IMG/VR virus record: IMGVR_UViG_3300045918_000199
Location: 1 to 45,008 of that record
Reading direction: 5' to 3' (one strand)
DNA: 45,008 bases
Source: a virus
Of the stretch, positions 1 through 45,008 are shown one piece after another. A model generated the notes under the pieces. It was not told the DNA's origin. It worked only from the letters and a program-made list of their open reading frames with translations, and made no database searches. Within the stretch, counting starts at the first letter, position 1; every line of letters begins with the position of its first letter. The translations under genes and the position numbers were made by a program.

Positions 1-127
1 GGCGGGGTTCACCCCCACGACGTTGAGAGGCCGAGCCTTCTGCGCCTCTTCAGGTGTCAGCCCCATGCGCGCGCCCAGGGCGACGTACATATTCGACACC
101 ATGATAGCATTTATCTCGTTCACGTCT
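1..127. repeat. Terminal duplication, copy 1 (identical to 44882-45008); circular-closure overlap
   Basis: Read directly: both copies run ggcggggttcaccccc...ttatctcgttcacgtct. The repeat lies inside an ORF that stays in frame across the junction. Confidence 0.95.
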
Positions 128-1821
128 TTCGTGAAGCGCCCGATCTTGGTGAACTGGTCAAGGTACACCTGCTTGACTTTGTCAGCGCTCTGTTGATGCG
201 CGACGCTATCGGCGGACTCAGAGATGACGCGCTTGGACTCTTGCGCCAGGAACTCTTCAGCCTTGCTGCTGGCCTCTTTGGCTTCAGCCTGGCTGTACTC
301 GTTCTCGCCGATGCGCGCGTGCTCCATGAGCTTTTGCTCAAGAGGTGTGCCGGCCACCTGGGACAGCAGCTCGCCGATGGGCACCGTGACCTCGTCGCCC
401 GGCAGCAGCTTGCCGCTCTCCAGCTGCGCCTTCACCGAGGGCAGCTGCGCCAGCTCTTCCTGGTTGAGCACTTCGCCTATCGTGCGCGCGTCAAAGCGCA
501 CCTCGGTGGGCGCGCCCTTGTCTTTGTTCTCCTCGGCGATCTGCTGCGTGACTTCAGCAAACGTGCTCGGGTTGTTCTTGCGCAGCGATGAATCGCTCGC
601 AGCTTTGAGCAGTGAGGTCAGCCGGTCGAACTCGGCGGTGGCTGCTTCCTGCTTCTGTTGCTCGCTGCCAAGCTGGTTGGTGATGCCTCCAACACCGTGC
701 ATCAGGGAGACATTACCCGCGGCGCCGACCAACACCGCGATGGCGGTTTGCGCAGCAGCTTCTGGCCGGGCCTTCAGGTAGTCCCCAAAAGTTTTACCCT
801 CGTGGTCAACAGCCCAGTCGTTCAGGTCTTGCAGTACCGTGGCGATCTGCTCGCCCTTGTTTTCTGCCCAAGCGTTTTTCAGGATAGAAGTGAACAGCGG
901 CGTGCCAGCCTTCATGTTGTGGACAAGCCCTGCCAACGGACCCATCTCTGTGCCCGCTTCAATCACCGCATCGCTCAGGCCGTGGCCCATCGCGGTCCAG
1001 TGACCAATGCCCTTCTCCGTGTCCTTCTGGTAGCTCTGCCCACCCGTGTTGGCGCTCATCGCGGTGAGGGCTGCCGCCTGCCCCCCGGGCAACACCGCGA
1101 GCAACATGGCGGGGGCGTTCTGGATGAAGGACTGCACGCCCCCCGACATGGCGCCGCCGAGCCAAGTGGCTGACTTGCCTTCAGCTGCTTTCTTCGCAGC
1201 GTTCTCGGAGTTCGCGATCTGCATGAACCCCTCAGACAAGCGGTGGAGTGGGTTCCCCCCAGGCAAGGAAGTGTTATCGAGGAAGTCAAGGGGGGTCCCG
1301 AGTGAGCGGGTCACCCCGCCAAACATCCCCGCGAAACCAGAGGAGGCGCCGTGGTAGGCGGCCTTGATGTCGCCGCCCAGCGTCGAGCTGGCGCCGGGGG
1401 CACCGACAAAATACTTCGCGCCGTTGACAAAGCCGTCGATGATTTGCGACATCGCGCTCGTGTCCTTGTGGACCTGCGCTACAAAATCAGGAGTGAGCAG
1501 CCGTTCCTTAATCGCGGGTGATGTCTGCGCCAGGTCGTTCAGCTCGCGGAATTTCACCATCGCTTCGACGGTGCCCTCTTGCGTCTTCACTGCTTCGAGG
1601 GGGATGCCTGTGACTTTGGAGAGATAGGCGTGATTGGCTGCGGTCAGCTCAGGTATCTTGATGCCTTGCGCAACGCTCGCGCGCAGGCGACCGCTGCCGC
1701 CTTCACGCTGCGCAAGCGCGGTGTCGAAGGGGTCGCTAGTCTCAGGGGCGGGGTTGCTCGTGCCAGGGCTGCCAGGAGACTGCGACTCACGAAGCGCTAG
1801 GAGGTCGTCAAAGCCGGCCAT
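1..1821 (-). CDS. Giant polyvalent internal virion/ejection protein, 5' part (continues across the circular junction into 44881..39866; joined product 2,278 aa)
   Basis: ATG at 1821-1819 with GAGG 6 nt upstream, 3 nt after the stop of 1825..3690. I translated the minus frame by hand and it is open to base 1. It is absent from the ORF track because it has no in-window stop. It joins codon-perfect (..GRFTKD|VNEINAIM..) to the 39866..45004 ORF. Confidence 0.85.
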   Translation of the reverse strand, partial: MAGFDDLLALRESQSPGSPGTSNPAPETSDPFDTALAQREGGSGRLRASVAQGIKIPELTAANHAYLSKVTGIPLEAVKTQEGTVEAMVKFRELNDLAQTSPAIKERLLTPDFVAQVHKDTSAMSQIIDGFVNGAKYFVGAPGASSTLGGDIKAAYHGASSGFAGMFGGVTRSLGTPLDFLDNTSLPGGNPLHRLSEGFMQIANSENAAKKAAEGKSATWLGGAMSGGVQSFIQNAPAMLLAVLPGGQAAALTAMSANTGGQSYQKDTEKGIGHWTAMGHGLSDAVIEAGTEMGPLAGLVHNMKAGTPLFTSILKNAWAENKGEQIATVLQDLNDWAVDHEGKTFGDYLKARPEAAAQTAIAVLVGAAGNVSLMHGVGGITNQLGSEQQKQEAATAEFDRLTSLLKAASDSSLRKNNPSTFAEVTQQIAEENKDKGAPTEVRFDARTIGEVLNQEELAQLPSVKAQLESGKLLPGDEVTVPIGELLSQVAGTPLEQKLMEHARIGENEYSQAEAKEASSKAEEFLAQESKRVISESADSVAHQQSADKVKQVYLDQFTKIGRFTKDVNEINAIMVSNMYVALGARMGLTPEEAQKARPLNVVGVNPA

Positions 1822-1824
1822 CTG

Positions 1825-3690
1825 TTACCTCGGTATCTGGTTGACGTTACTCGTGGTCGGCGCTTTTTGCTGCGATGCCAGTTCACTTTGGATAGAAGCC
1901 CACTCGCGGATGACGTCGGCGTCGGTGTTGGCCATGCCGCGGCGCTGCAGCGACTGCTTCAACTTTGCGAACCGGTCGGTCGGTATGTTCTTCGCAGACA
2001 CCAGCGCCTCTTTCAGTTCTCCCGGTTTGCCCGGGTCCGGGAGCTGCACCCTGACGGTGTAGTCGCCCTGCTTGCCAGGGGCGACGGCAGCCTGGAGCAC
2101 GTTTTGCTCCCCCCAAAAGTACATGAAAGAAGGCGTCACCACCTCCTTGCTGATTTCTGTTTTCATAATCACGGCTTTTTCGTCGCGCGTCAGCACTCGG
2201 TGCTCCTTGAGCTGCTTCTTGCTTATCTCCGCCTCGACGACATCGTGGACGTATTTGAGCTGCGCCCACGCGGCCTTGTCAGTCGTCTTCGGTTTGGTAT
2301 CCAGCCCAGCGGGCAGCGCGATAGAGTCAAAGCTGTCGGCGTCCATCTGCGCTTCGCTTAGCTTGGCTTTATCCTTGGTCCACGCAGCATGCTTGGCCGC
2401 GACCTCATTCCAGTGGCGGTCGCCCAGCACGGGCTTGAGCGCGAGGACCTGGTCCTCCGTCATGTTGCCCAGCACGTCAGGCCGGCTGTACATGAGCGCA
2501 GCGGGCGCGTGGTCGAAGTCGAACATCCGCTGCTGCTGCACGGTGCGGTGCTCGACGGTGTTGACCAGTGTCGTGCGCAGCTGGTCCCGAGTATCCGGGG
2601 GGAGCGCCAGCGCCTCGGTGGTGTTGAGCACCTTGGAGATAGGCATGCCTGCGTTGACGTTGGCGTACACCGCGCGCAGATTGCCGGCCACGCGCGACTC
2701 GTTGCCGGCCTTGGCCATGCGCAAGCTCTCGGCGAGCCCAAGGCTTGCAGCGTGGTTCAGCGCGGCCTCGTTGGGTTTGCCTTTGTTCTCTTCACGGATG
2801 GCGCGCATGAGCGTCAACTCATCTGGGATGAAGTAGGGGTCGGGGGCCTTCTTGTTCTTCGCAGCCTCTGCAGCGGCGGCGGCGACCGCGTTGTCATAAG
2901 CCGTGGTCCCCTGGGAGGTGCCGAGTGTCGCGGTGGTGATGGCCTTCAGCTTCGTGTTCACTTCGTCAATGTAGCGGCTGTCGAAGTCGTTCTTCGTGTC
3001 GACACCGTCCCAGTATTTTTGTGCGTTGGCCGGGTCTTTCTGCGCGAGCTGGAGCACAGCGTCCTTGATGAGCGCGGTTTTATTTTTAATTGCCTCTTGC
3101 TTCACGCGATCACCGGACCAGTTCAGGTCGGCGCCGAGCTTCTCCGCTTTCTGTTCCAGGTCCAGCTTCGCGGCATCCACCTGCGAAAGCGCAGCCGCCC
3201 CGGAGTTCTTCACCGCGTCCAAGGGGCCTTGCATCGTAGCCAAGGTGGTCGCGGCGTAGTTCTGCAACATCACCGTGTGGTTCTCTTGCGCAACCCAAGC
3301 GCTGCCACTCTGCAGTGCCTGCACGCGAGCGTTGCCCAAGGACTTGTCTATCAGCCCGCGTGCTCGGGGGCTGAGTGCCTCCCCCAGCTCGGCTTTCTTG
3401 TCGTCCCACCACTGCTGCGCGGCGGGCGCGTACTGGCCGGCAAGCTCGCCTTGGAACTTCTTGCGCAGCACCTGGTCCTGCGTGTACCAGGCTTCGCGTG
3501 CCTTCGCTTCCGCGCCGTTTGCATCGCGCAGCGCGTTGCCGTAGTCGATCTTGTCGACGACAGCAGCAACGTCGTCCAGGCCCTTGGCGACTTGCATCTG
3601 CCCTGAGCTGATGTCTTCAGTGCGTTGGAACCCGCCCTCAAGTCCTGCTTGCTTGAGCTGCGGGCCGTCGTAGGTGGGGACGATGGGCAT
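1825..3690 (-). CDS. Internal virion (core) protein, T7 gp15-slot
   Basis: 621-aa ORF with ATG at 3690. It sits between the small gp14-slot protein and the giant protein, downstream of tail tubular A/B. Assigned by gene order; no catalytic motif recognised. Confidence 0.65.
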   Translation of the reverse strand: MPIVPTYDGPQLKQAGLEGGFQRTEDISSGQMQVAKGLDDVAAVVDKIDYGNALRDANGAEAKAREAWYTQDQVLRKKFQGELAGQYAPAAQQWWDDKKAELGEALSPRARGLIDKSLGNARVQALQSGSAWVAQENHTVMLQNYAATTLATMQGPLDAVKNSGAAALSQVDAAKLDLEQKAEKLGADLNWSGDRVKQEAIKNKTALIKDAVLQLAQKDPANAQKYWDGVDTKNDFDSRYIDEVNTKLKAITTATLGTSQGTTAYDNAVAAAAAEAAKNKKAPDPYFIPDELTLMRAIREENKGKPNEAALNHAASLGLAESLRMAKAGNESRVAGNLRAVYANVNAGMPISKVLNTTEALALPPDTRDQLRTTLVNTVEHRTVQQQRMFDFDHAPAALMYSRPDVLGNMTEDQVLALKPVLGDRHWNEVAAKHAAWTKDKAKLSEAQMDADSFDSIALPAGLDTKPKTTDKAAWAQLKYVHDVVEAEISKKQLKEHRVLTRDEKAVIMKTEISKEVVTPSFMYFWGEQNVLQAAVAPGKQGDYTVRVQLPDPGKPGELKEALVSAKNIPTDRFAKLKQSLQRRGMANTDADVIREWASIQSELASQQKAPTTSNVNQIPR

Positions 3691-3693
3691 GTC

Positions 3694-4215
3694 TTAGCCC
3701 CCGCCGCCATCGCGAACGCTCAGATCAGCGCCACCGCCAGAGCCCTTGTACCAGTAGCCCGCAACCTTGCTGCCCCCGGTGAGCAGGCTGCCGGTCTGAG
3801 ACATCTGGCTGTTGAACATCGCAGCGTCAGCTGCAGCGCCGAAGCCCGCGGCCTGGGACTTCTTGGCCCAGCCCTCGACCTGCCCATTGTAGCGGGCGGT
3901 CTTCACGTCCTCGTTGCCGAAGAAGCTGGTCTGGTCGATCACATCGCCTGGCGTGCCTTCAGTCAGGTCCAGGCCCTTGGCCGCGTAGCCGGCGCGCTGG
4001 GCGCCTTGGATTTGCGCGGCGTGCTTCTTGGCCTGGATGGCCATCAGCTCGCCCCGGCGTGTAGCGTCAGCCGCCTGGTACTCGGCGTTGGTCTTGTTGG
4101 TCTGGGCCACGCCAGCGGTGTACTTGCCCTGCTTGTCTGCAGAATCCACCGCCACGTAAGTTGAGGCGGCAGCCATCGCCATCATCGCGTATCCTGCACT
4201 CACACCATCACACAT
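3694..4215 (-). CDS. Small internal virion protein, T7 gp14-slot, Gly-rich C-terminus
   Basis: 173 aa, ATG at 4215 with GAGG 8 nt upstream. The C-terminal ..GSLLTGGSKVAGYWYKGSGGG.. is typical of small podoviral virion proteins. Assigned by position. Confidence 0.6.
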   Translation of the reverse strand: MCDGVSAGYAMMAMAAASTYVAVDSADKQGKYTAGVAQTNKTNAEYQAADATRRGELMAIQAKKHAAQIQGAQRAGYAAKGLDLTEGTPGDVIDQTSFFGNEDVKTARYNGQVEGWAKKSQAAGFGAAADAAMFNSQMSQTGSLLTGGSKVAGYWYKGSGGGADLSVRDGGGG

Positions 4216-4217
4216 AT

Positions 4218-4682
4218 TCAGCCTCGCATCTCAAAGGGGTGAAACAGAGCCCCGTCAACCCCAAAGGGCTCGGCAGGGTGTAGCAAAAAACCAACACTTT
4301 TAAGCCAACGTAGCGCCGCGTGGTTGTCCGCGTGGACGGCGTTGACCAGGTGAGGGTAAATCCGCAGCATATCTTGAATGTACGGGCGGCATCGGCGCAT
4401 AAGCACACGTTGATGGCGGGTGACCAGGTCGGTCCCCAACATCCACGGGCTGCCCTCTTGATCGAAGAGAGTGAGCACTGGCACTACGCCGAAGATACAG
4501 CCCACCTCGCCGTCAGCCGTACCTGTCCGGCAGAGCACGGAACGGTCAACGGAAGCCTGAACGCGAGGCAGAATTTCACCGACTCCAGACGCGCGAAGCT
4601 CGTTGATGTCGGCCTGTCTCATTTTCGCAACAAGTGCTTCGACATCCCCAGGCTGCACCAGGCGGATGTCGATATCAGCCAC
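4218..4682 (-). CDS. GNAT-like acetyltransferase-fold protein in the virion module
   Basis: 154 aa. The GTG start overlaps the tubular B stop by 8 nt. The segment NHAALRWLKSVGF resembles the GNAT motif-A region. Fold assignment is from memory only. Confidence 0.5.
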   Translation of the reverse strand: MADIDIRLVQPGDVEALVAKMRQADINELRASGVGEILPRVQASVDRSVLCRTGTADGEVGCIFGVVPVLTLFDQEGSPWMLGTDLVTRHQRVLMRRCRPYIQDMLRIYPHLVNAVHADNHAALRWLKSVGFLLHPAEPFGVDGALFHPFEMRG

Positions 4683-7218
4683 CGATGGCCACCTCGTAGG
4701 TGATGGCGGAAATGGTCAGCGGCACCGGCTGGTCCTCGCGTATGCAGATCGAAGCGTCCGGGTCCCAGCTCGGGCCGATCACCATCTCGACCTCCCCGCT
4801 GCGCACAGCAGGAGGCGAGCCATAGGGGTCGCTGACGGCGCGCGAGGGGAAGGGTGTCAGCTCCGTGAAGGACGGCCCCGCCTGGAGCACTGGCGAGCTG
4901 TTGGCGAGGCGCAGATGCACCCTGTCGACGTTCTTCATCGTGCCTTTGCCGCCCGCTGGCGTCCCGTCCATGCTGAGCGGGAGCGTCTGCAAGTCCGAGG
5001 TGTAGGCCAGCCCCACCGTGACCTTGCTCGCTGCGGTCGCCAGGGCCGCGCTCAGCGCGCCGCCAGCGGTGATCGTGAGGCCTGACACCACCGCGCCGTC
5101 CGCGAGCACCTGCACGCTGCGCCCGACCAGGTGGTCCAGGCCGCTCAGGTTTGTGATGGGCGCGCCGCTGTAGGTGACTCCCGCGTCGACGTAGAAGGCA
5201 TTGGTCAAGGTGGTGTAGATGCGCGACATCATGCGCTCGATGTATCGCACCGTGCGCCCGTTGACGGTGCGGCGCACCACCATGTACAGCGCGTCCTCCC
5301 CCGTCTCAGGGATGACCGAGATGGACTCGATGACGCCATCAGTGACGTGCTGGTGCCAGGCGAACACTTGTTGCTCTGGCACGTAGGTCATGCCCAGCAG
5401 CGTGCCGTCGCTGCGCAGCACCCACACGATCTTGTCGGGCGCACGCACGTAGGCGAGCTGCACGATTGTGAAGCCGTTGACCAGGTGCGGGGCGAACAGA
5501 CTCACGTCGGTGGTGCGGTAGGCGCCCGTACCCGAGGGGTCGTAGGCCAGCTCCATGATGTGCGAGCCTTGGGCCTGCACGAATATCCCGGAGCTGTTGG
5601 TCACCACCGGCTGCGTGTTGGCCGCGCCGCAGTAGGACTGAGGCTTTTGCGCCAGGCTCTTGGGCGTGATGGCCGGGGCGTTGTCTGCGAACACGCGGAA
5701 CTCGCCAGCGACGGTGAGCGCGATCAGATCGAACAGGGGCACCAGGTGGCGGATGGCGTTCTGCTGCGACGCTGCGATCTTGAAGTTGAGCGCGTCGTCG
5801 TCGCGCGCAGGCACGGAGGCGGTGAGGTTTGCGTCGGTGCCCGAGCGCGTCGCGATGACGTTCTGCGGGCGGTTGTTCGTGCCCGCGAACCAGCGGCGCT
5901 GCTCGTGGTGGGTCACCGCCGAAGGGTAGTTGCCTGGTGCGTCGTTCAGCGGGATGGTGCTGTCGGGCGGCGTCTGCGTGATGTCGGGCGTGATGTTGTC
6001 GTCGACCAGCAGGTTCACCGGCGTGCGCACAGTGCCGGTGTTGGCCACGGTGTTGTCGCTGCTGAGGTCGTTGGTGTTGAAAGTGAAGGTCGTCGCGTTC
6101 ACCACCGTGATCTTCCAGGTGCCGTTGAACGCAGCGATGCCGGTGTTCTCGACGATCTTGATGTCGTTGGTCGCGAAGCCGTGCGCGGCCGTGGTGACGA
6201 CGGTGGTCAGCTTGGTGGACAAGGGGTTGCCGTCTGCGTCAACACCCGCGTTGCGCGCGATGCTGGAAATGCTGGCCGCTGCTGCGGTGCTGATGGACGT
6301 GATCTGGCCGATGTAGCCATAGACCCCGCCGCGCTGCTTATACACAAAGTACCGGCTGGCTGCATCGGCCGAGGTGAACTGGATGACGTTGTAGTTGCCC
6401 GCCAAGCTCAGGTTGTTGTTGCAGGTGAAGTCCGCGGTGGTCAGCGACTCAGTGACAGTGTCCGCCGCGACCGAGGTCACCACGTAGTGTTGAGGCGTCA
6501 GGTTTGTGGCGACCGCCACCGTGGCCGTCGCAGTTGGCGCTGTCGGGGGCACGAGGGTGGGGATGAAGGAAGCGGCGCCGATGGTCCACAGCGTGTTGCT
6601 CAGGCGGCGCAGCTCTTGGGCGGGGATGCTCGGGTGGGTGAAGGTCATCACGTCAGCGTTCTGCGCGTAGTGCAGATCGAACAGCTGCCCCGCGGTGAAG
6701 ACGTTGGCGATCTGGTACACCCGCGCGCCTTTGGTGTAGGCTGCGCTTGGGTTGGTCGCGGCACCCGCCATGTCGGCAGTGGTGTAGGTGTTGGCGCCCG
6801 TGACCGTGATCTTGAAGAAGCGCCCGCCCGGAGTGGACAGGAAGACCCAGTCGCCAGTGGCATAGCCGTGCGCGTTCTGCGTCACGACGTTGCCCACTAT
6901 GGAGACGAGGTTCTGCGTGACTTCCAGGAGCGTGCCCTGCGGTGAGTGAAAGCGGATGTACCCGGCCCCCACCTCCAGCTGCATCGCCTGCGTTGCGCTG
7001 AACATGAAGGGCACCAAGCGCACCGTCTGCGTGCTGTCGCGCACCTCGTTGAAGAACATCGTGCCCGGGCGCCGAGCCATCGGGCCATGGGGCAGCGCGA
7101 TGAAGTTCAGCGCCTTCTGCACGCCGGTCTGGTTCTTGGTCAGATCAATGCGGCCGAACATCTCCGGCGTGATTTCACCGCCGGCGAAGGACCGCTGCGG
7201 TAGCTTGACGACGGTCAT
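4675..7218 (-). CDS. Tail tubular protein B (nozzle), T7 gp12-like
   Basis: 847 aa. The N-terminus MTVVKLPQRSFAGGEITPEMFGRIDL matches the usual gp12-like start. ATGA overlap with the upstream tubular A gene. Confidence 0.8.
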   Translation of the reverse strand: MTVVKLPQRSFAGGEITPEMFGRIDLTKNQTGVQKALNFIALPHGPMARRPGTMFFNEVRDSTQTVRLVPFMFSATQAMQLEVGAGYIRFHSPQGTLLEVTQNLVSIVGNVVTQNAHGYATGDWVFLSTPGGRFFKITVTGANTYTTADMAGAATNPSAAYTKGARVYQIANVFTAGQLFDLHYAQNADVMTFTHPSIPAQELRRLSNTLWTIGAASFIPTLVPPTAPTATATVAVATNLTPQHYVVTSVAADTVTESLTTADFTCNNNLSLAGNYNVIQFTSADAASRYFVYKQRGGVYGYIGQITSISTAAAASISSIARNAGVDADGNPLSTKLTTVVTTAAHGFATNDIKIVENTGIAAFNGTWKITVVNATTFTFNTNDLSSDNTVANTGTVRTPVNLLVDDNITPDITQTPPDSTIPLNDAPGNYPSAVTHHEQRRWFAGTNNRPQNVIATRSGTDANLTASVPARDDDALNFKIAASQQNAIRHLVPLFDLIALTVAGEFRVFADNAPAITPKSLAQKPQSYCGAANTQPVVTNSSGIFVQAQGSHIMELAYDPSGTGAYRTTDVSLFAPHLVNGFTIVQLAYVRAPDKIVWVLRSDGTLLGMTYVPEQQVFAWHQHVTDGVIESISVIPETGEDALYMVVRRTVNGRTVRYIERMMSRIYTTLTNAFYVDAGVTYSGAPITNLSGLDHLVGRSVQVLADGAVVSGLTITAGGALSAALATAASKVTVGLAYTSDLQTLPLSMDGTPAGGKGTMKNVDRVHLRLANSSPVLQAGPSFTELTPFPSRAVSDPYGSPPAVRSGEVEMVIGPSWDPDASICIREDQPVPLTISAITYEVAIGG

Positions 7219-7871
7219 GCGCGGCGCCTCATGTGCTCAGGGACATGGGTGCTCTTCTCCGCGCTGGAGTTGGCGTCGTTGGCGGCAGCCTTGCCTCTCA
7301 CATTCTCGTAGGCCGCGCGCAGCTTGTTGGCTGCGGTGGCGCCGGTGTCGCCTTTGATGATGGCGCCCGCCAGGTAGGAAGCCAGCAGCAGCGACAACGC
7401 AGAGGTGAAGCCCGCGGTGTACTTGCTCACGTCAACGATGTCGGCGGTGTACAGCAGCACCGCGTCTTCCTCGTGGGTGAGCAGGATGTCGCCCTCGTTG
7501 TCGAAGTCAGCGGTGCCGCGCTCGGTGAAGAGAGCGACCTCGTCGGCACGCAACAGCCCGCCGAACGGGAAGAAGCCGAAGGCGTCAAGTGTACTGGTGG
7601 TCAGTATCCGCTGGGGCTGGATGCAGTCGCTCGGCTTGGCGTAGGCGTAGGTCCACACCGTGCTCGGGTTGTCGACCAGCGCCAGCGCCACGCGCTTCTT
7701 CGCGAAGGTCCAGGGGTGACTCTCGATCATCTCCTGACGCGCGAGCGGGTAGAAGGTGGCGCAGTAACCCGCCTCGACGCTGCTGTCGGGCGGATTGATA
7801 GAGATGATGCTGCTGCGTGCGCCGATATGGCTCAGCGCGAGCTTGCAAATTGCGACTTCACTGGTGGCCAT
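7215..7871 (-). CDS. Tail tubular protein A (adaptor), T7 gp11-like
   Basis: 218 aa. N-terminal EVAICKLALSHIGA is typical of gp11-like proteins. It lies directly upstream of tubular B. Confidence 0.75.
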   Translation of the reverse strand: MATSEVAICKLALSHIGARSSIISINPPDSSVEAGYCATFYPLARQEMIESHPWTFAKKRVALALVDNPSTVWTYAYAKPSDCIQPQRILTTSTLDAFGFFPFGGLLRADEVALFTERGTADFDNEGDILLTHEEDAVLLYTADIVDVSKYTAGFTSALSLLLASYLAGAIIKGDTGATAANKLRAAYENVRGKAAANDANSSAEKSTHVPEHMRRRA

Positions 7872-7883
7872 ATCAGTCCTTCA

Positions 7884-7911
7884 AACAAAAGCGGGGCCAC
7901 GCAGGCCCCGA
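7884..7911 (-). terminator. Rho-independent terminator/attenuator after the 131-aa gene
   Basis: On the minus strand: stem CGGGGCC, loop TGCGT, stem GGCCCCG, followed by CTTTTGTTT. It lies between the stop at 7934 and the start at 7871. Confidence 0.6.
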
Positions 7912-7933
7912 CTATCCAACACGGAGCCCAGGC

Positions 7934-8329
7934 TCAGGCCAAGGCTGGCTTCTGCAACTCGGCCACTTGTGCTTGCAGCTCAGCGATGACAGCGGCTTGG
8001 GTCGCAGCTTCAGCAGCTTGCGTCTGCAGCGCGTCAGCAACAGCAGCGGCAATCGCCTTGGACAGCGCGACCGGGTCGACACCGTTGGCCAGCGGGGTGT
8101 TGCCGTATTGCTCGTTCATCTGCGCCACGCGGGCGCGGTTGCTGGCTTCGTACGCGGCCCTCAGGGCTTCGCCACGAGCGTCAACCGCGCGCAGGTTGCC
8201 AGCGGGCAGCGTGCCCTTGGGCAGCGTAACCACAGCACCTTCCTCGAACAGCTCGTTGCCGAGAAGAGATTTCTCCAGCACAATGAACTGGATTGGGCTG
8301 TCGTCTTCGGGGATGTCGTTCTTCGCCAT
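7934..8329 (-). CDS. Hypothetical head-module protein (coiled-coil C-terminus)
   Basis: 131-aa ORF with ATG at 8329, bracketed by two terminator-like hairpins. Ala/Gln-rich helical tail. No family recognised. Confidence 0.6.
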   Translation of the reverse strand: MAKNDIPEDDSPIQFIVLEKSLLGNELFEEGAVVTLPKGTLPAGNLRAVDARGEALRAAYEASNRARVAQMNEQYGNTPLANGVDPVALSKAIAAAVADALQTQAAEAATQAAVIAELQAQVAELQKPALA

Positions 8330-8346
8330 GCGTTTCTTTCAGTATT

Positions 8347-8374
8347 AAAAAAGCCCAGCCCCGAGGGGCTGGGG
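8347..8374 (-). terminator. Rho-independent terminator/attenuator after the cement-protein gene
   Basis: On the minus strand an 8-bp GC stem (CCCAGCCC / GGGCTGGG) with a 4-nt loop is followed by TTTTTT (plus-strand A6 at 8347-8352). Confidence 0.7.
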
Positions 8375-8382
8375 CCACAACA

Positions 8383-8877
8383 TTAGGAAACCAGGAAGCC
8401 TGATTTGCCGTAGATGTTGACGATGTCGGCAGCGTTCTTCACGATGGCGGCCGAGAAGGTGCCAGCGGTCAGAGGACCAGTCGACACGGTGTAGCGAACA
8501 CCGATGTAGCGGCGAGCAGCCAGCGGTGAGGCTTTGCCGTACTTCAGGTTCACCAGAGCACCGATGGCCAGCGTGGCTTTACCGATTGGGCCGGTCTGGT
8601 CCAGAGTCTCCACGTTGGTGGTCAGCGCAGCGTCGTCAGCTTGAATCAATTCAAAGTTGACGGTAGCAGCGCCAGCGGCGGTAGCAGCCACCAGCGTGCT
8701 GATGGCGATTTCCAACGGCTCGCCGCGGCCCAGCTCGTTCGGGGTGTTGCCCCCGAGCGTGGTCGATGCGGTGTCGTAGGAGTTGGTCGACACTGCGGTG
8801 GCAGTGACAGCCTGGCCGGTCAGCACGCCAGCGGCGGAAACTGAACCGGAGAGAAGGGCGAAGTTGTCGAGAATCAT
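8383..8877 (-). CDS. Capsid decoration/cement protein candidate
   Basis: 164 aa, strong AGGAG RBS, beta-rich Ala/Thr/Gly composition, immediately downstream of the major capsid gene. This is the arrangement I recall for Bordetella phage BPP-1 MCP and cement protein (from memory). Confidence 0.55.
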   Translation of the reverse strand: MILDNFALLSGSVSAAGVLTGQAVTATAVSTNSYDTASTTLGGNTPNELGRGEPLEIAISTLVAATAAGAATVNFELIQADDAALTTNVETLDQTGPIGKATLAIGALVNLKYGKASPLAARRYIGVRYTVSTGPLTAGTFSAAIVKNAADIVNIYGKSGFLVS

Positions 8878-8908
8878 AGGGTACTCCTGATTGATGAAGG
8901 GTTGCTAG

Positions 8909-8935
8909 TAGGGGGAAACTTTTGGCTTCCCCCTA
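8909..8935 (-). other. 9-bp hairpin between the capsid and cement genes (no T-run)
   Basis: TAGGGGGAA (8909-8917) pairs with TTCCCCCTA (8927-8935) across a 9-nt loop. There is no U-tract, so it is more likely an mRNA stability or processing element than a terminator. Confidence 0.35.
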
Positions 8936-8942
8936 GTCAGCT

Positions 8943-9962
8943 TTAGACCACGCGGCTCTCGGTGTTGAGCAGCTGGTCGACCTTGCGCAAGGGCACGCCC
9001 AAGAACCGGGTCAAGCTGTAAGGCGTACCGAACTGAGTCAACGCATCCTGAATCGACAGGGCGGCGTTGGACTTGCCCAGTGCGGCGACGCGCAACATGC
9101 TGTAAACGGTGCGGTTTGCGTAGAAGCAAGCACGACCCATCGACAGGTTTGGCACACGGTCAAGCGCGCGGCTCATCAGGTTGATGATCTGAGTCGCGGC
9201 GGTCGAGGCTTGAGTGCCCGATTGGCCGGTCAGGTCAGTCACGTTGATGTTGCAGATGCGCACGACATAGCGCCAGTCTTTCACAGCGACACCGTTCTTC
9301 CACTGGTACAGAGCACGCAGCGCTTGGAAGAAGTTGTTGTTGCTGTCAGGGACCGACTCTTCGCCCAGGTCCTGGTGCATCAGGCCGGCTTTGGAGCCTT
9401 TCGGGAACGGGCAGAAGACCGTGTTCTCGCCCCACACCACCAGGTAGATGGATGCGTTGTTGGAACCAGTGCCGCCAGCGTCCAGAATGTTCTGGGCGTT
9501 ACCAGCGCTCAAGCTGGAATAGCGGGTCTGCAGTCCCAGGAACTGACGTGGGTCGGTGCCGGGGTTGCCATAGAACATCGCGCCGGCCTGTGTCTGGTTC
9601 ATGGCTTCGATGAAGGCCTGATCTTCCGACAAGCGGAAGGCTGCAGTGTTGCCGTTCAGTTTGGCCAGTTCCACGTCGATGTGGGAGCGTGCTTCCAGGA
9701 TGCCGCAGGCTTCGTCAATTTGTGCGGTCAGCGATTTGCTGGTCGGCACACCTTGGTTAATCATGCGGTAGAAGACCTGGGGCAGACCGGTGCGAATCGT
9801 CAGACGGTGACCGGTCGGCAGGTTGCCTTCCATGAACACAGCGTCTTCGAGAATCTCGTTGGTTTGCGACAGGAGTTCGGCGACTTTGGGTACTTGACCA
9901 TCAGGGTCAAGACGTTTTGCCCAGTCTGCCAGGGTCAGTGCGCCAGTTGAGAGAAGTGCCAT
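8943..9962 (-). CDS. Major capsid protein
   Basis: 339 aa with a GAGG RBS. The N-terminal ..LADWAKRLDPDG..EGNLPTGHRLTIRTGLP.. is a pattern I recognise from podoviral HK97-fold major capsid proteins. Gene order is portal, scaffold, capsid. Confidence 0.85.
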   Translation of the reverse strand: MALLSTGALTLADWAKRLDPDGQVPKVAELLSQTNEILEDAVFMEGNLPTGHRLTIRTGLPQVFYRMINQGVPTSKSLTAQIDEACGILEARSHIDVELAKLNGNTAAFRLSEDQAFIEAMNQTQAGAMFYGNPGTDPRQFLGLQTRYSSLSAGNAQNILDAGGTGSNNASIYLVVWGENTVFCPFPKGSKAGLMHQDLGEESVPDSNNNFFQALRALYQWKNGVAVKDWRYVVRICNINVTDLTGQSGTQASTAATQIINLMSRALDRVPNLSMGRACFYANRTVYSMLRVAALGKSNAALSIQDALTQFGTPYSLTRFLGVPLRKVDQLLNTESRVV

Positions 9963-9973
9963 TTAGAGCCTCA

Positions 9974-10603
9974 TTAAGATTGGTTGGGATACAGAGCTTT
10001 AGCGGTGTCAGCTGATGTCGACGGGCCGTTGCCCCCCTTGACCAGACTGGCGTCCTCGCTAACCATTCTGCCGATGGTGTTCATCCACTTGACCACCGCT
10101 GGGTGCGAACCCATGCGAGAGCTGTGTAGAAGCGCCTTCAGCTCCGGTGGTCCAAGATCAATAGCCCGGCGACCGTTGGCCAGAGTTGCCTCCAGCTTGT
10201 CACCACCCAGGTCCGGGTCAGCTTTCACTGCTGCTTCCCAGCCCGCGACCTCTTTGCTGAAGGCCGCGGCTTCCGCCTTGACCTGGCCAGCTCGAAGGTC
10301 AACAAGTTGCTGCACCGTCTCCGGCGACCACTTGTTGGTCTTGGCCACTTCCACGAGTTGGGTCAGCGCTATCTCGTCTACCGGCATGCCCTCGGGCAAC
10401 ACCGGTGCGTAGACAACCTCTGCCTCGCCCGTCTTGGTTTCCCCCTCCGCTGGCTTGACTGCAGCTGCGGGGTCCGCAGTTGTGGCCGGGTCAACGATGG
10501 GTGCTCCACCTTGTGCTTCTGGCTTTACGCCTTCGGCTGTTTGCTGTACTCCGGCTTCAGGTGTGACTTGTCCGGCTACTGGCGCTACCACTACTTCTGT
10601 CAT
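9974..10603 (-). CDS. Scaffolding protein
   Basis: 209 aa. Ala/Glu/Pro-rich low-complexity N-terminus and helical remainder. Lies between the portal and capsid genes. ATGA-coupled to the upstream gene. Confidence 0.65.
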   Translation of the reverse strand: MTEVVVAPVAGQVTPEAGVQQTAEGVKPEAQGGAPIVDPATTADPAAAVKPAEGETKTGEAEVVYAPVLPEGMPVDEIALTQLVEVAKTNKWSPETVQQLVDLRAGQVKAEAAAFSKEVAGWEAAVKADPDLGGDKLEATLANGRRAIDLGPPELKALLHSSRMGSHPAVVKWMNTIGRMVSEDASLVKGGNGPSTSADTAKALYPNQS

Positions 10604-10905
10604 GCTTTATGCTCCTGGAGCATGATGATGTAGTTGTCAAAAGACCCCTCCACCATCTCGTTAATCACAAACAAGCCCACGTTACGTTCACCCTCCAGGA
10701 AGTTGGTCTGCCCGCTGTTCGTGAATGACGAACGGTAGACGCCAGCTCTCCCCAGGAGACGATGAATAAACCTGCGGCCCTGCTTGTGTGCCATGAGCCA
10801 CTTGATGTCGTTCAGCTCCTGCAGTCGCTGGGCGTCAACTAAGAGGGTCTTGCCTTCCTGCTGTCGCGCTTCTTCTACAGTATCTGTCGGGTTCTCAAGT
10901 GACAT
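10600..10905 (-). CDS. Conserved hypothetical head-module protein
   Basis: 101-aa ORF between portal and scaffold, coupled to the scaffold gene. No motif recognised. Confidence 0.6.
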   Translation of the reverse strand: MSLENPTDTVEEARQQEGKTLLVDAQRLQELNDIKWLMAHKQGRRFIHRLLGRAGVYRSSFTNSGQTNFLEGERNVGLFVINEMVEGSFDNYIIMLQEHKA

Positions 10906-10946
10906 GGTGCGAATTGTGGCGGTGGGTGCTCACGTTAAGCACACGG

Positions 10947-12674
10947 TCACGGCTGGCCTGGCGTGCTGTAGCCCTGCAGTCCGCTCATCACGTCGCGCAT
11001 TCCTTGCGGGTCGATCTGGCTCACGTCCTTGGCGGCGCCGGCCATAGCGGGTGCTGCAGCCATCATCTGTTGGGCAGCCTGCTGCTTGGCCTTGGCTGCG
11101 CGTGAGGCCTCGACCTTGTCCTGGTCCACGATGATGTCGGGGTTGACACCGTACATGGTGGCGTAGTCGTCGATGGCCACGTCGAAGTTGACCTTGTCCA
11201 CCACGCCAGGGTTGAGCCCAGCCAACGTGCCCACCGTGCCCAGCAAGCGGTCCAGACCACCGGCGCTCACGATGCGCTGAGCTTGCGCCAGCACGCTGAT
11301 GAACTGCACGTTGATCTGCATGTCGTGCATCTCTTTGGGCGGCGTCAACGGGTTGGGCCGGCCATCGGGCAGCAGCGGGTGGAACAGACCAGACTCGACG
11401 CAGTGGTCGAAGGTCATGTCGATCAGGGGCTTGAGCAGCTCGTCATGCAAGCGCTCAAGCACCGGACCGATCATCAGCATCTTCTCCTCGTGGCGCTCGG
11501 CGATCTCGGTGGCCGTCACGCCTGAGCGTGTGTCGTTGGCCAACATCATAAAGAGGTCAGCGTAGTAGGCGTTGCGGATGCGGCCGCGCACGTCCTGTAT
11601 GTCTTCCATCAGGTGGCTCAGGTTCAGGTTCACATCGAACGCAGAGCGCACGCCACCGCCTGGGCCGTTCGTATCGACGAACATCACACCGCCTGGCAGG
11701 CGCTGCGAAGCCGCATCTTTGTACGCGGTTGGCACCTGCAGGGGTGGGTTGACCATGTAGTCAATGCCTTGCGACTTGCGCAGCTGCTCGTGCTGCAGTT
11801 GCTTCACGTCGCCCTGTGCTTCCATGCCTGGGCTGTTGCCATAGATGTCGTTGCCTGTCACGGCCCAGCGGGGGCACAGGCCAGGGAATCGCTTGAAGCC
11901 CGACTCGCTCAGGAACTTGTCGTCGTTGCCACCCATCTCCAGATAGTTGGAGCAAAACTTCATGTTCTTGTTGTCGATCTTGCCTGGCTTGCGCCCGACG
12001 TTGGGCTCAACCATGTGGATGACTGGCACCCAGCTGTCGAGCTGGTTGCGCTCATGCAAGCTCTTGACGGTGTGGCTCACGTTCTCGATGCCGAACTTGC
12101 TGACCATCTGGCCAACCGTCATCTGGAACTCACGGGCCAGGGCGTTGACCCGGCCGCGATCATCTGTGCCGATGGCGTACTCGCCAATGGTCATGGGGTA
12201 GTGGTGGATGACGTTGTCAAAGTCGTGCAGCACCACATCGCCCCATGTCCCAAACAGGCCCAGCTCCTCGTAGCCTTGATGCAGGCTGCGGTAGGTGTTG
12301 GAGCGCGCGAAGATTTCGCGCAGTAATTGAGAGACCTGGAACAGCCAGCTCTTGACTGGGCCGTAGCGCATCAGGTCCTTGTCGGCCAGCTCCATGGCGA
12401 ACCACGGACGCGCCGGGCTCGTCATGCCCGACATCATGCCGGCAGCTAGCGTGCGCGATGCGCCGATGGCAGTGTTGTCGTAGATGGAGTTGTGACGCTT
12501 CCAGCCTTTGTTCACGTCGGTAATCATGTAGCGACCCAGGCGAGGCTGCTGGTACTCGCTTATCTCGCGCCAGTGCATGACCCAGCTTGAGCGCTCTTGC
12601 CACAGCGCACCCTTGCGTTGCAGCGCGCGTTGTCGCTTGGTCAGGCCGGCGCCGGGAACAGGTACTTGTGCCAT
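10947..12674 (-). CDS. Portal (head-to-tail connector) protein
   Basis: 575 aa. The N-terminal ..ALWQERSSWVMHWREISEYQQPRLGRY.. is typical of podoviral head-tail connector proteins. Follows the terminase genes. Confidence 0.85.
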   Translation of the reverse strand: MAQVPVPGAGLTKRQRALQRKGALWQERSSWVMHWREISEYQQPRLGRYMITDVNKGWKRHNSIYDNTAIGASRTLAAGMMSGMTSPARPWFAMELADKDLMRYGPVKSWLFQVSQLLREIFARSNTYRSLHQGYEELGLFGTWGDVVLHDFDNVIHHYPMTIGEYAIGTDDRGRVNALAREFQMTVGQMVSKFGIENVSHTVKSLHERNQLDSWVPVIHMVEPNVGRKPGKIDNKNMKFCSNYLEMGGNDDKFLSESGFKRFPGLCPRWAVTGNDIYGNSPGMEAQGDVKQLQHEQLRKSQGIDYMVNPPLQVPTAYKDAASQRLPGGVMFVDTNGPGGGVRSAFDVNLNLSHLMEDIQDVRGRIRNAYYADLFMMLANDTRSGVTATEIAERHEEKMLMIGPVLERLHDELLKPLIDMTFDHCVESGLFHPLLPDGRPNPLTPPKEMHDMQINVQFISVLAQAQRIVSAGGLDRLLGTVGTLAGLNPGVVDKVNFDVAIDDYATMYGVNPDIIVDQDKVEASRAAKAKQQAAQQMMAAAPAMAGAAKDVSQIDPQGMRDVMSGLQGYSTPGQP

Positions 12675-12877
12675 CAGCTACCCAGCAACGTGCCACGCCC
12701 GAGCGTGAGTTGGCTGTTCTCCACGCCTGTTGGGCCGGTGAGCAGCGAGCCTCCAGCGTTGCCGCCGATCAGCTGGCGCCGCTTGCGCATAGCGCTCAGG
12801 TCCGCGATGTTCGGGTCCTGTGGCGTCTGGGGCGGGTCAATCGGTTTGGGCGCTTTGGGTCCGTCTGGTAGGCACAT
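12674..12877 (-). CDS. Small basic virion-type protein (RKRR ... SLLTG motif)
   Basis: 67 aa with GGAG 9 nt upstream of ATG 12877. Its stop overlaps the portal ATG by 1 nt. Shares an SLLTG-G motif with the 173-aa gp14-slot protein. Confidence 0.55.
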   Translation of the reverse strand: MCLPDGPKAPKPIDPPQTPQDPNIADLSAMRKRRQLIGGNAGGSLLTGPTGVENSQLTLGRGTLLGS

Positions 12878-12915
12878 AGGTCAGCTCCGGTCGGAGGTCA
12901 AGTATTCCGAGCACT

Positions 12916-13431
12916 CTACCGCGCCGCCGACGCGCTATGCACACGCTTGCGTTGGTTCGCGCTTTGCTGCTTGGGCGTAGCCCACCTGCAGTTCCCTGGT
13001 TCGTAGTCGCCGTCGTTGTCCACGCGATCTATCGTGTGCCCTGATGGGCGCTCCCCCATGTCCGCCAAAAACAGCGTGAAGTCCGCCCACCGCGCGCACA
13101 CCTGGATGCCCCTCGCGCCATACGATAGGTACTTCACGTTGCGCGGGTTCTCGCAGCGCCCACGCATCGCCTGCCACGTCATGTAGGTTGGGCTTATTTT
13201 GCCCCCACTGGCGTGGCCGTGAACCGGCGCGCGCCCCTTCGGCTTCGCCGCCTTGGGGGGTTTCTCTCTGCGCCTTCGGCACCCACACCCGGTGGATAGT
13301 CCCAGTCGCGCGTTGGTGGCCACAATGTCTCTCACGACACCGCACACGCACTGGCAACGCAGCATCTTATGCCGGTGTGTCGCGCTCGGTTCCGCTACAC
13401 CAAGAACTGTCCAGTCGCCGTACTTTTGCAT
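12916..13431 (-). CDS. HNH homing-type endonuclease (free-standing)
   Basis: 171 aa counted from ATG 13431 (GAAGGGG RBS). Contains Cys clusters plus YGARGIQVCARW...DRVDNDGDYEPGNCRWATPKQQ, a typical phage HNH signature. The longer track ORF to 13695 overlaps terL and is rejected. Confidence 0.8.
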   Translation of the reverse strand: MQKYGDWTVLGVAEPSATHRHKMLRCQCVCGVVRDIVATNARLGLSTGCGCRRRREKPPKAAKPKGRAPVHGHASGGKISPTYMTWQAMRGRCENPRNVKYLSYGARGIQVCARWADFTLFLADMGERPSGHTIDRVDNDGDYEPGNCRWATPKQQSANQRKRVHSASAAR

Positions 13432-13487
13432 GTTCGCCCCTTCGTTGTGAATACGAAGAGTAAAACATAATATGTTCGTTATGCACA

Positions 13488-15065
13488 CTACTCGTGGCGC
13501 ATTCTCGCGAGGGGGTCGTACTCGATGACGCTCTGCACGTTTTGACGCCGCATCTCGCGGGTGACCTTGGGCGTCTCGATCAGCGCCAGGATGAACGCGG
13601 TGGCCATGTCCGGGCTGCGACCAATGCGCTTGATGATTTCCTCGCGGCCCTCGACCTTGATGGTGAAGCCCGAGGCCTCCCACTTGGGTGCGCACAATTC
13701 TGCAAGCAGCTTCTTGATGGGTGGCAGCGCGATGCCAGTGTCATTGGCTGGGTCCAGCGCCTCGCGAAAGCGCCACCACAGCTCGCTGCGCTGGTTGAAG
13801 AAGCTCAGGCGCCCGGACCTGTCCTTGCCCCTGGCCTTCTCGCTTACGTTGATGCCCAGCACCGGCAGGCTCATCTGGTTGAGCACGTCGTATGGCGAGG
13901 CGCCCACCCCGATCACGTCGATGTGAATGGGCGCATCGTCGCGCCGATGTGCGATGGTCAGGCCGGCCACCTTCGGGCCATCAGGCGTCTCGGTGCCCGG
14001 GTACTCGTGGGGCTCATCGAACCACATGCCCTTGCCGCTGTCGTCCATGTGTCGCGTTGCGATGGTCGTCTTGTCCTTGCCGCCCCTGGCCACGTCCACA
14101 CCCTCGCTGAGCATCTCGCCCTTGGGGCTGCGCTTCGCCCACCGGGCCTGGGCTGCCTCAACCCACGCGGTCGGGATGACCTGCCAGGGGTCGTCCTCCA
14201 TGCCGGCCTGGAAGTCGCCATACAGCATCTGTGAGCGCAAGGGCTCGGGCAAGGCTTGAAGTGTGGTCATGTAGTTGGTCCCCATGAGGTGAGGGTTGTC
14301 GCTGATACGTGAAGGAATGAACGTCCTGGACTGTGGGAACAGCATCTCGCCCTTGTGCTCGAAGGGCTCGCCATCGGGCACCCACAGCTCCACACCGTCG
14401 ACCATGGCCACGTAGCGCAGCTCGCCAGGTTGCGCGGCGCCACCATGGCCTGTGAACTTGCGATCTAACCAAGGTGCGAAGAAGTCCACAATCCAGCGGC
14501 CCTCGGCCGTGGTGGGTGGGTTGAAGGTGAGCAGCGTCTGCGTGCGCTGGTTGGGGTCGACCGTGCGCACCCAACCCATCAGGAAGCGCACCTGGGCCTC
14601 CAAGAAGTTAGCTGCCTCGTCGATGACCAAGCAGTCCTTGGCTCGGCCCTGGTACTTCTTCTCGTCACCCAGGTTGGGCACCGAGCCGAACTCAATGAGC
14701 CGGCAGTTGCCGTGGGGCTCACGCCATACAGGTGGCTTGCCGCCAAGGCCATCGCGATGGCCCAGTATCTGCTCCATGCGGTCGATGATGCCGCCCAGCT
14801 CCGTGCCCTCTCGCCTGAACATCTGCACGACCTGGTGCTGGTTGAGCGCCTTGCCACATGCCAGATCAGTCTTGCCGCCACCAGCTGCGCCACCAAAGCC
14901 CACCACATCAGCGGTGCTCTCGTAGGCCATCTGCTGAGGCCCAGGCAGTGGGGTCCAGGGCGTCTCTTGAATGTCCGCTGCGATGAGCGCATGCAGCTCT
15001 GCGCGCTCGTCCGATGTCATGTACGCCTCAAGCGCTGCGATGTCCTCGGCAGTCAATGGAACCAC
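13488..15065 (-). CDS. terL: Terminase large subunit
   Basis: Walker A is GGAAGGGKTD and Walker B is CLVIDEA. 525 aa from GTG 15065. An alternative ATG at 15020 has a better GAGG RBS. Confidence 0.9.
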   Translation of the reverse strand: MVPLTAEDIAALEAYMTSDERAELHALIAADIQETPWTPLPGPQQMAYESTADVVGFGGAAGGGKTDLACGKALNQHQVVQMFRREGTELGGIIDRMEQILGHRDGLGGKPPVWREPHGNCRLIEFGSVPNLGDEKKYQGRAKDCLVIDEAANFLEAQVRFLMGWVRTVDPNQRTQTLLTFNPPTTAEGRWIVDFFAPWLDRKFTGHGGAAQPGELRYVAMVDGVELWVPDGEPFEHKGEMLFPQSRTFIPSRISDNPHLMGTNYMTTLQALPEPLRSQMLYGDFQAGMEDDPWQVIPTAWVEAAQARWAKRSPKGEMLSEGVDVARGGKDKTTIATRHMDDSGKGMWFDEPHEYPGTETPDGPKVAGLTIAHRRDDAPIHIDVIGVGASPYDVLNQMSLPVLGINVSEKARGKDRSGRLSFFNQRSELWWRFREALDPANDTGIALPPIKKLLAELCAPKWEASGFTIKVEGREEIIKRIGRSPDMATAFILALIETPKVTREMRRQNVQSVIEYDPLARMRHE

Positions 15066-15241
15066 CCAGCATCGGGGCGCTGGTCGAAGGCGCGATGCGT
15101 GACCACGTCATCCTCGTCAAGCGTGGGCTTGCAGTGGCACTTAATGCTGCATGTGTGCGGGCCGATGTCGTACAGGGGCACGATGTGCTCTTGCACCGGC
15201 TTCCAAGGCTCGTGGGGTGTGACCTCGATGACCTGCCACAT
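15053..15241 (-). CDS. Small His/Cys-rich protein between terS and terL
   Basis: 62 aa. Its ATG shares 1 nt with the terS stop. Carries the motif HTCSIKCHCKP...VTH. Function unknown. Confidence 0.55.
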   Translation of the reverse strand: MWQVIEVTPHEPWKPVQEHIVPLYDIGPHTCSIKCHCKPTLDEDDVVTHRAFDQRPDAGWFH

Positions 15242-15774
15242 CAGGCCAGGTCTCCAAACTCTTTGCGCTTTCGCGCCAGCTCCAACAGATAGGCAGCGCG
15301 CGATGCGCGTGTCAGCTGGTCCACCACCACCGGCGCGCCATCGGCGCCGGTCAGCTCAGTGCGGTCTGCGTATACCTTCTTGCGCCGGCCCTTGAGCACC
15401 AGGTTCAGCAGCGCGTCGCTGTGCTTGCGCACGGTGAGGGGTACAGGCTGGTCATGCTCGTCGAGCACCAGCTCAAAGGCGACCTCGCCATCCTCGCGCA
15501 CCACGCGCTTGGTGACGTACATCAGGTGTCCCTTGTCGATGACAGGCTCCTCGTAGCCCACCACGCCACGACGGAACGCTTCCTTCTCGGCTCGGTCGAT
15601 GCCGGCCTCCATGGCCGCATCCCAGGCCTTGGCAAACTCAGGGTCGGTCTCGCGAGCGCGCCAGGCCGTGCTGCGGTTGATGTCCACAGCTTCGCAGCCG
15701 TGGCGCACCACAGGGTACTCGGTCAGCGCTTTGAGGAAGGCGGGCTTCCAGTCGATTAGTTTGGGTCCACTCAT
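15241..15774 (-). CDS. terS: Terminase small subunit
   Basis: 177 aa. N-terminal HTH-like region, then DPEFAKAWDAAMEAGIDRAEKEAFRRGVVGYEEPV, a pattern common in small terminases. Lies directly upstream of terL. Confidence 0.75.
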   Translation of the reverse strand: MSGPKLIDWKPAFLKALTEYPVVRHGCEAVDINRSTAWRARETDPEFAKAWDAAMEAGIDRAEKEAFRRGVVGYEEPVIDKGHLMYVTKRVVREDGEVAFELVLDEHDQPVPLTVRKHSDALLNLVLKGRRKKVYADRTELTGADGAPVVVDQLTRASRAAYLLELARKRKEFGDLA

Positions 15775-15795
15775 GCCAGCACTGTAGGCCAGCTG

Positions 15796-16140
15796 TCAAC
15801 GCTTAGGCACACGCTTGGTGGCGTAGGGCACCTGGGCCCGGCGCCGGCCCTTCACGTAGTCCCTGATGGTGTATTTGCTGATGCCGCCAGGGATGTCATC
15901 GAACTTGTCCGCGATGGCCTGATAGCTCAGGCCAGCGTCGCGAAGGTAGAGCACCAGGTCCACGTCTGCATCCGCCAGCTTGGCGCGGTGATGGCCCTCG
16001 CCGATTCGCTTGCCCTTATCGTTCACAAACACCAGCTGGGTGCCTACCAGCACGGAGGGTCTGGGCGAGGTGTCTCGCGCCAGAATCTTCGGCATCCGCT
16101 GAACGCGGGATGAGCGCGCGTTGTTTTTTGCATGCCCCAT
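15796..16140 (-). CDS. HTH DNA-binding protein, first gene of the late/packaging arm
   Basis: 114 aa from ATG 16140 (the track start at 16155 is TTG). HHRAKLADADVDLVLYLRDAGLSYQAIADKF is a resolvase/ParB-type HTH segment. Confidence 0.65.
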   Translation of the reverse strand: MGHAKNNARSSRVQRMPKILARDTSPRPSVLVGTQLVFVNDKGKRIGEGHHRAKLADADVDLVLYLRDAGLSYQAIADKFDDIPGGISKYTIRDYVKGRRRAQVPYATKRVPKR

Positions 16141-16163
16141 TTTTCCAGTCCTCAACGTGTAAT

Positions 16164-16193
16164 TTATTACGGATTGGGGTCAATCACTTGCAA
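16164..16193 (-). promoter_or_regulatory. Candidate sigma70-type promoter for the late arm
   Basis: Read on the minus strand: TTGCAA (16193-16188), 18-nt spacer, TAATAA (16169-16164), about 24 nt upstream of ATG 16140. The -35 hexamer is itself one copy of the repeat motif. Confidence 0.35.
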
Positions 16194-16317
16194 CACTGCA
16201 ACACCCCTATAGGGGTGTGTTGCAAACGTTGCATTTTTTAGTGATTTTGCAACACAGCAACGTGTTGCATGTTGCAGCCGTGTTGCAGTGTTGCATGCCA
16301 ACTTGCAATCTTTTGCA
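16188..16317. repeat. Array of about 12 GTTGCA/TGCAAC core repeats in both orientations (iteron- or operator-like)
   Basis: TGCAAC at 16189, 16197 and 16248. GTTGCA at 16219, 16228, 16264, 16271, 16282 and 16290. TTGCA(A) at 16303 and 16313. All lie in the 173-bp gap between two minus-strand HTH genes. Confidence 0.85.
16201..16218. repeat. Perfect 18-bp palindrome ACACCCCTATAGGGGTGT
   Basis: Read directly. It is flanked by inverted TGCAAC / GTTGCA copies and followed on the plus strand by GTTGCATTTTTT. Confidence 0.9.
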
Positions 16318-16328
16318 CGTTGTTTGCC

Positions 16329-16694
16329 TCATTTGTACACCCCTTGGCGGTTCACCACACGCCAGATCGTGGCGTGGCCAACGCCCATTTTCCGTGCAAT
16401 CCGCTCAGCGCTCCAGCCTTCAGCCTTCAGTTTTCGAACCTCAGCGACCTTGGCGTCGTCGAGACTGCGAGGCTTAGGTGACACCCTGTGGCGCCCACCG
16501 CGAAGCTCGCACGGCGCAGTGCGGTCCACGATGACCAAGGTGCCATCCACCAGGCTCGCCAGCTTCTTCTTGAGCCCAGGGTCGTCAGGATGTACGACGA
16601 TGGTGGGCTTGGGTCTTTCATTGGCGAAGAACACCTCGCCAGGCTTGTGTCTTGCCAGCGCCTGCTCCACGTCGGTTTTCAACAGAAAGCTCAT
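16329..16694 (-). CDS. HTH DNA-binding protein (resolvase-type C-terminal HTH)
   Basis: 121 aa, ATGA-coupled. The C-terminal AKVAEVRKLKAEGWSAERIARKMGVGHATIWRVV is a classic HTH_7-like segment. Confidence 0.7.
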   Translation of the reverse strand: MSFLLKTDVEQALARHKPGEVFFANERPKPTIVVHPDDPGLKKKLASLVDGTLVIVDRTAPCELRGGRHRVSPKPRSLDDAKVAEVRKLKAEGWSAERIARKMGVGHATIWRVVNRQGVYK

Positions 16695-17275
16695 AGGTCC
16701 CCCGCAAAATAGTTAGCAGCATCATCACACGCTGATCGGGCAGCCGGCACATCGCGAAACTCATCGCCGAACAGCATGTCAGCCAAGGCCCCATGCGTCT
16801 TGCGCAGAATCGTCTCAGCACGCACCATGCGGGCCTTGTAGCCCTTGCGTATGTCAATCTCTTCCTGGACCTTGGCGGTCAGCTCTTCGATCTTGACCTG
16901 GTCGGCGCTGGGCTCCAGCGGTACGGCCTGTGGTGATGGCTGTGCATAAAGGCACACTGTTGTTTCACCTCTGGTGGACGACCCGACTTTAATGGACCAC
17001 ACCGTAGCAGACGCCTCGCTGGTTTTGAACTTCTCAAAATCGTCTGCGTACATATAAGCGGTAGGCTCCTGCGGTACGGCGGCAAGGGCGGCGCGGGTGT
17101 TCCATGCTGCCACATCGCTTTCGTAGTCAAGGTTGATGACAGACGATTTTGTCCCAAAACACCCTTCGGTTTTGCAGGATGCTCTCGGGTTTCGCAGTCG
17201 CCACACAACATCCGGTTCTTTCCCGCAAAATGGACATGGCTCCAAGTGAGGGCAGGGTGGCAGTTCATTGCTCAT
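16691..17275 (-). CDS. Lar-like (restriction alleviation) zinc-ribbon domain fused to a duplicated 45-aa domain and a helical tail
   Basis: 194 aa. N-terminal LEPCPFCGKEP...SCKTEGC...DVAAWNTRA matches the Lar-family pattern as I recall it. Residues around 70-115 (AYMYADDFEKFKTSEASATVWSIKVGSSTRGETTV) are paralogous to the C-terminus of 17714..18007. Confidence 0.7.
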   Translation of the reverse strand: MSNELPPCPHLEPCPFCGKEPDVVWRLRNPRASCKTEGCFGTKSSVINLDYESDVAAWNTRAALAAVPQEPTAYMYADDFEKFKTSEASATVWSIKVGSSTRGETTVCLYAQPSPQAVPLEPSADQVKIEELTAKVQEEIDIRKGYKARMVRAETILRKTHGALADMLFGDEFRDVPAARSACDDAANYFAGDL

Positions 17276-17490
17276 TTTGGTTCTCCAAGTATGTGGGATT
17301 CGATTGCTCTGGCGAATCTATCTGGGGTAAATCCACCTTTGCCGTATTCAATATCGTATTGAATGTCAAAAATCTGTTCTGGAGTCATCCGCTGCACTGG
17401 CTTGAGACTGCGAAGGATTGTCATTGTTTCGGAGGGTTCGTTTTTAAGGCGCTCAACCTGCTCCTGAGTAATGATGTAAACGTCTTTCAT
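17272..17490 (-). CDS. Hypothetical small protein (AT-rich island)
   Basis: 72 aa from ATG 17490. ATGA-coupled at both ends. Lower GC than the genome. Confidence 0.6.
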   Translation of the reverse strand: MKDVYIITQEQVERLKNEPSETMTILRSLKPVQRMTPEQIFDIQYDIEYGKGGFTPDRFARAIESHILGEPK

Positions 17491-17711
17491 CGCGTCCTCC
17501 CTTCTATTGCTTGAACGGCTGCTGCGACAATAGGCCACATGATTCCCGTACTTTTCAACGCCACCAGCGCCTGCTCAAGCAGCTTGTCCTGTTCAGCAAC
17601 TCGGGCATGAAGTTCGTCTATCTCTGCTTGCAACTTAATTTCTTTGGCCGTGGTTGCGGTGCTTACAAGAGATAGCTCAAGATAAAGTTTGTCGATGGTT
17701 TCAGTGGTCAT
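17487..17711 (-). CDS. Hypothetical coiled-coil protein (AT-rich island)
   Basis: 74 aa from ATG 17711, preceded by AAGGATTGACC. The same 15-nt initiation region occurs again at 18004-18018. Confidence 0.6.
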   Translation of the reverse strand: MTTETIDKLYLELSLVSTATTAKEIKLQAEIDELHARVAEQDKLLEQALVALKSTGIMWPIVAAAVQAIEGRTR

Positions 17712-17722
17712 GGTCAATCCTT
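17708..17722 (-). repeat. 15-nt identical initiation region (AAGGATTGACCATGA), copy 1; copy 2 at 18004-18018
   Basis: tcatggtcaatcctt is read on the plus strand at both positions. Each copy spans the RBS and ATG of a small gene. Confidence 0.85.
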
Positions 17723-18007
17723 TGGGAGAACAACTAAACTAACGTCAGTCGTCCCTTGTGTTGGGCTGCCGCACTTAACTGAAAACACCGTGGCGAATGT
17801 TTCGCTGGTTTTCATGCGCTCAAGGTCATCCGGGTACATATACGCCACCGGCTCACCAATACGCTTGATGTAGTCCTGAATGGCTAGTTCGTAGAAGCGG
17901 ACAAAGAAAGCCAATTCCTCCCCTTCGGGGATGCCATCATCTTCTGAATATTCTGGATGCTCTTTAGCAGCAGCAACAGCCAGTTCAATCACTCTGTCTT
18001 TATTCAT
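17714..18007 (-). CDS. Hypothetical protein carrying the duplicated AYMY-DD...KTSE domain
   Basis: 97 aa from ATG 18007 (the track start at 18013 is TTG). The C-terminal VAYMYPDDLERMKTSETFATVFSVKCGSPTQGTTDV is about 50 % identical to the middle of 16691..17275. Confidence 0.6.
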   Translation of the reverse strand: MNKDRVIELAVAAAKEHPEYSEDDGIPEGEELAFFVRFYELAIQDYIKRIGEPVAYMYPDDLERMKTSETFATVFSVKCGSPTQGTTDVSLVVLPKD

Positions 18008-18016
18008 GGTCAATCC

Positions 18017-20002
18017 TTAAACAATACTGATGCAATCGTTTTCCATGCAGTAGGGTGCATCGTCCCCTTCGCACAGCGCGCTCAGTGCGCGACCAGCCCG
18101 CTGCTTGCGGGTGTCTCTCTTGCCATCGGGCGCCGGCATACGCTTGGCTGCCTCTTCCACAATGGCCTTGACCTCGATGCCTGAGTTCTGGCTCTGCGCG
18201 AACTCCTGCACCACCTCGTTGACGACGCGCTCAACCAGACCCAGCTTGCGACTGGTCGATGGCCCTGGCAGCACGTTGTTGGACTCCACCACCACGCAGC
18301 TGGTGATGATGTCGTCATCCTCATCCATCCCGACGTTGACAGTCTCCAGCTTGAAGCCCCAGATCGACTCGTCCTCGGCGTCCTTTTGCTTGCTGGCACG
18401 CATAGCTCTGGCGTCACCTGACCTGACCACCTCGAACTCAGTATCACAGGCAGCGCGCAGGCCCGACCAGCCCCGGGCGCCCTTGCTGGCGTCCTTGCCT
18501 GAGTGGTGAACCAGCAGCACCATGGCGCCGGTGGCCTTGTGGATGCCCTTGCAGTGAGCCATGGCCTTACCCATATCCTCGCCGCTGTTCTCGTTGCCAC
18601 CCGGGGTGGTCTGAGCCAGGGTATCGACGATGACCGCTGCGGCCTTGCCGATGAGCCTGGCAATCTCCAGAGCGTCTTCTTTTAACAACAGGTTGGGGGC
18701 GGCCGCGATGACCTTGTAGTTCTTGACCGTGGCCAGGTCGATGTTGTTGGCCAGCGCGTAGGCGATCAAGCGCTTCCTGAAGCCCTCAGCGCCCTCGGCC
18801 ACGATATGCACCACAACCCCCTGCTCTACCTTGTTGCCCCGCCAAGGCACCCCCCGGGCTATCGCCATGGCCAGGTCCAACGCCATGAAAGACTTGCCCG
18901 AGCCCGACTCGCCATACAGGACAGCCAGCTCGGCCTTGGGCAGCACGTTCTTGATAAGCCAGGACTGGGACTTGAGCACCGCGAAGTCGGCGCAGTCGAC
19001 CAGCTCGAAGCGAGACTTCTTACGAACTTCTTGCCCTTCGCTTTCACTCTGGAACTCGCTAGTTGAAGCTGAAGTATTCGCGGTTTGGGAATCGCGAATG
19101 GCCTCGAACTCTTCCATGCTGGCCGGCCCGTTGAGCGTGATGCGGGCACCGTGCTCGTTGGCCAGCCGCACCAGAGACCTGGCGGTGACCACCCGGCCTG
19201 AGCCCTTGCCGAAGCTGTTCCAGCGCTCGATACCGTAGTCCCGGTCGCTGTACTTAGCGCTGCGCTGGCTCCACTCATCCCACAGCTCGAAGCCCTCGCC
19301 CTGGGTCTCGTGGTGGATGGCCATGCCGACGTTGACCCACTTGTCATAATCCATGTCCTCGGGCAACACATCCAGGCACTCGACCAGCTGGGCCTGGGTG
19401 AGCCCCAGGGGCTGCTCGTTGCTCTCGCCCATGGCCTGGGCTGTCAGCTCACGCTTGAAGCGCAGCTGGCACAGGGCCTGGACCTCGGGGGTGACCTCGG
19501 CCACCACGTTGGTATTCCCGAGCAGCTCGCAAGCCATCAACGGGTTCAGAGTGACCGTTACGAAGCCCTTAGAAGAGAAGGTCTCGAAGCCAAAGGGCGC
19601 CCCGTGTGACTTCAGGTCCCCGAGGTTTCCCTTGAAGAACGCTCGGATGCCTTTGCCGCTGGGGCTGAGTTCGGCGTAGGAAGACCCAAGTACAGCGCTG
19701 ACCTCTGGATGAATTTCGCCTGTGCCCTCGGCGACGCACCCGTCGAAGTCAAGAGCTGTGATGCCGAACTCAGCAAGTGGCGCGAATCCGACGCCAGTGA
19801 ACTTGCGTTTCTTAGCTGCTGCAGCTGCCTCTGCGAAAGTGACAAGCTGGCTGCGGTCCTCTGGCCTTCCTTGCACACCGTGGCGTCGGCCACCGTTGGC
19901 GTAATAGGGTACTTTTCGTTTCTTCGCATCGCCATTATCCTCGTATTGCCAAACCAGCCAGCCGGGTAAATCCCGGAGGGCGTCGGGGGGTGCTGTAATC
20001 AT
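18017..20002 (-). CDS. Bifunctional primase-polymerase / PriCT / RepA-like helicase ATPase
   Basis: 661 aa. N-terminal prim-pol motifs ITALDFDG and SPSGKGIRAFF. PriCT-like WVNVGMAIHHET...ELWDEWSQRSAKY. Walker A GESGSGKS and Walker B VIVDTL. Confidence 0.85.
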   Translation of the reverse strand: MITAPPDALRDLPGWLVWQYEDNGDAKKRKVPYYANGGRRHGVQGRPEDRSQLVTFAEAAAAAKKRKFTGVGFAPLAEFGITALDFDGCVAEGTGEIHPEVSAVLGSSYAELSPSGKGIRAFFKGNLGDLKSHGAPFGFETFSSKGFVTVTLNPLMACELLGNTNVVAEVTPEVQALCQLRFKRELTAQAMGESNEQPLGLTQAQLVECLDVLPEDMDYDKWVNVGMAIHHETQGEGFELWDEWSQRSAKYSDRDYGIERWNSFGKGSGRVVTARSLVRLANEHGARITLNGPASMEEFEAIRDSQTANTSASTSEFQSESEGQEVRKKSRFELVDCADFAVLKSQSWLIKNVLPKAELAVLYGESGSGKSFMALDLAMAIARGVPWRGNKVEQGVVVHIVAEGAEGFRKRLIAYALANNIDLATVKNYKVIAAAPNLLLKEDALEIARLIGKAAAVIVDTLAQTTPGGNENSGEDMGKAMAHCKGIHKATGAMVLLVHHSGKDASKGARGWSGLRAACDTEFEVVRSGDARAMRASKQKDAEDESIWGFKLETVNVGMDEDDDIITSCVVVESNNVLPGPSTSRKLGLVERVVNEVVQEFAQSQNSGIEVKAIVEEAAKRMPAPDGKRDTRKQRAGRALSALCEGDDAPYCMENDCISIV

Positions 20003-20008
20003 CGCAGC

Positions 20009-20341
20009 TCACCCCTTTTTCGCGGAGGTATCGTCCAGGATAGGGAACTCCCCTCGGATAGCGGCTGGGCCTAAACACTTCTGGGCAAAATAACACTCGC
20101 GGCACGCGGTCACGAGGTCGGTGCGGTAGATGAGTGGCAGCCGGCCCCCGGTGGCCTTGTGCATCTCGGCACTCACGCGCTCGATGGCGGCGGCCAGGCG
20201 CGGCTTTGGCTCCCTGCTGTAGAGCTTGTCCTCACTGGCAGACAAATGGTAGAGGTACTGTTTAGTAGTCCCCACCCTGTCAGCCAGCATTTGCTGCTCT
20301 GCGGAAGTCGCAGCGTGCATCCAAACTTTGATAATGTTCAC
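20009..20341 (-). CDS. Cro/YdaS-like HTH regulator, first gene of the leftward early arm
   Basis: 110 aa. GTG at 20341 with AGGAGA 6 nt upstream. HTH segment SAEQQMLADRVGTTKQYLYHLSA. Divergent from the rightward arm. Confidence 0.7.
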   Translation of the reverse strand: MNIIKVWMHAATSAEQQMLADRVGTTKQYLYHLSASEDKLYSREPKPRLAAAIERVSAEMHKATGGRLPLIYRTDLVTACRECYFAQKCLGPAAIRGEFPILDDTSAKKG

Positions 20342-20363
20342 GTTTTTCTCCTAGTGAGCGGGC

Positions 20364-20390
20364 AGTATAGCACGCGCTGAAAAACCTTAA
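20364..20390 (-). promoter_or_regulatory. Candidate leftward early promoter
   Basis: On the minus strand: TTAAGG (20390-20385), 15-nt spacer, TATACT (20369-20364). The spacer is short, so this is weak. CTTAAGCA occurs here and TTTAAGCA at 20434, which could be operator half-sites. Confidence 0.25.
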
Positions 20391-20423
20391 GCAGTTGTGT
20401 TTGCGCAACAGATGACCTTACTG

Positions 20424-20452
20424 TTGGCGTGGCTTTAAGCACATGCTAATAT
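20424..20452 (+). promoter_or_regulatory. Candidate rightward early promoter
   Basis: TTGGCG (20424-20429), 17-nt spacer, TAATAT (20447-20452), 38 nt upstream of ATG 20491. Confidence 0.45.
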
Positions 20453-20490
20453 GCGGCTGTCGATTTTGACAACCAACCGGAGTTACCAAC

Positions 20491-20661
20491 ATGAAAACCT
20501 GCTCACAATGCGACGGCCAGCTCGCCCTCCTCGGCGCCCTCGGTCGCACCAAGCATTTCCGCTGCGTCAACTGCGGCGCCCAGTTCAGCCAAACACCCCG
20601 CGCTCCGAAAGCGCGCAAAGTCAAAACCTCCCTCTCAACTTCTGGAGCACAAAATGCTTAA
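20491..20661 (+). CDS. Small Zn-ribbon protein (CxxC...CxxC)
   Basis: 56 aa (MKTCSQCDG...HFRCVNCGAQF..), too short for the ORF track. GGAG lies 8 nt upstream. First gene after the divergent promoter region. Confidence 0.55.
   Translation: MKTCSQCDGQLALLGALGRTKHFRCVNCGAQFSQTPRAPKARKVKTSLSTSGAQNA
20637..20657 (+). repeat. 21-nt identical initiation region AACTTCTGGAGCACAAAATGC, copy 1; copy 2 at 20820-20840
   Basis: Read directly. Degenerate relatives occur at 21641-21659 and 24018-24037. Each spans the SD and ATG of a rightward gene. Confidence 0.85.
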
Positions 20662-20812
20662 GTACCTCAAAAACACCGTCATCGTGCTGACCTTCCCCGT
20701 GTGGGCTCTCTTTTTCGCCGTCGTCTGGTTTGGCGCCTCCACGATAGACGCTTTCGACGATGGCGTTCGCCTGCTGGCCGACATCCGCCGCGAGTGGAAA
20801 AACCGTCGCTGA
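20654..20812 (+). CDS. Small single-pass membrane protein
   Basis: 52 aa (MLKYLKNTVIVLTFPVWALFFAVVWFGAS..) with GGAG 6 nt upstream. Below the ORF-track size cutoff. Confidence 0.5.
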   Translation: MLKYLKNTVIVLTFPVWALFFAVVWFGASTIDAFDDGVRLLADIRREWKNRR

Positions 20813-20836
20813 CCCCTCTAACTTCTGGAGCACAAA

Positions 20837-21493
20837 ATGCAAAAATTCATCCTCAACATCGGCCTGCAGACCCGTGGCCATGTCGCCCACATCGAAGCCG
20901 CCGAGGTGTTCGAGAAAATGAGCAAGGCAGGCATCCCCGCTATCCGCGCGGCGCAGCACCAGTCGGACAGCGAGCTGACCCTGGTGGTCGAGGTCAAGAC
21001 CCACGTCGGCGTCACCCACGCTCAGATAGCCCTGCTCTCGCGCGACTTAGGCCAAGACTGCATCGCTGTCTGGTCGCCTTTCACCAACCGCGGCGCGCTG
21101 ATTGGCCCCCGCGCCAGCGAGTGGGGCGCCTTTGACCCCAAGCAGTTCTTCCTGATCGACGGCACCCGCCTGCAGGACCAGCAGGACGACAAGCTGCTGG
21201 CCGACCTGGGCGTCGGGGTCACCCCGGCCTCCCAGGTGGCCGCGCCAGTGCTGCGCGCCCTTGAGGCGTCCATCGCCCACGGCGCCGCCTACCAAGGCCA
21301 CCTGGACGACGGCAGCAGCGTGCAGAAGCACAGCGCCGGCCCGCTCTACCCCTGCGTGATCTACGCCCAGGAGACGCCCCGGGGCCTGCAGTGGGGGGTC
21401 ATCAGCCCTCGCCACCAGGAAGGCGTCCTGGTGGGCGCCCACGCAGCGGCGGTGGCCTACGCCGAGCTGGCCAACCAGCTGAGGACCGCGTGA
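20837..21493 (+). CDS. Hypothetical early protein
   Basis: 218-aa ORF. Its ATG sits in the conserved initiation motif. No family recognised. Confidence 0.7.
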   Translation: MQKFILNIGLQTRGHVAHIEAAEVFEKMSKAGIPAIRAAQHQSDSELTLVVEVKTHVGVTHAQIALLSRDLGQDCIAVWSPFTNRGALIGPRASEWGAFDPKQFFLIDGTRLQDQQDDKLLADLGVGVTPASQVAAPVLRALEASIAHGAAYQGHLDDGSSVQKHSAGPLYPCVIYAQETPRGLQWGVISPRHQEGVLVGAHAAAVAYAELANQLRTA

Positions 21494-21594
21494 ACCGCCT
21501 GCTCAAAGCTGTCCTGCGAGACCCGCTCTGGTGGGTCTTCATCACCCTGCTGGGTTGGGCGCTCAGCTTGGTGTACCAATTTTGCAACGGCTAA
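21490..21594 (+). CDS. Possible 34-aa membrane peptide
   Basis: GTGA overlap with the upstream stop. Sequence is VNRLLKAVLRDPLWWVFITLLGWALSLVYQFCNG. Supported only by the coupling and the hydrophobic core. Confidence 0.35.
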   Translation: MNRLLKAVLRDPLWWVFITLLGWALSLVYQFCNG

Positions 21595-21656
21595 AATTAT
21601 TTGTTGGCAGCTGCGAAAATCGTGAGAGAATTTCAACCCTAAACCTGGAGCACTTT

Positions 21657-21872
21657 ATGCACGCCCTTCACACCATCCACAAGATCAACGCGCAGGCAGT
21701 CCTGCGTGAGCGTGAGCGCATGGTCAGCGCCGGCAAGTTCGTCGTCGACGAGTACACCGGCCTGAACTACCTCACCTCCCACTCTCGCGACAACGAGGCC
21801 GAGGCCAACGCCCTGGCCTGCGAGATTGGCAACAAGACCGGCCACCGCGCCCAGGTCATCCACCCCTCTTAA
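21657..21872 (+). CDS. Hypothetical small protein
   Basis: 71 aa from ATG 21657, with CTGGAG 6 nt upstream. The longer track ORF starting at 21531 lacks an RBS. Confidence 0.6.
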   Translation: MHALHTIHKINAQAVLRERERMVSAGKFVVDEYTGLNYLTSHSRDNEAEANALACEIGNKTGHRAQVIHPS

Positions 21873-21900
21873 TTCCCCAACCACCCTGAAAGGACCCCCC

Positions 21901-22347
21901 GTGATTAAAGTTACCCTTGAGTTCAACAGCTGGGCAGAAGCTGTCGCCTACATGGGCAGCGGCGAGAAAGCCGTTGCTGCAGGCAAAGCCGCAGGCACCC
22001 CTGGCATCGGCCCAAAGGCCACCACCGTCGCCGATGTTGTCGCCGAACGCGCGGCGAGCGGCAGCACCCTGGCCGCAGCGAAGGACAACGCGATAAAAAA
22101 GAATGCTGCTGCGGCACCTTCCGCACCGGCAGCCCCCGCTGCAGCGCCTGCCTCTTCGAGCGTGGACTACGCTACTCTCGCGAAAGCTGTGTTTGAGCTG
22201 GCCACCAAGAACCGCGACACCGCTCGCGCCCTGGTCGACAGCTTCGGCGTGAAGACCTTCAAGGAGCTGGACCCCAGCCTGTGGGGCCAAGCTCTGGAGC
22301 AGGTCAACACCAAGCTGGCCGAACTCCAGACGGGAGCGGTGGCGTGA
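21901..22347 (+). CDS. Hypothetical protein with an Ala/Pro-rich linker
   Basis: 148 aa from GTG 21901, with AAGGA 7 nt upstream. The track start at 21826 is a TTG that overlaps the previous gene. Confidence 0.55.
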   Translation: MIKVTLEFNSWAEAVAYMGSGEKAVAAGKAAGTPGIGPKATTVADVVAERAASGSTLAAAKDNAIKKNAAAAPSAPAAPAAAPASSSVDYATLAKAVFELATKNRDTARALVDSFGVKTFKELDPSLWGQALEQVNTKLAELQTGAVA

Positions 22348-22583
22348 ACCGTCGCACGTCCAAGCTACTGCGCTTCGTGGCCGTCGCGCTCATCCAAGGG
22401 CGCATGGTCGAGAAGCCGGGCTCCCAGGGGCGCAACAACGCCCAGCTGGTGAACCCCGCCACCCGCCTTGCGCGCAAGCTCAAGCGCGAGTGGAATCTGA
22501 AACCCCGACCAGTGCGCAACACGCAGCGTCTCGCGCTCATCCGCACGCTGGTCCAACTGGAGGGCAGTCATGTCCCAGCCTAA
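22344..22583 (+). CDS. Small basic protein
   Basis: 79 aa. GTGA coupling, with GGGAG 9 nt upstream. Arg/Lys-rich. Confidence 0.5.
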   Translation: MNRRTSKLLRFVAVALIQGRMVEKPGSQGRNNAQLVNPATRLARKLKREWNLKPRPVRNTQRLALIRTLVQLEGSHVPA

Positions 22584-22764
22584 GTTGTTCCGCCAGGTCA
22601 ACGTCGCGGTGGAGTTTTCGTTCTCCATTGTCGACAGCGACAAAGCCGACACGTTGCAGCTGGTGCTCGATCACCTGCGCCCGGCCCTTGCCAACATGGC
22701 AGCAGGTGGCCAGTTGGCGGTGACCGAGCCTAAAGTCCGCGTTTGGGAGCGTCTCGATGACTGA
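22570..22764 (+). CDS. Hypothetical small protein
   Basis: 64 aa with GGAGGG 6 nt upstream of ATG 22570. Confidence 0.6.
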   Translation: MSQPKLFRQVNVAVEFSFSIVDSDKADTLQLVLDHLRPALANMAAGGQLAVTEPKVRVWERLDD

Positions 22765-24019
22765 AGCAGCACACAGCAAGTACAGCGCCTCGGGCTTCGA
22801 GGCTGCGATGCTCTGCCCAGGCAAGCCCGTCATGGAAGAGGGCAAGCCCAACAACGGCAACATCTACAGCGCCACCGGCACTGTGGCCCACCACCTGCTG
22901 GAGCTGGCGCTGCGCGATGGCGCCGAGCCGGCCGGCTTCCTGGGTCGACGCTTCCAGGAGGCTGGCTTCGACATCGAGGTCGACGAGGACATGGTCACCG
23001 CGGTCACCACCGCGCTGGCCAACATCCGCGACTTCGCTGGCGACGGCATGCTGCTGAGCGAGCAGAAGGTGAACTACGCCAACTACCTGGGTGTCGACAA
23101 GGACCAGGCCTGGGGCACCGCTGATGTGATCGTGGCACGCGGCGATGAGCTGCAGGTCCACGACTACAAGAACGGCAGCGGCGTCATCGTCGAGGCCGTG
23201 GAGAACCCGCAGATGATGCTCTATGGTCTCGGTGCCCTTGAGGCGGTCGAGGACCTGCTGGGCCCCTTCAACGAGGTCAGGCTGGTCATCCACCAACCCA
23301 ACGCACGCGACACCCCAAGCGAGTGGACCATCAGCGTCGAGGACCTCAAGACCTGGGGCTTCGAGACTGCCAGCGCCGCGGTGGGCACACGCAAGCAGGC
23401 GGCCGACGAGTTCCTGATGGCTGATCAGGCCTGGCTCGACGCCTACCTGATGCCGGGCGAGAAGCAGTGCAAGTTCTGCAAGGCCAAGGCTACCTGCCCA
23501 AAGCTGCGCGCCGAGGTGTTCGACGCAGTTGGGGTTGACGCCGCCACAGCTGACGAGTTCGCCGAGGTGCAAGCTGAAGACATCAAGCCCTCGTCGACCG
23601 ATGTCGAGTGGCTCTCGGTGGTGCTGGCCAAGGCCGACCTGATCGAAGACTGGGTCAAGGCAGTGCGCGCTGCAGTCGAGAGCAAGCTGCTGGCTGGCGA
23701 AGAGGTGCCAGGCTGGAAGGTGGTGCAGGGCAAGAAGGGCAACCGCAAGTGGGCGGACCCGACAGAGGTCGAGACCACATTCAAGTCGATGCGCCTGAAG
23801 GTCGAAGAGATGTACGACTTCAAGCTCATCAGCCCGACCAGCGCAGAGAAGCTGCACAAGGCCAAGGTGATCGGTGTCAAGCAGTGGCCCAAGCTGCAGG
23901 CGCTCATCACGCAACACGAGGGCAAGCCACATGTGGCGCCCGATTCCGATTCTCGTCCGGCATTGACACTGACGCCGGTCGCTGATGATTTCACCGATGT
24001 CAGTGTCGACCTCGCTTAA
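22757..24019 (+). CDS. PD-(D/E)xK nuclease with Cas4-like Cys cluster (DUF2800-like)
   Basis: 420 aa. N-terminal HSKYSASGFEAAMLCPG. Nuclease core ADVIV...LQVHDYKNGSG. C-terminal cluster CKFCKAKATC. Lies upstream of the DUF2815-like gene and the polymerase, as in the known replication module. Confidence 0.75.
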   Translation: MTEAAHSKYSASGFEAAMLCPGKPVMEEGKPNNGNIYSATGTVAHHLLELALRDGAEPAGFLGRRFQEAGFDIEVDEDMVTAVTTALANIRDFAGDGMLLSEQKVNYANYLGVDKDQAWGTADVIVARGDELQVHDYKNGSGVIVEAVENPQMMLYGLGALEAVEDLLGPFNEVRLVIHQPNARDTPSEWTISVEDLKTWGFETASAAVGTRKQAADEFLMADQAWLDAYLMPGEKQCKFCKAKATCPKLRAEVFDAVGVDAATADEFAEVQAEDIKPSSTDVEWLSVVLAKADLIEDWVKAVRAAVESKLLAGEEVPGWKVVQGKKGNRKWADPTEVETTFKSMRLKVEEMYDFKLISPTSAEKLHKAKVIGVKQWPKLQALITQHEGKPHVAPDSDSRPALTLTPVADDFTDVSVDLA

Positions 24020-24034
24020 CTTTTGGAGAACCCT

Positions 24035-24616
24035 ATGAGCGATAACAAAGCAACCCCCATCGGCCGCCTCATGTTGAAGAACGTGCGCCTGGCTTTCCCC
24101 AACCTGTTCACCCCGACCACGGTCGGTGGCGAGGGCGAGCCACGCTACAGCGCCATGCTCATCCTGCCGCCAGATCACCCGCAGCTCAAAGAGTTGGAGA
24201 CCAAGATGAAGGCCGTGGCCAAGGACAAGTGGAAGGACAAAGCCGCCGCCACCTACACCGCGCTGGAGAAGACCGACAAGCTGGCGCTGCACGACGGCGA
24301 CACCAAGGCCCAGTACGACGGCGTCGCTGGCAACATGTTCATCAGCGCAGCAGCGCAGCAGAGCGCTCGCCCCACGGTGATCGGCAAGGACCGCAGCCCG
24401 CTGACCGAAAAGGACGGCGTGGTCTACGCTGGCTGCTACGTCAACGTGAGCATCGACCTCTGGCCGCAGGACAACAAGTACGGCAAGCGCATCAACGCGC
24501 AGCTGCGCGGCGTGCAGTTCGTGCGCGACGGTGACGCCTTCGCCGCTGGCCGCCCGGCTGACAGCGATGAGTTCGAGGACGTGGCCGAAGGCAGCGACGC
24601 CGGAGACTTCGCCTAA
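24035..24616 (+). CDS. ssDNA-binding protein-like (DUF2815-like) with acidic C-terminal tail
   Basis: 193 aa from ATG 24035 (GGAG 6 nt upstream; the track start at 24023 is TTG). N-terminal LKNVRLAFPNLF and tail SDEFEDVAEGSDAGDFA. Confidence 0.75.
   Translation: MSDNKATPIGRLMLKNVRLAFPNLFTPTTVGGEGEPRYSAMLILPPDHPQLKELETKMKAVAKDKWKDKAAATYTALEKTDKLALHDGDTKAQYDGVAGNMFISAAAQQSARPTVIGKDRSPLTEKDGVVYAGCYVNVSIDLWPQDNKYGKRINAQLRGVQFVRDGDAFAAGRPADSDEFEDVAEGSDAGDFA
24566..24585 (+). repeat. 20-nt exact repeat gatgagttcgaggacgtggc encoding DEFEDVA, copy 1; copy 2 at 27194-27213
   Basis: Read directly in both genes (the SSB-like tail and the 75-aa Zn-ribbon protein tail). Confidence 0.9.
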
Positions 24617-24685
24617 AGAACATTGTGGGTGCCGACGACGTTCCGAACTGGGTGTCACTCCCCCGGTACAAAGGCCCTTGATAGC

Positions 24686-24725
24686 TGCAGCCCCCGTTCC
24701 CACCAGATACATGGCGGGGGCTGCA
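24686..24725 (+). other. Perfect 11-bp stem hairpin in the 241-nt non-coding gap
   Basis: TGCAGCCCCCG (24686-24696) pairs with CGGGGGCTGCA (24715-24725) across an 18-nt loop. No U-tract follows. Confidence 0.45.
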
Positions 24726-24809
24726 ATAGCGAAACCCGGTCGGCGCAAATTGATACGGGGAATCTTGGGCAACGAGTGTTTATAAGCGAGGCTGGTACTG
24801 ACAGTCGCC

Positions 24810-24831
24810 GCAGGGGGCCCCGCCCCGCTGC
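24810..24831 (+). other. GC-rich hairpin 27 nt upstream of the polymerase ATG
   Basis: GCAGGGGGC / GCCCC-G-CTGC with a CCC loop and one bulge. The polymerase start has no clear SD sequence. Confidence 0.3.
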
Positions 24832-24857
24832 TGCGCAGAGTCACTCCGGCCTCACTT

Positions 24858-26987
24858 ATGAAACAACACAACCTCTGGTTTGACTGCGAGACGTACAGCG
24901 AGTGCGACCTCAAGAGCGCAGGCACGCACCGCTACGCTGAGCACCCGAGCACCGAGATAACGGTGGCGCAGTGGGCGCAGGATGACGACGAGCCCACCGT
25001 GTTCGACTGCACTGGCGGTGAGCTGCCGCGTGACCTCATCGCACTGCTGCGCACCAGCGGCTTCACCGTCACCGCGCACAACTCCCACTTCGACCGCACG
25101 TTGATACGCCACTGCTGGGGCATCGACGTGCCCATCGAGCGCTGGCGTGACACGATGGTCAAGGCGCTGGTGCATGGGCTGCCAGGCGCACTCGGCAAGC
25201 TCGGGCCTATCCTGGGGCTGGACGACGACAAGCAGAAGGACGAGCGCGGACGCAAGCTCATCCAGTTATTTTGTAAACCGCGCCCCAAGGGCAGCACACT
25301 GAGGAGAGCAACAAGTGCCAGCCATCCTACCGAGTGGAGCGAGTTCCTCGAATACTCCCGCCAGGACATCATCGCCATGCGAGAGGTTGACTCTCGCCTC
25401 CCCGTCTGGAATTACAGTGGAGCTGAGCTTTCCCTCTGGCACCTCGATCAGCGAATCAACGACCGAGGCTTTGCAGTTGATCTTGAACTTGCGCGCGGCG
25501 CTGTTGGCGCTGTAGCTGTAGAGCAAGCTCGCCTCAAGCAAGCGACGCACGACGCGACGGACGGCCTAGTCGCCGGCCCGAGCAAGCGCGACCAGCTGCT
25601 CGCCTACATCCTGGCCGAGTACGGCGTCACGCTGCCCGACATGCAGGCCGACACCCTGCGCCGCAGGATGGAGGACCCCGAGCTGCCCGAGGCAGTCAAG
25701 CTGCTCATCTCGCTGCGCCTTGAGGCAACGAAGACCAGCACCGCCAAGTACAACGCGATGGTCAAGGCCACCAGCGAGGACGGTCGACTGCGCAACACGC
25801 TGCAGTTTGCCGGCGCGCTGCGCACCAGCCGCTGGGCTGGCCGAATCTTCCAGCCACAAAACATGCCGCGTCCTGTGCTCAAGCTGATGGCCGAGCACTT
25901 CGACGTGGAGATGAAGCAGCTCAGCGATGAGCTGGTGCAGGAGTACGAGGACCAGGGCGTGGCCGCTCTCAAGGGTGGCTTCGCTGATCTTGTGTTCAAC
26001 AACGTGATGGGGCTGACCAGTAACCTGGTGCGTGGCGCCATCGTCGCACCGCCCGGCAAGAAGCTGGTCATCGCCGACCTGGCCAACATCGAAGGGCGAG
26101 GCCTGGCTGTCATCGCGGGCGAGGACTGGAAGCTCAAGGCTTTCCGCGAGTACGACGCGGGCACCGGCCCTGACCTCTACAACGTGGCCTATGCGCGCAG
26201 CTTCAACTGCAAGGTCGAGGACATCCCCAAGGGCGGCCGCCAGATCGGCAAGGTGCAGGAGCTGATGCTCGGATACCAGGGCGGCGTCGGCGCCTATCTC
26301 ACGGGGGCTGCCACCTACAACATCGATCTGGACGAGATGGCCGACGCTGTCTGGGCCAGCGCACCAAGCGACGCCATGTACGACGCCGAGCGCATGTACG
26401 ACTGGACCGTGAAGAAACGGCGCAGCACCTTCGGCCTGCGCAAAGAGACCTACATCGCGTGCGAGTTCCTCAAGGCGAGCTGGCGCGCTGCGCACCCCGC
26501 TACCGTGGCGCTGTGGACCGACGTGGAGAACGGCGTGCGCATGGCAGTGGCCAAGCCCGGCGAGGTGGTGCGCGTGAGACAGCTGGCCATCCGCAAGGAC
26601 GGCGCCTGGCTGCGCATCCGCTTGCCCTCTGGCCGCTACCTGTGCTACCTGCAGCCCGAGGTGCGCGAGAGCGGTGACATCACCTACATGGGGGTGGACC
26701 AGTACACCCGCCAGTGGAAGCGCATCAAGACCTACGGCGGCAAGCTGGTAGAGAACATCGTCCAGGCCTGGGCTCGCGACGTGCTCGCGTATCACATGTC
26801 AACGGTCGAGGAGACTGGCTACGCGATTGTGCTGACCGTACACGACGAACTCATCACCGAGACGCCGGACTCCGACCTCTACAATGCTGACGACCTGGCC
26901 TCGGAGATGACACAGCCGATACCGTGGGCGCCAGGCGCACCGCTCGCAGCTGCGGGCTTTGAGACTTACCGATACCGGAAGGACTGA
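24858..26987 (+). CDS. Family A DNA polymerase with N-terminal 3'-5' exonuclease
   Basis: 709 aa. Exo I is FDCETYS. Motif A is VIADLANIEGR. Motif B is RQIGKVQELMLGYQGG. Motif C is VLTVHDEL. Confidence 0.9.
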   Translation: MKQHNLWFDCETYSECDLKSAGTHRYAEHPSTEITVAQWAQDDDEPTVFDCTGGELPRDLIALLRTSGFTVTAHNSHFDRTLIRHCWGIDVPIERWRDTMVKALVHGLPGALGKLGPILGLDDDKQKDERGRKLIQLFCKPRPKGSTLRRATSASHPTEWSEFLEYSRQDIIAMREVDSRLPVWNYSGAELSLWHLDQRINDRGFAVDLELARGAVGAVAVEQARLKQATHDATDGLVAGPSKRDQLLAYILAEYGVTLPDMQADTLRRRMEDPELPEAVKLLISLRLEATKTSTAKYNAMVKATSEDGRLRNTLQFAGALRTSRWAGRIFQPQNMPRPVLKLMAEHFDVEMKQLSDELVQEYEDQGVAALKGGFADLVFNNVMGLTSNLVRGAIVAPPGKKLVIADLANIEGRGLAVIAGEDWKLKAFREYDAGTGPDLYNVAYARSFNCKVEDIPKGGRQIGKVQELMLGYQGGVGAYLTGAATYNIDLDEMADAVWASAPSDAMYDAERMYDWTVKKRRSTFGLRKETYIACEFLKASWRAAHPATVALWTDVENGVRMAVAKPGEVVRVRQLAIRKDGAWLRIRLPSGRYLCYLQPEVRESGDITYMGVDQYTRQWKRIKTYGGKLVENIVQAWARDVLAYHMSTVEETGYAIVLTVHDELITETPDSDLYNADDLASEMTQPIPWAPGAPLAAAGFETYRYRKD

Positions 26988-26989
26988 TC

Positions 26990-27217
26990 ATGTCCGATAC
27001 CTTTGACCACGAGGGCGACGCCTTGGAGTCTTTCAACGACGACCGCTACTATGGTGGCGGCCCCCGCTCGTCCACCCCCAGGTGTAAATACTGCGGCCGC
27101 GAGGTCGAGTGGCTACACAGCGGCGTGCGCTGGCGCATGTACGAGCCAGGCGAGGCCGTCAAGCTGCACGTCTGCCAGCGTGTCGCCAGCCCCGATGAGT
27201 TCGAGGACGTGGCGTGA
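26990..27217 (+). CDS. Small Zn-ribbon protein ending in an SSB-like acidic tail (DEFEDVA)
   Basis: 75 aa. ATG lies 2 nt after the polymerase stop. Zn-ribbon residues CKYCG...HVCQ. C-terminus SPDEFEDVA. Confidence 0.65.
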   Translation: MSDTFDHEGDALESFNDDRYYGGGPRSSTPRCKYCGREVEWLHSGVRWRMYEPGEAVKLHVCQRVASPDEFEDVA

Positions 27218-27230
27218 GCGCCACAACCCC

Positions 27231-27270
27231 TTGACCGCAGACTTTAGCGCGTGCTAAAGTGGAATCTTTT
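27231..27270 (+). promoter_or_regulatory. Internal promoter and/or attenuator hairpin
   Basis: TTGACC (27231-27236), 18-nt spacer, TAAAGT (27255-27260). This overlaps a perfect hairpin, ACTTTAGC-GCGT-GCTAAAGT (27241-27260), that is followed by TCTTTT. Confidence 0.35.
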
Positions 27271-27285
27271 CAACAGGAGACAGAC

Positions 27286-27414
27286 ATGAACCCATTCGAC
27301 ATCGAAGGCCCACACAAACGCCCGCTCGACTGGCAAGACAAGCTGGTCATCACCGCCTGCGCAGTGACGTGCGTGTGGGTCATCTTGATGGTGGTGATGG
27401 GGTGGATAGCATGA
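27286..27414 (+). CDS. 42-aa single-pass membrane peptide
   Basis: AGGAGA lies 5 nt upstream. Sequence is MNPFDIEGPHKRPLDWQDKLVITACAVTCVWVILMVVMGWIA. ATGA-coupled to the next gene. Confidence 0.5.
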   Translation: MNPFDIEGPHKRPLDWQDKLVITACAVTCVWVILMVVMGWIA

Positions 27415-27692
27415 GCACGCACTACCAGGGTGACGAGCTGCTCAGCTTCACCCCCTTCTTCAAGACGGTGCTCATCGCCATCGCCTGCCTCGCCATCGCG
27501 CTGCTCACCTGCTCGGTGGTCTGGTCCATCGGCCACACCAGCGGGATAGTGCGCGGCCACGACCTGGCCCAAGAGCGTGTCGTCGCTGAGGTGCGCGAGA
27601 AGTGCATCCCCTGGTCGACCTACAACAAAGAGCGCACGCTGACTGGCGCGATCTTATGCAAGCCGCTGCGTTTTATGGGAGCTGCAAAGTGA
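27411..27692 (+). CDS. Membrane protein (one TM helix)
   Basis: 93 aa from ATG 27411. TM segment is TVLIAIACLAIALLTCSVVWSI. Confidence 0.6.
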   Translation: MSTHYQGDELLSFTPFFKTVLIAIACLAIALLTCSVVWSIGHTSGIVRGHDLAQERVVAEVREKCIPWSTYNKERTLTGAILCKPLRFMGAAK

Positions 27693-28048
27693 GCTTCTCC
27701 ATCAAAATGCCGGAGGCCAAGCGCGAGCGCGATGTCGAGCGCTACCTGGTGCAGCTGGTCAAGGACCTCGGCGGTGAGGTGCGCAAGGTCAAGTGGGTTG
27801 GCCGCAACAGCGCGCCCGACCGTGTCGTGATGCTGCCTGACCCTGGACCTGGCCGGGGCACCTTCAACAACCTATGGTGGGTCGAGCTGAAGGCGCCAGG
27901 CAAGTGGCTCACCTTCCCTGCCAACGCGCACGAGCGCGCGCAGCATCGTGAGCACGAGCGCATGCGCAAGATGGGCCAGCGCGTTGTCATCATCGACAGC
28001 TTCGAGGGCGTGAACAAGTTGCTCGGCGTCGAGTGGAGCACGGCATGA
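27689..28048 (+). CDS. VRR-NUC domain nuclease
   Basis: 119 aa from GTG 27689 (GGGAG upstream; alternative ATG at 27707). Motifs ERYLV...GGEVRKVKW..APDRVVM...WWVELKAPGK. Confidence 0.75.
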   Translation: MSFSIKMPEAKRERDVERYLVQLVKDLGGEVRKVKWVGRNSAPDRVVMLPDPGPGRGTFNNLWWVELKAPGKWLTFPANAHERAQHREHERMRKMGQRVVIIDSFEGVNKLLGVEWSTA

Positions 28049-28278
28049 AAGCCTTCAACATCCTGTCGTCGGCGCGCAACGCGACGCGACTCAACGCGCT
28101 CGCACCACGCGAGGGCCGCGAGCGCGGCCGACCGCACAGCGAAGAGCGCTGCCTCGAAGTGGCTGCGTGGATACGTGAGCACGGCGAGGTGGGCGCGCGC
28201 AAGCTGGGCGCCTCTCGTGCGCTGGTCGACTTCGTCCAAGGCGAGATGTACCTGGGCAAGTACGGGGGCGCGAAGTGA
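28045..28278 (+). CDS. Small HTH-like protein
   Basis: 77 aa with ATGA coupling. Segment GARKLGASRALVDFV resembles an HTH recognition helix. Confidence 0.5.
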   Translation: MKAFNILSSARNATRLNALAPREGRERGRPHSEERCLEVAAWIREHGEVGARKLGASRALVDFVQGEMYLGKYGGAK

Positions 28279-28547
28279 ACCGGCGCGGACTGCTGCGGGG
28301 CATCCTCGCCACGGGCGTGGCGCCGTTCGTCTGCACCACCTCGGGCATCCTGATGCCTGGCAAGGCTATCATGTACCCCTGGGGCAACGTCAACGCGGGC
28401 GAGGTGCTGGCGTGGCAAGAGGAGTTTGTCGGCTTCCCCGACGACCTCGCCTTCCGTCTCAACCTGCACCGCTTCGGGCGCGAGCTTGCGCGCACCACCG
28501 CGTTCAACCCCGGGGTCAAGTGGTTCAAGCTGGAGCTGCCCAGGTGA
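28275..28547 (+). CDS. Hypothetical protein with twin-arginine-like N-terminus
   Basis: 90 aa with GTGA coupling. N-terminus is NRRGLLRGILATGVAPFV. Confidence 0.5.
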   Translation: MNRRGLLRGILATGVAPFVCTTSGILMPGKAIMYPWGNVNAGEVLAWQEEFVGFPDDLAFRLNLHRFGRELARTTAFNPGVKWFKLELPR

Positions 28548-29938
28548 GCAAAACCTTCACCCCCCGCGAGTACCAGCGCATCGCTGCCGACTTCCTCTCC
28601 AGCACGCCACGCGCTGCGCTGTGGGCGGGCATGGGCATGGGCAAGACATCGGCCACGCTGCACCTGCTCGACACCCTGCACAACATCCTCGGCGAGGACA
28701 GACCCACGCTGGTGGTGGCGCCCAAGCGCGTGGCGCTGAGCACCTGGCCCGATGAGCAGCGCAAGTGGTCGAGCCTCTCGGGCCTGAGCCTGGCGCCCGT
28801 CATCGGCACGCCAGCTGAGCGCAAGCTCGCGCTGCTCAAGGACGTGGCAGTCAAGACAATCAACTACGACAACCTGCCCTGGCTGGTCGAGCACTACGGG
28901 AGCAAGTGGCCCTTCGGCACCATCGTGGCCGACGAGTCGACCAGGCTCAAGGGCTTCAGGATGCGCCAGGGTGGCGCGCGTGCCCAGGCCCTCGCCCAGA
29001 TGGCGCACGCGCGCTGCGACAGGTTCTGGCAGCTCACAGGCACACCGGCGCCCAACGGGCTGCTCGACCTGTGGGGGCAGATGTGGTTCCTCGACCAAGG
29101 GCAGGCGCTGGGCCGCACCTACGAGAGCTTCAAGACCCGCTGGTTCCAGCCGGTCAAGACTGGCGACGGATACTACAAGTGGATACCCCACGCGCACAGT
29201 CAGGACGAGATAATGCAGCGCGTGTCACACCTCGCTCTGACCATCGACCCCGCGGACTGGTTCGATCTGGAGAAGCCCATCGTCAACGTGATCGAGGTGG
29301 ACCTGGAGCCCAGCGCTCGTGCGAAGTACGACGAGTTCGAGAAGGAGATGTTCCTCGCGCTGGACGAGGGCGACATCGAGGCCTTCGGTGGTGCGGGCAA
29401 AACGATGAAGTGCTTGCAGCTGGCTAACGGCGCAGCCTACCTGGACCCCGAGCGCTACGGCAAAGACAGATATGTGGAGGTGAGCTATGCGAAACTGGAT
29501 GCGCTTGAGAGCGTGGTGGAAGAAGCTAACGGTGCGCCCGTCCTGGTGGCCTACCATTTCAAGAGTGACCTGGCCAGGCTACTGCGAGCTTTCCCTAAAG
29601 GCCGTCACCTGGACGCGGACCCGGCAACGGTGGAGGAATGGAACGCAGGTCGTATACCACTTCTCTTCGCGCACCCGGCATCGGCTGGTCACGGTCTCAA
29701 TCTGCAGGATGGTGGGAACATCATCGTCTTCTTCGGGCACTGGTGGGACTTAGAGCAGCACGACCAGATAGTCGAGCGCATCGGGCCGGTGCGCCAGCTG
29801 CAGTCGGGGCACAAGCGCCCGGTGTTCATCCACTACATCGTGGCACGAGACACGGTCGACGAGCTGGTGATGCTGCGCCGCGAGAGCAAGAGAGCTGTGC
29901 AGGATTTATTGTTGGACTACATGAAACGCAGACGATGA
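28544..29938 (+). CDS. SNF2-family (DEAD/H-like) helicase
   Basis: 464 aa from GTG 28544 (GGAG upstream, GTGA coupling). Motif I is GMGMGKTS, motif II is VADESTRLK, motif III is LTGTPAPNG. C-terminal helicase block is HPASAGHGLNLQDGGN. Confidence 0.85.
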   Translation: MSKTFTPREYQRIAADFLSSTPRAALWAGMGMGKTSATLHLLDTLHNILGEDRPTLVVAPKRVALSTWPDEQRKWSSLSGLSLAPVIGTPAERKLALLKDVAVKTINYDNLPWLVEHYGSKWPFGTIVADESTRLKGFRMRQGGARAQALAQMAHARCDRFWQLTGTPAPNGLLDLWGQMWFLDQGQALGRTYESFKTRWFQPVKTGDGYYKWIPHAHSQDEIMQRVSHLALTIDPADWFDLEKPIVNVIEVDLEPSARAKYDEFEKEMFLALDEGDIEAFGGAGKTMKCLQLANGAAYLDPERYGKDRYVEVSYAKLDALESVVEEANGAPVLVAYHFKSDLARLLRAFPKGRHLDADPATVEEWNAGRIPLLFAHPASAGHGLNLQDGGNIIVFFGHWWDLEQHDQIVERIGPVRQLQSGHKRPVFIHYIVARDTVDELVMLRRESKRAVQDLLLDYMKRRR

Positions 29939-30102
29939 AAACAGACTTCAGCACTTGGTCGCGCGAGAACTTGGAGCGCTTCGCGCAAGAGGCCAATGAG
30001 TCAAACCTGCAGCTGAGGGAAGAATTAAAGCTGGCGCTCGCCGCCTGGCGTCAGGCTATTTTGCAACAAGCAAGTCGTTCTTCTGCTGAGACCCCACTGT
30101 AG
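29935..30102 (+). CDS. Possible 55-aa coiled-coil protein, last gene of the rightward arm
   Basis: ATGA-coupled to the helicase stop. Its 3' end overlaps the convergent holin gene by 47 nt, which lowers confidence. Confidence 0.35.
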   Translation: MKTDFSTWSRENLERFAQEANESNLQLREELKLALAAWRQAILQQASRSSAETPL

Positions 30103-30568
30103 TGCCGATGAGGTAGGCCAGAGCGGAGCCGCCGATCATGTCGAAGAAACCGAGCACGCGCCCCGCGATGATGTCGTGGGTGCCGTCAGGCACGCCGTTC
30201 ACAAACACGTAGAACTCCAGGCCCATCGCGATGAACACCAGCGCCATGCAGAAGTACACCACCGGCCGCTGAGCGCCCCCCGCTACGTTAGCCTTGCGCG
30301 CAGAGTCGCGATCTTGGAAAGCTATCTCGCTGAACTTGACGCCCATCTCCTGCTCTTTGGTTTTGAACTCCAGCTCCAGCTGCTTGAGCTGGACCACCTG
30401 CTCGGGCGTGAGCGTCGCGGTCTTGATGGCGTCAGCGATCTTGGACTGGGTTGCGTCGGGGATGCCAAGCAGATTGCCCAAGGCAGACACCGCCATGCCA
30501 CCCATCGGGCCAAGCACAGCAGTCGCGACCGTGGGCGCGAGCGATTTCAAAGTTGCAAGCCAGTCCAT
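30056..30568 (-). CDS. Holin (3-TM, GTA-holin-like)
   Basis: 170 aa. Amphipathic N-terminal half with ..FQDRDSARK.., then hydrophobic helices (VVYFCMALVFIAMGLEFYVFV and GGSALAYLIG). Its start shares 1 nt with the endolysin stop. Confidence 0.7.
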   Translation of the reverse strand: MDWLATLKSLAPTVATAVLGPMGGMAVSALGNLLGIPDATQSKIADAIKTATLTPEQVVQLKQLELEFKTKEQEMGVKFSEIAFQDRDSARKANVAGGAQRPVVYFCMALVFIAMGLEFYVFVNGVPDGTHDIIAGRVLGFFDMIGGSALAYLIGTTVGSQQKNDLLVAK

Positions 30569-31041
30569 CAGTTGTCTCCTGTTGCGTACTCAAGGTCCTT
30601 GGCTGCGCGTAGAGCCCAGCCCTTACCGAAGGTTGGCCAGTTGCTGAGCGAAGCCCAGAAGCGCAGCCGCTGCGCGATGAAGCGCATCAGCACGTCGTTG
30701 ACTTCCAGAGTGCTCAGCTTGGCTGCGCTGACTGGTCCCCAATGACCGTCGTCAGTCACGCCGATGGCGGCCTGCAGCTTGCGCACTGCGGTCTGGATGC
30801 CTGAGTTGACAGCGAAGTCAAACACCTGGAACTTGACAGCGTCGGGCACCTCGCCCAGCGGGTCCCAGAAGTCGCGCTTGTAGATGGCCTTGGCGCCGTC
30901 GCGCGTCAGGTTGGCGATGTCGACATCGGGGTAGCTGCGCTTGCTGATGCCCCAGTTCGTCTCGCCCCCAGGGTCGGCCGGGTCGTTGACGTAGCCGCCC
31001 TCGTTGGCGATGAGTCGGTCGAAGGCTTCGTCGAAGTTCAT
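30568..31041 (-). CDS. Endolysin, GH108-type N-terminus with PG-binding C-terminus
   Basis: 157 aa. FDRLIANEGGYVNDPADPGGETNWGIS is the GH108 signature as I recall it. Confidence 0.85.
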   Translation of the reverse strand: MNFDEAFDRLIANEGGYVNDPADPGGETNWGISKRSYPDVDIANLTRDGAKAIYKRDFWDPLGEVPDAVKFQVFDFAVNSGIQTAVRKLQAAIGVTDDGHWGPVSAAKLSTLEVNDVLMRFIAQRLRFWASLSNWPTFGKGWALRAAKDLEYATGDN

Positions 31042-31394
31042 TTCAGCACCATGCTGCCGACAGCGGTGCCCATCAGGCCCAAGCCCCCGAGGATGCCGAG
31101 CACAACCCAGGTGCGCATCTCGATGAGCGCCGGCAGCTTGGTCTCGATAGCGACCAGGCGCTCGCCCAGCTTCTTGGGCACTGCAATCTCCAGCGCGGTG
31201 ATGCGCTGGATGTTGTCCTGTATGGCTTGGGCGCCGTCAGAGAGCCGGCCGTTGATAGCGATCTGGCGCTCTTCGATTCGCACCAGGCTCTGCAGTGCGT
31301 CGTGGATGTCGTCGAGCTTCCCGTCAATGCGGGGCACCGCGGTGGCCAGCTGTTGGAACTGTTGCTCAAGGACGATGATGCGTTCGATGGTCAT
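31038..31394 (-). CDS. Coiled-coil protein with C-terminal TM anchor (XhlA-like topology), lysis-associated
   Basis: 118 aa from ATG 31394. Long helical region, then WVVLGILGGLGLMGTAVGSMVL. ATGA-coupled to the endolysin gene. Confidence 0.5.
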   Translation of the reverse strand: MTIERIIVLEQQFQQLATAVPRIDGKLDDIHDALQSLVRIEERQIAINGRLSDGAQAIQDNIQRITALEIAVPKKLGERLVAIETKLPALIEMRTWVVLGILGGLGLMGTAVGSMVLK

Positions 31395-31726
31395 CAGCGC
31401 AGGCTCCGAGCGAGGATGCCGATGCACTGCACCAACGTAGCCAGATCATTCTGCTCGGGAGCAGTAAGCGTCGGAAAATTATTCTGCGCCCAGTTCTTGC
31501 ACTGCGCTGGCGTCTTGGCGATGAGCGCCTGGAACTTCGCGTCGGCCTTGAGCGCAGCGGCGTCGGCCTTGTCTTGAGCAACCTGAGCTGCTGCAGCGAT
31601 TTGCGCCGCAGATGGCGTCGGCTGGAGCAAGTCATACTCCGCCTTCTGGATTTCAGTCAAGCCCTTGGGCACCAACTCGTCAGGGTAGGTGTAGGTCCCA
31701 TCGGATAAGTCTTTGTAGTATTTCAT
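31394..31726 (-). CDS. Hypothetical protein, possible tail-fibre assembly/chaperone
   Basis: 110 aa, ATGA-coupled to the 401-aa receptor-binding candidate. The MKYYKD...PDELVPKGLTEI start resembles Tfa-type proteins, but only weakly. Confidence 0.4.
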   Translation of the reverse strand: MKYYKDLSDGTYTYPDELVPKGLTEIQKAEYDLLQPTPSAAQIAAAAQVAQDKADAAALKADAKFQALIAKTPAQCKNWAQNNFPTLTAPEQNDLATLVQCIGILARSLR

Positions 31727-32928
31727 GCGACCCTCGTGATGGTGAACTCACTCAAGCTAATGCCGGCAGCGTCATGGTGTGGTCGGATGACATCGCCAGC
31801 GGCCAAAATGTAGGAGCCCCCGCCATTCCGCAGAGAAGTAGCAACGTCGTTCTGGTTAAAGAAAAGCCTGTCGGTAGAGTTCACCCCGGACAAAGCGGTG
31901 GTTAGCTGCGTGGAGTTTCGTGACGCACCAGCATAGGAGAAGGCGCCGTTCGGCCCCGCGCTCCAAGAGATAGCGTACACCCCAGCGGTCTGAATGGTGA
32001 ACGACGCGCCGTTGGTCGCGGAGTCAGCGTAAACAATGTCGTTGCCAACAGAAGAAGTGACGTTGGTGAACCGAGGAATAACGGTGTTTGTCGACCCATA
32101 CCCGTTGTGGGTGTTCACCCGGACCATGCTCCTCGGCGGTGTCACCGCCAGCGCCCTGCCGCCAGCAGTGGCGATGACGCTGGGGCTGGTGACCCAGGTT
32201 CCAGCTGTCGCCTGGACAATGCTTATTCGAGCGACAACACGATGCGCCACACTAGCGCGCGCAGTCGTGGAGTACCAGGCGTTTGCAATGTCTGCGGCCC
32301 CCGCACCGCCCTCGGCAGTTGTGCTGATGAGGTCGGTCTCGTCGCTCGGGTCACCGAACTTCCACGCAATCTCCATAACACCGTTGGCGTTTATCGCCGC
32401 GACGTAGAGGTCCCCGATGACGCCGCTCGACATGCCGCCAGTCGAGCCAGACGAGATTGTGGTCGACAGGTCAACCAGGCTGGTGACCGGGGCAGGCACC
32501 CCGCTGCCGCCTGTCACGTTTCTGAAGTCCAGGGTGAGTGGCTTCAGCGTGAGGACGAGAGCGTTGGATGTTGGAACCGCTGTCACGCTGGGCATGTTGC
32601 CCTTTGCTATCGCGGGGGAATACTCCAACACCTCCACCGTATCCGCAGCCGTCGCGCGCAGCATGAACGTGTCGCCAGCGGCAGCCACAATGTTGGCCCC
32701 CGCCTGTGTCACGATGTTCGCGTTGTTCGTCAGCGTGAACCCGCCACCAGCGCGCACCCGCAGCACGCGACCGGCAGCCACGGTAAACTTCGTAATCGCC
32801 AGCGCGCCGGTTATCTGGATGTCGTCGATGAACGGCACCGACGCAGTCAGATCGACCGTGCCAGCAACACTGGCGACATCGACGCGAGGGATTCGCTCGG
32901 TTCCAGAGGGTTGTATTTTTTGCGTCAT
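31723..32928 (-). CDS. Second tail fibre / receptor-binding protein candidate
   Basis: 401 aa. Beta-rich Thr/Ser/Gly/Ala composition, downstream of the main fibre. No enzymatic motif recognised. Confidence 0.55.
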   Translation of the reverse strand: MTQKIQPSGTERIPRVDVASVAGTVDLTASVPFIDDIQITGALAITKFTVAAGRVLRVRAGGGFTLTNNANIVTQAGANIVAAAGDTFMLRATAADTVEVLEYSPAIAKGNMPSVTAVPTSNALVLTLKPLTLDFRNVTGGSGVPAPVTSLVDLSTTISSGSTGGMSSGVIGDLYVAAINANGVMEIAWKFGDPSDETDLISTTAEGGAGAADIANAWYSTTARASVAHRVVARISIVQATAGTWVTSPSVIATAGGRALAVTPPRSMVRVNTHNGYGSTNTVIPRFTNVTSSVGNDIVYADSATNGASFTIQTAGVYAISWSAGPNGAFSYAGASRNSTQLTTALSGVNSTDRLFFNQNDVATSLRNGGGSYILAAGDVIRPHHDAAGISLSEFTITRVA

Positions 32929-32941
32929 ACCGTGCCCTTGG

Positions 32942-33133
32942 TCATGTTATTGAGCCTTTGAGTTTCCACTCGTCGCCCCGTTTTTCGTAGCATGAGAGTC
33001 CTTCTTGCTTTACTTCTACCTTTGCAATTTCACCGTATTTCGAGCAGTCGTCTGAAAGAACAGCTTTCGTAGTTCCAACAGACGCACCTAGAAATATGGC
33101 TGCGTAGAGAATCCAGAATAGGTGGTATTCCAT
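32942..33133 (-). CDS. Small secreted or membrane protein in the low-GC fibre cassette
   Basis: 63 aa. Hydrophobic N-terminus MEYHLFWILYAAIFLGASVG plus two Cys. It starts 2 nt after the fibre stop, and GC is about 40-45 % like the fibre tip. RBS is weak. Confidence 0.5.
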   Translation of the reverse strand: MEYHLFWILYAAIFLGASVGTTKAVLSDDCSKYGEIAKVEVKQEGLSCYEKRGDEWKLKGSIT

Positions 33134-33135
33134 GA

Positions 33136-34623
33136 TTAAGACGTAGCTCCTTTGTGCAGATTGAATTGAATCTCCACAGCCTCAGATAGCGAGCCAGCCG
33201 ATATGTTTTTTAATGCTATGGCTGCAACGCCTGCGGAAGTTACATCGAGATAAACTTGATATGTAAGATTCGTGGCAATACCACCCCGGATAGCCAAACT
33301 GAATGTGTCATTTAGTGTTAACAGTGAATTATTTAATGCAAATAACACAGTAGCACCCGCCGCCAAAGCAGCGTTATTCATCGTGATTCGTCCCGTAGGT
33401 GTATTCAGAGTAACCGCAGTAGATTTACTCGTAGCCTGAGTGACTGAGCCTCCTGCTCCTACGCCGTAGCCGAGGCCAGCGGGGGTGATTACTTGGAGTC
33501 CACCGATGCTTGGATAGTTAACCCGGCCTATCCCGTTGGAGCAGATAGTGAAATCGTGGTTTGAAAATGTTCCGCAAAGTACGCCGCTATTGTTTGTGTA
33601 GAAGCGGTAATCAAGGGTCTGTGTATTGTTATAAAAGCGCAACCCGCCGCCATTGGTAACATGGCCCTTATGTTCAATGAAGTTAAACCCCGCAGCGGCA
33701 CTAGGAATTACGTTTATCCCAACATTCCCACTGGCATCTTTGATAATCCCGCCATTACCAACATTAAGCGTATCGGTAGAGGCATCACCTAACGTGACAT
33801 TTCCTGTGGCAGAAAGAGTGGTAAACGCCCCAGTGCTAGGAGTCGTTGCCCCAATCGGAGTCCCATCAATAACGCCCTGAGGCACTGCTGCTCCGTACCG
33901 AACGACCACGTTGTTGGTAACCGCAGGAGGAGCGCCAGTCAGGAAGCTGATTGTCTTGGTCGAGGGCGTGTAAGAGAAGTTGACCCCAGCAGCCTGGACC
34001 ACCCCGCCAACAGACACCGCGCAGTTCGAGGCTACACCCGCGTCGTTCGTCAGGACAAAATCGGTTTGCGAACCCGTGCCACTAAAGAGCTGTGTCTGCC
34101 AATTCGCGTTCGCGACCGTCACGCCAAGCAACGCGGGCGAAAAGTTCTGCAGCTTGAGGCCGGTCGGGTCCCACCCGATGAGCGCCAGCGCGACAGCGCC
34201 AGGCAGTTCGTTAGTGCTGAGGGTGTCGGTCGGGGAGTTCGCAATCGCACGCGAGTTGCGCTCAGCGATCTGCTGCACCTGCATGAGAATACGGTCCAGC
34301 TCGCGCTCGAAAGCGACGGGGTCGAAGTTGCCCCCGCCAGGGATGGACAGCGTCTGGTCGTAGGGCAGCTGCCCGAGGAGCGCCAGCTTGTATCCGGTGG
34401 GCAGGGCCGTGGTCAGCGTGACGCTGCCGCCAGGTGAGGCCACCTGGTCCGCGTTCATCGTGACGGTGTAGCCCGAGGACAGGATTGTCTCGACGCCGTT
34501 GGTGTCCGCCTGCACGACTTGCACGTCAGTGGTGGCGAATATCTTGAAGCTGAAGGGATAAGGTACGTTGACCCCCGTCCCGGTGAACGGTCCAGCCTTA
34601 CGCGCGGTTGCAGGAACAGTCAT
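33136..34623 (-). CDS. Tail fibre protein (conserved N-terminal anchor, exchanged C-terminal tip)
   Basis: 495 aa with AGGAG 8 nt upstream. N-terminal KAGPFTGTGVNVPYPFSFKIF is typical of podoviral fibre anchors. The junction motif is PIGATTPSTGAFTTLSATG. GC drops 3' of about 33900. Confidence 0.75.
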   Translation of the reverse strand: MTVPATARKAGPFTGTGVNVPYPFSFKIFATTDVQVVQADTNGVETILSSGYTVTMNADQVASPGGSVTLTTALPTGYKLALLGQLPYDQTLSIPGGGNFDPVAFERELDRILMQVQQIAERNSRAIANSPTDTLSTNELPGAVALALIGWDPTGLKLQNFSPALLGVTVANANWQTQLFSGTGSQTDFVLTNDAGVASNCAVSVGGVVQAAGVNFSYTPSTKTISFLTGAPPAVTNNVVVRYGAAVPQGVIDGTPIGATTPSTGAFTTLSATGNVTLGDASTDTLNVGNGGIIKDASGNVGINVIPSAAAGFNFIEHKGHVTNGGGLRFYNNTQTLDYRFYTNNSGVLCGTFSNHDFTICSNGIGRVNYPSIGGLQVITPAGLGYGVGAGGSVTQATSKSTAVTLNTPTGRITMNNAALAAGATVLFALNNSLLTLNDTFSLAIRGGIATNLTYQVYLDVTSAGVAAIALKNISAGSLSEAVEIQFNLHKGATS

Positions 34624-34678
34624 CGTGGGACTCCTAGATCAAGGCATTGTCCCGAAAGCGCCAGGCTTTAAGCACACC

Positions 34679-37441
34679 TCAGCGTGGCTCTTGGTGGCCG
34701 AACAGCAATGCCATCGGGTTGTTGGTCTTGCCCTCTTTGAGAGCCTTGGCGCCTGTCACCGTGCGGTTGATCTGCGCGCTGGGTAGCCCGAAGACATCGC
34801 CCGACAGGTTGATGGCGGCCTTGCGGAAGCTGTCATCGAACTCGCCCTGGTTGGCCTGCTTGGCGAAGGCGAAGGTATCGGCCACCATGCGCACACCGGC
34901 CGGGCCTTGGTAGTCGCGGGGGTGGTCAGCCAGGCCAGCCATCGTGCGCCCAGCCTCGCCGAACTCACGCGACACAACCATCAGCCCCATCAGGTAGGTC
35001 AGCTGCTCGCCGGCCAGCTTGCGCGCGAGCTTCTTCGCGTCGTCATCGCCGCTGTCCCCAGGTGTCAGCGCATCGCGCAGCAGCGTGCCGAGTACCGCGG
35101 GCATCACCGCGAGCAGCATCACGTCGGCGGCCTTGCCCCCGGCCCCCTTGGTGCGTGCGCTGGAGTAGCTCAGGTTGGCGGCCGTGTTCATAAAAGCGTA
35201 GAAGGTGGTGAACAGCTTGGCCAGGGCGCCGCCGCGCTCGATGGCCGCCAGGTCCTTGGTCTGCCCCCCACCCTGGGAGTCGATCACCGCCTGGTCCGCC
35301 AAGGCGATGGCGCGCTCTTCGTCGTTGCCCTCGCTGATGGCCTTCTCGTAGCCGCCATGCCAGGTGGGCACGTCGACCGTGCGCTGCATGAACATCATCA
35401 GGGTGTAGGCGCTCTCGCGCGCTGCGGACAGCGGGCCGTGCTCGCCTTGCACCCTGTTGCGCAATTCGTTGAGGTCGCGGAACTGTGTGCGTGCGCGGTT
35501 TTCCATGAATTCGGACTTCTCTTTCGCTTCGCGCGTAGCCGCGACCGGGTTGGCCATGTAGATGCCCAGGCCCTTGCCAGCCCAGCCCGCGCCCAGCCGG
35601 CTGATGGACTGCGTGAAGCCCAGGGGCTGGATGGCAGCGGACATGAAGTTAAAGCCCAGGCCAGCCACGCTGACGTTCTGGCGCAGCTTGCCGATGGCGC
35701 TGTCTAGCGCCTCCTGTGAGCCGACATCGCCCTCGGCGATAGCATCGCGCCAGCTCTTGAACTGGCGCACCGCAGCGGGCCCGTAGTGGTCCCGCATCGC
35801 GCTGTCGACAGCGGTCGACTTGAGCAGGCGGTTGGTGTCGATGAGCCACTCGTGCCAGGCCAGGTCGTGGATGACATCGTTGACGCCGGTGTACAGACCG
35901 CTGAGGTCGTACAGCAGCGGGCGCCCGTTGACTTCCTCGACGCGGGCCTTGGTGAACGAGCGCCGCGTGGTGGCCACACCGTATGCGCCCTTGAGCTGGC
36001 GCTGCGCGCCCTCTGCGTCGGCGTGCTCTTCAGCGCGCACGCTCGCAGCGGTGTCGTACTTGACAGGGTAGTAGCCGCCAGGGATGCCGAGCATCTCGGT
36101 GATGGGCGAGCCCGCCTTAATCCACTCAGGCTCCTTGCCGTACACGCGCAGCTGCTTCTCGCCGATCTGCGGGCGGTAGCTCTCGAAGTGGTCCCACACC
36201 TGCTGCATGACTTTTTTGTCCGTGTCGTCCAGCGTCTCCATCACAGGCTTGAGCTGCTCCAGGGTCCAGCCCTCGCCGCCCAGCAGCCGCTGCAGGTTGG
36301 ACTCGTTGCCGGTGTTGAGCGCCATCGCCAGGACTTCCTGGCGCGTCATGCTGCGGTCGAGGCTGGGGTAGAAGGTGGCCTTGTGCAAGCCCTTCTTGGC
36401 CAGCCATGGGTGCATGATGTCGGTGAGTTTCTGCGTGGCCTCGGCGCGCTGCGTAGTTTCCCAGTCGCCCTTCTCGTTGGCGGCGCGGATGAAATACTCC
36501 CACACCTTACCACCATCCTTGCCGCCGTCCATGACGCGAGCCCAGGTGGCGGCCTTGATGTGCGCGCTGCCGAAGTTCTTGATGGCCTGCAGCCAGCGCC
36601 CCGTGCGCGTGGTGGGCGTGCGCGTGTTGGCCGTGCGATCACCAGCCAAGGTGTTGATGCTGTTGGCAATCTCGTCGCGCGCAGCAGCGAACTCGCGCTG
36701 GTCCTTCGCAGTGAGCAGCTTGTTCTTCAGGCGGCCCAGGTGCTCGATCTGCTTGATGGTGTCGAAGAGACCTTGGAACTCCTGGACCGTCATGTCCTTG
36801 TAGCTCGTGAGCTGCGCGTCTTCCTTGACGTAGTCGGGGATGTCGGGCTCCAGCCCCATCTCCTCCTGGCTCTTGAGCCAAGCAGCCAGCGAGGTGCGCT
36901 TGTCGAGTTCGCGCAGCGTGCGCTCTTTGAGGTCGACCCGCTCCAGCAGCTTGTCGATCTGGTCCTTGTACTCGGGCGGCAGCCGGTCGCTCTCTTCGAT
37001 TTTCTTCAGCGCCTTGACCTTCTTGTCGATGTCGGCCTGCGCGTCGAGCGTGGCCTTGGCCGCGTAGAACTGCAGCAGCTGGTCACGCTTGGCCTGGATG
37101 GCAGCGGCGGTATCGCCAGCCTTCATCGCATCAGCAGCGGCCTTGCCCGCGCGTGTCTCGGCTTGCGTGTGCTTGCCTGGCTTGAGGTCGCGCACCTTGC
37201 GCTGACCGATGAGGCGGTCGGCGAACTCTTTGGCTGCGCGAATCAGGATGTTCGGGTTGCCCTTGGACGCAGCCTTGCGCGACTTCACTGTGTCGATGTG
37301 CTTGTCCACCGCAGCAAGCGCAGCAGCCTGCGCGTCCATGCCCTGCGCGCGGAACTCAGCCGAGTGCTTGAGTATCGCCTCTTTGTCTTTGGCCTTGAGC
37401 GCCATGCCGGCTTTCGCCAGGCATCCAGTTAGTGTTCCCAT
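34679..37441 (-). CDS. Large (920 aa) virion-module protein of unknown function
   Basis: ATG 37441 shares 1 nt with the upstream stop. Mostly helical, with a hydrophobic stretch (ADVMLLAVMPAVLGTLL). No catalytic motif recognised. Confidence 0.65.
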   Translation of the reverse strand: MGTLTGCLAKAGMALKAKDKEAILKHSAEFRAQGMDAQAAALAAVDKHIDTVKSRKAASKGNPNILIRAAKEFADRLIGQRKVRDLKPGKHTQAETRAGKAAADAMKAGDTAAAIQAKRDQLLQFYAAKATLDAQADIDKKVKALKKIEESDRLPPEYKDQIDKLLERVDLKERTLRELDKRTSLAAWLKSQEEMGLEPDIPDYVKEDAQLTSYKDMTVQEFQGLFDTIKQIEHLGRLKNKLLTAKDQREFAAARDEIANSINTLAGDRTANTRTPTTRTGRWLQAIKNFGSAHIKAATWARVMDGGKDGGKVWEYFIRAANEKGDWETTQRAEATQKLTDIMHPWLAKKGLHKATFYPSLDRSMTRQEVLAMALNTGNESNLQRLLGGEGWTLEQLKPVMETLDDTDKKVMQQVWDHFESYRPQIGEKQLRVYGKEPEWIKAGSPITEMLGIPGGYYPVKYDTAASVRAEEHADAEGAQRQLKGAYGVATTRRSFTKARVEEVNGRPLLYDLSGLYTGVNDVIHDLAWHEWLIDTNRLLKSTAVDSAMRDHYGPAAVRQFKSWRDAIAEGDVGSQEALDSAIGKLRQNVSVAGLGFNFMSAAIQPLGFTQSISRLGAGWAGKGLGIYMANPVAATREAKEKSEFMENRARTQFRDLNELRNRVQGEHGPLSAARESAYTLMMFMQRTVDVPTWHGGYEKAISEGNDEERAIALADQAVIDSQGGGQTKDLAAIERGGALAKLFTTFYAFMNTAANLSYSSARTKGAGGKAADVMLLAVMPAVLGTLLRDALTPGDSGDDDAKKLARKLAGEQLTYLMGLMVVSREFGEAGRTMAGLADHPRDYQGPAGVRMVADTFAFAKQANQGEFDDSFRKAAINLSGDVFGLPSAQINRTVTGAKALKEGKTNNPMALLFGHQEPR

Positions 37442-38160
37442 CAGAGTACCTCACAAGCTATTAGTGTTGCGACCATCCGCAAAATCTCTTCGTGCTCCTG
37501 CTGTCTGCGCAGCCTGGTCAAGCCCCCCTGCGTGGCCGCGAGCCGGATGACTTCCACCTCCGCCCCCGACTGGAATACGTCAGGAGCGTACCCCTCGAAT
37601 GTTATCACCCCCGCGTCGGGGACCCCCTCGAAGGAGCCAGGGGTCGACTGCGCCACATCGGGCGCGTAGCCGGTGAAGGCTAAGGCGCCAGCGTCAGGGG
37701 ACAGTGCCTGTGGCTGCTCAATCGTCGGAGCGTACCCCGTGAAGCTGAGCGCGCCAGGGTCCGGCACTAAGGCCCGCGGTTGAAGGATGGAGGGCGCGTA
37801 GCCGGTGAAGGCTAAGGCGCCCGCGCCAGGGGAGAGGGCCTGGGGCTGGAGGATACTCGGGGCAAAACCCGTGAAGGCTATCGAACCAACACCAGGGGTG
37901 GCGGACTGTGTCTGAGATACCGTGGGCGCCAGCCCAGTAAAGACGAGGACCCCCGCCCCCGGGGTGAGCGAGATACTGCCCCCCGCGGGTTCGACCCAGG
38001 TGCTGAGCCCCAGCACCGCATCGACCGGCTGCGCTGTCGCGCTCGCTGGCGTGGCGAACTGCTGGTTGTTTATGCCATCGACAAGCGCCGATGTTCCCGG
38101 CGTGGCCGGTGTGGCGAACGCATCATTGGCGATGACGCCGTCAATGAGCGTGAAGGCCAC
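37441..38160 (-). CDS. Tandem 22-aa-repeat protein (FTGYAP repeats)
   Basis: 239 aa. GTG at 38160 with GGGAG upstream. Six repeats of about ..PGAGALAFTGYAPSILQPQALS... Confidence 0.7.
   Translation of the reverse strand: MAFTLIDGVIANDAFATPATPGTSALVDGINNQQFATPASATAQPVDAVLGLSTWVEPAGGSISLTPGAGVLVFTGLAPTVSQTQSATPGVGSIAFTGFAPSILQPQALSPGAGALAFTGYAPSILQPRALVPDPGALSFTGYAPTIEQPQALSPDAGALAFTGYAPDVAQSTPGSFEGVPDAGVITFEGYAPDVFQSGAEVEVIRLAATQGGLTRLRRQQEHEEILRMVATLIACEVL
37570..37977 (-). repeat. 66-nt tandem repeats (about 6 units) inside the 239-aa gene
   Basis: Phe codons recur every 22 residues (F74, F96, F118, F140, F162). The 29-nt string ggcgcgtagccggtgaaggctaaggcgcc recurs at 37661 and 37793, which is 2 x 66 nt apart. 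Confidence 0.85.
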
Positions 38161-38163
38161 TGA

Positions 38164-38364
38164 TTACTCCCCGGCAGCAGCCAGTATTGCAGCCTTCACT
38201 TCCGCAAAAAGCGTGTCCAGTCCAACCGGCAGGCAGGTCAGGCAGTAGTTACCGCCGCGCGCGGTGCCGACTGGCTCCAGCAGGGTGTTCTCTGTGTTCG
38301 AGCTAACGACCGCCTCTTCCGCGCCTTGAACAGCGCAGATGTCACAGATAAGATTTTCATCCAT
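38164..38364 (-). CDS. Small Zn-ribbon protein (CDIC...CLTC)
   Basis: 66 aa from ATG 38364 with AAGGAG 9 nt upstream. The ATG shares 1 nt with the upstream TAA. Confidence 0.6.
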   Translation of the reverse strand: MDENLICDICAVQGAEEAVVSSNTENTLLEPVGTARGGNYCLTCLPVGLDTLFAEVKAAILAAAGE

Positions 38365-39035
38365 TATGTGTACTCCTTCCAAGCTCCGTTAATCGTCAAC
38401 TTGCGGTTCGCTGTGGTAACTGCCAAGGCGTTCCAGACAACGATGCCCTCCCCTGCAGCCAGCACAATCTCGTCACCCTCTTCGTCGGGCGCCCAGTTAT
38501 CTTGCTGCGCTTGCCAGTGCCCGGCACCGCCTGTCACAAGGTCCATCGTCATGCCAACGTACTCAAACAACGTGGCGACCAGGGTGACAGTGAGGCCGGT
38601 CATTGCTGCGGAAGCCAGAAGCTGTGCCGCCGCGTCTGCCGTGGCGCGCTTGGCTGGGGTGATGGTCGCAGCGGATAGCGTGCCGGTGAAGCTGATGCGG
38701 CTAACCCGCAAGATAGGGGCAATTAAGTCCACCGCCAGCGTGGTGCTGAAATTGTGCTCAAGGAAAAGCCGTGAGAGTGCCACCTTCACCGTGGAGGCCA
38801 ACGGGTTTGTGAGGTACAACATCCCCGTAGTGGTGCCCGTCTGAACTGCGGTCGGGATAGCGGCAGCGGTCGCGTTGGCTTTATAGCGGCCAGTCTCACT
38901 GCGCTCGGTCGAGGGGATGAAGAAGTATTCCACCACCGTGTTCGCTCCGACCGTCGATTCCTTGGCACGGACCTTCTTGCCGGTGTTGCCCGAGTCGGTG
39001 GGCAGGATGATTACTTGGTCTGTCTTTGCTGCCAT
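38364..39035 (-). CDS. Beta-rich protein of unknown function (223 aa)
   Basis: Strong AAGGAG RBS. Thr/Ala/Val-rich composition suggests a beta-sandwich. No family recognised. Confidence 0.65.
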   Translation of the reverse strand: MAAKTDQVIILPTDSGNTGKKVRAKESTVGANTVVEYFFIPSTERSETGRYKANATAAAIPTAVQTGTTTGMLYLTNPLASTVKVALSRLFLEHNFSTTLAVDLIAPILRVSRISFTGTLSAATITPAKRATADAAAQLLASAAMTGLTVTLVATLFEYVGMTMDLVTGGAGHWQAQQDNWAPDEEGDEIVLAAGEGIVVWNALAVTTANRKLTINGAWKEYT

Positions 39036-39044
39036 GTTGGCTCC

Positions 39045-39518
39045 TTAAGTGGCGGAGATAAGTCCCGAGGCGTTCGGGGTTACCGTGAGGGTGTTCGGGG
39101 CCGTCGTGGCAGGGACGTTAGCTGGGGTCGCGTCTCCGAGGAAGTACCCCACGATGGGGTTGACTTTGCCGTTGAGCGTGCCGAGATAATAGATGAGGCC
39201 GTAGCGCCAGGCGGGGATGCCGGTGCCGTCAGCGGTCCAGACCGCAGCTGCTGAGGTGAACTTGACCACACCAGCGGCTTGCGCAAGAGTCACGCCGGTG
39301 AGAGCAATCCCTCCCGCGGCGTAGGCGGTTTGGCCGGCCGTAGCAATCTCGTTGGCGGAGGCGTCCGCGAAGACCTCATCGGTCGTGGGCGCGGGTGTCC
39401 AGGCCGACGTGATGAGCGCCAGCCGGTAGAGGGCGGAGCCGGTTTTCAGAAGGCCGGTTGCGCCTTCGAGAAAGTTCAGCTTCGTCTTTTGTGGAAAAGT
39501 AATTACGCCTGCAGCCAT
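39045..39518 (-). CDS. Beta-rich protein of unknown function (157 aa)
   Basis: GAGG RBS with ATG at 39518. No family recognised. Confidence 0.65.
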   Translation of the reverse strand: MAAGVITFPQKTKLNFLEGATGLLKTGSALYRLALITSAWTPAPTTDEVFADASANEIATAGQTAYAAGGIALTGVTLAQAAGVVKFTSAAAVWTADGTGIPAWRYGLIYYLGTLNGKVNPIVGYFLGDATPANVPATTAPNTLTVTPNASGLISAT

Positions 39519-39521
39519 GTG

Positions 39522-39869
39522 TTACCTCACAGTCTCAATTTCCATAATCTTCTTCGTGCCCTGGTAGTCGGTGTAGGTCACGCGCAACTTCTTGTCGGCC
39601 TGCTCCACCTCGGGCGGCATGACGATGGTGTTGTTCACTATCGGCGTCGGCACAGTGACCGACACCGCTGGCGATGTCACGTTGACCACCGGGGGCTCGT
39701 CCTTCTCCTCGGCCTCGTGGGCCTGGAGCACAGCGACCTGCTCTTTCAGACGCAGCACTTCCTCGCGCTGGCCTTGCAGGGCTTGCGCCAGGGAGGTGTT
39801 CTCTGCCTTCAGCGCATCCAGTGTGTGGAACACGTCGGCGAAGGCGGCATCTATTTCGAGCGGTGTCAT
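39522..39869 (-). CDS. Coiled-coil plus beta-tail protein (115 aa)
   Basis: ATG 39869 forms an ATGA overlap with the giant gene stop. GAAGGAG lies upstream. Confidence 0.6.
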   Translation of the reverse strand: MTPLEIDAAFADVFHTLDALKAENTSLAQALQGQREEVLRLKEQVAVLQAHEAEEKDEPPVVNVTSPAVSVTVPTPIVNNTIVMPPEVEQADKKLRVTYTDYQGTKKIMEIETVR

Positions 39870-42800
39870 GCTTTGATGCACTCCTTCAACTTCTCCAGCA
39901 CTTTAGTGTTGGGCTCGCTCTTTAAGCGCACGCCGTCTTCCAGCGCGCGCAGCTCGGTGGCCACGAAGTTGGCTCGCGCCTCGTTGTGGATGGCCTCGTC
40001 TGCGGCGCGCTCGATACCCTTGGGGGTGGTCAGGTCCCCGTAGCGCTCCAGCAGCCGCTGATCGGTCATGCCTTCGATGACGTGCTTGATGGGCTGCGCC
40101 TCGGCGATGGCGCGCAGCATCTGGTCAGGCGAGGTGTAGCCCAGCTGCTCGGACATGAACTGGATGTCGGCGTCGTTGCGCTCGCCCTTGAGCGAGTCGA
40201 GATAGTCCTTGGCCACGTACACCGGCTGCTGCTCCACCTCTGCGCGCACCTCGGCCTCGACCGCTTTGCGCTTGGCTTCGACATCCTTGGTCACCGCCTT
40301 AATGGCTTTGTTGCGCGCGCTGACCGACCACTTCAGGTCACGCAGGCTGCGCGCCTGCAGCTTCTCGATGGCGTCCTCAGTCGCGTTCTGCGCAGCGAGC
40401 TGGTACTGGGTCCACTCGTCGGGCTCCATGCCAGCCTCCTCGGCGGTGGTGAACAGCGGCGTCATCTTGCGCGCGGCCTCGGTCTCTTCAATCTGCGCTT
40501 CGGTCGCAAGCATGCGGTCGTAGACCCCGCGCACCTCATCGGTCAGGTCGCTGTTGTGCGCCTTCATAAAATCTTGCAGCGAGCGGTACACGTTCTTCAT
40601 CCAGCTGGAGAAGCGCTGGAAAATGCCGTGCATCTCTTTGCTCGGGGCGCGCCCCTCGAACAGATACAGCTCGTAGTGCTCGGCGAATTTCTCATGGAAC
40701 TGGCGCTTCTCTTCCAAGCTCATCGTGTTCCAGCTGGCCAGGTCGCTGACGCCAAACCACTTGAGCACCTTGGTCATGTCGGACGCCGCAGAGGTGTTGC
40801 CGTCCAGTGCCAGCTGCGTGAGCGCGTCGAGGTAGAAGTGCCCCATCTCGTGGTGGAACGTGGACAGGTCCGCGTTCTCCAGCAGGGAGATGGTCAGTGT
40901 CTTCGGGTTGTAGGTGCCGCGGCTGCCACCAGGCTGGGACAGGTCCGCGTCGGACAGCTTGGTGCCGTCCATCAGCAGGAAGAACTCAGGGTTAAAGGGG
41001 CTCCAGGCTTCCGCCATCGGGCCGTGGACTCCGCCCTCCCCGTCAGACAGCTGCGCAATGGCCTGCTGCTTGAGAGTGACGCTGAGCGCGTGGGCTTCCT
41101 CGGGGGTGAGCGGGCGGTCGAGCTTGGCCACCACGGTGGGCTCGGTGTTGGACTCGTGGACCTCGTGGGTCTCGACGGTGACGCCGATGGCCTTGAGCGC
41201 GTCCAGTACAGCAGCTGGTGTGAGCGGCGCCCCGCCCTCGACGTTGAGGCCGATGTTGACTAGGTTGCCATCGGTCGCTTGGTTTAGGACATCGCCGCCA
41301 GGTTTACCATCTCGGCGGAGGATTTCGAGGCGCTTGGCTGCACGGTTTTCGTGTCGGCCCTGAACAACTCCAACAAACGGCGCTGTTTCTCGGCCAGCGC
41401 GGGAGACTTCAGTTGCTGCTGCTCCTGAATCAAGGTCGCTGAGTCTATCGCCGAGTCCCGCGTCGCGGAGGATGGCTTCGTATTTTGCGTCATGGAATAG
41501 CCCCTTAAAATCTGGAGTCGAGCGAAGCATGTCATCCGTCAGCGACTCGTCCATCAGGATGTCAGTGGCGGACTTGTCAGCTGTCTGCGCTTCGTAAAGC
41601 GTTTTGGCCCAGGACCAGATGGTCTCCTGCACCTCAGCCGGCGTCCAGGTCTCGCCAGTTTTCTCAGTCAGTATTTTAGCAGCTTGCCGCACCTTTGCGT
41701 TCATGGCCAGGTAGCCCGGCCCCTTGCCCGCATCGGTGGAGTTGAGCGAGCCCTTGAACATCTTCTGGTCGACCAGGGCGAAGTTCGCCATCCAGGCGTC
41801 GTTGGTCACCTCGTTGACGTTGCCAAGCAGGTTGCGCATGAAGCTGTCAACCTTGGGGCCTGACAGTAAATCGGTGCCGGGGTTCTCCGTGGTCAGCGCG
41901 CGCACGCTGTTGTTTATCCAAGCGTCGAGCACGCTGTCGACACCGCCGCTACCTTCGACAGAGGCACCCATCACCTTGACGATTTCCTCGCGCGTCTGTG
42001 GGCGCCCGGCCGCCACCCAGTTCTTCCAGGTGTGCAGCGAGTTGAGCAGGTTAGTCTGCACAGGGTTCTGTGGGGACATCGCAGCGAGCAGTCCCACAAA
42101 GCGCGGCGCGTCGGGGCCGAACACCTGGCCGATAGCCTTGGCGCTTTCCTTGTACCAGCCCCGCTTAGCGCGGCCCGCCCACGCTACCGCAGCGAACTCA
42201 TCGGCGTGGGGCAAGCTGTCGAAGTAATCGACCAGGCGCCCAGCGGTAGCCTTGTTGAGCTTGCCGCGTTCTTTGTCGGTGAGGTGCTTCTCAATCTTCG
42301 CGAGCTTGGCGACCTTGTCGTCTTGCTTGTACACCGGGTCAGGCGTCTTGCTCTCGAAGGACTTGAACAGCTCCGACTTGTACATCGTCTGCGTCAGGTC
42401 GCCGTTGAACACACCGGCGCGCTCGAAGGCGTCGAGCACTGCGGGGTCCTTGGACAAAATCTCTTTCCAGCGCGAGAGTGGCGCTGAGCCTGCGGGCAGC
42501 GAACTGTCCGCGCGCAGTGCGTCAAGCACTACATCGCGGCCAAGCGCTACACGAGGCCCAGCATCCGGTACGCGCTGGGCTTCCTCAATCTTCGTCCGGG
42601 GGCCGAGCACCTCGGGCTTGACTGTCTGGTCGCCCAACAGGATGACCTGGCCAGGCTGCTCCCCGCTCATGCGGTCGAGGTAGCCCGAGTATCCGGCGTC
42701 GAGCACGCGGGTCTCGAAGTCGGTTTGGCTGCCCTTCTTCAAGCGCAGCGGGTCCGTGTTGGCGTCGTAGATGTTGGAGAGCTGCGCCTTGTGCGCGATG

Positions 42801-45008
42801 CCCCCCACGCCAGCCTCGGGGCGCACGCCGGTGCCCTTGTCGACGTAGAACGACAGGCGCTTGCCCAGTCGCTTGTCTGATGCGTTCTGGTAGGTCTCAC
42901 GGCCACTGCCCTTCAGGCCCGTGCCGTAGTGGTTGGTGTCCAGCAGCGGGCGCTCGGCCTTGCTGTAGTGGTAGGCCTCGACGGTCATGCCCTTGCTGAC
43001 CTTACTCAAGCTCGTGCCACCGCCCTTGCCGAAGTCGGCGCCAGCGCGCTCGTTGACCAGGTCGGTCGATGCGGTGAGCGCAGCGTCGAGCCAGCTCGGT
43101 TTGGCCTTGAGCCCGAGCAGATCAGTCTTCACCCAGTCGGCGAACTTCTGCAGCAGGGTCTTGCCCTTGTACTCGACAGAGGCCATGACCTGCTGCAGAC
43201 GGTTGTCGGTGAGCGCGCGCACGAAGAACTCGTCCTTATCGAGCAGCGCCTCCTGGATGGACAGCAGCGTCTCTTCATCGGTCACGCCCTTGCGCAGCTC
43301 TTCGGCCTGGGCCTGGAACTCTGAGTGCAGCGCGTTGAGCTGCTTGATGGCAGGCGACGTGGCCTTGGTGCTGTCGAGCTGGCCATACCTGGCAGCCACA
43401 CCCATGTGCAGCAGCTCGTGCAGGAAGGTGCCATAGGTGAGCCCCAGGCGCCCTTCCGGTACAGCTGCGCTCTTCGCTGTGTAGAGCGTGAGGGTGGGCG
43501 TGCCTGTCTTCATGCTGACGGCGCCGTGCGCGTCAGCCTTGGTGGTGTCGTCAACGGTTAGCGTGAAGTTGCTGGTAGGCAGGAAGTCCTTGACCTTCTG
43601 CGCCAGCGCCTTCATCTCCGCAGGCCCGCTCTTGATGATTTCATCGAGCGCCTTGGTGGCAGCTTCCAGCCCGTTCGTGTTGCCGCGCAGGATGCTCGCG
43701 ACGCTGGCGGGCATCTGCTTCTCGACCAGGTCGGAGAGCACGCGCGGGTCTGCCTTCGCTTCAGGCGTGACGGCGCCGAGCAGCGCGGCCAGCGCTTCGC
43801 GGCGGTTGAAGTTCACGCGCTGCTTGTTGATGCTCGGGTCGCGCGCATCGAAGTTGCCGTTGTTGCCGGTGGCGGATTTGATTTGGGTTGGCTGCGAAGG
43901 GGCGTATGTTTCGACGCCACCCTCTTTCACGATGATGCCATCGTAGCCAAGACGATGTACACCTTCTGCAAATTTTTGAGATGTCACGACACGGTAAACC
44001 AGATGGCCCCTGCCGTAATCATTTGACAGATTGTCGTCTAGGCCAAGTTTACGAAGCAGCGGCTTGATGGCGTCAACATTGTCATTCATGTCAACTTCAA
44101 TGCGGAGCGGGTTCTTTATAGACAAGTACACCGGCATCACGTTTGGGCCTGTGTAGTCTTTGTCGCTAATCGGGCGAGGGTAGCCCCCTGCCAACTCTGG
44201 ATTTGCAGAGAACCAACCAGCCCACTCGTAGCCGCCGAACTCTTCGATGTCTGCGTTTGTCCCGTGATAAACCACCAGCGGCTTGCCATCGGCATCGACG
44301 ACCTTGCTGTCACCGAACCACTCTTTGAAAGCCTGCGTCTCGGTGATTTTGCTTTGCTTGTCCTGCACCCCAGGATGCACAGCCTGGTGGTCGTCGAAGG
44401 CGACGACGTGGGTCTCTTGCTTGCCCAGGTGTTTGGCCGTGACGATGATGCCGTCGTAGCCCTGCGCGCGCAGCTCTTCGCGGTATGCGTGAGCTTCCTG
44501 CACGCTGTCAAAGCCGGGCATATCCTCGGCCTTGATGATCTTGGGGTTGCGGATGTCCAGGTGCAGCGACTCCACCTTGCCGTAGGTGGAGGCCTCGCCC
44601 TTACCGGTGGTGAACCATACGCCCAGCCCTGAGCTGGGGTTGCCGCTGGCTTTGCCTAAGCTGCCTGGCTTGAAGTGGTCTGACTTGAGGGCTTCGGCTG
44701 CGCCGCGGTGGACGAGGATTGGTTCGCCTTTTCGGCTGATGCGAGTAGCGCTAGACCACCCTTCTGCTGCGGGTTTTCCTGCAACAGTTGTGCCCAGCTT
44801 TTGTTCTGAGCCGACTCGTCCATCTCCAGCAGTTGTTCCAGGTCCATCTTGGTTTCCTTGTTGCAGCGTCTCTGCTGCGGTGGCGGGGTTCACCCCCACG
44901 ACGTTGAGAGGCCGAGCCTTCTGCGCCTCTTCAGGTGTCAGCCCCATGCGCGCGCCCAGGGCGACGTACATATTCGACACCATGATAGCATTTATCTCGT
45001 TCACGTCT
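39866..45008 (-). CDS. Giant polyvalent internal virion/ejection protein, 3' part (5' part is 1..1821 across the junction)
   Basis: Minus frame is open from the window end to TGA 39868-39866. The track M at 45004 is an internal GTG (Val). Motifs read in translation: ILVHRG/GVWFTT and VVYHGT/GWFSAN ART-like modules, HELLH (43406-43420) and HEMGH (40838-40852). Confidence 0.85.
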   Translation of the reverse strand, partial: DVNEINAIMVSNMYVALGARMGLTPEEAQKARPLNVVGVNPATAAETLQQGNQDGPGTTAGDGRVGSEQKLGTTVAGKPAAEGWSSATRISRKGEPILVHRGAAEALKSDHFKPGSLGKASGNPSSGLGVWFTTGKGEASTYGKVESLHLDIRNPKIIKAEDMPGFDSVQEAHAYREELRAQGYDGIIVTAKHLGKQETHVVAFDDHQAVHPGVQDKQSKITETQAFKEWFGDSKVVDADGKPLVVYHGTNADIEEFGGYEWAGWFSANPELAGGYPRPISDKDYTGPNVMPVYLSIKNPLRIEVDMNDNVDAIKPLLRKLGLDDNLSNDYGRGHLVYRVVTSQKFAEGVHRLGYDGIIVKEGGVETYAPSQPTQIKSATGNNGNFDARDPSINKQRVNFNRREALAALLGAVTPEAKADPRVLSDLVEKQMPASVASILRGNTNGLEAATKALDEIIKSGPAEMKALAQKVKDFLPTSNFTLTVDDTTKADAHGAVSMKTGTPTLTLYTAKSAAVPEGRLGLTYGTFLHELLHMGVAARYGQLDSTKATSPAIKQLNALHSEFQAQAEELRKGVTDEETLLSIQEALLDKDEFFVRALTDNRLQQVMASVEYKGKTLLQKFADWVKTDLLGLKAKPSWLDAALTASTDLVNERAGADFGKGGGTSLSKVSKGMTVEAYHYSKAERPLLDTNHYGTGLKGSGRETYQNASDKRLGKRLSFYVDKGTGVRPEAGVGGIAHKAQLSNIYDANTDPLRLKKGSQTDFETRVLDAGYSGYLDRMSGEQPGQVILLGDQTVKPEVLGPRTKIEEAQRVPDAGPRVALGRDVVLDALRADSSLPAGSAPLSRWKEILSKDPAVLDAFERAGVFNGDLTQTMYKSELFKSFESKTPDPVYKQDDKVAKLAKIEKHLTDKERGKLNKATAGRLVDYFDSLPHADEFAAVAWAGRAKRGWYKESAKAIGQVFGPDAPRFVGLLAAMSPQNPVQTNLLNSLHTWKNWVAAGRPQTREEIVKVMGASVEGSGGVDSVLDAWINNSVRALTTENPGTDLLSGPKVDSFMRNLLGNVNEVTNDAWMANFALVDQKMFKGSLNSTDAGKGPGYLAMNAKVRQAAKILTEKTGETWTPAEVQETIWSWAKTLYEAQTADKSATDILMDESLTDDMLRSTPDFKGLFHDAKYEAILRDAGLGDRLSDLDSGAAATEVSRAGRETAPFVGVVQGRHENRAAKRLEILRRDGKPGGDVLNQATDGNLVNIGLNVEGGAPLTPAAVLDALKAIGVTVETHEVHESNTEPTVVAKLDRPLTPEEAHALSVTLKQQAIAQLSDGEGGVHGPMAEAWSPFNPEFFLLMDGTKLSDADLSQPGGSRGTYNPKTLTISLLENADLSTFHHEMGHFYLDALTQLALDGNTSAASDMTKVLKWFGVSDLASWNTMSLEEKRQFHEKFAEHYELYLFEGRAPSKEMHGIFQRFSSWMKNVYRSLQDFMKAHNSDLTDEVRGVYDRMLATEAQIEETEAARKMTPLFTTAEEAGMEPDEWTQYQLAAQNATEDAIEKLQARSLRDLKWSVSARNKAIKAVTKDVEAKRKAVEAEVRAEVEQQPVYVAKDYLDSLKGERNDADIQFMSEQLGYTSPDQMLRAIAEAQPIKHVIEGMTDQRLLERYGDLTTPKGIERAADEAIHNEARANFVATELRALEDGVRLKSEPNTKVLEKLKECIKA
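44882..45008. repeat. Terminal duplication, copy 2 (identical to 1-127)
   Basis: Read directly. Confidence 0.95.

Follow-up and report, generated by a model that had tools for sequence, protein, structure and literature searches.

Splitting of a Bbp10-family giant internal virion protein gene by a mobile gene cassette in a BPP-1-like podovirus

The head fibres of phi29, the Hoc protein of T4 and the head spikes of RcGTA are dispensable, surface-exposed products of late operons that aid reversible adsorption. Among the podoviruses of the epsilon15 group, Bbp10 of BPP-1 is the equivalent of IVP-D and T7 gp16 (Hardies et al. 2016, PMC4819975). In Pseudoalteromonas phage phiRIO-1, the tubular tail protein B is split into gp44 and gp40 by gp41-gp43; this cassette encodes proteins of ~180 and ~370 aa, which were both found in virions and carry no assigned role, and the split was called rare and was linked to no widespread module (PMC4819975). 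In Agrobacterium phage 7-7-1, the long tail fibre gp015 is accompanied by the garland protein gp014, which binds the distal parts of the fibre (PDB 9RKV; PMC12796354). In the present study, we compared these systems with a locus in a viral sequence of 45,008 nt (IMG/VR record IMGVR_UViG_3300045918_000199), the whole of which is referred to as the window.

The two ends of the window share an exact overlap of 127 nt, positions 1-127 duplicating 44882-45008; the genome is therefore circular, with a length of 44,881 bp, and it is BPP-1-like. A giant ORF runs across the junction, starting at 1821, spanning 2,279 codons from stop to stop and encoding a protein of 2,278 aa. It is followed by six consecutive minus-strand ORFs of 115, 157, 223, 66, 239 and 920 aa at 34679-39869. 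The features of the locus are listed below.

1..1821, minus strand: first ~565 codons of the giant ORF, with the ATG at 1821 (127-nt terminal overlap, stop-to-stop ORF)
39866..45008, minus strand: distal 1,712 codons of the N-terminal fragment of the giant internal virion protein, continuing upstream over the circular junction into window positions 128-1821
39522..39869, minus strand: g115, first cassette gene, with a coiled-coil at its N-terminus, a 'PVVNV...' stretch and a part of beta structure at its C-terminus
39045..39518, minus strand: g157, small beta-rich protein of phrog_644 ('c3' type), in the slot directly upstream of g223
38364..39035, minus strand: g223, predicted jelly-roll, core of the mobile module (AF2 model, Foldseek, homologue searches)
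38164..38364, minus strand: g66, CxxC...CxxC zinc-ribbon protein, optional module member, its ATG overlapping the g223 stop (TAATG)
37441..38160, minus strand: g239, adaptor/repeat protein with a ~60-aa N-terminal domain, 22-aa repeats and a C-terminal tail
34679..37441, minus strand: g920, conserved C-terminal module of the giant IVP-D-like protein (phrog_9880 and Bbp10 matches)
37270..39923, minus strand: approximate lineage-specific segment relative to unsplit relatives, derived from the junction alignment with loci L094, L092, L083 and L098
33136..34623, minus strand: tail fibre, its N-terminal ~140 aa resembling Bbp9, directly after the giant C-module as in BPP-1

All six are genuine coding ORFs and are tightly coupled to one another. 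Their GC3 values were gene-like (0.62-0.87), an RBS-like GGAG/GAGG motif was found upstream of each, and three junctions overlapped (giant/g115 by ATGA, g223/g66 by TAATG and g239/g920 by TGATG). A motif scan across the block yielded no excess of promoter or terminator motifs over expectation. These results bore out the ORF calls, the sizes and the tight coupling described in an earlier note on this DNA, which had also correctly recognised the zinc ribbon of g66 (C7, C10, C47 and C50) and the tandem repeats of g239 (~6 copies of a 22-aa, 66-nt unit at nt 37583-37942).

The phage is a podovirus of the BPP-1/epsilon15 type. As in BPP-1, its head module comprises a Head-tail_con portal, a GP7 MCP and its own Bbp16 cement, a 621-aa ORF lies in the position of Bbp11 directly upstream of the giant gene, and the Bbp9-like tail fibre comes after it. 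The intervening giant N-part and g920 were colinear with Bbp10: residues 1359-1702 of the N-part matched Bbp10 771-1172 with 44% identity, and residues 60-920 of g920 matched Bbp10 1177-2052 with 59.6% identity. The N-part also matched positions 943-1195 of phrog_9880 and g920 its positions 1301-2213 (E = 7.5e-256), and both halves thus fall in one PHROG; homologues of g920 were found in 47 GenBank phages. Because g920 and the upstream ORF are both colinear with Bbp10, the gene of the giant internal virion protein (Bbp10 family, T7 gp16/IVP-D equivalent) has been cut in two, and five genes, not six, were inserted. The cut point is a variable linker just upstream of a conserved ~860-aa C-terminal module. 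The split leaves an N-fragment of 2,278 aa and a C-fragment of 920 aa, with five coupled genes between them and the coding sequence intact; the insertion measures ~2.6 kb, and g920 itself is not part of it. In contrast, Bbp10 is a single ORF of 2,052 aa, and the N-part in the window bears other 'polyvalent' domains (ART-PolyVal and DUF7178).

The giant gene was unsplit in BPP-1, ctEw122, SR18 and AF, and in BPP-1 the tail fibre stands directly next to the single giant ORF. Among 76 informative IMG/VR loci, 74 carried one continuous ORF across the junction, with the tail fibre directly behind it, and two were split, at the same site. When the two halves were concatenated, they aligned colinearly with unsplit homologues straight through the junction; relative to L094, L092, L083 and L098, there were ~18 extra codons at the C-terminus of the giant N-part and ~57 at the N-terminus of g920. 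The ~57-aa N-terminal extension of g920 is lineage-specific. The earlier note had placed the block after the giant protein and ahead of the tail fibre and had seen no functional anchor for the 920-aa protein. Both points need revision, as the insertion lies within the giant gene itself and g920 corresponds to its C-module, which is fused in nearly all relatives. The arrangement resembles that of phiRIO-1, where a podovirus structural gene is likewise split into two separate polypeptides by a small non-intron cassette; however, the tail tube protein B is split there and IVP-D here, and sequence similarity between gp41-43 and the cassette families was undetectable.

The split is common only to a small clade consisting of the window, L079 and L080, and its site is the same in all three. 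The clade inserts retain the opening gene (coiled-coil, ~115 aa) and, from the final, repeat-protein gene, the C-terminal tail, while the central genes differ. The Pfam matches of g115 were limited to weak coiled-coil hits; it shared 29-35% identity with the first insert genes of L080 and L079, and the basic-then-acidic/hydrophobic tail of g239 was common to L079 and L080. The 124-aa and 242-aa proteins of L080 were 74% and 39% identical to their counterparts in L032, which carries g223 at the position of the 309-aa protein of L080, indicating that the central gene was swapped and the flanks were kept. The C-domain of this 309-aa protein is also present in RcKemmy gp22, the product of the final tail gene ahead of lysis.

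The central cassette genes of the window, g157, g223, g66 and g239, match a widespread, unstudied module that is horizontally mobile. The parts of the module are a g157-type small beta protein, g223, the repeat protein's N-domain and, optionally, a zinc ribbon, and it was detected in more than 50 uncultivated phages with at least five portal lineages. We retrieved 61 g223 loci. The usual location is immediately downstream of the portal gene, between it and the scaffold/protease/MCP genes, and the nearest large upstream ORF was a portal in at least 25 of 38 loci (P22_portal, Phage_portal_2, Head-tail_con, Phage_portal, Portal_Mu and SPP1_portal families); the module was also seen ahead of the terminase gene and in distal parts of the tail region. 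Its hosts include lambda-like siphoviruses and phages with P22-, HK97- and Mu-type portals, and even between backbones with portals of different Pfam families, g223 kept 65-82% identity. A gene with a g239-like N-domain adjoined g223 in all 31 close loci with downstream room, a conserved small gene of family c2 or c3 preceded it (c2 at 21 loci), and g66 homologues (66-74 aa, cluster c6) followed it in 7 loci, with a similar pairing in L178.

The AF2 model of g223 (pLDDT 88.6) was all-beta, and it is predicted to be a jelly-roll. Foldseek matches in the PDB were weak (best E = 6.8e-4, TM 0.2-0.3) and comprised single-jelly-roll capsid proteins and C1q/TNF, and those in BFVD were uncharacterised phage proteins (TM 0.5-0.6). 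For two BFVD matches that were looked up, the listed structural genes of the host phages included no ORF of matching size; RSB2 ORF28 sits upstream of the primase/helicase gene ORF29. Separate counts gave 177 and 442 homologues of g223. In 28 longer proteins its core (profile positions 40-223) stood as a domain at the very C-terminus, and in 9 giants it was tandemly repeated. One 555-aa protein with such a C-domain is encoded by the last large gene before an endolysin, followed by a small Zn-binding protein; none of ten long proteins of this type matched a tail-fibre PHROG. The N-terminal ~60-aa domain of g239 is co-inherited with g223, and its identity tracked that of g223 (r = 0.88), whereas that of the C-tail did not (r = 0.17). 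This correlation could stem from physical linkage of adjacent DNA and not from contact between the proteins.

The slot of g157 is filled in L079 and L080 by 124-136-aa proteins of the c2 family, which matched the 7-7-1 gp014/gp012 family with E = 1e-14 to 6e-22. Among the members of c2 is gp014 itself (PDB 9RKV chain A), and the family matches phrog_3758, annotated as 'virion structural protein'. The 7-7-1 system resembles the module in having a ~140-aa beta protein encoded beside a fibre with a jelly-roll tip that the small protein decorates. On the other hand, 7-7-1 is a myovirus with the order fibre then garland, the jelly-roll of g223 stands alone and pairs with a separate repeat/adaptor protein, and g157 belongs to phrog_644. 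Its AF2 model (pLDDT 82) matched no PDB fold, and hhalign detected no relationship with the c2 family (probability 0.2); the analogy between g157 and the garland protein is thus one of gene position only. Homologues of g157 adjoin needle, tail or lectin-like genes in Pam1, phiCbK and EBPR siphovirus 2.

Since the c2 family includes the garland protein, the g223 core is C-terminal in longer proteins, and relatives of g157 have fibre- or tail-type neighbours, we infer that the cassette products form an accessory fibre or adhesin attached to the virion and are not helpers of the giant protein. The extra tail decorations considered in the earlier note fit this role for the five genes, but not for g920. 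The patchy distribution of the module is in keeping with a dispensable addition such as the head fibres of phi29, the Hoc protein of T4 or the head spikes of RcGTA; no relationship to these in sequence or fold was found.

The position of the module after the portal or among internal-core genes would fit portal- or core-associated internal proteins equally well. In that case the five proteins would be capsid-internal cargo, packaged and perhaps ejected with the giant protein yet independent of it. Internal cores assemble on the portal, the cassette is translationally coupled to core genes, and the poly-Arg C-tails ('RRRRRM') of some g239-like proteins in BPP-1-like contexts could bind DNA inside the capsid. 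However, the ejection and core proteins known so far are largely helical, whereas those of the cassette are beta-rich or jelly-roll; c2, the positional equivalent, is represented in 7-7-1 by an external garland protein, the g223 core is a tip domain that in one protein directly precedes lysis genes, and the module also occurs in tail regions and before the terminase gene, so we consider this reading unlikely. A capsid decoration, cement or head-fibre set on the HK97-fold shell, like Bbp16 or head fibres, seems equally improbable. The location between portal and MCP genes is consistent with it, as are the jelly-roll cements known in this phage group, a weak 'head decoration' PHROG match for the neighbour of a g157 homologue, and the c2 paralogue gp012, which adjoins unassigned virion proteins in 7-7-1, whose capsid-fibre proteins are unidentified. 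Against it, the high identity of g223 between backbones fits divergent capsid lattices poorly, and the single solved relative of a module component is tail-associated. This reading overlaps with an accessory fibre or adhesin, the place of attachment being the sole difference.

A non-structural late accessory set for superinfection exclusion, anti-defence or host manipulation, tolerating insertion at module boundaries, is more doubtful still. Most relatives do without the module, which is highly mobile and self-contained, its positions vary, and its families have neither a Pfam family nor an assigned function; yet it always lies in the structural operon with translational coupling, it has no promoter or terminator of its own, unlike classical morons, its c2 relatives are genuine virion components, and a PADLOC scan of the five small proteins gave no matches. 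The earlier note had also considered that the block might supply the giant protein with chaperones or loading factors in a Dar-like capsid-internal system. Only the position inside the giant gene and the coupling to it speak for such a role, and P1 Dar likewise links several small genes to a giant virion-delivered protein. However, neither the giant gene nor a g920 homologue was found within 10 kb of g223 at any of the 61 loci, siphoviruses included, and the five genes are therefore not such helpers. The block is not tied to the giant gene, given the 74 related genes without any insert; the BPP-1-like L012 has the module after its portal gene and a separate 1,923-aa gene in the giant-gene position; and the module is beta-rich with external fibre components as relatives, while Pfam, PHROG and PADLOC scans revealed no Dar families, leaving this role highly improbable. 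Least credible of all is an intron, intein or assembly artefact with the giant protein made as one chain: the perfect colinearity of the halves with unsplit homologues would agree with it, but an Rfam search of the whole window found no intron families, reverse transcriptase and homing endonuclease genes are absent, the stop codon and the shifts of reading frame rule out an intein, the five ORFs have RBSs, gene-like GC3 and hundreds of independent homologues, and two independent contigs from other samples show the identical split.

Collectively, a split giant gene combined with a mobile module encoding an accessory virion fibre or adhesin is the best overall explanation, and we hold it with moderate confidence. 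In the proposed fibre, g239 would serve as an adaptor or shaft whose N-terminal ~60 aa hold g223 and whose backbone-specific C-tail docks on the particle, g223 would form a distal ligand-binding jelly-roll head, g157 would be an accessory of the fibre tip analogous to the 7-7-1 garland protein, and g66 and g115 would aid assembly or anchoring. With the split tubular tail protein B of phiRIO-1 as a precedent, the giant protein would be produced as two separate polypeptides that come together in the core.

Six minus-strand ORFs, named here by the length of their products in amino acids, were found where the earlier note had placed them:

39522-39869, minus strand: g115, first gene of the insert
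39045-39518, minus strand: g157, member of phrog_644
38364-39035, minus strand: g223, predicted all-beta protein
38164-38364, minus strand: g66, zinc ribbon
37441-38160, minus strand: g239, tandem-repeat protein
34679-37441, minus strand: g920, C-terminal module of the giant internal virion protein

The zinc-ribbon cysteines of g66 and the 22-aa (66-nt) tandem repeats of g239 were recovered as described. The GC3 of the six ORFs was 0.62-0.87, resembling that of the portal and capsid genes, a GGAG/GAGG motif stood upstream of every start, and three junctions overlapped (ATGA, TAATG and TGATG). The 8 kb around the block held one promoter-like and eight terminator-like motifs, no excess over shuffled sequence. 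The block is thus co-transcribed and coupled, in agreement with what had been proposed. The cassette formed by the first five genes is not a classical moron: it has no flanking promoter or terminator of its own beyond chance, and its genes overlap their neighbours. The ends of the window overlapped exactly over 127 nt (1-127 = 44882-45008), indicating a complete circular assembly of 44,881 bp. The giant ORF starts at window position 1821, across the circular junction, and is therefore 2,278 aa long and not the 1,712 aa to which ORF lists of the linear window shorten it. Two patches of low GC were also observed. At 32942-34000, covering the C-terminal half of the 495-aa tail fibre and a 63-aa ORF, GC falls sharply to 48.6%, against ~62% genome-wide; the fibre has a GC3 of 0.60 and the 63-aa ORF one of 0.42. 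Likeness of this fibre to Bbp9, the BPP-1 tail fibre, is confined to the N-terminal ~140 aa, and its C-terminal half and the 63-aa ORF look like a recently acquired receptor-binding end and its partner gene. The second patch (16000-18000, 50-57%) separates the packaging/structural genes from that of the primase (PriCT_2 and AAA_25).

g920 matched PHROG 9880 with E = 7.5e-256, limited to positions 1301-2213 of 2,231, and the giant ORF matched positions 943-1195 of the same profile. By tblastn, g920 matched 47 GenBank phages, the best being the Bordetella BPP-1 group (59.6% identity). It aligned with the C-terminal 876 residues (1177-2052) of the 2,052-aa Bbp10 of BPP-1, while the giant ORF matched the immediately preceding residues 771-1172. 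The surrounding order ran from a lytic internal protein gene through the giant gene to a tail fibre gene with a Bbp9-like N-terminus. Bbp10 is listed by Hardies et al. (PMC4819975) as the IVP-D (T7 gp16) equivalent of the epsilon15-group podoviruses. Judged by homology, colinearity and synteny, g920 and the N-terminal fragment (giant-N) are thus assigned to one Bbp10/IVP-D-like giant internal virion protein (phrog_9880). The earlier note had counted six uncharacterised genes between giant and tail fibre, the largest stretch of the genome without a functional anchor. That description fails for g920, the giant's own C-terminal module, and most of the stretch is the tail end of the giant injection protein. 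The oddity of the locus is a split core protein gene; the tail fibre does come after the largest core protein.

In BPP-1, ctEw122, Caulobacter SR18 and Pseudomonas AF, a single ORF encodes the giant protein, and tail fibre or lysis genes come straight after it. A continuous ORF (1,860-3,146 aa) crossed the split junction in 74 of 76 informative related IMG/VR loci, so the block does not travel with the giant gene. The last 230 residues of giant-N and the first 230 of g920 formed a single colinear alignment with the unsplit homologues, with nothing lost. The linker that holds the break is short and variable and lies between '...NEARxRFxATxLxAL' and '...AAKEFAxxLxxRRKVRDLKPG'. Two domains of giant-N, an ART-PolyVal ADP-ribosyltransferase (E = 1.4e-31, two stretches) and DUF7178, appear specific to the variable middle region of this lineage, since the Bbp10 alignment to giant-N is restricted to Bbp10 residues 771-1172. 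In two further contigs, L099 (IMG/VR 3300031730_000059) and L086, the ORF with the g920-like part starts unusually late (1,348 and 1,269 aa), and in L086 giant-like similarity extends upstream beyond it. The giant gene family may thus have other split points, or frameshifts, in these two relatives.

The split was common to only two IMG/VR contigs, L079 (g920 77% identical) and L080 (72%), and its site was identical in all three genomes. Their terminal peptides were lineage-specific, the N-part ending 'VLEKLKEC...' and the C-part beginning 'MGTLTGC.AKAG...'. An intron or intein at the split was considered and rejected, since the five ORFs of the insert, each preceded by an RBS, lie in different frames and have stop codons, and an Rfam intron search of the entire window gave no match. 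No endonuclease or RT families (Pfam, NCBIfam) were found among the six proteins. A split intein was likewise rejected: no Cys/Ser-His-Asn boundary motifs were seen on reading the sequence, and the terminal extensions look helical. A search for flanking repeats marking a transposable unit gave short chance-level matches only.

The insert of L080 encodes a cc115, a 124-aa, a 309-aa and a 242-aa repeat protein, and that of L079 a cc120, a 124-aa, a 98-aa plus a 478-aa and a 250-aa repeat protein. The first gene was homologous in the window, L079 and L080 (29-35% identity), as were the C-terminal ~90 aa of the last (30-32%), and the middle genes differed. The giant fragments are 72-77% identical but the insert middles differ, which indicated a fast-exchanging locus within a conserved gene. 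Comparison of L080 with a further locus, L032, pointed the same way: the 124-aa and 242-aa proteins were 74% and 39% identical, and L032 has g223 where L080 has the 309-aa protein. On these alignments, the central gene of the cassette is evidently exchangeable. The C-domain of the 309-aa protein resembles that of RcKemmy gp22, whose gene lies between the one for a gpJ-like tail protein and the lysis genes. It recurs behind the portal gene of the cultivable Curvibacter phage P26059A, in a related module (gp0004-gp0007) where it is paired with the c2-like gp0005. The repeat protein g239 itself looks chimeric in sequence. Compared with other loci, its N-terminal 60 aa tracked g223 in identity (r = 0.88, n = 41); its C-terminal 40 aa did not (r = 0.17) and resemble the split-clade relatives instead. 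The N-domain holds two or three 'DGxxxxxFATP'-like motifs. The C-tails of g239-type proteins followed backbone-related classes: BPP-1-like loci have 'RRRRRM', and lambda-like and others have a basic run that leads into 'EE..LLLL'.

The small genes of the insert are part of a mobile set that recurs in other phages. For g157, 525 metagenomic homologues were retrieved, and for g223, 177; identities were mostly 47-90%, and the homologues were unnamed and lacked Pfam domains. Searching 1.84 billion representatives in full with a profile gave 442 g223 relatives. Neither tblastn of the five small proteins (concatenated) against 50,697 GenBank phages nor megablast of the block region against GenBank phages gave a match, and Pfam, NCBIfam and PADLOC, run on all six proteins, returned nothing significant for the five small ones. 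A genome scan of GTDB gave three MAG matches only, the closest a Hylemonella MAG, so prophage hosts were barely informative. We surveyed 61 g223 loci, taking those with g223 at least 60% identical as close loci. The slot before g223 encodes a 125-160-aa protein, of the c2 cluster in 21 loci, of the g157-like clusters c3/c29 in 12 and of c19 in 3. A 66-74-aa zinc ribbon follows g223 in 7/61 loci. The gene after g223 and the optional ribbon encodes 230-650 aa and shares the N-terminal ~60 aa of g239; such a gene lay downstream in all 31 close loci with room. The window order g157-g223-g66-g239, adjacent and on one strand, is the module order and matches that of L010/L050, L022, L035 and others. 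The nearest large upstream ORF was a portal gene in at least 25 of 38 loci, representing six Pfam portal families. Among the contexts were a Mu-portal phage, a lambda-like siphovirus (portal-51-128-223-66(Zn)-354-protease/MCP) and a BPP-1-like podovirus (portal-115-158-161-223-267-Gp10-like-Bbp19...) whose giant-gene position is taken by a separate gene of 1,923 aa. Unlike in these portal-adjacent loci, the module of the window lies inside the giant gene, and its own portal gene (10947-12674) leads, with no insert, to ORFs of 101 and 209 aa and on to the MCP gene. No locus (0/61) had a giant or g920 homologue within 10 kb of the module, indicating that the cassette is neither co-inherited with the giant gene nor dependent on it; the earlier note had named such independence in advance as grounds for refuting a chaperone or Dar-like reading. 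Related small-protein-plus-partner cassettes were also seen in P22-like and lambdoid contigs, L162 (135-292-116-257) and L009 (155-295-167-211); they open the late operon, ahead of the terminase gene, and do not follow the portal gene.

The c2, or garland, family has a solved member, 7-7-1 gp014 (PDB 9RKV chain A), and the 124-aa proteins of L079 and L080, which occupy the slot of g157, belong to it. g157 itself belongs to phrog_644 and not to c2. No homology between g157/c3 and c2 (phrog_3758) was detected by hhalign (probability 0.2; A2 vs A3, A5 vs A3), the g157 model gave nothing below E = 0.8 and no 9RKV match in a Foldseek search of the PDB, and a PDB sequence search with the g157 profile gave nothing. 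In cultured phages, relatives of g157 are encoded between the genes for needle head and needle in Pam1, behind a tail protein gene in EBPR siphovirus 2 and, in phiCbK, directly ahead of the giant lectin-like gp076 (gp075-gp076, L172, record 37058-45948). phiCbK is known for its head filament. The gp075-gp076 pair lies in the head-gene region and may follow the same small-protein-plus-fibre logic. In the Agrobacterium phage 7-7-1 (L170, record 51386-56739, gp014-gp009), the garland paralogue gp012 adjoins the unassigned virion structural proteins gp011, gp010 and gp009, and the terminase and portal genes come shortly downstream. The capsid-fibre proteins of this phage were unknown in its cryo-EM study (PMC12796354), and the gp012-gp009 block is a candidate source.

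The AlphaFold model of g223 (71 homologues) had a pLDDT of 88.6 and was all-beta. Against the PDB, the top 50 Foldseek matches were nearly all single-jelly-roll capsid or C1q/TNF proteins, although weak (best E = 6.8e-4, TM 0.2-0.3); a PDB sequence search with the g223 profile gave nothing. Against BFVD, TM values of 0.5-0.6 were obtained to uncharacterised phage proteins and CRESS-virus capsids. Two BFVD matches, RSB2 ORF28 (upstream of a primase/helicase gene, outside the listed structural module) and a 191-aa protein of LIMEzero (a size-matched ORF at the genome end), indicated by their positions that a generic match to this fold is uninformative on function. Among the best 148 representatives, 111 were stand-alone proteins, and 28 proteins, 261-961 aa long, had the g223 core (profile positions ~40-223) as their extreme C-terminal part. 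In nine giants, including P0430, P0436, P0459 and P0488, the core occurred in 5-6 tandem copies; these span 1,206-3,782 aa and may be large adhesin-like proteins. A PHROG scan assigned no family to ten long proteins with a C-terminal g223-like domain; P0430 and P0436 have no PHROG family. One 555-aa g223-core protein is encoded by the last large gene before an Amidase_2 endolysin, with a small Zn-binding protein next, mirroring g223-g66.

We regard it as very probable that an IVP-D-type gene was split here by a mobile module, one that usually lies next to portal genes and whose central genes are exchangeable. The chance that its products form an accessory fibre or adhesin attached to the virion is, at best, about even. 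In such a device, g239 would be the adaptor or shaft, its N-domain holding g223 as a predicted jelly-roll head and its C-tail docking on the particle; g157 would be a fibre-tip accessory in the role played elsewhere by the garland proteins, g66 and g115 would help assembly, and the giant halves would be made separately and then co-assemble. A precedent exists in phiRIO-1, whose tubular tail B is likewise split, by three genes of which two encode virion proteins, and whose halves migrate separately on gels (PMC4819975). The phiRIO-1 proteins gp41-43 had no homology to the cassette families.

The strongest rival is that the cassette encodes capsid-internal cargo, as its position in the genome and the Arg-rich tails would suggest; against it speak the beta-rich folds, the homology to garland proteins of what takes the position of g157 elsewhere, and the C-terminal-tip architecture of the g223 core. 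A capsid decoration or head fibre would differ from the fibre or adhesin reading solely in its attachment site, and a non-structural late accessory function keeps some probability. Chaperones of the giant protein, or a dependence on it like that of the P1 Dar proteins, as the earlier note had envisaged, are effectively excluded by the 74/76 giants without insert and the 0/61 module loci with a nearby giant, as is an intron, intein or artefact given the negative Rfam result.

Split podoviral structural genes (phiRIO-1; F116 vs H66) and accessory fibres are already known. What is new is the clean split of a giant protein linked to a widespread unnamed module with a strong portal-gene preference across unrelated lineages. 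The annotation is corrected: the giant injection protein is evidently able to function as two chains, and a tolerated break point is defined at the boundary of its variable 'polyvalent' part and its conserved C-terminal module. An uncharacterised module is revealed, with no Pfam family, hundreds of metagenomic members and a near-fixed post-portal position in unrelated lineages, and it includes a component type linked to a garland protein of fibre tips whose structure is solved. Should it prove to be an exchangeable device for adsorption, the module would be relevant to host-range prediction and phage engineering and would supply candidates for the unassigned head or neck fibres of phages such as 7-7-1 and phiCbK. 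A bolder and unlikely extension is that g157/g223/(g66)/g239 form a self-contained, horizontally mobile 'plug-in' adhesin of unrelated tailed phages. Its capsid-type jelly-roll ligand-binding head and accessory proteins would be transferred as a unit, attachment to each new virion would rest solely on a docking peptide, short and exchangeable, at the C-terminus of the adaptor, and the mobility of the set would suffice to settle in and split an essential core-protein gene. If true, this would be an unrecognised, widespread route by which phages swap adsorption devices independently of their tail fibres.

Follow-up and report, generated by a model that had tools for sequence, protein, structure and literature searches.

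A giant polyvalent protein with two ART-PolyVal modules and two zincin-like HEXXH domains in the probable internal-virion-protein slot of a BPP-1-like podovirus

What kind of protein is encoded by the giant open reading frame (ORF) at the end of this phage genome: a structural component of the virion, a lysis protein, or an injected carrier of enzymes that act on the host? We analysed the whole stretch of viral DNA, 45,008 nucleotides long and referred to here as the window. The original prediction placed a 2,278-aa protein at 39866-45008. The window represents an entire circular phage assembly whose ends overlap by 127 bp: bases 1-127 repeat 44882-45008 identically, so the unique circle measures 44,881 bp. 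Joining the ends yielded a single ORF of 2,278 aa; the predicted protein is thus real, but it is encoded on the minus strand and spans the window ends, running from the ATG at 1821 down to 1, and then from 44881 to the stop codon at 39866-39868. The interval 39866-45008 itself encodes no more than the C-terminal 1,713 aa. The residue numbers first assigned were in-window and are converted to the full-length numbering used below by adding 565. All peptides quoted in the original prediction were found, four of them at the following full-length positions: EPILVHRG at 660, YDGIIVTA at 749, PLVVYHGT at 808 and YDGIIVKE at 920.

1..1821, minus strand: 5' part of the giant gene, residues 1-607 (ORF after joining the ends)
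39866..45007, minus strand: 3' part of the giant gene, residues 566-2278 plus the stop codon at 39866-39868

The genes upstream of the giant gene are ejectosome and tail genes, with tubular A and B and the gp13-like and gp14-like genes assigned by PHROG/Pfam.

7215-7871, minus strand: tubular A
4675-7218, minus strand: tubular B
4218-4682, minus strand: gp13-like protein, 154 aa
3694-4215, minus strand: gp14-like protein, 173 aa
1825-3690, minus strand: 621-aa ORF in the gp15 position
1825..7871, minus strand: the upstream ejectosome and tail genes together

On the minus strand, the order is tubular A, tubular B, gp13-like, gp14-like, the 621-aa ORF and the giant gene, whose ATG (1819-1821) lies 3 nt beyond the stop of the 621-aa ORF; a tail fibre gene follows. 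Relatives keep the same order, in synteny with gp11, gp12, gp13 and gp14 homologues. The gene had been described as following tubular A/B and two smaller internal proteins; the first part agrees with this arrangement, whereas three ORFs, not two, intervene. Its assignment to the T7 gp16 position is supported by these neighbours and by homology to Bbp10 of Bordetella phage BPP-1.

Bbp10 (2,052 aa; epsilon15/BPP-1 group) has the equivalent position downstream of tubular A/B and small internal proteins, in a phage of the same capsid type (GP7, Bbp16, Bbp19). It aligns with both ends of the giant protein and with a separate ORF.

127..1773, continuing at 44849-45007, minus strand: N-terminal chassis module, residues 17-618 (Bbp10 homology)
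1441..1644, minus strand: LPD22-like segment, residues 60-127
39899..40930, minus strand: C-terminal chassis module, residues 1925-2268 (Bbp10 homology)
34679..37441, minus strand: separate 920-aa ORF, 60% identical to Bbp10 1177-2052
37441..39881, minus strand: four small ORFs (119, 157, 223 and 239 aa) between the halves of the Bbp10-type gene

The N-terminal module shares 34% identity with Bbp10 11-605 (E = 5e-67), recurs in 119 of 120 homologues and contains two Gly/Ala-rich hydrophobic stretches (~222-257 and ~353-378). Its LPD22-like segment falls just short of the Pfam cut-off (27.1 versus 28.6 bits), and LPD22 (PF18834) is annotated on most homologues among the matches listed. The C-terminal module shares 44% identity with Bbp10 771-1172 (E = 2e-88). 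Bbp10 consists of these two modules plus the counterpart of the 920-aa ORF in one polypeptide, with neither ART nor other cargo between the modules; here, as opposed to many homologues in which the parts are fused, the final ~870 aa form the 920-aa ORF, with the four small ORFs intervening. Of the 120 homologues, 118-119 cover residues 1-610 and 1925-2260, and 0-56 cover the middle. The alignments show a chassis (~1-618 and ~1925-2268) common to Bbp10 with, by sequence comparison, ~1,300 residues of variable cargo in between. The giant protein has no direct sequence match to T7 gp16, and searches with its N-terminal module and with the 920-aa ORF retrieved neither T7 gp16 nor a PDB chain. The link to T7 gp16 runs through Bbp10, which is given as a homologue of the internal virion proteins termed IVP-D in Table 2 of Hardies et al. 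2016 (PMC4819975), where IVP-D proteins are described as carriers of cytoplasm-bound domains. Taking delivery and effector function together with homology, we consider it likely that the giant gene encodes the IVP-D (T7 gp16 / BPP-1 Bbp10-type) of a BPP-1-like podovirus and that this protein has been enlarged into a polyvalent carrier of effectors.

GenBank names point elsewhere, calling homologues a 'lysis protein' (Caulobacter phage Jess A) and Bbp10 itself a 'crystallin beta/gamma motif-containing protein' or a lysin. These product names are all that favours a lytic function. Domain scans contradict it: none of the segments scanned contained a lysozyme, SLT, amidase or crystallin domain. 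The phage carries its own GH108 endolysin (30568-31041), and both position and homology indicate an IVP-D. We therefore regard a lysis protein as hardly credible.

Between the chassis modules of the proposed carrier lie two ART-PolyVal domains, one extra zincin-like domain, DUF7178 and two further domains without a family name.

44384..44731, minus strand: ART1, divergent ART-PolyVal, residues 658-773 (PF18760, 33.5 bits)
43850..44296, minus strand: ART2, canonical ART-PolyVal, residues 803-951 (PF18760, 89.1 bits)
43031..43738, minus strand: zincin-like domain 1, residues 989-1224 (HEXXH conservation, profile and structure matches)
42293..43018, minus strand: cargo domain without family name, residues 1229-1470, common to ~31 of 120 homologues
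41612..42184, minus strand: DUF7178 (PF23802), residues 1507-1697 (43.3 bits)
40967..41263, minus strand: small cargo domain, residues 1814-1912 (phrog_11722 match)

The whole protein matches Pfam ART-PolyVal (PF18760) with E = 2.2e-31. Scanned singly against the curated cut-off of 31.2 bits, ART2 scored 89.1 bits (E = 5.7e-25) and ART1 33.5 bits (E = 8.3e-8), barely above it. Both modules thus pass, bearing out the prediction of two ARTs in a polyvalent protein, and the relatives of the giant protein belong to the same class. The predicted H/R - S/T - E layout did not hold, since the family site is H-Y-D, of the Tox-ART-HYD2 clade common to polymorphic toxins and toxin-antitoxin systems (PMC5512222), and not the R-S-E of T4 Alt. 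Across 105 family domains, the catalytic His column (strand 1, YHG[TS]) holds His in 98, Arg in 5 and Lys in 1, and the catalytic Asp column (strand 5, GYDG) holds Asp in 97. The strand-2 aromatic column (Phe 42, Tyr 37, Trp 10) is Trp in both copies here, and a second conserved Tyr follows 11 residues later. ART2 keeps His and Asp (H813, W830, Y841 and D921), while ART1 keeps Asp and has Arg in place of His (R666, with H665 one residue before, W696, Y707 and D750). Of the two copies, ART2 is the likelier to be active. Its coding DNA is GC-poor (53.5%). Neither sequence nor profile searches found a relative of ART-PolyVal with a solved structure.

Do these domains modify host proteins? Some members of the H-Y-[E/D] branch act on nucleic acids, DarT on DNA and KptA/Tpt1 on RNA, and the ARTs could instead be NADases or ADP-ribosylate nucleic acids. 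The family falls within the H-Y-D (Tox-ART-HYD2) clade of toxins, no ART-PolyVal domain has a known target, and a 2022 survey suggested that some phage ARTs may break down NAD+ (PMC9503650). Iyer et al., on the other hand, place ART-PolyVal among the enzymes that modify proteins, citing the analogy to T4 Alt (PMC5512222). The sequence data fit both readings; we consider the NADase or nucleic-acid alternative possible but rather improbable, and keep host-protein modification as the provisional reading.

The two HEXXH motifs were predicted at 43406-43420 and 40838-40852, and both coordinates are exact. Composition alone would give 0.07 HExxH motifs, with a probability of 0.003 for two or more (5,000 shuffles). 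In Pfam, no zincin or metallopeptidase family matched either region, even at the reporting limit of E = 10. The zincin assignment is a putative one, drawn from conservation, predicted topology and homology of the N4-virion-RNA-polymerase type. Each HEXXH motif lies within a conserved domain whose downstream Glu is invariant.

In domain 1, HELLH corresponds to residues 1095-1099, and H1095, E1096, H1099 and E1158 (43229-43231) are invariant in 69 of 69 domain-1 sequences. The AlphaFold model (pLDDT 85, pTM 0.81) places a helix (44-56), three strands (63-67, 76-79 and 86-90), the HEXXH helix (106-127) and a downstream helix carrying E1158 in this order. The domain-1 profile matched PDB 9sfn_G ('Internal virion protein') with E = 1.1e-8, and its HMM scored 87.7 bits on LKD16 gp37 (residues 328-563) and 36.1 bits on the virion RNA polymerase of N4-like Possum (2300-2456); both motifs were aligned in the 9sfn_G and Possum matches. 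The model found 18 structural matches in BFVD at E <= 1e-3, comprising virion RNA polymerases, internal core proteins and polyvalent proteins (Vibrio phage virion RNA polymerase, E = 3.2e-6). In the PDB, its best matches are weak ones to zincins: 4l7a (E = 0.015, TM 0.30), MATCAP (E = 0.25) and BoNT/X (E = 3.9). The domain is absent from all 120 of the closest homologues of the giant protein. HEXXH-1 belongs, by these profile and structure comparisons, to a cargo-borne copy of the zincin-like domain of phiKMV-like gp37 and N4-like virion RNA polymerase, the HEXXH region of the latter being the founder of the polyvalent zincin-like family (PMC5512222).

Domain 2 (HEMGH, residues 1951-1955) belongs to the C-terminal chassis module, which is laid out as a beta-hairpin, the HEMGH helix, the invariant H2003-E2004 (40691-40696), E2011 and Y2013, and long helices. 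Domain 2 recurs in 118 of 120 homologues as well as in Bbp10, and the motif was found in all 25 homologues re-examined. An alignment of 27 homologues shows S1947, H1951, E1952, H1955, H2003, E2004, E2011 and Y2013 to be invariant; E2004 and E2011 are both candidates for the third metal ligand. The model places HEXXH in helix 27-47 with a two-strand hairpin only, and the C-terminal model matched no solved structure (best E = 1.2). With hhalign, domain 2 aligned colinearly to domain 1, pairing HEXXH with HEXXH, HE-FAE with DEFFVR and RFxxW with RFxDW, at a probability of only 9.9%, and this alignment is its sole tie to N4-like virion RNA polymerase. Both metallopeptidases had been predicted to be payload; this fits HEXXH-1, whereas HEXXH-2 is, from its distribution in 118 of 120 homologues and Bbp10, a conserved component of the chassis.

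Its retention in cargo-free Bbp10 means that the role of HEXXH-2 is not cargo release alone. The zincin-like modules might be envelope-breaching or ejectosome-maturation enzymes that, for example, cut peptidoglycan peptide stems, rather than autoproteases releasing cargo, with the ARTs still effectors. HEXXH-2 is universal in the chassis. At the gp15 position, the 621-aa ORF matches neither SLT nor lysozyme, in contrast to Bbp11 of BPP-1, which contains a soluble transglycosylase (SLT) per its GenBank annotation; this leaves the ejectosome with no identifiable cell-wall enzyme. A cyanophage A4 ejection protein also has a metallopeptidase adjoining a transglycosylase (PMC12002296), but that peptidase is an M23 enzyme of another fold. 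Moreover, the zincin-like modules match no known cell-wall peptidase family, N4 virion RNA polymerase has the domain alongside cytoplasmic cargo, and the zincin-like metallopeptidases of polyvalent proteins have been proposed to act in autoprocessing (PMC5512222). On balance, an envelope-breaching role seems unlikely to us, and we favour autoproteolysis.

Could the whole protein be purely structural, its enzyme-like modules being inactive relics that add mass or contacts in the capsid core? The missing catalytic His of ART1, the absence of a zincin family in Pfam and the mainly helical, scaffold-like nature of IVP-D proteins (PMC4819975) would fit. Against this, HEXXH and the Glu are invariant in the 69 domain-1 sequences and in the 27-sequence alignment of domain 2, a module found in 118 of 120 homologues, and the ART family retains its His and Asp almost throughout. 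The cargo also turns over fast: LPD22, ART-PolyVal, zeta-toxin, GNAT and RadC domains occur in the relatives, and homologues exchange zeta toxin, GNAT, RadC, DUF3293 and other LPD domains. Such cassette-like turnover is typical of conflict effectors rather than scaffolds. Cargo has two insertion sites, one before the chassis zincin module and one within it, between the HEXXH and Glu helices. A purely structural protein is thus very unlikely.

For the preferred effector carrier, we propose that the giant protein would be packaged in the capsid core and ejected before the DNA, like T7 gp16, N4 virion RNA polymerase and other IVP-D proteins. The chassis and its split-off 920-aa partner would work at the inner-membrane end of the ejectosome, and the cargo would enter the cytoplasm. 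One or both zincin-like modules would cleave the polypeptide and free the cargo, and the NAD+-dependent ART domains would ADP-ribosylate host targets early in infection. Delivery into the host, all the enzyme activities and a role as host-takeover or anti-defence payload are inferences. A bolder reading, which taken as a whole we hold to be doubtful, is that the Bbp10-type IVP-D is a programmable delivery chassis with HEXXH-2 as the release protease for exchangeable effectors. Cargo would sit just upstream of the HEXXH-2 module or interrupt it, with the HEXXH helix on one side and the Glu helix on the other, and the protease would be assembled or activated only once ejected and refolded, then freeing the effectors: here, a canonical H-Y-D ART, an Arg-variant ART of different specificity and a second protease. 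If true, podoviruses would possess self-processing, ejection-gated effector delivery.

The giant protein is a good example of a described class, the phage polyvalent proteins defined by Iyer et al. 2017 (PMC5512222), and not a novel type of system. Members of that class with LPD22, ART-PolyVal and metallopeptidase domains are likewise large, multidomain and encoded among virion genes, and share more than one ART-PolyVal, a zincin-like HEXXH, LPD-type domains and a content varying between relatives; the HEXXH domains here differ in matching no Pfam metallopeptidase family. What is added to the class is an explicit Bbp10-type IVP-D chassis with two cargo insertion sites.

The N4 virion RNA polymerase is the classic cytoplasmic enzyme embedded in an IVP-D. 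N4-like virion RNA polymerase and phiKMV-like gp37 (LKD16 gp37 = PDB 9sfn_G, 1,337 aa) contain the same HEXXH...E domain as residues 989-1224, and all three proteins are of the IVP-D class, with ejection of the giant protein presumed. In contrast to both, the domain is variable cargo here, and the chassis has its own divergent HEXXH-2; in contrast to the N4-like protein, there is no RNA polymerase. T4 Alt, an ADP-ribosyltransferase packaged in the head and injected along with the DNA, serves as functional model for polyvalent-protein ARTs, but it is a single-domain effector outside any ejectosome protein and belongs to the R-S-E (Alt/VIP2) clade, whereas ART-PolyVal is H-Y-D (PMC5512222). The P1 Dar proteins (DarB, DdrB) are likewise large multidomain proteins packaged in the virion, and their injection serves to protect or assist the incoming DNA. 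They differ in belonging to a myovirus, in being head-internal proteins unrelated to IVP-D, and in having methylase/helicase and ParB-like domains and no ARTs; DdrB, however, ends in a zincin-like metallopeptidase domain proposed to act in autoprocessing (PMC5512222).

The first 127 bases of the window are an exact direct repeat of bases 44882-45008, a terminal repeat of the kind left when a circular or terminally redundant genome is assembled at k = 127. Since the terminal 127 bases are identical, the unique genome length is 44,881 bp (GC content 61.9%), and the window holds the entire 44,881-bp phage genome as one complete circular assembly. The giant gene lies on the minus strand and spans the window junction, running from an ATG at 1821 to 1 and then from 44881 to a stop at 39866; with the ends joined, it reads as one ORF of 2,278 aa. 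The giant ORF of the original prediction therefore exists at the length proposed, yet it is a minus-strand gene that extends past the window end across the junction. The residue numbers first assigned to it were in-window, so that 565 must be added to obtain the full-length positions used here. Every peptide quoted from it is present exactly, as are both HEXXH motifs at their coordinates, and the two motifs are not there by chance (0.07 expected; P = 0.003 for two or more). A megablast comparison of the region with 50,697 phage records gave no match, and the relatives of the giant protein are distant and found at the protein level only.

We examined how these relatives cover the protein. Coverage by 120 homologues revealed a constant N-terminal module (residues 1-610), a constant C-terminal module (1925-2260) and a variable middle. 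Bbp10 of phage BPP-1 (2,052 aa) aligns with residues 17-618 at 34% identity and with residues 1925-2268 at 44%, while its last 870 residues (1177-2052) match a separate 920-aa ORF at 60% identity. These alignments identify the giant gene as encoding a Bbp10-type protein, the chassis, whose conserved modules are separated by about 1,300 residues of inserted cargo. The features are as follows.

Residues 658-773: ART1, first ART-PolyVal (PF18760) copy; 33.5 bits scanned alone, curated cut-off 31.2
Residues 803-951: ART2, second ART-PolyVal copy; 89.1 bits scanned alone, curated cut-off 31.2
Residues 989-1224: HEXXH-1 domain (zincin-like domain 1), cargo
Residues 1229-1470 (window 42293-43018): cargo domain common to about 31 of the 120 homologues
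Residues 1507-1697: DUF7178, cargo, 43 bits
Residues 1814-1912: small phrog_11722 domain, cargo
Residues 1951-1955: HEXXH-2 motif (zincin-like domain 2), start of the C-terminal module, chassis
Window 34679-37441, minus strand: 920-aa ORF with Bbp10 homology
Between the 920-aa ORF and the giant gene, minus strand: four small ORFs of 119, 157, 223 and 239 aa

Relatives carry zeta-toxin, GNAT, RadC, DUF3293, SLT and various LPD domains as cargo instead. Homologues that resemble prophage proteins come from Cupriavidus, Acidovorax and Variovorax, which makes a host within the Burkholderiales probable. The Bbp10-type gene is broken after the C-terminal module, with the four small ORFs filling the gap (window 34679-39881, minus strand); this split is common to close relatives, and many other homologues are fused. 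We considered the small ORFs as detached cargo modules and rejected this, as none matches inside any of 209 giant proteins. The 239-aa ORF (37441-38160) contains tandem repeats of about 20 aa of the form 'PGAGALAFTGYAPSILQPQAL'.

The neighbourhood is consistent with a gp16-class protein. Tubular A, tubular B and genes resembling gp13 and gp14 lie upstream of the giant gene, with a 621-aa ORF occupying the gp15 position; the portal is T7-type, and the capsid genes are BPP-1-type (GP7, E = 2e-130; Bbp16; Bbp19). Hardies et al. list Bbp10 as a homologue of IVP-D, the T7 gp16 class of internal virion (ejection) proteins (PMC4819975). Both the synteny and this homology bear out the T7 gp16 slot originally proposed. 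By analogy with T7 gp16, the N4 virion RNA polymerase and T4 Alt, the giant protein would be packaged within the capsid core and ejected before the DNA, and its chassis, whose N-terminal module has two hydrophobic stretches rich in Gly/Ala, may act in the membrane or ejectosome. The 621-aa protein (window 1825-3690) has no Pfam or PHROG match and no transglycosylase or lysozyme domain, in contrast to Bbp11 of BPP-1, which GenBank annotates as containing a soluble transglycosylase; the ejection proteins of this phage include no identifiable cell-wall enzyme. PDB sequence and profile searches with the N-terminal module, the 920-aa ORF and the 621-aa ORF returned nothing useful.

Pfam matched ART-PolyVal twice in the giant protein, and each copy scores above the family cut-off, confirming the assignment of both modules. 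In contrast, the 'H/R-S/T-E' layout first ascribed to them is wrong, because the paper defining the family gives its active site as His (strand 1), Tyr (strand 2) and Asp (strand 5), places it in the Tox-ART-HYD2 clade and expressly sets this H-Y-D site against that of T4 Alt, which is R-S-E (PMC5512222). We aligned 105 ART-PolyVal domains taken from related giant proteins. The His column holds 98 His, 5 Arg and 1 Lys, the aromatic column 42 Phe, 37 Tyr and 10 Trp, and the Asp column Asp in 97. With H813, W830, Y841 and D921, ART2 appears to be a canonical copy. ART1 has R666 in the His column and H665 one residue before it, and keeps W696, Y707 and D750; it is either one of the rare Arg variants or a copy that has degenerated. 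A recent tandem duplication was rejected, since pairwise BLAST aligns just 21 residues around GYDGII and no close orthologue of ART1 occurs in the homologue set. The DNA encoding ART2 (window 43850-44296) has 53.5% GC and a GC3 of 62%, against 62-64% and 70-88% in the rest of the gene, which suggests that the phage gained this cassette recently, from a source of lower GC. On the same three analogies, the ARTs would modify host targets in an NAD+-dependent manner; alternatively, they could be NADases or work on nucleic acids. Sequence and profile searches of the PDB detected no solved structure of any ART-PolyVal domain, and the literature we found names no target for one. The cargo domain 1229-1470 carries the faintly ART-like motifs YHYS, SFYVD and GYSGYLD. 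A third, degenerate ART is unsupported there, given an hhalign probability of 9% over 21 columns against the ART profile.

The HEXXH-1 domain is absent from all 120 closest homologues. When 1.84 billion representative proteins were searched exhaustively with HMMER, 89 relatives emerged, most of them within proteins of 1,000 to 7,000 aa. Across 69 sequences, H1095, E1096, H1099 and E1158 show no variation. In the AlphaFold model (pLDDT 85, pTM 0.81), a backing helix and three strands precede the HEXXH helix and a helix bearing E1158; this predicted topology is the zincin core as set out in PMC5512222. Searched against viral models, the AlphaFold model gave 18 Foldseek matches at E <= 1e-3, to virion RNA polymerases, internal core proteins and polyvalent proteins. 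The HEXXH-1 HMM scored 36.1 bits on the N4-like virion RNA polymerase of Possum (gene at 1900-12981 of locus L007), at residues 2300-2456, the counterpart of the region unified with zincins by Iyer et al. (PMC5512222). With E = 1.1e-8 and an alignment that includes both motifs, the profile also matched PDB 9sfn_G ('Internal virion protein', 1,337 aa). This chain is gp37 of the phiKMV-like phages, as over the 157 aligned residues it is 100% identical to LKD16 gp37 (gene at 4792-8805 of locus L008), on which the HMM scored 87.7 bits. The zincin reading thus stands on the conserved motif and Glu, the modelled core and the N4-type homology, whereas a Pfam scan of the region yielded no zincin family and the solved-structure matches, headed by zincins, are weak (4l7a, E = 0.015).

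In the phiKMV-like protein, the conserved HEXXH...E zincin-like domain occupies residues 328-563 and is homologous to both the N4-like polymerase domain and residues 989-1224 of the giant protein. A structural preprint of 2026, which deals with a phiKMV-like phage, mentions neither this domain of gp37 nor its link to the cargo zincin. No paper on PDB 9SFN came up in a literature search, and the Ar-KM preprint gives other accession codes.

HEXXH-2 belongs to the chassis; the C-terminal module with this motif is common to 118 of 120 homologues and Bbp10. An apparent absence of the motif from 25 of 119 homologues was rejected, as an HMM split into two halves finds it in all 25, which have inserts of 130-300 aa, ART and ParB-like domains among them, between the HEXXH helix and the Glu helix. 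This is a second cargo site. About a fifth of homologues (e.g. P0008, P0023 and P0083) have such whole-domain ART or ParB-like inserts inside the chassis module. Ten residues are invariant in a 27-sequence alignment (S1947, H1951, E1952, H1955, D1975, W1991, H2003, E2004, E2011 and Y2013), and in the model (pLDDT 80) a hairpin precedes the HEXXH helix, with long helices after it. With hhalign, HEXXH-2 is colinear with domain 1 (HEXXH, Glu motif, RFxxW) at a low probability of 9.9%. Foldseek of the whole C-terminal model gave long-helix noise only (best E = 1.2) and no fold match, and PDB sequence and profile searches nothing useful. We read HEXXH-2 as a divergent, minimal zincin-like module, less securely than domain 1. 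By analogy with the same ejected proteins, the zincin-like modules would release cargo by proteolysis; alternatively, the peptidases may work on the envelope. ART family membership, conserved catalytic-type residues, the chassis-plus-cargo architecture and IVP-D homology with synteny are direct observations; a further alternative is that the enzyme-like domains are inactive.

The annotation is solid but unsurprising. The class of polyvalent proteins that combine ART-PolyVal with zincin-like metallopeptidase domains and the idea of IVP-D as host of cytoplasm-bound domains date from 2016-2017, and the likely virion delivery of the class is published too (PMC5512222, PMC4819975, PMC9503650). Our modest additions are a Bbp10 chassis made explicit, with its two sites of cargo insertion, HEXXH-2 as a universal module and the link of the cargo zincin domain to phiKMV gp37. 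A HEXXH domain recurs among podoviral gp16-class proteins (phiKMV gp37, N4 virion RNA polymerase, Bbp10). Bbp10 carries no cargo, its counterpart in Caulobacter phage Jess A one ART and the giant protein six cargo domains; this natural series could test whether ejection proteins bring enzymes into the cell and whether a built-in protease frees them.

The GenBank label 'lysis protein' on homologues found no support in domain scans, and the phage has a separate endolysin of the GH108 family (86 bits; window 30568-31041), encoded downstream of the tail-fibre gene (33136-34623).
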